From contig NC_069006.1 in the NCBI RefSeq assembly GCF_001194135.2, forward strand, positions 49,390-96,484: 47,095 nt of DNA, given 5' to 3'. The notes under the pieces were generated by a model. It was not told the origin of the DNA and did no database searches. It saw only the letters and a program-made list of their open reading frames with translations. Below are positions 1 to 47,095 of this stretch, in pieces. The first letter of the stretch is position 1. Each line of letters starts with the position of its first letter. The stretch comes from Octopus bimaculoides (lineage: Eukaryota). The position numbers and the translations under genes are program-made.

Positions 1-204
1 TCAGACGAACAAGGTGAGCCTATATTGAAGTAATCGTGTACGAAAAAGAAGACAAAGAGACAACTAACCCAATAGCCCTAACCCAAAAGCTTACCCAAAC
101 ACACACACATACCTACATACACATGCATACATAGAAACGCACAACACACACACATGTACACGCATACACAAGCACTCCACAGACATGCAGATAGATACAT
201 ACAT

Positions 205-236
<32 letters not shown>

Positions 237-735
237 TTTATACACAATTTTTGTGGGGCCGTACGGTACAGCAAAGACTAAATGGGTTCAGAATTTGCCC
301 TTCTCTGATGGATACGTTGAATAGTTTAATTTCTAAACAACAGAACGCAATAGTAGAGGTTGTTTTCCCTTTCCATCAGGAAACATGTTTATAATCATGG
401 CGACAGGTTCAAAGGGAGATAATACTTTGAAAGTGCAAGCGTTTAAGTATTATCTCCCTTCGAAACCATGGTGATAATGGCTTTACAGAAATGTACCCCA
501 CCGACTTTGAAAGGTCATAACTTTCAGAAAAATGAATATTTTTTAATGAAATTTTCTATGCAAATATTATTTATGATGTAGATTCCAAAACGGTGAAAGT
601 GTTTTGGAATGGGGGTAGGGGGGACAATATAATCAGCTATAGTAGAAGACACCTGCCCAAGGTGTCACACAGTGGGACTGAACTCGGAAACATGTGGTTC
701 GTAAGCAAGCTACTTAACACACAGCCTCTCCTACA

Positions 736-773
<38 letters not shown>

Positions 774-1260
774 GCTTCTTTCAGTTTCCGTCTACCAAAT
801 CCACTCACAAGGCTTTGGTTGGCCCGAGGCTATAGTAGAAGACATTTGCCCTACAAATATCGTCCCGATCCAGCACATTTGCCGTACCTGCAAACGAGCG
901 ATTATCACATTTTCTTGGTGGACAGCCATGCACTTAATGTGATTGAGGACTGTTCGCTCATCACTGGATGCCAACACACCGAACGTCCACGTGGCATCTA
1001 TTCTGAGGGTCTCGTTGCAGCATTCGAGAAACTCGAAGACTACGCCGTTACACCTATGTCCAATGGCTTGTTTCTAGTCTGAACATCTCAACTGAAAATA
1101 AGCCCACTCTTCGCTAGACCCAGCTGCGAGAAGACAGGGTGGCGGACCTTCTCGGATGAGACTTTTATAGGAGTTGCCTGTTGCCAGGTATTCCAATGGG
1201 CCGTGACGTCTACAAAGCAAAGCAAGGGTTACAGGCAAAAAAATGATCAACGAATAAAAT

Positions 1261-2330
1261 TGTAATTGCTAGTAGAAGGAGGATTCTCAAAATCGCGAAC
1301 ATTACGGTAGAGAAAGCACTGACAGACAATAGACACATTTCTGCTTCCTATTTCTCTGCTTCTTAATCTCACAAACGATGTCGAAATAAACCTTTCAACC
1401 ACACATGAATAACAGCAGATATCGGAGATATATTCTCCATATATGGCAATTGATATTATCATGTAACCACTAGTCGTTTTAATGATGTAAACCTAACATC
1501 TTTACCAATAATGTGTAGCAGGAAATCACTATATCCTGTGGTTAACAGTAGAATTAAATGTGGCCTTCCTTGGTTACATTTCTCCTATTGTAGTAGGAAA
1601 TGGGGCATGAGTAATAGCTGTCAGACGAACAAGGTGAGCCTATATTGAAGTAATCGTATACGAAAAAGAAGACAGAGACAACTAACCCAATAGCCCTAAC
1701 CCAAAAGCTTACCCAAACACACACACACACACATACATACATACATACTCATAGATACACAAGCATACATAGAAACGCACAACACACACACATGTAATTG
1801 CTAGTGGAAGGAGGATTCTCAAAATCGCGAACATTACTGTAGAGAAAGCACTGACAGACAATAGACACAGTTCTGCTTCCTATTTCTCTGCTTCTTAATC
1901 TCACAAACGAGGTCGAAATAAACCTTTCAACCACACATGAATAACAGCAGATATCGGAGATATATTCTCCATATACGGCAATGGATATTACCATGTAACC
2001 ACTAGTCGTTTTCATGATGTAAACCTAACATCTTTACCAATAATGTGTAGCAGGAAATCACTATATCCTGTGGTTAACAGTAGAACTAAATGTGGCCTTC
2101 CTTGGTTACATTTCTCCTATTGTAGTAGGGAATGGGGCATGAGTAATAGCTGTCAAACGAACAAGGTGAGCCTATATTGAAGTAATCGTGTACGAAGAAG
2201 AAGACAGAGACAACTAACCCAATAGCCCTAACCCAAACACACACACATACCTACATACACACGCTTACATAGAAACGCACAACACACACACATGTACACG
2301 CATACACAAGCACTCCACAGACATGCAGAT
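1261..2330. repeat. Tandem duplication, 532-bp unit (two copies), part of a larger modular repeat
   Basis: TGTAATTGCTAG at 1261 and 1793; TCA(G/A)ACGAACAAGG at 1621 and 2153; high identity along the unit. Confidence 0.9.
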
Positions 2331-3663
2331 AGATACATACATTATATATATATATATATATATTTTTATATATATATANNNNNNNNNNNNNNNNNNNNNN
2401 NNNNNNNNNNNNNNNNNNNNNNNNNNNNNNNNNNNNNNNNNNNNNNNNNNNNNNNNNNNNNNNNNNNNNNNNNNNNNNNNNNNNNNNNNNNNNNNNNNNN
2501 NNNNNNNNNNNNNNNNNNNNNNNNNNNNNNNNNNNNNNNNNNNNNNNNNNNNNNNNNNNNNNNNNNNNNNNNNNNNNNNNNNNNNNNNNNNNNNNNNNNN
2601 NNNNNNNNNNNNNNNNNNNNNNNNNNNNNNNNNNNNNNNNNNNNNNNNNNNNTCTCTGATGGATACATTGAATAGTTTAATTTCTAAACAACAGAACGCA
2701 ATAGTAGAGGTTGTTTTCCCTTGCGATCGGAAACATGTTTATAATCATGGGAGATAATACTTAAACCCTTGCTATCTTAAAGTCAAGGCAAGAGTTGTTT
2801 TTCTTGTTTTGTAAGGGAGGTCATTTGAAAAGACGTCTTGGAACTTTCCCAAATATAAATTGTTATAGTTACTTCCCTTAGAATTTGAATTATATTTTCG
2901 AATTCAGCTACCCCCATTTTAACACCGGCATATGCATATGTGTGCAGTGCTTGTGTTAAGGTATGTGTACATGTGTGTGTGTGTTGTGCGTTTCTATGTA
3001 TGCGTGTGTATGTATATATGTGTGTGTGTGTGTTTGGGTAAGCTTTAGGGTTAGGGCTATTGGGTTAGTTGTCTCTTTGTCTTCTGCTTCGTGTAAATAT
3101 ACGTACAGGTATGTGCATACCTACGTCTACCTGTATGTATAGGTGCATATTTGGGTACAGGACATTGCAAACAAAACGTAGACTTGCCAAACCGCTAAGT
3201 TACGGGAACGTATACACACCAGCATCGGTTGTCAAGCCATGGTGGGGGGGACAAACACAGACATACACACACATATATACATATACATATATACGACGGG
3301 CTTCTTTCAGTTTCCGTCTACCAAATCCACTCAGAAGGCTTTGGTCAGCCCGAGGCTATAGTAGAAGATACTTGCCCAAGGTGCCACGCAATGGGACTGA
3401 ACCCGGAACCATGTGATTCGTAAGCAAGCTACTTACCACACAGCCACTCCTGCTCCTATATATACACACACATAACAAAATAGGAAGAAAAAATGAAATT
3501 AAAGAAATTGTTAAACGAAGTAATTAAAATTAAGTTTTTATGCAAATAGGAACATGATCTTTTTTTCCTTTATAGACTTCATGTTTGTTTTTTGTGTCTA
3601 TATTAAACAAACAAACAAAAAAAAAATCCCCAAAATTCCCATCATATTTTGAATGGAACGATT

Positions 3664-4803
3664 TCAGAATGTTGGCTGTGGAGATGAGAGTACATACAGG
3701 TTGTTACTGACACGAGGCCTTATGTGAATGCCTCGTTGCATTGTGTTAATATCTCTCTGTATGCCACCAAACATTATCAGCTCACCGCGACCCTCCACCA
3801 ATGAGTAAAGGATCGCCTCTTCAGGAATGCAGTCAGAGATGTTTTCATGCACTTCCCTCCAGGTCACTGTCTTTTCAGTGATAGCTTTACTAATGTCCAA
3901 GTTATGTACATGCATAAGAGAACGAGGTTCTTTGTAGCTCGTAGAAGAAGAAGTGCTGTTGGTGGTCGAAGTGCTGCTGTTGCTACCAGAAGCCATTCTC
4001 TGTCCAGAAGTTCGACTGCGTAACACACCTGAAACAGGTTGTGGTCGATGGTGATGCTGCTGCTGTTGTTGTTGTTGTTGTAACATTTGATTCTTCCTCC
4101 AGATTTTCTCTTCATATTGACAGAGAACCTCAAGTTGTTTAAGTCGGTTCTGACGAGAAGAGGGACGAGGGTAAGACAGCAAAGAGGGGGAAATGGCTGA
4201 TGCTGCACCCTCAGGAGGCATGAGACCATTGGAGGAACCGACAGCAGCCCCACCACCAACAGCTTGCAAGCTTCGACTTGATGCACTGCAATCTTTGTGT
4301 TCCCGTTGTTCTGCTTGTTGTCTGTTTGTAGCAGAACTGCTCTCCCCATTGGACGGAGAAGACAGAAGAGGGTTCGATTTTTTGTGCACATTACTGAAAC
4401 CATACTCAAAGCTATCTGTGCACTGCGAGTGAGACGAGGCAGCTGCTGCGAGTTGGTTTGAGGTTGACAATGAAGACGGCGACCTGTAGGAAGGCACCGA
4501 AACCGAAAATGCGCTTTGAGTGTCCATGCTGTCTTGCTCACGGACCGCCGTCTTGTCAGGGTTGTCTCCTTCAGCAATACAACTGGATTGTGGTATTGGG
4601 TCAGGCCACGAGTTTGAGGTGGAGGCACAAGGCTCTGTCGAACAAGGTGTTGACTTCAAATGTGATGTAGTAGCAGAGTTTGCGGTGCGATTGGTCTTTG
4701 CACTGCCGTACTGTCTTCTTTGATGAGACCATTTCGATCTAGACCGGGGAACCAATTTCATAGTCTTTGAGGGTTTACTTAGAACTACCACCATATCTTT
4801 CAC
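3664..4803 (-). CDS. FBXO42: FBXO42 terminal coding exon 8 (Ser-rich insert, polyQ, C-terminal Kelch-like repeat, stop)
   Basis: acceptor cttag|GTG; [11 protein letters not shown]...[16 protein letters not shown]...[16 protein letters not shown]. Confidence 0.95.
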   Translation of the reverse strand: MKDMVVVLSKPSKTMKLVPRSRSKWSHQRRQYGSAKTNRTANSATTSHLKSTPCSTEPCASTSNSWPDPIPQSSCIAEGDNPDKTAVREQDSMDTQSAFSVSVPSYRSPSSLSTSNQLAAAASSHSQCTDSFEYGFSNVHKKSNPLLSSPSNGESSSATNRQQAEQREHKDCSASSRSLQAVGGGAAVGSSNGLMPPEGAASAISPSLLSYPRPSSRQNRLKQLEVLCQYEEKIWRKNQMLQQQQQQQQHHHRPQPVSGVLRSRTSGQRMASGSNSSTSTTNSTSSSTSYKEPRSLMHVHNLDISKAITEKTVTWREVHENISDCIPEEAILYSLVEGRGELIMFGGIQRDINTMQRGIHIRPRVSNNLYVLSSPQPTF

Positions 4804-7800
4804 CTAAGAAAGAAACAAAGGAAATTGTTAGCAATTTTAATGGGAAAGTAAAACATAAAATAAAACAGTCAAATAATTGCTTCTCTTGGGCACAGTTTTG
4901 GCTGTGTGGTTAACAAGTTTACCTTGCAATCACAAGGTTTCAGGTTTGATCCTTATGCAGGGCAGCTTCTATTTTCACCTTAGATTACTCAATATCTCGT
5001 TAGTGAATTCTGGTAGATGGAAACTAATTAAAAGCTTGTTGTCTTTTATCTTTTACTTGTTTCAGTCATTTGACTGTGGCCAAGCTAGAGCACAGTGTTG
5101 AAGGGTTTTAGAAAAACAAAATGGACTCCCACTGCTTATTTTATCAATATCTTTTGCTAAGTAACTGAGTTACAGGGGGCATGAATTAAACACCCCTAGT
5201 TGTCAACCAGACACACACACCTATATGATGGGCTTCCACACAGTTTCCATCAACGAAATACACTCACAAAGCATTGATCAATCTGAGACAATAGTTGAAG
5301 ACACTCGGTCAAGATGTCATGCAGTGGGACTGAACTTAAAACCATGCGGTTGCAAACGAAGCTTCTTAACCAAACAACCATGTCTCCACTTACAAAAATA
5401 ATCTGACTGGTTAGTTTGGGGGACATCCGTGTTCCTAGCATGATCCTCAAACCAATTCAAGATCTTCTGAATCGGAGGACTGCAGCAAACTCCTATGTCT
5501 GCTTTATATGGCTGGATGGCTTCATTTAGTTTCCAACTATCAAATCCACTTACAAGGCTTTAGTCAGCCTATAACAGTAAAAAACACTTGCTGAAGGTGC
5601 TGTATAGTGGGACTGAACCAGGGAGAACATAGCTGGGAAGCAAGCTTCTTAACCACACAGCCACGCCTGCAACTAAATAGATTTAATATGTTGTATAGAT
5701 CAAACTTTAATAATTATATACACACATAAACACACTCGGAGATAAGAAGCCCTCAGCCGTCCCTCATATCATCTATAGCTCTTCTCACACCTACAGCACT
5801 CAATCTTCAATATCTCAAAGTGGAGAGAGTTGAGTGAGTGAGTGAGTGAGTGATAGCAGTGTGAGTGGATTTGTTGAGTGGTAAGTGTGACTCGATTATT
5901 ATCACATAACTAGTCATGGTTGTGTGACAGGGGCTGAGGATGGTGGTGGGAGTGGCGATGATGATAACAGATAATGGTGGTGATAATGATAGAGATGGCA
6001 GTGGTAGTAGTGATGACGACAATGATGTGATGACAGACGGTGGTGGTGGTGGTGGTGATGACCTAACAAGCACTACCTACCTTACATGCAGGATGACACC
6101 ACAGCTGTGGTGCACTGTACTCCGTCTGCAGTACTCGGATCTCTTCCCAATGGAAATCATCCTGAGATTCCATAACTAACAGCCATGCATCATTGAAGAT
6201 CTACAAAGAGAATTTGGAAACACTGAAATATGCAGTGCAGGGGGGGGGGGGCACTCATAAAGATACAGACATTTGTTGGGTGAAGGACGGACACACAGAC
6301 ACCTGTAGGGAGAAGGGGGATCTACTCACACAGAGCTTTCTAATTTTGGCACAAGGCCAGCAATTTTAAGGAGGGTTGGGTTAGTCAATACCATCAACCT
6401 CAGTGATCAGTTGGGTCGGAAGTAGGGAGGGGTGCAAACACAAAGACAGACAGACACAATGGGCTTCATTTAGTTTCTGACTGTCAAGTCCATGCATAAG
6501 GAGTGGATTTGATAGTTAAAAGTATGAAAGGTGAAGTTGACCTCAACAAGATTTGAGCTCAGAACACAAGGAGTTAGAAGTGCCACTAAACATTGTGCCT
6601 GACACGCTCACCACCTAATAATAATAATAATGGTTTCAAATTTTGCCACAAGGGCAGCAATTTTGGGGGAGAGGATGAGTTGATTACCTCGACTCCAGTG
6701 TTCAACTGGTACTTATTTTATTAACTCCGAAAGGTAAAGTTGACCTCAGCAGAATTTGAACTCAAAACATAGCAACGGGTGAAATATCACGAAGCACTTT
6801 GTCCGGCATGTTAACGACTTTGCCAGCTCACTGCCTTAATGATAATAGAAATAATCCTTTCTACATTAGGCACGAAATTTGAAATTTCACAGGGAGGGGG
6901 TTAAATCAATTACATTGACCTCAGTGCATAACTGGTATGTATTTTATGGACCTTGAAAGGATACAGAATTTGAACTTAGAACATAAAACGTAAAAAATGC
7001 TGCCAAACATTTTCTCCATTGTGCTAAAGATTCTGCCAGCTTTAACCCCAGTACGCAACTGGTACTTATTTCATTGACCCTGAAAGATTGAAAGGCAAAG
7101 TCGACCTTGGCAGAGTTTGAACTCAGAACGTAGCAGTAGACGAAATACCGCTAAGCATTTCACCTGGCACACTAACATTTCTGCCAGCTCACCACTTTCA
7201 TAATAATTCGTTTATTGGCCACAAGGGCTTACAGAAAATTACATTACAACACAATATAAAAGAAAAAAACAGGACGATGCAATGGGTTTTACGATGAGTA
7301 AACAATATAACAATTAAAATTAAACAAATTAAAACTTCCAGTAAGGGAGGCACTTTAAGGACCTCGTGGAAAAGCCCACAAAAGCCAGGGCAAAAACCCT
7401 TCTTCTTTTGTTTATAGGGCATGCTCAGAATTGGTCCTTTACCCACCTTTCAACCAACTTGCTTCTCTTTCCATCCTCAACCTCCTTTTCAAGGGAAACT
7501 TGAAAAAGTTGAATGAGGGCTTTGCCAAAGAGGAAAGTGCCTGTCTTTAGCCCTTTCAAACGGGTCCACCATACTACCTCTTTCACTACAGCCACTAGAC
7601 AAATAAAAATTGCCTTCCCCTCATGGCCAAAAGAGGACAGCAGGGCAATCTTCACAATGGATTCAGCTGATAGCTGGATCCATCCTACATGCAACAGCAG
7701 CTGTTTGACATAAACCCACAGGTCAGCAATACTGAGGCACTGGACACGGGCAGTTGTTCTGGGCAGGCCCAGCTGATGGCACTTCAGTGCCTGTAAAGCC

Positions 7801-9333
7801 TGTTCGAAAAATAAATGATGAAGATGGTTTCAAACTTAGATACAATACCAGTAATTTCAGTGGAGAGGTCAAGTTGATTCCATTCATCCCAGCACTTGTC
7901 TCGTACTTACTTTACCGAGCTTGAAAGGATGAATGGCAAAGTCAACCTTGGTGGGATTTGAACTCAGAACATAGCGACAGATGGAATGCCGCTAAGCATT
8001 TTGCCTGGTGTGCTAACAATTCTGCCAGCTTGCTGTTTTATCAACAACAGCAGCAGCAGCAACAAGAAAAAGAAGAAGAAGAACAACAACAACAACGGCG
8101 GCGGCGGCTTCAAATTTCAAGAGAGGAAGTAAGTTGATTACATTGACCCCAGTGCTTCACTGGTACTTATTTTATCCACCCTGAAAGGACCCTGATGAAT
8201 GCAAAGCTGGACAAAATACAACAATGTATTTTGCCTGTCAGCTCATTACATTAATAATAATACTAATAATAATAGTAATAATGATGATTAATAGAAGTAC
8301 CTGATTTGGCCCACCACAACCACCAAGGATAAGAATGTGTTTGTGACTCAGGACAATCTGAAATAGATAAGAGAGAGAGAGAGAGAGTGAAGGCACAAGA
8401 TAAAGATTAATAAATCAACAACTATAGTGATTGATTATTGGGATTAGAGTTAGATATAGAGATGGGATATATCTGATATGGAAACACAAACATTATTGAT
8501 ATGTCTATGATGATAAAAGCAAAATTCTGTCTGTCTGTCCATCTGAGACCCCTGTATCTCAGTCTACATTTGCTCTACAGGGACATATTATTCCCTTTTG
8601 GGAATCAGGATGATCCTGAGATTGAAAATCTGCCCTTCATTTGGTTCTTCAACATTGAGCATTGGGATCCGATTTAAAGGATTTGAGTTGTTATTTCTAG
8701 TAGGTAAAGCTTGTTTGATTCATGCCATCTTGGTCGGTGTTTATCAGATGATGTCAGAGAACAAAGGGGAGATGAATAACATTTGCTTCATTGATTTTAT
8801 GTCGAGATAAGAACTTTGGGACAAATTGGCCAACAGTTGGAATTCAAATTGGAACTGGAACAATAGAATGATTACATTACAGAATTAATTCTCATCTGTC
8901 CTTAATCTCTTATCAAACATCACAGGGCATATAGTCATTATGGATGTATTATCATCATCATCATCATCATCATTTAACGTCCATTTTCCATGCTGGTATG
9001 GGTTGGACGGTTTGACTGAGGACTGGCAAACCAAGCATCAATCTGATCTGGCAAGGTTTCTATAGCTGGATGCCCTTCCTAATGCCAACCACTCCGAGAG
9101 TGGAGTGGGTGCTTTTTATGTGCCACTGGCACAGGGGCCAGCCAGGCGGTACTGGCATCGACTATGCTCAAATGGTGCTTTTTACATACCACTGGCACAG
9201 GACCAGTCAGGTGGCACTAGCATCGACCACGCTTGAATGGTGCTTTTTACGTCCCACCAGCATGGGTGCCAGTCACCATGGGTACATGTGTATATAAGTG
9301 CTTGTGCCTGCCTCCCAACACACACACACACAC

Positions 9334-9376
<43 letters not shown>

Positions 9377-9543
9377 CACACACACACACACATATATACA
9401 CACACACACACACATATATATACACACACACACACACATATATATACACACACACATATATATACACACACACATATATATACACACACACATATATATA
9501 CACACACACACACACACATATATATACACACACACACACACGC

Positions 9544-9576
<33 letters not shown>

Positions 9577-12500
9577 TATAGGCACACAGTAGGTGTCTTC
9601 CACTTTCTGTCTACGGAATGCACTCACAAAACTTTGGGGCTATAACAGAAGACACTTACCCAAGGTGCTGGATATTAGAACTGAACCCTGAACTACATGG
9701 TTGGAAGCAAATTTCCTAGCCATACACATATATATAATCATACAATTATCATATGTAGAAGGCAGCGAGAGAGGTAAAGAAACAGGAGAAGGACAGAGAA
9801 GTGTAGCTGCAACTGACCACATTTTAAATCTGGGGCACTCCAACACTTACACCAATGAGGGTTGCAGATGATCCGAGCAACAGAACAGCCTGCTTGTGAG
9901 ATGAACGTGCAAGTGGCTGAGCATTCCACAGACATGCGTACCCCTTCACATACTTCTCAGGGAGATTCAGCGTGGCACAGAGTGTGACATGGCTGGCCCC
10001 TTGAAATACAGGTACCACTCATTTTTGCCAGCTGAGTGGACTGGAGCAACATGAAATAAAGAGTCTTGCTCAAGGATACAACACACCACCAGGAACTGAA
10101 CTCATGACCTTATGATCACAAGCCAAATGCCCTAACCACTAAGCCAAGCACCTTCACCATATTTTTTCTTTTCTTTTTGTTTTATATTTAAAATACGATG
10201 TAAATGGTTAGAGAAGCATTTACCTGTGACTGGCCATAACGGGGGCTCGGTTTCGGTCCACTGATTTCTATCCGGCGCCAGTCTTGTTCAAGAAAGTCAA
10301 ACAACCAAACATCATTGGACCTGCAGAGAGAAAGACTTCAACATTTAAGTGATTAAGGGAGAGAACGAAGGGGGTGGTGGAGGAAGTAATGTGCTTGGAG
10401 AGTATGAGAGAACGAGAGGAGTGTGAGTGGAGTGAAGGACGGAGTGGAGAGTCCAACTGTGAGTAAAGAGTAAGTGGAGAGTGTGAGCAGAGGTGAAGAG
10501 TGTGCGCATGGGTGGAGAGTGGGTGAGGTTGGGAGTGACGGTGGAGAGTGGGAGTGAAGGTGGGGAGAGCAAATGAGGGTGGGGAGAGTGAGTGAGGGCG
10601 GGGAGGTGGTTGGAGTGTGAGTGGAGAGTGTGAGCGATATATAGAGAACAATGTGCAAGTTTCATAGTAAAAAACATTTGTAAAAAAAAAAAAAGAAGAC
10701 AATTGTGACAACCGTTGTGACCACTACCAATACAACAATACGTCACAACCACCGCAACACAACTACAACCACAGAGAACAGCAACAATCATCATCACAAC
10801 AACACAAAGCATAGAAACCAGAACCACCAACACAATCACTGCTCCCACCACAACCAACCAGCCATCAACACCATAGCCACCACTACCATCATCATCACCA
10901 CTATCAACACTAACACCATCACAATCACCACCACCAACAGCATCATTATAACCAACACCACCACACTAACCAACAACAATAAATGCCACCAGTGTACATA
11001 CCCAGTTCCAGGAAAATGTGAACCACCAAAGACAATCATCGTGTCCTTTATTATGGAAGCTGAGTGACCAGCGACGGATTGCGGCAGGTTGCGGGATGTT
11101 ACACATGTCCATCGGTTCGTAGAAGGTGTGTATATATGGAGTTCGTTGAAGAAACAAGCTGCCTGGAGAGAGAGAAAAAAGATATATATATATATANNNN
11201 NNNNNNNNNNNNNNNNNNNNNNNNNNNNNNNNNNNNNNNNNNNNNNNNNNNNNNNNNNNNNNNNNNNNNNNNNNNNNNNNNNNNNNNNNNNNNNNNNNNN
11301 NNNNNNNNNNNNNNNNNNNNNNNNNNNNNNNNNNNNNNNNNNNNNNNNNNNNNNNNNNNNNNNNNNNNNNNNNNNNNNNNNNNNNNNNNNNNNNNNNNNN
11401 NNNNNNNNNNNNNNNNNNNNNNNNNNNNNNNNNNNNNNNNNNNNNNNNNNNNNNNNNNNNNNNNNNNNNNNNNNNNNNNNNNNNNNNNNNNNNNNNNNNN
11501 NNNNNNNNNNNNNNNNNNNNNNNNNNNNNNNNNNNNNNNNNNNNNNNNNNNNNNNNNNNNNNNNNNNNNNNNNNNNNNNNNNNNNNNNNNNNNNNNNNNN
11601 NNNNNNNNNNNNNNNNNNNNNNNNNNNNNNNNNNNNNNNNNNNNNNNNNNNNNNNNNNNNNNNNNNNNNNNNNNNNNNNNNNNNNNNNNNNNNNNNNNNN
11701 NNNNNNNNNCACACACACACACATATGTATTATGATTTTGCTGAGGCAGTGATTAGAACTCAATCTACATATGCTTTAGAATATTATTATTATTATTATT
11801 ATTATTATTAAGGCGTGGGGAGCTGGCAGAAATGTTAACATGTCAGGCAAAATGCTTAGTAGTACTTCGTCTGTCTTTACGTTTTGAGTTCAAATTCCAC
11901 AGAGGTCGACTTTGCCTTTCATCCTTTCAGGGTCGATAAATGAAGTATCAGTTGCGTACTGAGGTCGATCTAATCGACTGGCAACTCCTCCCACCAAAAA
12001 ATTTCGGGCCTTGTGCCTAGAGTAGAAATGATAAGAGAGTAGGTGAGTCCAGAGTAAAACATGAATTATTGAATGACAGGAGAAGTAATTCTTGTTCTTA
12101 TGGCGTTCAATAATCATAAGTTAAGAAAAAGGAAAGGCAAACAATTTGGCAATGCTTGATAAGGACATTTCATATAATTTCGTAATGTAATGAAATTAAA
12201 TTAAATGTCTTCGTCAAGTCTTGCCAAATTACCTGTCTTTCCTTTTTTTTTTTCACTTTAACCTCTACCTACTGACTACCATTCACACCAGAATTTTACT
12301 GGAAAGCCTATTTGAACATTCAAAGCATACCTATTGGTTTGAGCCACTCGGACGAAAACTCCTTGTGTTTTTTATAATCATATTCATATATATGTGTGTG
12401 TGAAGGCAAATGGTTAGAGCATCTGGCTTATGGTCATGAGTTCAGTTCCCAGACCAGTCTGTGTGTTGTGTTCTTCAGTAAGACACTTTATTTCACATTG

Positions 12501-15500
12501 CTCCAGTTCACTCAGCTGTAGAAATGAGCTGTGACGTCACTGGTGGTGCCAAGCTGTATCAGCCCCCTTTGCCTTTCCCTTGGATAACATCAGTGACACG
12601 GAGAGGGGAGATTGGTAGACATGGGTGACTGCTAGTCTTCCACAAATAACCTTACACGGGACTTGTGCCTCAGAGGGAAACTTTCTAAGTGTAAGATGAT
12701 TAAATTGACCCCACTGCTCAACTGGCATTTATTTTATCAACCCCAAAACGATGAAAAGCAAAGTCAACTTCAGTGGAATTTGAACTCGAAATGCAGAGAC
12801 AGACAAAATGTCATTAAGCATTTTGCCAACTTGCAGCTTTAATAATAATAATAATTCTTTCTACTCTAGGCACAAGGCTTGAAATTTTGCAGGAGGGGGA
12901 TAGTCGATAACATCAACCCCAGTCCACAGCTGGTACTTATTTCATCGACCTTGAAAGGATGAAAGGCAAGGTCGACCTTCACAGAATTTGAACTCAGAAC
13001 GTGAAGACAGGCAAAATACTGCTAAGCATTTTGTCCAGCGTGCTAAGGATTTTGACAGCTTGCTGCTTTAATAATAATAATCCTTTCTTCTTTAGACACA
13101 AAGCCTGACATTTTGGGGGCGAGGGATAGTCAATTACATAGACCCCGAAAGAATGAAAGGCAAAGTTGATCTCGGAGGGATTTGAAGTCAGAAGATAAGG
13201 ACAGACAAAATGCCACTAGGCATTTCACCTGGTGTGCTAACGATTCTGCCAGCTCAGTGCCTTAATCATGAACCTTTCTACTGAAGGCACAAGGCCTGAA
13301 ATTTGCTGGGGAGGGGACTAGTCAATTACATCGACTTAAGTGTATCACTGGTACTTAATTTATTGACCCCAAAAGGATGAAAGTCAAAGTCAACCTCGGG
13401 GGAATTTGAACTCAAAACGTGAAGACAGACGAAATACCGAAAAGTATTTTGCCCGACATGCTAACAATTCTGTCAGCTTACCACCATAATAATAATAATA
13501 ATAATAATGAGGATAATAGATTTACCTGATGTAATGGTGATGGTGTTGGGTGACTCCAACCGCCAAATAATACCAGGCTATCTTTATAAACTACGATAGT
13601 AGCACAGGCTTTTGGTGAGGGGTAAACACCTAGAGACAGCAGAAAAGAGAGGGGAAAATATTACAAAAAAAAACAAAAAACATTGTATAAGTCATAAGTC
13701 AAAAGAGCAAATATTAATACGGTGTAGATTAGTCATCCTCATTACTTTTTATTTTAGTCATTGGACTGCGGCCATGCTGGGGCACCACTTTAAGGAGTTT
13801 GAGCAAACTGGCCCAAGTACCTAAGTGTTTTTAAAGTCTGGTATTTATTCTATTAGTTTATTTTGCTAAACCACTAAGTTACAGAGAATATAAACAAAGC
13901 AACACACACACACACATTAGCTTTCATCTTTTGTTTCAGCCATTAAACGGCAGCCATACTGGAGCATCACCTTCATGAAATTTTAGTCAAAAGAATCAAC
14001 TGCAGCAAACTTTTTTTTTAAAGCTTGGTACTTCTTCCAGTTTCTCTACCAAATTCACTCACAAGGCCTTGGCTGGCCTAAGGCTGTAGTAGAAGACACC
14101 TGCCGAAGGTGCCACGCAGTGGGACTGAACCTGGATCCATAAGGTTGGAAAGGAAATTTCTTACCTCACAGCCAAGCATGCACTTATATATAATTTAATA
14201 TATGCAAGACTTAAAATCTCACAGGATGGATTCCTTTTTTATTGACCCCACCAATAAGAGAAAAATACACACACACATATATGTATGTGTGGAGGTGCAA
14301 TGGCCCAGTGGTTAGGGTAGCGGACTCGCGGTCATAGGATCGCGGTTTCAATTCCCAGACTGGGCATTGTGAGTGTTTATTGAGCAAAAACGCCTAAAGT
14401 TCCAAGAGGCTCCAGCAGGGGATGGTGGCAAACCCTGCTGTACTCTTCCACCACAACTTTCTCTCACTCTTTCTTCTTGTTTCTGTTGTACCTGTATTTC
14501 AAAGGGGCCAGCCTCGTCACTGAATCTCCCCGAGAACTACATTAAGGGTACAGGTGTCTGTGGAGTACTCAGCCACTTGCACGTTAGTTTCACAAGCAGG
14601 CTGTTCCATTGATCGGATCAACTGGAACCCTCGACGTCGTAAGCGATGGAGTGCCAACAACATGTATGTATGTATTGGATTGGTGCATAATTATTGTGGC
14701 TTTTTTTCAACAAATTTTATTCAACAAAAACAATAACAACATGTAACAAAAACATCTCTAAATCTTTAAATGATTATTCCGGAGCATATTCACCATCTCC
14801 TTCAATTACTGCTTCTCATTCGCTTGGCAGACAGTCAGACCGTCATTTAAAGATGTTTTTGTTAAATATTGTTACTGTTGGATAAAATTTGTTGAAAAAA
14901 AAGCCGCAATAATTATGTAACAACCCAATATATCATCATCATGATTTCACATTCAGTGTCCATGCTGGTATGGGTTGGACGGTGTAACCAGAGCTGACAA
15001 GCCAAGGGGCTGCACCAGACTCCAGCCTTATTTGGCATGGTTTCTACAGCTGGATGCCTTTCCTAACATGCCAACCACTTTACAGAGTGAGTTGGGTGCT
15101 TTTTACATGGCACCATATGAGTGCCTTTATGTGGCACTGCACGGGTGCTTTTAAGTGGTGCTGCTAATATCCGTGCAGTGCCACACACACAATGGGCTTC
15201 CACACAGTTTCTGCCTACCAAATTCACTCGCATATATAACAGAAGACACTTGTCCAAGGTGCCACACAGTAGAAATGAACCCAGAACCATATAATTGCAG
15301 AATTAGCTTCTTAACCATACAACCAAGCCTGCACCATCATCAATATATGAGATAATCATATTAATTAATAATATTGATATATAATTAAGGTAACGAGCTG
15401 GCAGAATCATTAGCATGCCGGGTAAAATGCTTAGTGGTATTTTGTCCCTCTTTACATTCAGAGTTTAAACTCCGCTGAGGTTGATTTTGCTTTCACCCTT

Positions 15501-17205
15501 TCGGGGTCAATAAAATAAGTACCAGTGGAGTACTGGGGTTGGTGTAATCAACTTGCACTCTCCCACACAATTGCTGGCTTTGTGCTAAAATTTGAAACCA
15601 ATACTGATTTCAAAAATTTCAGGCCACACATTTTAGGCAAGTAGAATGAGGGAGAAATGGTTATTAATCAATTAAATCCACCCCAGTACTTCACTGACTT
15701 ATATTAGTACTTTAGGTTAACGAACTGCTGTGACATAACAAGAATGTGCCACCCGGGGCGGCCCTTAATCTTTAAGCATTTGAACCAGCCATACTCAGCA
15801 AAAATATTCAATTTGTTTTAGGTTGAGACTGGCCGGGTCCTGCTACTCACACTCCCCTACAATGTCATTCTTTTCTACTCTAGGCACAAGGTCCGAAATT
15901 TTTGGTGAGGATGGGGGGGGGGCAGTCGATTACATCGACCTCAGTACGCAACTGGTACCCAATTTATCAACTCCGAAAGGATGAAAGGCAAAGTCAACCT
16001 CGCCAGAATTTGAACTCAGAACATAACAGCAGATGAAATACCAATAAGCATTTCGCCCGGTTGCTCACCGCCTTCCCTACAATGTCATTCTAAAAATAAA
16101 GGGTCATAGGTGTGGCTGGGTGGTAAGAAGCTTGCTTCCCAACCACATGGTTCTGAGTTCAGTCCCACACATGGCTTCTATTATAGCCTCAGGCCAACCA
16201 AAGCCTTGTCAGTGGTAGTGGTAGACAGAAACTGAAAGAATCCCATCATATATCATCATCATCAACATTTAACATCCGTGTTCCAGGCTAGCATGGGTGG
16301 GACGGTACCACAAGAGCCGGCCAGGCTGAAGCCTGCACCAGACTTCTGTGACTGTTTCAGCAGGATTTTTCAGCTGGATACCCTTCTGAACATCAAGTAT
16401 ATATATATATATTTATATATANNNNNNNNNNNNNNNNNNNNNNNNNNNNNNNNNNNNNNNNNNNNNNNNNNNNNNNNNNNNNNNNNNNNNNNNNNNNNNN
16501 NNNNNNNNNNNNNNNNNNNNNNNNNNNNNNNNNNNNNNNNNNNNNNNNNNNNNNNNNNNNNNNNNNNNNNNNNNNNNNNNNNNNNNNNNNNNNNNNNNNN
16601 NNNNNNNNNNNNNNNNNNNNNNNNNNNNNNNNNNNNNNNNNNNNNNNNNNNNNNNNNNNNNNNNNNNNNNNNNNNNNNNNNNNNNNNNNNNNNNNNNNNN
16701 NNNNNNNNNNNNNNNNNNNNNNNNATATTAAATAAGAATTAGATTTGATAGAATAATCTGAACACTAAATGGTTTAGGTTAGGTGCAAGGCCCTCACACG
16801 CCAAAACAAGTTTATACAGCAGACCCAAAGCCACGCCTGGGGGTGGAACGCCCCCCACCACCACCACCACCACGACCCCCTAGTTACACTACAAACGACC
16901 TGGCAGAGATATTAAAGTGTCGGGACAAAATTTCTTGCAGTACTAAACACGTTTGGCATCGAGATTATTCTGTCAGACAATGCTTATTTTTTGTTCTTTT
17001 ACTTGTTTCAGTCGTTTGACTGCAGCCATGCTGGAGCACCGCCTTTAGTTGAGCAAATCAACCCCAGGACATATTCTTTGTAAGCCTAGTACTTATTTTA
17101 CCAGTCTCTTTTGCCAAATCACTAAGTTACGAGGATGTAAACACACCAGCATCGGTTATCAAGCGATGGTGGGGGGGACAAACACAGACACACAAACATA
17201 TATAC

Positions 17206-17241
<36 letters not shown>

Positions 17242-18721
17242 GACGGGCTTCTCTCAGTTTCTGTCTATCAAACCCACTCACAAAGCTTTGGTCAGCCCGA
17301 GGCTATAGTAGAAGACACTTGCCCAAGGTGCCATGCAGTGGGACTGAACCCAGAACCATGTGGCTGGTAAGCAAGCTGCTTATTTATTCACATTGTTTTG
17401 AAATTAATCATGCATTATCTCATGGCTCCACACTTTCAATGGTGGGTTTCTATATTTTTAGAATGACATTGTAAGGTAGGTGTGAGAGGTTGGATCTGAT
17501 CAGTTTTAACATAAAACAGGTAGAATATTTGGGCTGGATATGGAGGGAATTAAAGTGATGATGAAGAGGAGCAAACAGAGAGGCAATCCATTTCATAAGA
17601 ATTATTGTAAGAAAAGGATTGATGAAGAAGCCAAGAAAGCACAAAAAGAAAATATAAAAAGAGGGAAAGAGAAATCAATTCTTACCCATGGCCAGGGGTC
17701 GCACCCACTGTCGGCTGGCTAAATCAAAACCCCATAGATCATTAAAGGTGGTGTTGGTCGAAGTGCAACCCCCAAAAACGTACAATGACTTGTCATAGTA
17801 GCAGGCACAATGAGAATAGCGATCTGTGATTGTGGGGCCATCCCCTGGTAACAATTTCGTCCACAACACTTCGGTACTTGCTATAGCATCGTGGAAGTTC
17901 TGTTCACGCTGATAGATGACACCTGCAACAAAAGACAAGAAAAAAATCAGTGATTCAGACAAAAATAAATAGGTACAGGGATGGTTGTGTGGTAAGACAA
18001 CATAGTTCTTGGTGAGATTTAGCATGAGACAAAACGTGACAAGGCTGTTCCCTTTTGAATTACAAGTACTACTACAACTCATTTTTGCCAGCTAACCACT
18101 AAAGCCACATGCCTTCTGACCCTCTGTCCCTACTTTAATCTCTCGTCACCTGGTATAAAGCCACCGACAAATAAAGTGTCTTGCTCAAGGACACGCCGCC
18201 GGCAATCGAACTCGCAACCCTACGAACATGAGCCGAATACACTAACCACTAGGCCACGCGCCTTTTCGCACACACAAACACACCACATGCACACATACAC
18301 TATGTGAAACAAGGAAGGTTTATACATTAGCAAAAGCAGTCCGACATATTCTCTGGAAGTCGGTTTGGTCACAAACTGATCATAGTCATCTATGATCAGG
18401 TTTGACCGGTAGCGTGAGTAGAGGCGAAGCGAGGAAAGGGGCAAGGGCCAGTCCTGATCGTCTGTTTTGGGGTCTGCCGAGTCGTGGTAGAGAACAGAAA
18501 CTCAAGGACTGCCGTCGTCCCCATTGGGGACGAGCAGGGCAATTAAACAGTATTATCAACACCATAACACACACACACACACACACAATGTAGACATAAA
18601 ATGCGAAAATGAAACTACATGGAGTGACTTTAATGCCTCTTCATTGTACCCCTAAGAAGGGGGTACAATGAAAATTCGACTTCAGTTTCGAAACCGTACA
18701 AAGGTTATTGCTCGGTAGATG

Positions 18722-18757
<36 letters not shown>

Positions 18758-18767
18758 NNNNNNNNNN

Positions 18768-18806
<39 letters not shown>

Positions 18807-19178
18807 ATGTAGAAACATACACACACACATATATATATTTGGATTTAGTTTTGTTTTTCATTCGCAAAATATGCATTTTGTAAAAGACAGTAAAAACTCT
18901 GAAAATCGGCAAAAATAATAATAAAACAGATGGGAGTGTGTGTGTTTGTGTGTATGTATATGTATGTGTTTGTGTGTATTTATATGTATGTGTGTTTGTG
19001 TGTATTTATATGTATGTGTGTTTGTGTAGATATATATATGTTGTATATGTCTATGTATATATACTTATATATATCAATGTACACATATATTGTGTATGTA
19101 TATAGACACACGCATATAAACGTTTGTGTGTGTGTATATACACACACGTACGTAAAAAGAAACGGTAGTATAAATAGC

Positions 19179-19214
<36 letters not shown>

Positions 19215-19530
19215 AAGGCACATAAACATGTATATGTGTTGAGTAGATAATAGTCTTACCGAAGGCAAGACGGTACCATTGTCTGGAGACCAACTTGGCA
19301 GATTGTAAATCGCGGTAGGGAGACAAATAGAAGAAAATATACTCAATTAATTCTTCTGGGAGGTGAGAGATAGAAACTGGTTCCTTTTGACCATCACAAC
19401 AATCCTCATCCTTGCTGCTATCGCCATTTATTGTCTCTGCTCTTCCTCCTTCCTCCTCGTCGTCCGGTTTCTTGCAATTCTCGATGTGGTGGCCATCATC
19501 TTCGTCTTCCATCACAGCTGGTGCTGACAT
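3664..19530 (-). CDS. FBXO42: F-box only protein 42 (F-box + Kelch repeats), spliced gene, 728 aa
   Basis: complement(join(3664..4803,6081..6200,8301..8357,10224..10320,11002..11162,13526..13629,17686..17922,19260..19530)) = 2187 nt, one open frame; all introns GT-AG with matching phases. N-terminal F-box ([30 protein letters not shown]), Kelch repeats ([30 protein letters not shown]) and family motifs LWCHPAC and [10 protein letters not shown] recognised from human FBXO42. Confidence 0.95.
6081..6200 (-). CDS. FBXO42: FBXO42 coding exon 7
   Basis: acceptor tttgtag|ATC; [40 protein letters not shown]; donor AAG|gtaggt. Confidence 0.95.
7198..7805 (-). mobile_element. Non-LTR retrotransposon 3' remnant (L1/Tx1-like ORF2 C-terminus plus AATAAA and ATT tail)
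   Basis: Minus-strand translation [17 protein letters not shown]...[10 protein letters not shown]...[14 protein letters not shown] resembles the region after the LINE CCHC knuckle; ends AATAAACGAATTATTA. Clade assignment is tentative. Confidence 0.55.
8301..8357 (-). CDS. FBXO42: FBXO42 coding exon 6
   Basis: acceptor tttcag|ATT; [19 protein letters not shown]; donor CAG|gtactt. Confidence 0.93.
9318..9580. repeat. Compound (CA)n(TA)n microsatellite (similar tracts at 18720-18830, 24765-24880, 29480-30010, 36150-36370, 38395-38440)
   Basis: Direct inspection; source of the spurious HT/YI/CV ORFs. Confidence 0.95.
10224..10320 (-). CDS. FBXO42: FBXO42 coding exon 5
   Basis: acceptor ctgcag|G; [32 protein letters not shown]; donor CAG|gtaaat. 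Confidence 0.95.
11002..11162 (-). CDS. FBXO42: FBXO42 coding exon 4
   Basis: acceptor ctccag|GCA; [53 protein letters not shown]; donor GG|gtatgt, phase 2. Confidence 0.93.
11811..12030 (+). mobile_element. SINE family B, representative copy (many more at about 6335-7195, 7815-8030, 12725-13490, 15385-15600, 15870-16070, 21790-21945, 37330-37610, 41335-41730)
   Basis: Recurrent core GAGCTGGCAGAA...TGAGTTCAAATTCC...GGTCGACTTTGCCTTTCATCCTTT...CCTTGTGCC with a B-box-like GTTCAAAT, flanked by (TAA/ATT)n. Confidence 0.8.
13526..13629 (-). CDS. FBXO42: FBXO42 coding exon 3 (absent from ORF track)
   Basis: acceptor tctctag|GT; [34 protein letters not shown]; donor CAG|gtaaat. Confidence 0.95.
14291..14661 (+). 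mobile_element. tRNA-derived SINE family C, near full length
   Basis: A-box TGGCCCAGTGG and B-box GGTTTCAATTCCC; 3' module GTACTCAGCCACTTGCACGTT...GGCTGTTCCATTGATCGGATCAAC shared with minus-strand copies near 9830-9990, 21530-21640 and 44990-45070. Confidence 0.8.
16995..17384 (-). mobile_element. SINE family A copy (further partial copies near 630-850, 3170-3455, 23925-24120, 31660-32010, 32160-32390, 36623-36930)
   Basis: Reverse complement colinear with 43647-44031. Confidence 0.85.
17686..17922 (-). CDS. FBXO42: FBXO42 coding exon 2
   Basis: acceptor ttgcag|GT; VIYQREQ...[46 protein letters not shown]; donor G|gtaag. Confidence 0.95.
18115..18263 (-). mobile_element. tRNA-headed SINE remnant (family D)
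   Basis: Minus strand GGCGCGTGGCCTAGTGGTTAG...GAGTTCGATTGCC (A and B boxes), followed by CCTTGAGCAAGACACTTTATT. Confidence 0.65.
19260..19530 (-). CDS. FBXO42: FBXO42 coding exon 1 (start codon, F-box)
   Basis: [11 protein letters not shown]...WYRLAF G; donor G|gtaaga, phase 1. Confidence 0.92.
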
Positions 19531-20630
19531 CAGGACGGGTGTTAGTTTGTTTTTAAGCAGATCTTAGGATATTATACACACTATAATCCACCGATATGTA
19601 TGCCTGGTGTTGTTTTTGTTTTTAACTCTTCATGATTAAGTATTAAGTCCTCCCTCTTTCAGATTCTCACATGCAACACAAACACACGGCCATTCCACTG
19701 CTACTACAACTGCTATGTTAGTATTACCTTACTACTACTACTACTACTACGTTACTATTATGTCACTACTAATTTGCTGATAGAACAGCTGCTGCTACTT
19801 CCTTGTTATTTTCACTCTCACTACTACCACTCTGTTGTTTCTACTCTTACCGCTACCACGCTGTTGCTTCTACTCTATTGACAGTACAGAAGCTGCTGCT
19901 GCTGTTTCTGCTACTTCCTTATTGTTACTACTCTTACTGTCACTGCTACTTCCTTATTGCTTCTACTGTGACTAATACTCCATTCCCATTACAGCTGTTT
20001 CTGCTAAATCGTTGTTGTTATCGAATTTTGAATAACAATGAAAAGAGGAAAGTAGCAAGTGGTCATGACTTGTGCTAAAAATAGCTGCTAGGTCACCCTT
20101 AAATCACACAAAAATCTTTAATTTTTCATAATCGTATGAATATCTGTGTGTAGAACACGAATTCACAAAACTTTTCTGAAAATTCCAAAACGCAAAAAAA
20201 GTTACGTGGGGTTATATGGGGTGTTTATACCAGAATTCCACATTATTTATTACTCTACGGCTTCCCTTCTAGAGGGATATATTAATCAAATAGTCTGATG
20301 GTAACAACGGTGGTATAGACACCTGATAGTAAGCTCTCGTTATCACGAGACTTCCATTCAAATTACACTATCCTATCAAAAAAAAAACCCACAAAAACAA
20401 AAACCTACGTAACTTGTTGCTTTATTATTCTTGCAGAACTATTTTCCTTTTTGTTCTATATTGCTTCATATTTACTAATAAAAATATATTTCTCACAGTC
20501 GAGATAACAAATGTGTATTGAATTGAAATTTTAAGGGCCAATAACTCCGTGGAGTTATGTCGAAGGGAAGTAATTCTGTATGATTATTAAACTGACGAAC
20601 GAGGGGTTGGGGGTGCTATCGACATACTAT

Positions 20631-21037
20631 CTCTTTTACTCTTTTACTTGTTTCAGTCATTTGACTGCGGCCATGCTGGTGCACCGCCTTTAGTCGAGCA
20701 AATCGACCCCAAGACTTATTCTTTGTAAGCCTAGTACTTATTCTGTCGGTCTCTTTTTGCCGAACCTCTAGGCTACGGGGACGTAAACACACCAGCATCG
20801 GTTGTCAAGCGATGGTGGGGGGGACAAACACAGACACACAAACACACATATATATATATACATATACATATATACGACGGGCTTCTTTCAGTTTCCGTCT
20901 ACCAAATCCACTCACAAGGCTTTGGTCAGCCCGAGGCTATAGTAGAAAACACTTGCCCAAGGTGCCACGCAGTGAGACTGAACCCTGGACCATGTGGTTG
21001 GTAAGCAAGCTACTTACCACATAGCCACTCTTGCGCC
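20631..21037 (-). mobile_element. SINE family A copy
   Basis: Reverse complement colinear with 43647-44031. Confidence 0.85.
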
Positions 21038-21196
21038 TCTACAAAAGTTTGCTTCCACTGTCGATTTTGTTTCTTCTTAACTTTCAGAAAAATTTATAAT
21101 TTTTCAAGAAATTTTTTATAAATACATTTCATATAGTATAGACTAAGATTATATCGGAGCTTCATGTGAAGATAATAATATAAATGTAAATAGTCA

Positions 21197-21384
21197 TACG
21201 AGGGGCAGCGGAAAAGTTCCTGGTTTTAAAGATTGGAGGCTCAATCTACTAAGTTCTTTTACTTACAAAAACTGAAGGCCCGCTGCAATAAGGGTGTGAA
21301 TTTAAGACGGGAATATGTTGAATAAAATCATAATCCTATACCTTCTTTTAGCCAATGCCAGGAACTTTTCAGCACCTCCTCGTA
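21197..21384 (+). mobile_element. Mariner-derived MITE with TA target duplication (second, truncated copy about 22917-23090)
   Basis: TIRs TACGAGGGGCAGCGGAAAAGTTCCTGG / CCAGGAACTTTTCAGCACCTCCTCGTA; interior translates QKLKARCNKGVNLRREYVE-stop, like a mariner transposase C-terminus. Confidence 0.85.
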
Positions 21385-24127
21385 TATACTGATATACACC
21401 AGAATTTTTTTCTTTTTTATTTCATTTTGTAGATAAAGATATATGTGTCAGTAAGCAAGTGTGCTTGACCACCATTTTTTTTTTTTTTCATATTAAATGC
21501 CAATGTAGTCGGAACGTAAACCATACAGGCACCCCATTGGTTACAATGACCAGTGTCCAAGTTGATCCGATCAACGAAACAGCCTGTGCAAGTGGTTGAG
21601 CACTGCACAGTCATGTGTACCCTTAACATAGGAGATTCAGCATTACTCAGAATTTTTAATTACAGGTACTACTCATTTTTGCAATTTGAGTGAACCAAAG
21701 CAACGTGAAATAAAGTGTCTTGCTCAAGGACACAATGTGCCACCGGGTATCATGAGCTGGCTATCCTAACCATTTAGCCACGCGTCAAGGGCCGAAATTT
21801 TGGGGGAAGGGACCAGTCAATTTATCAACCTGAAAAAAATGAAAGGCAAAGTCAACCTTGGCGGAATTTGAACTCAGAACGTAAAGACAGACGAAATACC
21901 TCTGAGCATTTCGCCCGGTGTATTAACGTTTCTGCCAAGCTCACCACCCAAGAAATATGGAGAAATATAGGCACAGGTGAGATTGGGTGATAAGAAACTA
22001 GCTTCCCAACCACATGGCCCCTCGGACTAACCAAAAAACCTTATACACATTTTATACATTTGCTTGTACATGTATGTGTGTGTTAGTCCCTTATCATTGC
22101 TTTACAACCAGTGTTGGTTTGTTTACATCCTAGTGACTTAGTGGTTTCTGCAAAAGAGACTGACACAAGTACCAGATTGAAAAATAAATTGTTGGGGTTG
22201 ATTTCTTCAACAAAACCCTTCAAGGTGATATCCCAGCGTGGCCGCAGTCGAATGATATAAATGAATAAACAGTAAAAGATAAAGAGTTGAAAACTTTATA
22301 CACAATTTTATATTTCAGATCCTCTGATCCCTTCCTCAGGTTTGCTAAACTGAAACACAATATTCATCCTACCCTTCCATCAGTCCTTTCCACACAGTAT
22401 TCCTGGCTATGTCTTGCTGGTAGAATCCTCAGGCCCTCCCTCCAAAAGGTCTTATCAGAAGCAATCAGCATTACATTTTCCTGCTGGGTTCCTGTTCTGA
22501 AAGGATTCCAACCACTCCTCAAGGGACTAAAAAGTGGACTGACTCATTGTTATAAAACAAAGAACTATGAGCGATTGGCAGTTTGGGTTGGTGAGCCGTT
22601 CATGTAGAGCAATGAGTCTTGTGTCATAGTAATAGTAGTGCATTGTGTATATACTTTCTTCCCCCCTCCTTTGTTATATTATATATCCAATACAAGGATA
22701 TAAAGTTCCCAAACATAACCAAATGAGACTATGGATATTATCCAACTACCACTTTCTTCGTCTATTGCTATGTCTGCTTCCAGTTCAGCTCGACTTGAAG
22801 AATCTGTCATGCAATTCTTTCCTGTGACATTTTAATTGCATGTCTTTGGTACCAGAGCTTTGACCTCTTAATGTAGCAACTTGACCTGGAGAGACCCCTT
22901 GATCTCTGAGCTAAGCTATGAGTGGGTGCTGAAAAGTTCCTGGCTTTAAGGGTATCATGAAAGACCTGGCTAGAGGCCCAACCTTCCGAGTTCTTTTACA
23001 AAGATTAGAAAATCTGAAGGGCCACTGCAATAGGAGTGTGAATCTGGGAGGCGGGGGATATGTTAAATAAAATCATAACTGATCCTTTTCAGCAGACAAT
23101 CATATTCTCAGATATGAAATAAAGCCAATGACAGTGATGACGATGGCTTTAGTGAAAGGGATTGTGTTGGGGACAAGAGAAAAAGGGCTGAAGACAGACT
23201 CCTTCTTTGGCTGAACCCTCATCAGCTTTTTCAAGTTTCACTTGGAAAAGAAAGTGAAAGTCAATAAAGACTCCCTCTGTGCATTTGAAGCTACATGGGA
23301 GAAAAGATCCCTTACTTGAAAAAGGGAGGTATTAGTTTGCATGAGGAAGGGTTATGCAACATTTCAGAAGAATCCCATTTCAGCCTCTTGTATTCATGAT
23401 TGTGCTCTATCAAATTTACAGTCTTGGACTTAGTTAATTAACAATTTTTCTTTCTATTCACTTTCTGTTAATGAAGGTCAAGGAAGCAACACATCGAGAG
23501 AAGAAGAACTGGACCCAAAATACAATTTGGCACAGCATCGAAAGTACCAGATGCTGCTAAACCAAACCCAGATAAGAGTTGAACCAGTCACTATACAGAA
23601 GCAACCAGGGTTGACCCAGTGAGAGCTGAGCCATTTAGAGGAAACTTTGACCCAACTTATAAAATATTCTATCTATACACCAGTTCATTTCATTCCACCA
23701 GCCCAAATGACCACCACAAACAAATTATTTCTTTCTTTATTTCCTTCCTTACATTCCTCACACACTCTTTGTCGTTTTTTTATGTATATTACACACTTTG
23801 AGCTTTATGGAGACTTTTGGCAATATATTGTGCTTCAGAAAACCTGTCAGGGCAAGTGAGGCCTTAGCCATGGCCTATTCCAGTTCTTCGTAACTGGCAC
23901 CTGTGCCAGTGGCAGGTATTCTGCTATTTGTTTCAGTCATTTGACTGCGGCCATGCTGGAGCACTGCCTTTAGTCGAACACATTGACCCTAGGACTTATT
24001 CTTTTTTAAGCCTAGCACTTATTCTATTGGTGTCTTTGCTGAACCGCTAAGTTATAGGGATGTAAACGCACCAACATAGGTTGTCAGTCAATGGTGAGAG
24101 GACAAACACAGACGCACAAACATATAA

Positions 24128-24172
<45 letters not shown>

Positions 24173-24456
24173 GTGGCAATATGTGTGTGTGTGTGTGTGT
24201 GTTTGTATATATATATATATATATATAAAATTATAATTAGGGGTACCTAAGAGATACCACTATGCTAGATATAGCAGCCAAAACTTGACTCTAAAACCAC
24301 ATTAAATGTTCATACAGCACCACGAGAGAAGACAAAGAGACAAAATAAACTACCAAAAAAAAAAATAACTGGATAATTCCAGATCCCGGATTTCTGGCTC
24401 TGCATAAGAAATGCTTTGCCTTCATCAGCGGAAGACACTCAGAAAAGCACATAAAT

Positions 24457-24487
<31 letters not shown>

Positions 24488-24765
24488 CAACATATGATAT
24501 ATTTACATATGCAAACATATACATGCATATATATGCACGTATGCACACGACCAGTTTAAATTGCCCGCCTATAACTCTTCGTGCGATATGGTCAAGATAC
24601 CAAAATGTGGTTTTAGAGTCAAGTCTTGGCTGTTATATCTAGCATGGTGGTATCTCTTAGATACTCTTCATCATAATTTTAGCAATAATTATACCTATGA
24701 GGTTTCTATTCCCATGCCGGCCACCCGATAAGATCGGTATTTTTAATAACGATCTTATGCTGATT

Positions 24766-25961
<1,196 letters not shown>

Positions 25962-26033
25962 ATGTAGGGATATACTTTTCATAATGAGATAAAAAAACCA
26001 AGGCTGTATATAGTATAGAACATTTATAAATAG

Positions 26034-26081
26034 GTCTTACAGCTGTTTCCAGGATATTTATTATATCCCTTCATCGGAGAC
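26034..26081 (-). ncRNA. Minimal type-I hammerhead ribozyme-like motif (U4C core variant)
   Basis: GUCU-CCGAUGA-AGGGAUAU(AAUAA)AUAUCCUG-GAAA-CAGCUG-UA/AGAC. Confidence 0.6.
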
Positions 26082-26382
26082 TTTATTCCTTTCCTTTTCC
26101 TCTTCTTTATTCCTCTCTTCCTGTTTTCGATTTGACCCTACTAATGCATTCCCTGCTTTTAGGTCACTTTAAACAGAACCTTTGATTCAATAGCACTGTG
26201 TATAAACTCTATACTTGGAATGACCAATTTCAAGGACTATTGGATTTTACTCACAAGGTATTGGAATCTTATATGTATACCATTCTGCCTAAACAATGGA
26301 TTTACAAATACAATATCCCTACATTCCCTCTCTATTTCCTATCATATCTAAATTAATTATTGCTTAACTATCCTCTCACACC

Positions 26383-26430
26383 GTCTCCGATGAAGGGATA
26401 TAAAAAATATCCTGCAAACAGCTGTAAGAC
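26383..26430 (+). ncRNA. Hammerhead-like motif, probably inactivated (GAAA->CAAA)
   Basis: GUCU-CCGAUGA-AGGGAUAU(AAAAA)AUAUCCUG-CAAA-CAGCUG-UA/AGAC. Confidence 0.5.
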
Positions 26431-26681
26431 CTTCTATTTAAAAATGTTCTAAAATCTACACAGCCTTGGTTTTTTTTTTTTACCTCATGAAAAGTAAATC
26501 CTTATATTCACACGCAGATACATGACCTACGTTGGACCCCTTATTTGCATAATCACCGAACCTGGAACTTAACTATGGTCTATCCATAGCACTTACTCAG
26601 CATTACCTGAAACCTCTGGGTCTAATTGACACAACAATCACTCATAACCTATATATATATACATATATATACACACACATG

Positions 26682-26898
26682 TATTATAGTGGGGTAGGCT
26701 GGTTTATGGGGTTACCCTAGATTTCTCATCCATAAGGAGTCTAGCCTTACGACAAATCTTCCGACTCCAAACACAGCTAGCCTGAGACCTCTTTAAAATA
26801 TGGAGGGGGAATTTCCCCTCCATATTTTAAAGAGATCTCAGGCCAGTAGTGTTTGGAGTCTGAAGATATGCCATAAGGATAAATACACCACTATAATA
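26682..26898. mobile_element. Palindromic fold-back MITE
   Basis: Terminal TATTATAGTGGGGTA / TACACCACTATAATA; central near-perfect palindrome 26763-26860. Confidence 0.7.
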
Positions 26899-26970
26899 TT
26901 AAGTGCTCTACATCTTAGAGTGTACCTTTATGCATTTCTACAAACAATATATATATATATNNNNNNNNNN

Positions 26971-27016
<46 letters not shown>

Positions 27017-27780
27017 ATATCTATAGGTATGTATGTGTAATATGTATAATGGCATGAAGATTGTTTTCTTATTTACTTGAATATTCTACATCATTTTAAA
27101 TACTCGCTTAATTTATTGCCTTTAACCCCCTCTCCCCCCACCACCAACCCTGCAAAGAAATGATTTAGTCTCACCTGGCTAAGAATATATGTAAGTCTGT
27201 ATGTTTGTGTGAGGTGTGGAGGGAGGGGAATAACATTATAAACATTTCTAGTAGCAGCCTGCTATTAAATCACTTGGTCGTGAATGAATTAAAACGTTTG
27301 ACGATCAATTCTTCGTCCCAGACAAAAGCTATCACATTACAAAGCAGATACTAAGTTGTGCTGTGAATCACCCTTATGGCTTTAGGGAAGACACCACCTA
27401 TTAATAGACATGTGATTCTGAACGGACACAATGATATTTTATCTTAAGTATTTTATTTGTTCATTTATTTTATTTATTTAGTTTTTCCTTTTATTGTTTT
27501 CTTCTTTTTGCTTTATCCTATTTCTTGACTGGTTCATTTAAATTTGTGTTTTATGAACATAGCATTGCCACGTGTGTTTTTGCTTCTTGTGTTTTAACTA
27601 TGATATGCTAATCGTATGATAAGAACATCTTCACTCAACAAGGGGTTTATATTTTTCATGAAATAAAAGCTCCGTTCAGCAAATCAATTTGTACATTGGC
27701 CTGAAAGGTTGCTTTTTTTTTCTAGTATTGCTGGAATTAAATTTATTCAATGCAATTGTTTAAAATATCATATAATATTT

Positions 27781-28172
27781 GGTACTTTTTGATCATCTCA
27801 CCCCCATTAAAAAATTGCCATTAAAAAACTGGGTTATCTCCCCACTAAAATATAGAGTTAACGTGGTGACGAGATTAGATTAAAAAGAGTTAGATCCTTT
27901 TCATTTAATACTTCAACGTGTTGTTGATTTTCGGCCTCCTCAATAGGAATCGGATGATTTGTTATAAAAATGTTATCAGATTCAATAAGATGTTTAATTT
28001 TTTTCACTTTTCATGTTTATTAATTTTTTTCATTTTTTTGTTTTTGTTTTATTGAGGGTTAAACAATTTTTTTTAGTTGAGGGAGATAACCAAAAGCAGT
28101 GATATTTCTTGTAAAACGGGGGTGGGGAGATAACCCAATTTTTTAATGGGGGTGAGATAACCAAAAAGTACC
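27781..28172. mobile_element. Non-autonomous DNA transposon with 37-bp TIRs
   Basis: GGTACTTTTTGATCATCTCACCCCCATTAAAAAATTG / CAATTTTTTAATGGGGGTGAGATAACCAAAAAGTACC; flanks TAATATTT / TAATATTC (7/8 direct repeat). Confidence 0.7.
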
Positions 28173-29478
28173 TAATATTCCAGCAATAAACTTCCAGTAA
28201 AGTGTTTGATGAAACAATTGCAGGATTACGCAATAAAACAAGTTGCTTCTGCCAGTCTCCTTGTTAACCCTTTCATTACCAATCCAGCTGAAACCGGTTC
28301 TGTCTCTGAGTACAAATGTCTGGTTTTCATAAGTTTTGAATTAAAATCTTCCACCAAACCTCAGTCACAATTTATGTTCCTAACACTAGCTTAATGATAA
28401 CTAAGTTATTTTACTAAATTCTTTGTTATATTTAAAATTAAGTGAAAGAAACACAGAACATCTCAAAATAAATACTGAAATGAAGGGGTTTGTNNNNNNN
28501 NNNNNNNNNNNNNNNNNNNNNNNNNNNNNNNNNNNNNNNNNNNNNNNNNNNNNNNNNNNNNNNNNNNNNNNNNNNNNNNNNNNNNNNNNNNNNNNNNNNN
28601 NNNNNNNNNNNNNNNNNNNNNNNNNNNNNNNNNNNNNNNNNNNNNNNNNNNNNNNNNNNNNNNNNNNNNNNNNNNNNNNNNNNNNNNNNNNNNNNNNNNN
28701 NNNNNNNNNNNNNNNNNNNNNNNNNNNNNNNNNNNNNNNNNNNNNNNNNNNNNNNNNNNNNNNNNNNNNNNNNNNNNNNNNNNNNNNNNNNNNNNNNNNN
28801 NNNNNNNNNNNNNNNNNNNNNNNNNNNNNNNNNNNNNNNNNNNNNNNNNNNNNNNNNNNNNNNNNNNNNNNNNNNNNNNNNNNNNNNNNNNNNNNNNNNN
28901 NNNNNNNNNNNNNNNNNNNNNNNNNNNNNNNNNNNNNNNNNNNNNNNNNNNNNNNNNNNNNNNNNNNNNNNNNNNNNNNNNNNNNNNNNNNNNNNNNNNN
29001 NNNNNNNNNNNNNNNNNNNNNNNNNNNNNNNNNNNNNNNNNNNNNNNNNNNNNNNNNNNNNNNNNNNNNNNNNNNNNNNNNNNNNNNNNNNNNNNNNNNN
29101 NNNNNNNNNNNNNNNNNNNNNNNNNNNNNNNNNNNNNNNNNNNNNNNNNNNNNNNNNNNNNNNNNNNNNNNNNNNNNNNNNNNNNNNNNNNNNNNNNNNN
29201 NNNNNNNNNNNNNNNNNNNNNNNNNNNNNNNNNNNNNNNNNNNNNNNNNNNNNNNNNNNNNNNNNNNNNNNNNNNNNNNNNNNNNNNNNNNNNNNNNNNN
29301 NNNNNNNNNNNNNNNNNNNNNNNNNNNNNNNNNNNNNNNNNNNNNNNNNNNNNNNNNNNNNNNNNNNNNNNNNNNNNNNNNNNNNNNNNNNNNNNGGGGG
29401 TGGGGACAGTGGGTATTCTGTGATGAGATATGTGTGTCAGACAAAGAGGTGTAAGCAGAGACAAGGGTGAATGTACTG

Positions 29479-29513
<35 letters not shown>

Positions 29514-29977
29514 TTCAGTATCTATGTATGTCAAAATGTAATCAGCGACAGCGTGTATATTTTTGTAAATATAGAAACATGAACGTACTAACTTATGTAT
29601 GTTTATGTACATACGTGTGTATGTGTGTATGTATGTGTGTGTGTGTATGTATGTATGTATGCATGTATGTATGTATGTGTGTGTGTGTATGTATATGCGT
29701 GTATGCATGTACGTTCATATATATATATGTCTGTATATGTACGTATACACTTGCATATGTGTATAAATGTACGATATGTTGGTATGTGTGTAGGTATGTA
29801 TACATGTATGTATATACATTCGCGTGCATGTGTGTATGTATGTGTGTATATGTATGCACACACACATGTATATGATATGTACGTGTGTGTATAACGGTGG
29901 GTATGTGTAGATGACTATGTATGTACGTACGTACTTATTATACACGTATGTATATGTATGTGTACGCATTTATCTCA

Positions 29978-30012
<35 letters not shown>

Positions 30013-30202
30013 NNNNNNNNNNNNNNNNNNNNNNNNNNNNNNNNNNNNNNNNNNNNNNNNNNNNNNNNNNNNNNNNNNNNNNNNNNNNNNNNNNNNNNNN
30101 NNNNNNNNNNNNNNNNNNNTATATGTACGTATATATCAATGTGTGTGTGTGTGTGTGTGACAGCATGCTTTAATCAGTGTTGGATGCGATAGTAACGACA
30201 CA

Positions 30203-30382
30203 ATGTTGGAACCGACACTACGCGAGGTGCTCCGCGCCCATGAAAGGATCTTACCCTTTATACGACGCACACCGATATTCAGTAGCCGGACAGTGGACAG
30301 GCTTACCGGACTAACTGTCCACTTCAAGACAGAGAACTTTCAGAAAACCGGTTCTTTCAAGGCCAGAGGAGCATTGAATGGG
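30203..30382 (+). CDS. SRR: SRR-like coding exon 1 (PLP-binding Lys53)
   Basis: MLEPTLREV...[15 protein letters not shown]; donor GGG|gtaaga; ATG position slightly uncertain. Confidence 0.9.
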
Positions 30383-30649
30383 GTAAGACAGATGGCAAAA
30401 CGTTGGCTCTTTCGTTTGCTATGTGTGCGTTTGCGTTTGTATGTATGTATGTATGTGTGTGTGTGTGTATGTATGTATGTGTGTGTGTGTGTTTGTGCAT
30501 GCATACATGTATGAATGTATTGTGCTGGTCCTTGTGGTTGTTGTTGTTGTCGCAGTGTTTGTGGTGGTGGTGGTGGTGGTAGTAACTTTGGTGGTACTTG
30601 TTTGCTGACGGTGGTGGTGGTGATTCTTGTAGATATATGATTGGGGCTA

Positions 30650-30696
<47 letters not shown>

Positions 30697-32365
30697 AGGA
30701 TCAACTGGTTATATCGTGCATGTATTGTAATTTCGGTGTTGGTATGTTGTGGTTGTAGTAGAGGTGGTGGCATCAGTGATTTGTGAGGTAGTAGTTCTTT
30801 TTGTTGTTATTGTTGTTGTTCTTTAGCACGCACACACACACACGCACTCACACACACCTGACCAAGGTCTGCCCTGCTCCAACCCTTAGATCTATGCTCA
30901 AAGATATCCCCCCCCACCAACCACCACCACCGCCATCGATGAATGTCGAGTCCTTTTATTTATAGGACAAGGTTTATCTAGCAGTTGTAGTCTGAGGGAG
31001 ATTCAGCTGTTGTCTCTATCCAGTCAATTGACAACATCATCAGAGGTTCTCTTATTTGCTTTGTGATGGCAATACTTGGAGCTGGTATTTGGTCTGGTGG
31101 TNNNNNNNNNNNNNNNNNNNNNNNNNNNNNNNNNNNNNNNNNNNNNNNNNNNNNNNNNNNNNNNNNNNNNNNNNNNNNNNNNNNNNNNNNNNNNNNNNNN
31201 NNNNNNNNNNNNNNNNNNNNNNNNNNNNNNNNNNNNNNNNNNNNNNNNNNNNNNNNNNNNNNNNNNNNNNNNNNNNNNNNNNNNNNNNNNNNNNNNNNNN
31301 NNNNNNNNNNNNNNNNNNNNNNNNNNNNNNNNNNNNNNNNNNNNNNNNNNNNNNNNNNNNNNNNNNNNNNNNNNNNNNNNNNNNNNNNNNNNNNNNNNNN
31401 NNNNNNNNNNNNNNNNNNNNNNNNNNNNNNNNNNNNNNNNNNNNNNNNNNNNNNNNNNNNNNNNNNNNNNNNNNNNNNNNNNNNNNNNNNNNNNNNNNNN
31501 NNNNNNNNNNNNNNNNNNNNNNNNNNNNNNNNNNNNNNNNNNNNNNNNNNNNNNNNNNNNNNNNNNNNNNNNNNNNNNNNNNNNNNNNNNNNNNNNNNNN
31601 NNNNNNNNNNNNNNNNNNNNNNNNNNNNNNNNNNGGTGGTGGTGGTGGTGGTCGATCCAGATCCCAGATTCAGTCCCGCTGCATGGCACTTTGGGCAAGT
31701 GTTGTCTAAGCCGAACTCTAAGCCTAATCCTAACCCTAACCCTCATGCCGACCAAAGCCTTATGAGTGGATTTGGTAGACGGAAACTGAAAGAAGCCCAT
31801 CGTGTGTGTGTTTGTCCTCCCCCACCCCCCACACTGCTTGACGACCATCATTAGTGTATTTACGTCCCTGTAACATAGCAGTTCAGCAAACGAGAACAGT
31901 CAAATGGGAAAGAAAATCTTGCGTTCGATGCATTCTACTAAAGTTCTTCAAGGCAGTGCCCCAGGATGGCCACAGTCTAATGACTGAAACAAGTAAAAGA
32001 CAAAAGACCAGGGCTCACCAAGAGCTTAACAACAACAGAAGACATCAAGGGATTACTTACACAGACAACCTGCTAGAAATAGCAGCCAAATATTCTTTTA
32101 ATAGTACTCTACCACCCTAGAAAAATGAAGGACACATTGTATGATGCTGTACACACTTTTTCTTTGACTTGTTTTACTCATTGGACTGTGACCATGCTGG
32201 AGCACTGCTTTGAAGGGTTTTAGTTGAGTAAATGCTTGTTTTTTTAATATATTTTTTGTTTTGTTTTGAAGCCTCTTATTCTGTTGTTTCATTTGCTGAA
32301 CTGCTAAGTTACACGGACATAAACGAGCAAACAACAATTGTCTAGTGGTGGAGGGAGGGGGACAA

Positions 32366-32396
<31 letters not shown>

Positions 32397-34724
32397 CTAG
32401 CAATGCACCGTAGCATTGCCTGGGTGTTATGATCTACAGCCACATTGTATTATTTGTTCCTTTCCTATGGGCAGATTCGGCACACAAGGGGTATGAAACA
32501 AACAGCTCTTCTTTATAAACATGTTTTTGGGTCATTTTCTGATGAACAATGCTGCAGTTTCCATCTACCTAATTCAGCCACAAGTCTCTCGTTAGCTTAG
32601 GGATATAGTAGAAAAACACTTGCCCAAAATAGTAAAATTTGTTCAAGCAGAGTTGCCTCCCTTAGATAAAGACCTCAAAATTGTGCAACCCGACCTCGTT
32701 TTTGAGGTTGTTTTTGTAGTAAAAAAGAGTTGTACGAAAAAATCTACTTTATTTGTCAGCCAAAAGATTACTGAATCTTTTGATACCTCATACGTCAAAA
32801 TTGGCAACTCAGTTTTCAAATCCATAAGAAAAATATGCACGCGCACACACAGACACACAAACTCTGTTTTATTATATAAGATTTATTACTGGAATTGCCC
32901 AATATGGATCTATATTAATTTCTTTTTAGGGGTGATGGGTATGAAAAGTACACATATATGTGTTTATATGCATACATGTGTGTCCGAATGTGTACATTAT
33001 TTATGTACACATAAATAATTCCCATTAGTTAATGAAATTTTGAATTATTGTGTTTATTGTATAGCGTTTCAAGGAAAGTATATTTGTTTTTAACCATTTT
33101 ATAAACTTTTGATGTCTAAATGTGCACCTGAAAATATCTACACATCTAGATACGCATGTGTGTAAGCGTACATAAAGTTAATCATAGATATACACATACA
33201 CACATATAGTCTATATATGCATAAACACACACATACATACACTTATACAGACATATAACACACTCACCGGTTTGATTTCCACTCATTTACAAATAGGGTG
33301 AACACATGGTACAAGACTGATAAATATCAAGGAGTGATGTTTGTAGAGGCCACAGCCCCTGGAGAACTAGCCTGTAGGTTTTGAAAAGCTCTGAAGGAGA
33401 CTAAATTCAACATTAAGATTATTGAAAAGCCAGGGAACTCCATCAGATCACAACTATGTAGGACGTACCCCTTTGAGAATACCACATGCACCAATGACAA
33501 CTGCATGGTATGTAGTCTACAGTATAAGGTGCATAGAATGTGCTTGTAAAGACAAGAACATGATATACATAGGTGAAACATCTAGGAGCATTGCGGAAAG
33601 ACTAAATGAACATTTGAAACAATATAACGACAAAAAACAATCCTCCATACTTTACCAACATGCCAACTTGACATTCGCATTTTATCCAAGCACCCAAAGG
33701 ACCCAACACTCAGACAAGTACAAGAGTACATTCACATTAATGAAACATCCCCAGGAAGTATACATAGGTGTCATACCCCAACACCCACAGTTATATATAC
33801 ACAGATAGTGTTGTCAAAGGAGTCGTTAGAAATGGCCATAATGGATTGACACCTGTACCTCTACTGTTACTCATTCATATTTTACTCACCTGTCTTGGAA
33901 TCTGCCCTTCGTAATATTATGGAGCATATATTTAATATAATGTAAATGTGTGAATAGCTCAAGAGTGGATTTCTTTACTCAGCTGGGTCTAATTGTCTAC
34001 ATACACTGCAAGAATATCATTCGGCCGGGACTTGTGTACCAAGTTTGATAGTTACATAATATTGTTGTGTGTGTTTATATTATTCTGATCTAACGAGGTG
34101 CCACAATTTTAGTACCTAATTCAACTGAATCTTACTTATATTTTATATATATACATACATACACAGAGCAGGCTTCAATACAGTTTCTAACTATCAAATT
34201 CACTCAATAAGCATTGGTCAGCTCAAAGTTATTGCAGAAGACACTTGCCCAAGGTGCAGTGCTGTGGAATTGAACTTAAAATTATGTGGTTGGGAAGCAA
34301 GCTTCTGAATCGTATATCCACGCCTCTGATCATGTTGAACAAAAAAAAAAAAAACAATAGAATAAGAGTTGGTCAAGGCAGGAGTGTCTTTGATTTTATG
34401 CCTGTCAGTACACTGACCAAGGGCTAAACAACACCACCAACAAGTGTTTCATTTCAAGTGGGAATTGCACAGGTGAGCAATCAGTATGTAAACAAGAAAG
34501 ATTATTTCTCACAAACTGAGATAAATATATATATATATACGTGTGTGTGTTTATATATATATATATATATATATACGTCCAACCCATGCTAGCATGGAAA
34601 GCGGACGTATGATGATGATGATGATGATATATATATATATACACATGGCATGGTACCATAGGCAACAGGTAGAAAGCCTGCTACTCATGTTGGATTCAAG
34701 GAGTTCCAACAAAACCTGAATTAA

Positions 34725-34775
<51 letters not shown>

Positions 34776-37700
34776 GGTGATGATGATAATGATTGTTGTT
34801 GCTGATTTTTTTTGTAGATTCTGACTCTACTGGAACGGAAACCAACCATAAAAGGAGTGGTCTGTATACTACTACTACTACTACTTTTCCTTATTTTCCT
34901 CCTTTCCCTTCTCTCCTCCTAAATACCACAAGGCATTCGCTGAAATGTTACCAATTTTGCCAAGCAAATAACCCATATGTCCTGGTTTCGTGGGTCAGTT
35001 TGAGAAGAAAGGGGCAGTCAGCCCTGATGAAGACACTTGCCCAAGATGCCACGCAGTGGGATTGACCCGAAACCATGCAAGCCACTCCTGCACCTATATA
35101 TATATATATAGGTTGTTAGTGACCTCCAGGTATTGGAGGCTCTACACAGAGTGGTATTGGTGTCAATGAGACCCAGAGGTGTCAGGTAATGCTCAGTAAG
35201 TGCTATGGATAGACCATAGTTAAGCTCCAGGTTTGGTGATTAAGCGAATAAGGGATCCAACGTAGGTCATGTATCAGCGTGTGTGTATATAAGGATTTAC
35301 TTTTCGTAATGAGATAAAAAAAAACAAGGCTGTGCATAATACAGAACATTTATAAATGTTCTAAAATCTACACAGCCTTGGTTTTTTTTTATCTCATTAC
35401 CAAAAGTAAATTTATATATATATATATATATTGTTGTGTCTGGAGAGAGTTATACTGCCTTAATATCTAACACACACACTGGTTCAATTTCCACTCATTT
35501 ATTATTTATATTTTTTCTTTCCAAAATTTTCATTGCTTTTGCAACATTGTCAATGGATGTTGACTCTATCCACACACACACACACACACACACACACATT
35601 AGGAACTCTTCCAGTTTCCATGTACAAAATCTGCACATGTGGCTACNNNNNNNNNNATATATATATATTGTTGTGTCTGGAGAGAGTTATACTGCCTTAA
35701 TATCTAACACACACACTGGTTCAATTTCCACTCATTTATTATTTATATTTTTTCTTTCCAAAATTTTCATTGCTTTTGCAACATTGTCAATGGATGTTGA
35801 CTCTATCCACACACACACACAAAATCTGACCCCACCCCTGTGCCTATGTTAAAAAAATCAGCATTACTGTTATTAATTTCTTCCTCTGGACCCCATCATA
35901 ATCCTTTCTCAATAATCATCAGTATTTTTTTTTTCTCTTGCTTTGATTTTTTTTTTTTTTCATCCAGGTAACACACAGTACTGGTAACCATGGACTCGCC
36001 CTCGCCTGGGCAGCACAACAGATCAAACTACCCTGTTCTGTGGTCGTACCCTGCAATACCCCAGCTGTTAAAGTGGAAGCTGTCAAAGCTTATGGCGCCA
36101 ATGTACAACTTTGTCAAATTGACATACAAGACAGGTATAATTCTTGTGTCTATATTCACACACAAACACAGATGCATTCACACTCACACATACATACACA
36201 CACAAACTCACACACATGCATATGCACTCACACACACAAACACATACACACACACATACATACTTACATACACAAACTCACACATGCATATGCACTCACA
36301 CACACAAACACACACACATATACATACTTACACACACAAACTCACACACACACACACGCACACATGCATATATTTATCACCAACATTATCATTTTGAAGT
36401 TCCCTTTTCCATCCTAGCATGAGTCAGACAGAATTGTTTTTGAGGGTGCTTTTCCTGTTGCCAACCCTCAAGTGCGTCTATGTAAAAGGTAATATTTCCC
36501 TGTGGTTGGACATAGTTTCATAGAAGATTGGAAAGGAACAACCTTGCTTGTATGATGGTGATACTCATTTACAGCCATCATATGAAGTCAAGACAACACA
36601 ACACACGCACACACACACGCACACAATATGATAGGCTTCTTTCAGTTTCTGTTTCTCCTATTGACTCACAAGGCTTTGGTCAGCCTGGGGCTATAGTAGA
36701 AGACACACGCCCAGGGTGTTATGCAGCAGGACTGCAAAGCACCCTGGTTGGACACTCTCCCTTTTCTCCTGATTTGGCCCCAACATGAAAAACACTTGGC
36801 TGGGAACCAGTATAACAAAGATGGTGATGATGTTGATAGCTTTTTTGACCAACAAGATGAACGTCTCTTCACCAATAGCATCCAAGTACTGCAACACCAA
36901 TGCAAGCAAGCTTCTTAATCACACAACACCCAAACACACACACACACATAAAATATGTCCTTCTCTTTAGATTTTATCCTTTCTCTTTAACCCACACTGA
37001 ATCAGTGCATCATACATACATTACACAATATTCTATTAAATTCTACACATGCATTACATAATACCATTATATATTTCACACATCCTTTGTGATTTTGTGT
37101 TTGTATTTCAAGCATACACTTCATAATATCATGATACATTCCAGACATACAAAACACCATAGCATACATGTCGCACATGCTTTGTGATGATAATAATGTT
37201 TTATATTCTGGACGTACATTGAGATAATGAAATGTATTCTTAACAAACATTGCAATGTATTATTATTATTACTATTATTATTATTATTACTATTATTATT
37301 ATTATTACTATTATTATTATTATTACTGCTAAGGCAGCGAGCTTTTGGAGTCGATAAATTAAGTACCAGTTGAACACTGGGGGGGGNNNNNNNNNNNNGG
37401 GGGGGGGGGGTCGATGTAATAGATTCATCCCCTCTCCCAAAATGGCTGCCCTTGTGGCAAAATTTGAAAGCATTGTTATTATTATTGCTAAGGCAACAAA
37501 CCGGCAAAATCATTAGCACACTTGACAAAATTGCTTAACAGCATTTCATTTGTCTTTACATTTTGAGTTCAAATTCCACTGAGGTTGACTTTGCATTTCA
37601 TCCTTTCTGGGTTGATAAATTCTGATAATAATTTATACATATTGTGGGTGCCCTAGGTATGATAAGAAAGGGACGTGTATACATTGGTACACACAACCAT

Positions 37701-38389
37701 ATGTGTACAACATGGTGATCTCATATCAAGGTAAACAGTGCATGACCTCGCAGGTGGGGCCCAGTTAGAATTTTCTTCAGGTTGAGTAGCCCATCGCTCA
37801 AATGGTCCTTGAATAAGGGTTGTTTAAGGATGTTGAATGAAACACCAATTTTTCCAAAGGTGAATTATTCAAACCCCAAAGAATTCCTCTCAACACATGG
37901 CTATGATGTTCCCCCACTACTTCTGCTCGTGATCAGAGATGCACATATCGTCAGCCACCAAGGGACATGCTCAACTAGTTAAGGTCAAACAACTAACAAG
38001 CAAATCTGTGGTATTGAGCAGAATATTTGCAGTAGCCCATCTTTTATACCAAGACAAAACAATGTCCACGATAAGACTTCCAATCAGGAGAGCTACTGCC
38101 TGGTACTACATCAAGACATTCATTATTATTATTATTATTATTATTATTACAGACATACATTATGTGAAAAAATTGCAGATGAAAAACAGTTTGAAATCAT
38201 TGCTCCATTTGACAATGTGGATGTCATTGCCGGTCAGGTGAGATATCAAAATGCACACCTGTTTAAAATAATGTACTGATAGACATGTGGGTGTGTCTGT
38301 GTGTGGCAAGGGTGGTGCTGATGGGTGCTGATGCAGGTATTCTTATGTGTATATGGATGTGGTTTCCACTTAAATATTTGTATGAGTGA

Positions 38390-38442
<53 letters not shown>

Positions 38443-38663
38443 TGTGCTCACACACACGTGTGTGTGTAATATATGTCTATGCATATATATATATATATAT
38501 ATATCAGGTGTGGCTGTGTAGTAAGAAGCTTGCTTCCCAACCACATGGTTCCGGGTTCAGTCCCACTGCATGGCATTTTGGGCAAGTGTCTTCTACTATA
38601 GCTTTGGGCTGACCAAAGCCTTGTGAGTGGATTTGGTAGACGGAAACTGAAAGAAGTCTGTTG

Positions 38664-38715
<52 letters not shown>

Positions 38716-39892
38716 CATGTATGCATGTTTGTATGCATGTGTCTGTGTTTGTCACCTACCATCGCTTGACAACCGATGTTGGTGTGTTTACGTCCCTGTA
38801 GCTTAGTGGTTCAGCAAAAGGGACTAATAGAATAAGTACTAGGCTTACAAGGAATAAGTCCTGGGGTCGATCTGTTCAACTAAAGGTGGTGCTCCAGCAT
38901 GGCCACAGTCTAATGACTGGAACAAATAAAAGAATAAAAAAGAATATGTATGTAAATGTATGTGTATATATGTCTGTGTGTGTAAATATAAATATACACA
39001 TGTGTGCTTATATGTATGTATGTATGTATGTATGTGTGTATATATATATATATATATATGTATGTATATGTATTTTTATATACGAGTGTATGTGTATGTA
39101 TATACACATATTTTTCTATAAATACACACATACACACATACAAGTGGCTTCCACATACTCAGAAGTCTGTTGGTTGATTGTGTGGCTATATTAGAAGATA
39201 TTTATCCAAGGTGTCACACAGTGGGAACACACACAATCTAAGATCAAAGGAGTGGGTTCCAAATGTGACCATCTCATTTTTTGTATATCAGACCACATTG
39301 TCCCTTCTGGTGTATACTTTAAACAATTCAGTGAGATTTGAGAGAGATGTGGCTGTTACTTCTAGCCAGCCATCCAATGTACAGGCTCCCTGGTTAAGCA
39401 ATTTTTAAGCTTTTGTTGAATCCATAAAAACAGTAAAAGTCACAATAATATCTTGGGTACATTACAGGGTACAATTGGAATTGAACTCATGCAACAAGTA
39501 CCTGAGCTGGAAGCAGTTATAGTTCCTGTTGGAGGTGGTGGTCTCGCTGCGGGGATATCGCTTGCCACAAAGTTAGTGAGTCCAAAGACTAAAGGTAAGA
39601 TCTTTACGTTGTCTGACTTATTATTAGGCGTTGTTCTTCGAGTCAAAGAGTCAGCATGGTACAGGAGGACTAAAGTACTGGTTTAGTGATCCCTGTGATG
39701 GTAGCGATAATTTTGGTTATGGTACCTGAACAAGATACGAGGAAATGAGAAGTTGAAACCAACTCTGAGTGGAACACAATCATCATCATCATCACCACCA
39801 CCAATTGTTGGTTTATGAATATTTACCTGAAGATTGTTCGTGTAAAACGTGAAATGACTTGTAAAAATACACCAAATATGTGAAAATCTGTT

Positions 39893-39938
<46 letters not shown>

Positions 39939-42900
39939 CATAAATATACAGGGATTAGCATGAGTTGCTTCTCCAACATACTGAAAATTTAGAAATAGCA
40001 GTCAAAGAGCTACTGATTCTAAACTACAAATTTTTTCTCTAACGGATGGCGATATTTATGGCACACACAAAACAAAAACAGAAGAGAAAAGCAAAAACAA
40101 ACCTGCCTTTAGTTAATTGAGTACGACGTTTCACGGTTAAGAGTATGAAGGTACTCTATTCCGATCTTCAGCCCAATATTCGAATAAATTTGAAAGTGTC
40201 TATATAACTCATGGGAATTTTGACCATGCGACATCAAAAACACATGAGGAAGGCACTTACAAAACTTATCGTCTAGTACGTTCAAATACTTCACTCCAAA
40301 GAATCTATTCCATGTGCGCCACAAATAGTCCCGCATAAAAAGTCCCGTATAAAAGGGTTACAGTTTAACCATTCAATTAGAGGCATCAATATAAATATAC
40401 AGATATAGGGCAGGGAATCGTCAATTAGTAATAAAATTAATAATTAACAATTTTGCCAAGTAGTTCAGTATGAAAAAACCTTTATCGGTAAAACCATTTA
40501 TAATCATAAATATACAGGGATTAGCATGAGTTGCTTCCCCAACATACTGAAAATTTAGAAATAGCAGTCAAAGAGCTACTGATTCTAAACTACAAATTTT
40601 TTCTCTAACATGTACATATATGTATGTATTTCTAATGGTCTTCTCGCTATTTCCAGTATATATGGTGGAACCACTTGGCAAAGAATTGGGAAAGAGCATG
40701 AAAGCAGGTAAGCTGTAGTTACTCTATATTTGTAGCAGTAGTAAATGCAGCAGCAGTAGCAGCAGTTGTAGTAGTAGTAGCAGTAGTAGTTGTAGTGGTA
40801 GCAGAAGTAGCAGCAGCAGTAGTAGTAGCAGTAGTTGTAGTAGTAATAGTAGTAGTTGTAGTAGTAGTGCTAGAAGTAGTAGTAGTAGTAGCAGTAGTAG
40901 TAATAGTAGTAGTACTAGTTGTAGTAGTAGCAGCAGCAGCTGTAGTAGTAGTAGTAGTAGTGCCAAAATTTGAAGCAGTTATGAAGGAGGTGAGGTGGTG
41001 GGAGGGGAATTGTTGATGCCTCACACAAAATGTTTATCAGAATTTCTTCTGGCTTTATGGTTAGAGTTCAATTCCAGGTGAGGTCAGCTTTGCTTTTCAT
41101 CCTTTCGAGGCTAATGTAATAAAGTACCAGTCAAACCCTGGTGTTGATATAATTAATNNNNNNNNNNNNNNNNNNNNNNNNNNNNNNNNNNNNNNNNNNN
41201 NNNNNNNNNNNNNNNNNNNNNNNNNNNNNNNNNNNNNNNNNNCACCCACCCCACCCTGTCAAAATTGCTAGCCCTGTACCTAAATCAGAAACCATTATTA
41301 TAATTATTATTATTATTATTGTTGTTATTATGAAATGGAAGGTGGTGACCAGGCAGAATCGTCAAGCATGCTGGGCAAAATATTTATCAGCGTTTCATCT
41401 GCCTTTATGTCCTGAGTTCAAATTCCACTGAGGTCAAGTTTGCCTTTCATCTTTTGAAATTGATGAAGTAAGTACCAGTGGAATACTGGTGCTCAATGTA
41501 ATCAACTTGCTCCCCTCCTCTAAAAGTTTTAGGCCTTGCACCTATAGTAGAAAAGATTATTATTATTAACATTAGCTCGCAGAATCATTAGCACACTGAA
41601 CAAAATGTTGTTCAGGGTTGAAATTCGTCTGAGATTGCCGTTGCTGTTCATCCTTTCAAGGATGAAAAAACAAGTACCAGTCGATAGAATTAACCCTTAA
41701 AATTTCAGGCCTTGTGCCAATTGTAGAAAGGCGTATAAATAAGTCATGGGGTCGATTCAAGGCAGTGCTCCAGCATGGCTACAGACTAATGACTGAAACA
41801 AGTAAGAGATAAAAAATAAAAAAATAAAAAAAAAATAAATATATCAATACATTGGACACTCCAAGCTGAAGTATTGAGTACTTCATTTTTAAATACACTT
41901 CTTCCCATAAACACATCACAACAGTAGCTTCTTACTTTTGTGTGTCATTGTCTTATTATTCTTTTCTTTTCTGCTGAAAGGGCGCCGAATGTGGGAAGGA
42001 CCCCCAGCTCGAGTGAACACCATAGCTGATAGTATAGCCAGGCAGCAACTTGGTGAAATCACATGGCCTATAGTGCTGAAGTATGCTGAGAACGATGTCC
42101 TGAGTGTAGTAAGTATGTTGTCAGTCCTCAAAAAAAAGCATACAGCTTACCAAGTGGAGTCTATGTGAGTCAAGATGTACTGGAGTCAAACCAGGCCAGG
42201 GAATTTCCTGGACGCCACAGAATGTTTGTATATTTTAAAGATTATGGAGGTATGTGACCAAGTGATTAGAGTGTTGCATTCACGATCACAAGATTGTGGT
42301 TTCAATTTCTAGACCAGGCGATGCATTGTATTCTTGAGCAAAACACTTCATTTCGTGTGGCTCCAGTTCACTTAGGTAGCAAAAAGGAGTAATCTTGCGA
42401 CAGACCAGTGTCCTGTCCAGGTGGGGAATATATATATGCCGAGGAAACCGGGAAACTAGCTTTATGAGCTTATGGGTTAGGAAGGACTTGTGGAAGTATG
42501 TAGCATAGTGGTTAAGATGTTGGACTCATGATCGTAAGATTGTGGTTTCAATTCCAGGACTGGGTGATGTGTTGTGTTCTTGAGCAAAACACTTCATTTC
42601 ACGTTGCTCGAGTCCACTCAGCTGGCAAATTTGAGTAATCCTGTAATGGGCTGGCGTCCTATCCAGGAGGGACTATATACACCACAGAACCTGGAGAACT
42701 GGTTTTATGAGCCTGATATGGCTGAGGAAGGACCTTTTTCCTTTTGATATTGAAGATTTGCAATCACAAAAAGGAAGGAAGAAATTTTGTGGTCCCTAAT
42801 AAAAAGATTCCTATCAGAAAAACCCGACATTCAATACATGTGGATTTTACCAGCAACCCACACATGTAGAATCCTACATATAGGAATCCACATGTGCCAA

Positions 42901-43489
42901 GAATCATACATATAGCTGTCTGCTGGAGTTCCACACATGTAGCAACTTTATATACATGCAAGTATATATACGCATACATACATACATTCATACACATTGG
43001 TGGTCGTCCATTTGTGACCAAGGAAGACCATTAGTGACCATTGCCCATGCAACATGTCAGCAATGTCTGTGATTGAGGTTATTGCATGTGCAGTTGGCTG
43101 CTTCACCATGGTTCACATACACACAGAGCTTCCATGTGGTGTTCTCCTGCTGAACCAGGCATTGGAAAGTCACGTTATTGATAAGACAGACAGAGCAAGG
43201 TATCTGATGCCAATATGGGTCACAGACTCAGGAATGTGGGAGCACCATGAAGTGCCAGCAAAAGATCCCCTAAATTTTCTATGCCATTCCCTTCATATCT
43301 GGTTTTATATCAGAGTGACCTTCTAGAGACAAGCTTTAACAAAACTAAAGGATGCCTCACTCCCAGCAGTCTTCTAGCATGCAGGACATTAACCCAGAAT
43401 TTTTTAGGACCTATGCTACATACAAGCATATGTACATGCATGCATACATACATACAAGCACATATATATGTGTGTGTATGTCTTATATA

Positions 43490-43520
<31 letters not shown>

Positions 43521-43608
43521 GCACCAGTGTAACAAATATTTATTAATCTGTGTGTTTATAAATATATACAAATACACATACACACATGCATATATACACA
43601 AGCCAGTG

Positions 43609-43647
<39 letters not shown>

Positions 43648-45935
43648 GTGTGGCTGTGCGGTAAGTAGCTTGCTTAACAACTACATGGTTCCGGGTTCAG
43701 TCCCACTGCGTGGCACCTTGAGCAAGTGCCTTCTACTATAGCCTCGGGCCGACCAAAGCCTTGTGAGTGGATTTGGTAGACGGAAACTGAAAGAAGCCTG
43801 TCGTATATATGTATATATATATGTATGTGTGTCTGCTTGTCCCCCCAACATCGCTTGACAACCGATGAGGATGTGTTTACGTCCCCGTCACTTAGCGATT
43901 CAGCAAAAGAGATCGATAGAATAAGTACTAGGCTTCCAAAGAATAAGTCCTGGGGTCGATTTTCTCAACTAAAGGCAGTGCTCCAGCATGGCCACAGTCA
44001 AATGACTGAAACAAGTAAAAGAGTAAAAGAGTATATATATATAAACATATATATGTATATATCAGTATTTCCAGATACCTGCAAACTCACACACTATCCA
44101 TATGCGTACATGCAGCTAAATACAATAATTTAGTAAATATTTCTCTGTTTTCAGACAGATCAAGAAATCATTGAAGGAATGAAGTTTGCTTTTCAAACTA
44201 TGAAGGTAAGCTCTGTGTGTGTGTGTGTGTGTCTGTGTGTAGATGCATGTTGTCATTTAACCTTTAAAACTGCCCCTGATCCAGTCATGCCCATCTCCTC
44301 TCATTTTCTATCACAGAGTGTCTTGTCTCAGATTACTCTGTGTTAGCTACTATTTTTAGCAGGCTTATGACCAAAACAATCCAGATATGACCATTCTGTC
44401 CTTTATTTACTTATAATTTATCTTGAAGTATTTTTTCTAATATCTCTGCTCTTTGTTTAAGGGAGAAGGATGTGACACGAAGGATCTGCTATTTCTAGCA
44501 GATTAGATACTCAAACTGAAGCTCCCGCATTGACTTTTCTTTTTGTTGTTGATTATTATTGTTTTTGTTTTCCACCTTTAGATTACCCACCCCTTCTTCA
44601 TCAATCATACAGGTGAGCAAGAGCACCTACCTTGCTCTGGAGATGAAATACAATGACACAAGCATGGCTCAGTGGTTAAGTTTGTTTCACAAGATAAATA
44701 CCTGTGGCCATATGTGATGCTTGAGAAGACCCATCAAGCCAAGTGAAATTGTAATCATGGTCAATGCCAGTCTTGCATAACTGGCACACAAAAGCACCCT
44801 TACAGAGGCAGTGACAAATGTCCAAGACCCTTGGCAATGTGCTGTGCTTGAAAAGGCTTGTCAAGCCAAGTGAGATCACAGTTGTGGCTGAGGCCAGTGT
44901 TTCAGAACTGTTACCTGTGCAGGTGGTGTGCAAAAGGCACACTATACTCTTGTAGAAACCATGCCAAATCAGACTGCTCATGAAATTAATGTGGATGTGG
45001 CTGAGCACTCCACAGATACATGTACCCTTAACATAATTCCCAGGGAGATTCAGCAGGACACAGAGTGTGACAAGGCTGGCCCTTTCAAATTCTGGTACTA
45101 ATCATTTTTGCCAGCTGAGTGGACTGGAGCAATATTAAATAAAGAATCTTGCTCAAGGACACAACATGCAACCATGTATTGAACTCACAGTCTTACAACC
45201 ATGAGTCAGATACCCTAACCACTGAGCCATGTGCCTTCACATATCTATACCTACATACATATGCACAAACTTTCTTAATATTTCATATTCATTCCTTTCT
45301 TTATTGTTAATGAAGTTGTTATAATATATATATTGACCCCTTTATCCTTTTACTTTGGCCTTCATTATGTGGAGGAGCATGGCTTAGTGGTTAGGCTATT
45401 GGACACATAATCATAAGATTGTGGTTTCAATTCCTGGACTGGGCAACGTATTGCGTTCTTGAGCAAAACACTTCATTTCACGTTGCTCCAGTCCACTCAG
45501 CTGCCAAAAGTGAGTAACCCTGTGATGGACTTGTGTCCCATCCAGATGGAATTATATAGGCAATGGAAACCGGGAAACTGATCATATGAATCTATATGAC
45601 TCAGGATTTTTAGTAATGTATGATTCCCTCTTTCCAGCTTGTAAAATATAGTTTATGCTTCAATCCAGTCCATAAGGCCAAATGAGTTTGACACACCCAG
45701 CTAGACATGGTTGCTCAAATACTAAAGTTAGCAGCTAAGCCTTACAATTGTTATTCTATTGTTATAGGTGGTCATCGAGTCTGCTTCAGCAACTGGTCTC
45801 ACTGCTCTCCTACAACACAAGTTTCAACATCTACATACTTCAGCACAAAACGTTGGAGTGATTCTTTGTGGTGGCAATGTAGATTTGGATCAGTTACCAT
45901 GGCAAACGAACCTGTCTTCAAATAAGGAAACCTGA
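30203..45935 (+). CDS. SRR: Serine racemase-like / serine-threonine dehydratase family PLP enzyme (fold type II), spliced gene, 332 aa
   Basis: join(30203..30382,34818..34859,35968..36134,38153..38237,39468..39594,40657..40707,41981..42108,44155..44205,45768..45935) = 999 nt, one open frame; GT-AG introns with matching phases. PLP lysine motif [34 protein letters not shown] phosphate loop, TIAD, CGGNVD. The symbol reflects homology; the activity is not established. Confidence 0.9.
33323..33750 (+). mobile_element. Penelope-like retroelement remnant (GIY-YIG endonuclease)
   Basis: [14 protein letters not shown]...[21 protein letters not shown]...C..C / [10 protein letters not shown]...[17 protein letters not shown]...SSILYQHA / [16 protein letters not shown], with stops and frameshifts. 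Confidence 0.85.
34818..34859 (+). CDS. SRR: SRR-like coding exon 2 (42 nt)
   Basis: acceptor ttttgtag|ATT; [14 protein letters not shown], matching human LERKPKAV; donor GTG|gtctgt; fills the missing segment in phase 0/0. Confidence 0.85.
35968..36134 (+). CDS. SRR: SRR-like coding exon 3
   Basis: acceptor catccag|GTA; [28 protein letters not shown]...[15 protein letters not shown]; donor AG|gtataa. Confidence 0.95.
36744..36900 (+). mobile_element. Mariner transposase C-terminal fragment nested in a SINE
   Basis: [14 protein letters not shown] (YSPDLAP motif), then HLAGNQY...[24 protein letters not shown]. Confidence 0.8.
38153..38237 (+). CDS. SRR: SRR-like coding exon 4
   Basis: acceptor ttacag|A; (R)[28 protein letters not shown]; donor CAG|gtgaga. 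Confidence 0.93.
38507..38940 (+). mobile_element. SINE family A copy
   Basis: Colinear with 43647-44031. Confidence 0.85.
39468..39594 (+). CDS. SRR: SRR-like coding exon 5
   Basis: acceptor ttacag|GGT; [42 protein letters not shown]; donor G|gtaaga. Confidence 0.95.
40116..40177 (-). ncRNA. Minimal type-I hammerhead ribozyme-like motif with canonical core
   Basis: AUUGGG-CUGAAGA-UCGG(AAU AGAGUA CCUUCA UACUCU UAA)CCGU-GAAA-CGUCG-UA/CUCAAU. Confidence 0.7.
40657..40707 (+). CDS. SRR: SRR-like coding exon 6
   Basis: acceptor tttccag|TA; (V)[16 protein letters not shown]; donor G|gtaagc. Confidence 0.9.
40735..40965. repeat. (GTA)n/(GCA)n trinucleotide tract in SRR intron 6 (also (GTA)n at 30649-30697)
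   Basis: Direct inspection. Confidence 0.95.
41981..42108 (+). CDS. SRR: SRR-like coding exon 7
   Basis: acceptor gaaag|GG; (G)[42 protein letters not shown]; donor GTA|gtaagt. Confidence 0.92.
42246..42735 (+). mobile_element. Two head-to-tail copies of tRNA-derived SINE family E (third copy 45371-45606)
   Basis: Repeated AAGATTGTGGTTTCAATT...TCTTGAGCAAAACACTTCATTTC...GGAAAC(C/T)GG...TATGAGC with A/B-box-like heads. Confidence 0.75.
43647..44031 (+). mobile_element. tRNA-derived SINE family A with internal (TA)n/(TG)n, representative full copy
   Basis: Head TGGCTGTGCGG...GGGTTCAGTCCC; body TTGTGAGTGGATTTGGTAGACGGAAACTGAAAGAAG; tail CCAGCATGGCCACAGTCAAATGACTGAAACAAGTAAAAGAG. Confidence 0.85.
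44155..44205 (+). CDS. SRR: SRR-like coding exon 8
   Basis: acceptor ttttcag|ACA; [17 protein letters not shown]; donor AAG|gtaagc. Confidence 0.93.
45768..45935 (+). CDS. SRR: SRR-like terminal coding exon 9
   Basis: acceptor ttatag|GTG; [16 protein letters not shown]...[29 protein letters not shown]. Confidence 0.94.
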   Translation: MVIESASATGLTALLQHKFQHLHTSAQNVGVILCGGNVDLDQLPWQTNLSSNKET

Positions 45936-47095
45936 GAGGTAGGTAAATATTTATAACAGGGATAAATTTTCTCTGTGTAACAGTATATGAATTTCAGGAA
46001 AACTTTATATATCTTTTATCTTTTACTTGTTTCAGTCATTTAACGATTGGACAGAATAATTGAAGCTTACCTTTGACTTATTCTATCCAAAAGGGATTTT
46101 TTTTTAACCCAATATTTATAGCTTTGTATGTGTTTTGAGATCTAGTTCCCCTGCAAAAAAAGGAAAAACACCTAAACAGATTATATACATGTACACATTG
46201 GTACACACACTTTAGCCAGATTAGTGTTGTCTCCCTCACCACTAACCTTTCTTCCTGGTCAATTCAACATGTGAAACCATTAATCCAGACATGTTTTTTT
46301 TTCTCCTCTCTCTATATTTTCCTTCTTTGATTTTTTGTGTAGAAAATTGCAAACATGAAACATGAAAGACTCTTCCATTTTACCTGAGCATAAAACTCAT
46401 ACACTTTGTGGTTCCCTCACCAATCTCTGCTTTCTGTTTTTGCTCAATTTTGAACCACACACATATATATATATATATGGAATTTCTATGCTGATAGAAC
46501 CCACGACAAAGCTCTCGAAGACATGAACAATAGCTAAATCATCTCTATTTTTATATATTATCCCTTCTGATGCGCTCCCCTTCCACCACCCCCACTCTGT
46601 TTTTCTAACTATACATTTCTGTCTTAAATTCATGATTATCTATGTATATCACTTGATTTATCGTCCTCGTCTCTACTTTCTTGAAGTTTTGCTACTTAGC
46701 CCAAACCTGACTGAAATTCGTCTCTCCCCGCCTTTAAAAATTACGATTTTAACTCATTTCTGTTACCGATTCAAACATTTAATCTCATGGTTAAACACTG
46801 CTGTGTTTCTTTCAACTTTTTTCTAAAAACCCAACGAATTTGAAACCAGCATGATGTCCTGCAGCCTGTCCTCTGTCTCTCTCTCTCTCTATCTATCTAT
46901 TCTATCTCTATCCCTCTCTCTCTACATCACTACTCTTCCCCCACTTCCTCCTCTCTGACTCGCACGCGACCCTAAACATATAACCAGTTCACTTCCAACT
47001 TCATGCCAAATCGTTTTGGAATTTCTATGCTAATAGAACCCATGACAAAGCTCCCTTAGCCCGCGGTATACTGATAGAACCCACGACAAAGCTCC

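What the first reader, a model, noticed from the sequence alone, without database searches (positions are those of the whole stretch)
35980..35982. Thr instead of Ser at the racemase re-face base (human Ser84)
The motif reads H-S-T-G-N (ACT codon, Thr79), against HSSGN in human and yeast serine racemase. Ser84 is the established re-face proton donor that separates racemases from dehydratases, which typically have Ala there. A natural Thr variant suggests altered racemase/eliminase balance or substrate range. This matters because cephalopod nervous tissue is known for abundant free D-aspartate.
Basis: partly seen in the sequence, partly recalled or inferred. Interest (0 to 1): 0.7.

Follow-up and report, generated by a model that had tools for sequence, protein, structure and literature searches.

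The report
Octopus serine racemase with Thr base
The octopus serine-racemase gene really does carry threonine instead of serine at the proton-donor position. This conservative swap has arisen at least eight times in animals and is already known, from a human mutant and a sea-squirt enzyme, to leave a working though weaker racemase.

Summary
Codon 35980-35982 is ACT, encoding Thr79 in the motif HSTGN. It lies in exon 3 of a nine-exon plus-strand gene (30203-45935) that encodes Octopus bimaculoides 'probable serine racemase' XP_014780876.1.

The Thr is not an assembly error. Octopus vulgaris has ACT and Argonauta hians has ACA at the same codon. Squid and cuttlefish have Ser (AGT/AGC), so one G-to-C change arose on the octopod stem. 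The gene is under strong purifying selection.

The rest of the catalytic apparatus is intact, and the AlphaFold model superposes on the bivalve aspartate racemase 5YBW.

Thr at this site is rare but recurrent: 16 of 188 close relatives, at least eight independent origins, including scallops, sea urchins and crustaceans.

Published work shows that human S84T is the only residue-84 mutant that keeps racemisation, about 10-fold weaker. Ciona SRR3, a natural Thr enzyme, makes D-serine.

The most likely reading is therefore a functional racemase/dehydratase with Thr as the re-face acid/base, probably attenuated.

The proposed link to D-aspartate is not supported. The specificity loop reads Ala-Pro-Phe and lacks the serines found in all characterised aspartate racemases.

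Interest is modest.

The parts
30203..30382 (+). Coding exon 1 (Met1-Gly60). It contains the PLP-binding Lys53 (AAG, 30359-30361), equivalent to human Lys56.
   Evidence: Lys53 is invariant in the 49-sequence alignment.
34818..34859 (+). Coding exon 2 (Ile61-Val74), 42 nt.
   Evidence: GT-AG splice sites; 100% match to P0001.
35968..36134 (+). Coding exon 3 (Val75 to the first two bases of Arg130). It holds the asparagine loop HSTGN, Leu84, Lys109 and Arg130.
   Evidence: Exon length and boundaries are the same in Argonauta.
35980..35982 (+). ACT codon for Thr79, at the position of the human Ser84 re-face acid/base.
   Evidence: O. vulgaris has ACT and Argonauta has ACA. Decapodiform cephalopods have AGT/AGC Ser.
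35995..35997 (+). CTC codon for Leu84, at the position of human Gln89 (the ATP-allostery residue).
   Evidence: Role of Gln89 from PMC5998037.
38153..38237 (+). Coding exon 4. It contains the substrate-specificity loop Ala147-Pro148-Phe149 (38202-38210), equivalent to human His152-Pro153-Asn154.
   Evidence: Loop rule from PMC11850409.
39468..39594 (+). Coding exon 5. It contains the tetraglycine phosphate-binding loop Gly180-Gly183 (39531-39542).
40657..40707 (+). Coding exon 6. It contains Glu205 (human Glu210) and the clade-typical Gly208-Lys209.
41981..42108 (+). Coding exon 7.
44155..44205 (+). Coding exon 8.
45768..45935 (+). Coding exon 9 with the TGA stop. It contains the ILCGGNVD motif, with Cys where human has Ser313.

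Best explanation
Thr79 is a genuine, fixed, octopod-specific substitution at the re-face acid/base position. It arose by a single AGT-to-ACT change. The gene appears to be the only serine/aspartate-racemase-family gene (fold-type II PLP enzyme) annotated in this octopus.

The hydroxyl group is retained, so the two-base mechanism should still run. Lys53 forms the PLP Schiff base and acts on the si face. The Thr79 hydroxyl protonates or deprotonates C-alpha on the re face. Lys109 and Arg130 are in place.

The most likely consequence of the extra methyl group is a quantitative one: lower catalytic efficiency and some shift among beta-elimination substrates. A switch of reaction type or of substrate class is less likely. 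From its Ala-Pro-Phe specificity loop, the enzyme is predicted to act on serine (racemisation plus dehydration) rather than on aspartate.

Shown here: the codon, its conservation, gene integrity, purifying selection, the fold, and the recurrence of Thr. Taken from the literature: the behaviour of S84T and of Ci-SRR3. Inferred: the activity of the octopus protein itself.
For: The codon and gene model are exact. Thr is kept in three octopod genomes with two different Thr codons. Decapodiform sister taxa have AGT/AGC Ser.

Between Octopus and Argonauta pN = 0.105 and pS = 0.737, giving dN/dS of about 0.04. Exon structure is identical apart from 3 nt in the last exon.

Lys53, Ser78, Gly80, Asn81 and Lys109 are invariant, and Arg130 and Glu205 are at least 90% conserved, in the 49-sequence alignment. 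The tetraglycine loop Gly180-Gly183 is intact in octopus.

The protein matches the PALP domain at E = 5e-73. The best solved relative is 5YBW aspartate racemase at E = 5e-98, followed by serine racemases. The AlphaFold model has pLDDT 93.6, with TM-score 0.94 and rmsd 1.3 A to 5YBW. Thr79 lies between strand 74-77 and helix 81-92.

Thr occurs in 16 of 188 relatives in eight separate clades, with Ser ancestral. Several are whole clades: scallops plus Solemya, three echinoids, and octopods.

Human S84T is the only residue-84 mutant that retains L-Ser racemisation, about 10-fold less efficient, and elimination also falls about 10-fold (PMC6424897). Ciona Ci-SRR3, naturally S84T, makes D-Ser in vitro, and its knock-down lowers larval D-Ser (PMC8916719).
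Against: No octopus enzyme has been assayed. No octopus cDNA or reads were examined.

Ci-SRR3 is a poor enzyme in vitro (Km about 160 mM) and also carries R135T, so it is an imperfect proxy. Human S84T data come from a different sequence background.

Leu at the Gln89 position and Ala at the first loop position show that the octopod active-site surroundings differ in other ways too. The effect of Thr79 cannot be isolated by sequence alone.

The single-copy inference rests on the absence of other octopus hits among the best 120 of one search, not on a whole-genome scan.
Confidence: 0.62

Rival explanations
1. Thr79 retunes substrate range. Under this reading the octopod enzyme is the source of the abundant neural D-aspartate, or acts on another amino acid, and Thr79 contributes to that specificity.
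For: The closest solved structure is a mollusc aspartate racemase (5YBW). Only one family member is seen for Octopus, Argonauta and cuttlefish among the best hits, so any family-derived D-Asp would have to come from this enzyme. D-Asp was first found in Octopus brain (PMC6116324). A squid orthologue was deposited as 'aspartate racemase like protein'. Human S84T does change preference among charged elimination substrates (PMC6424897).
Against: According to PMC11850409 (citing Uda 2016, 2017, 2020), characterised animal and plant AspRs invariably have two or three Ser in the specificity loop. Octopus has Ala-Pro-Phe. The Scapharca AspR and every SSS/PSS-loop homologue examined have Ser, not Thr, at the base position. 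None of the 16 Thr proteins has a Ser in the last two positions of that loop. Squid and cuttlefish are also D-Asp-rich (from memory) and keep Ser.
Confidence: 0.12
2. Thr79 marks a loss or strong reduction of racemase function. Under this reading the octopod enzyme is essentially an L-serine/L-threo-hydroxyaspartate dehydratase.
For: Racemisation falls 10-fold in human S84T (PMC6424897). Ci-SRR3 has a very high Km (PMC8916719). The top NCBIfam similarities are to beta-hydroxyaspartate dehydratases, though all score below their cut-offs. Bacterial members of the family include pure dehydratases with SerR-type loops (PMC11850409). Leu at the Gln89 position suggests altered regulation (PMC5998037).
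Against: Dedicated dehydratase relatives carry Ala, not Thr. The hydroxyl group has been conserved across a divergence at which synonymous sites are saturated. S84T and Ci-SRR3 both still racemise.
Confidence: 0.15
3. The change is effectively neutral. Ser and Thr are interchangeable here, and Thr was fixed by drift with no functional meaning.
For: There are eight independent origins in different animal groups, with no consistent co-varying residue. The substitution is chemically conservative.
Against: Thr remains rare (about 1-9%), although it is one mutation away from AGT/AGC Ser codons. Human S84T costs about 10-fold in efficiency (PMC6424897). Where Thr was sampled in more than one species it forms whole clades (octopods, scallops plus Solemya, echinoids) with no Ser member nested inside them.
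Confidence: 0.1
4. The Thr codon is an artefact of sequencing or assembly.
For: The assembly has many gaps. A 10-N gap with a duplicated flank lies in the intron, with the duplicate ending 147 nt upstream of the exon.
Against: Independent assemblies of O. vulgaris and Argonauta hians both encode Thr, one with a different codon. The exon itself lies in uninterrupted sequence.
Confidence: 0.01

Closest known systems
Scapharca (Anadara) broughtonii PLP-dependent aspartate racemase, PDB 5YBW
   Same: It is the closest solved relative (E = 5e-98, 47% identity, TM-score 0.94). It shares the protostome-clade features VEPxGK and ILCGGNVD, the PLP lysine, Arg130 and the overall fold.
   Different: It has HSSGN, not HSTGN. 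It has the Ser-Ser-Ser specificity loop where octopus has Ala-Pro-Phe. It has SAGG rather than GGGG in the phosphate loop.
Human/rat serine racemase (PDB 3L6B, 3L6C) and its S84T mutant
   Same: They share the fold, the two-base apparatus (Lys56, residue 84, Lys114, Arg135) and the tetraglycine loop. The S84T mutant has the same residue as octopus and still racemises (PMC6424897).
   Different: Identity is about 39%. Human has Gln89 (Leu84 in octopus), His-Pro-Asn in the loop, Asp216 as metal ligand (aligned with Leu211) and Ser313 (Cys in octopus).
Ciona intestinalis Ci-SRR3
   Same: It is a natural Thr at the Ser84 position in an animal serine racemase homologue. It was shown to make D-Ser in vitro and in vivo (PMC8916719).
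   Different: It is a divergent chordate paralogue, one of three in Ciona. It also has R135T, whereas octopus keeps Arg130 and appears to be single-copy.
Catabolic/biosynthetic threonine dehydratases and serine dehydratase (TdcB 2GN0, IlvA 1TDJ, SDH 1PWE)
   Same: Same PALP fold and the same S-x-G-N asparagine loop.
   Different: They are more distant (E = 1e-44 to 1e-25). Dehydratase-like representatives carry Ala at this position (ASAGN). Octopus keeps a hydroxyl-bearing residue.

Membership tests
Animal serine/aspartate racemase family (fold-type II PLP enzymes, PF00291) | PALP domain and overall fold | tested here: met
   PF00291 at E = 5e-73 over residues 17-312. AlphaFold model pLDDT 93.6, with TM-score 0.94 to 5YBW and 0.88 to 3L6B.
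Animal serine/aspartate racemase family (fold-type II PLP enzymes, PF00291) | Sequence places it inside the animal SerR/AspR clade rather than with dehydratases | tested here: met
   The best hits are cephalopod and mollusc SerR/AspR homologues. PDB ranking is AspR, then SerRs, then threonine deaminases.
Animal serine/aspartate racemase family (fold-type II PLP enzymes, PF00291) | Schiff-base / si-face Lys (human Lys56) | tested here: met
   Lys53 in SFKARG, invariant in alignment A2.
Animal serine/aspartate racemase family (fold-type II PLP enzymes, PF00291) | Hydroxyl-bearing re-face residue (human Ser84) rather than Ala | tested here: met
   Thr79 retains the hydroxyl. The strict HSSGN motif is NOT met: 172 of 188 relatives have Ser. 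Thr is functionally tolerated in human S84T and Ci-SRR3 (PMC6424897, PMC8916719).
Animal serine/aspartate racemase family (fold-type II PLP enzymes, PF00291) | Supporting residues Lys114 and Arg135 and the tetraglycine phosphate loop | tested here: met
   Lys109, Arg130 and Gly180-Gly183 are present.
Animal serine/aspartate racemase family (fold-type II PLP enzymes, PF00291) | Measured racemase activity | not testable with these tools
   This needs recombinant protein and chiral amino-acid analysis.
Aspartate racemase subtype (Uda triple-serine-loop rule) | [quoted passage not shown] | tested here: not met
   Octopus has Ala147-Pro148-Phe149. Rule as stated in PMC11850409.
Serine racemase subtype (Uda rule) | His/Pro - Pro - Phe/Tyr/Asn at the same loop | tested here: inconclusive
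   Pro148-Phe149 fit the rule. The first position is Ala (Glu in squid and cuttlefish), not His/Pro.
Nucleotide-regulated SR/TdcB group | Gln at human position 89, coupling the ATP site to the active site | tested here: not met
   Leu84 in Octopus and Argonauta. Apolar replacements (Met, Ala) go with loss of ATP control (PMC5998037).
Mammalian-type divalent-cation site | Glu210, Ala214 carbonyl and Asp216 ligands | tested here: inconclusive
   Glu205 is present, but Asp216 aligns with Leu211. The whole protostome clade, including 5YBW, reads VEPxGKxxE. The alignment in this loop is not certain.
Threonine/serine dehydratases (TdcB, IlvA, SDH) | Ala at the re-face position (S-A-G-N) | tested here: not met
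   Octopus has S-T-G-N. ASAGN representatives are nearest to TdcB. NCBIfam dehydratase models all score below their cut-offs.

The most novel reading that the evidence does not exclude
The octopod enzyme is the only serine/aspartate-racemase-family protein in these animals. Under this reading it makes the famous neural D-aspartate (or both D-Asp and D-Ser) by a route that does not use the triple-serine loop. Thr79, together with Leu84 (loss of ATP coupling) and the Ala-Pro-Phe loop, would then form a distinct, convergently evolved specificity and regulation solution. That solution might be shared with scallops and sea urchins, which also carry Thr.
Probability: 0.1. Interest if true: 0.6.

Novelty: new member of a known kind. 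Interest (0 to 1): 0.27.

Why it matters
Octopus brain is where free D-aspartate was first found, yet no cephalopod amino-acid racemase has been characterised. This gene appears to be the only member of the relevant enzyme family in octopods, so its properties bear on how cephalopods make D-serine and D-aspartate.

The Thr variant gives a natural set of S84T enzymes: octopods, scallops, sea urchins, some crustaceans and Ciona SRR3. These could test how the re-face base tunes racemisation against elimination.

On present evidence, however, the substitution is conservative, recurrent and already known to be compatible with racemase activity. It refines existing knowledge rather than opening a new mechanism.

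Tried and rejected
1. A second protein search, using only the 118 residues around the motif, was meant to catch fragmentary octopod transcripts. It returned 13 distant, mostly bacterial or unnamed metagenomic fragments and did not even recover P0001. It was uninformative.

2. An exact-protein look-up for octopus transcript contigs found only the genome record, so there is no cDNA confirmation.

3. A search for residues that co-vary with Ser-to-Thr across five Thr lineages found no consistent partner. Only position 84 changes in all of them.

4. A test of association between Thr and the non-Ser loop gave 0 of 16 Thr proteins against 33 of 172 Ser proteins with Ser at loop positions 153-154. Counted by lineage this is 0 of 8, P about 0.18, which is not significant.

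5. The Uda 2016 paper on invertebrate SerR/AspR is not held. I therefore could not check whether any enzyme characterised there carries Thr. One candidate, recalled from memory only, is a Strongylocentrotus purpuratus 'AspR'. A sea-urchin homologue with HSTGN exists (P0297), but its identity with the characterised protein is unverified.

6. Assembly artefact was rejected.

7. A dehydratase-only reading based on NCBIfam names was rejected as a classification, because every model scores far below its cut-off.

Full report
**What is at the coordinates**

The plus strand at 35974-35988 reads CAC AGT ACT GGT AAC, encoding His-Ser-Thr-Gly-Asn. A tblastn with human serine racemase found six collinear plus-strand matches between 30.2 and 45.9 kb.

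A protein search returned Octopus bimaculoides 'probable serine racemase' (P0001, XP_014780876.1 / A0A0L8GJA8). A search over candidate donor and acceptor sites gave one GT-AG model of nine coding exons whose translation equals that protein exactly. The exons are:
- 30203-30382
- 34818-34859
- 35968-36134
- 38153-38237
- 39468-39594
- 40657-40707
- 41981-42108
- 44155-44205
- 45768-45935

In this model, 35980-35982 is codon 79, ACT, Thr. The window is identical to GCA_001194135.2 chromosome CM046626.1 over all 19,893 overlapping bases. The observation and the residue number are therefore correct.

**Is the Thr real?**

No octopus reads or cDNA were available, and an exact-protein look-up found only the genome record. 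Two further octopod genomes agree, however. Octopus vulgaris, an independent assembly, has ACT. Argonauta hians has ACA, in an exon with the same boundaries.

Cuttlefish (Acanthosepion pharaonis) transcripts and a second decapodiform transcript set have AGT and AGC, both Ser. The simplest history is one G-to-C change, AGT to ACT, on the octopod stem, followed by a synonymous ACT/ACA difference.

Between Octopus and Argonauta, non-synonymous divergence is 0.105 and synonymous divergence is 0.737, which is saturated. That gives dN/dS of about 0.04. All nine exon lengths match except for 3 nt in the last exon. The gene is intact and under strong purifying selection, and Thr has been held through that divergence.

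**What the protein is**

It is a fold-type II PLP enzyme: PF00291 at E = 5e-73. By sequence, the closest solved structure is the bivalve Scapharca aspartate racemase 5YBW (E = 5e-98). Next come serine racemases from Dictyostelium, maize, human, rat and S. pombe, and only then threonine and serine dehydratases.

An AlphaFold model built on 49 homologues has mean pLDDT 93.6. It superposes on 5YBW with TM-score 0.94 and rmsd 1.3 A, and on human serine racemase with TM-score 0.88. Thr79 sits in the loop between strand 74-77 and helix 81-92. This is the asparagine loop at the helix N-terminus, where Ser84 sits in the human enzyme.

The other catalytic and cofactor residues are in place:
- Lys53 (human Lys56)
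- Ser78 and Asn81
- Lys109 (human Lys114, proposed to lower the pKa of Ser84)
- Arg130 (human Arg135)
- the Gly180-Gly183 phosphate loop
- Glu205 (human Glu210)

Two differences from human looked striking at first: VEPxGK in place of the Asp216 region, and Cys for Ser313. Both are shared by the whole protostome clade, including 5YBW. They are not octopus peculiarities.

**How unusual is Thr?**

Among the 150 best representatives of 50%-identity clusters, one has HSTGN. About 120 have Ser, about 20 have Ala, and a few have Gly, Leu or Val. The Ala-bearing ASAGN type is closest to catabolic threonine dehydratase.

Among 188 close relatives gathered in two searches, 16 have Thr. On a neighbour-joining tree they fall in eight separate clades, with Ser ancestral and a parsimony minimum of eight changes:
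- octopods
- scallops (five species) together with Solemya
- three sea urchins (Strongylocentrotus, Lytechinus, Diadema)
- the crab Eriocheir
- a Cherax isoform
- three sequences of unknown source

Thr is therefore rare but recurrent. In the clades sampled from more than one species (octopods, scallops plus Solemya, sea urchins) no Ser-bearing member is nested inside.

No other position changes consistently with it. For Octopus, Argonauta, cuttlefish and the scallops, no second family member appeared among the best 120 hits, although oysters and clams showed several paralogues in the same list. This suggests the Thr enzyme is the only family member in octopods, but it does not prove it.

**What is already known about Thr at this site**

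The review PMC6424897, summarising Nelson et al. 2017, reports on human residue-84 mutants. S84A, S84D and S84N lose racemisation. S84T is the only mutant that keeps L-Ser racemisation, about 10-fold less efficient. L-Ser beta-elimination also falls about one order of magnitude, and preference shifts towards L-serine-O-sulfate over L-threo-hydroxyaspartate.

PMC8916719 describes Ciona Ci-SRR3, which naturally has Thr at this position (and Thr at 135). The recombinant protein makes D-Ser from L-Ser, with a high Km of about 160 mM. Knock-down lowers larval D-Ser. A natural Thr variant with racemase function is therefore already on record. I found no paper on a cephalopod member of the family.

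**Most likely mechanism**

The two-base racemase mechanism is retained. Lys53 carries the PLP and acts on the si face. The hydroxyl of Thr79 acts on the re face. The beta-methyl group probably costs some efficiency and slightly repositions the general acid, as in S84T. That is a quantitative tuning rather than a change of reaction class. I give this about 0.6. The sequence facts are shown here. The kinetics are inferred from the human mutant and from Ciona.

**The D-aspartate link**

D-Asp was indeed first found in Octopus brain (PMC6116324), and the nearest structure is an aspartate racemase. Sequence evidence points the other way, however.

According to PMC11850409, animal and plant aspartate racemases invariably have two or three serines in the loop at human 152-154. 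Serine racemases and serine dehydratases have His/Pro-Pro-Phe/Tyr/Asn there. Introducing serines converts mouse SerR towards AspR.

Octopus has Ala147-Pro148-Phe149, and squid and cuttlefish have Glu-Pro-Phe. Neither has a Ser. None of the 16 Thr proteins has a Ser in the last two positions of that loop. The Ser-loop proteins, including 5YBW and Penaeus monodon 'aspartate racemase', all keep Ser at the base position. By lineage count this association is not statistically significant (P about 0.18).

The sequence therefore gives no support for Thr79 being an aspartate adaptation. It cannot be excluded without an assay, and I give that reading about 0.12. A dehydratase-leaning enzyme (0.15) and a neutral change (0.10) are the other live rivals. 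An artefact is essentially excluded.

**Other points seen**

Leu84 occupies the position of human Gln89. PMC5998037 ties Gln89 to ATP allostery, and apolar residues there (Met in SDH, Ala in plant SR) go with loss of nucleotide control. Octopus, Argonauta and one decapodiform have Leu. The octopod enzyme may therefore not be ATP-regulated, which may matter as much for function as Thr79.

**Verdict**

The feature is a new lineage-specific instance of a known, tolerated variant in an already annotated gene. It offers a useful natural experiment for enzymologists but not a surprise. Interest is 0.27.

Noticed in passing
window 35995-35997 (CTC, Leu84): Leu occupies the position of human Gln89, the residue that couples the ATP site to the active site. 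Apolar residues there (Met, Ala) accompany loss of nucleotide regulation in SDH and plant SR (PMC5998037). Leu is shared by Argonauta and one decapodiform transcript (P0005), whereas cuttlefish and Todarodes keep Gln.
   Followed up: partly
window 38202-38210 (Ala147-Pro148-Phe149): The substrate-specificity loop has no Ser, so it is not aspartate-racemase type. Its first position is Ala (Glu in squid and cuttlefish) rather than the His/Pro reported for eukaryotic serine racemases (PMC11850409).
   Followed up: partly
window 40668-40688 (Glu205...Gly208-Lys209...Leu211): The human metal ligand Asp216 aligns with Leu211. The whole protostome clade, including the 5YBW aspartate racemase, reads VEPxGKxxE with a nearly invariant Gly-Lys. 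This suggests a different arrangement, or none, at the mammalian divalent-cation site.
   Followed up: no
window 35420-35584 and 35657-35821, flanking the 10-N gap at 35647-35656: A perfect 165-nt direct duplication has its second copy starting immediately after the gap, in intron 2, and ending 147 nt upstream of exon 3. It looks like an assembly gap artefact and does not touch the exon.
   Followed up: yes
window 36154-36372: A long imperfect CA/CACACA-rich microsatellite array starts about 20 nt into intron 3, directly after the exon-3 donor site. Similar TG/CA tracts recur throughout the window.
   Followed up: no
window 3664-19530, minus strand: A neighbouring gene lies head-to-head with the racemase gene. 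One exon has an F-box (19051-19530; PF12937, E = 1e-10). One has Kelch repeats (17675-18082). A large Gln/Ser-rich open reading frame lies at 3664-4803. Together they look like an F-box/Kelch protein.
   Followed up: partly
L011 (Octopus vulgaris OX597839.1) 7285-15802: The O. vulgaris annotation of the orthologue (P0045, 167 aa) starts inside exon 5. Exons 3 and 4, including HSTGN, are nevertheless intact upstream in the same locus. The deposited model appears truncated.
   Followed up: partly
homologues P0006-P0012, P0326, P0297, P0330, P0333, P0046, P0072, P0065, P0177, P0336: Thr at the same position occurs in scallops plus Solemya, three sea urchins, the crab Eriocheir, a Cherax isoform and three unplaced sequences. 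That is at least eight independent origins, all with non-Ser specificity loops.
   Followed up: yes
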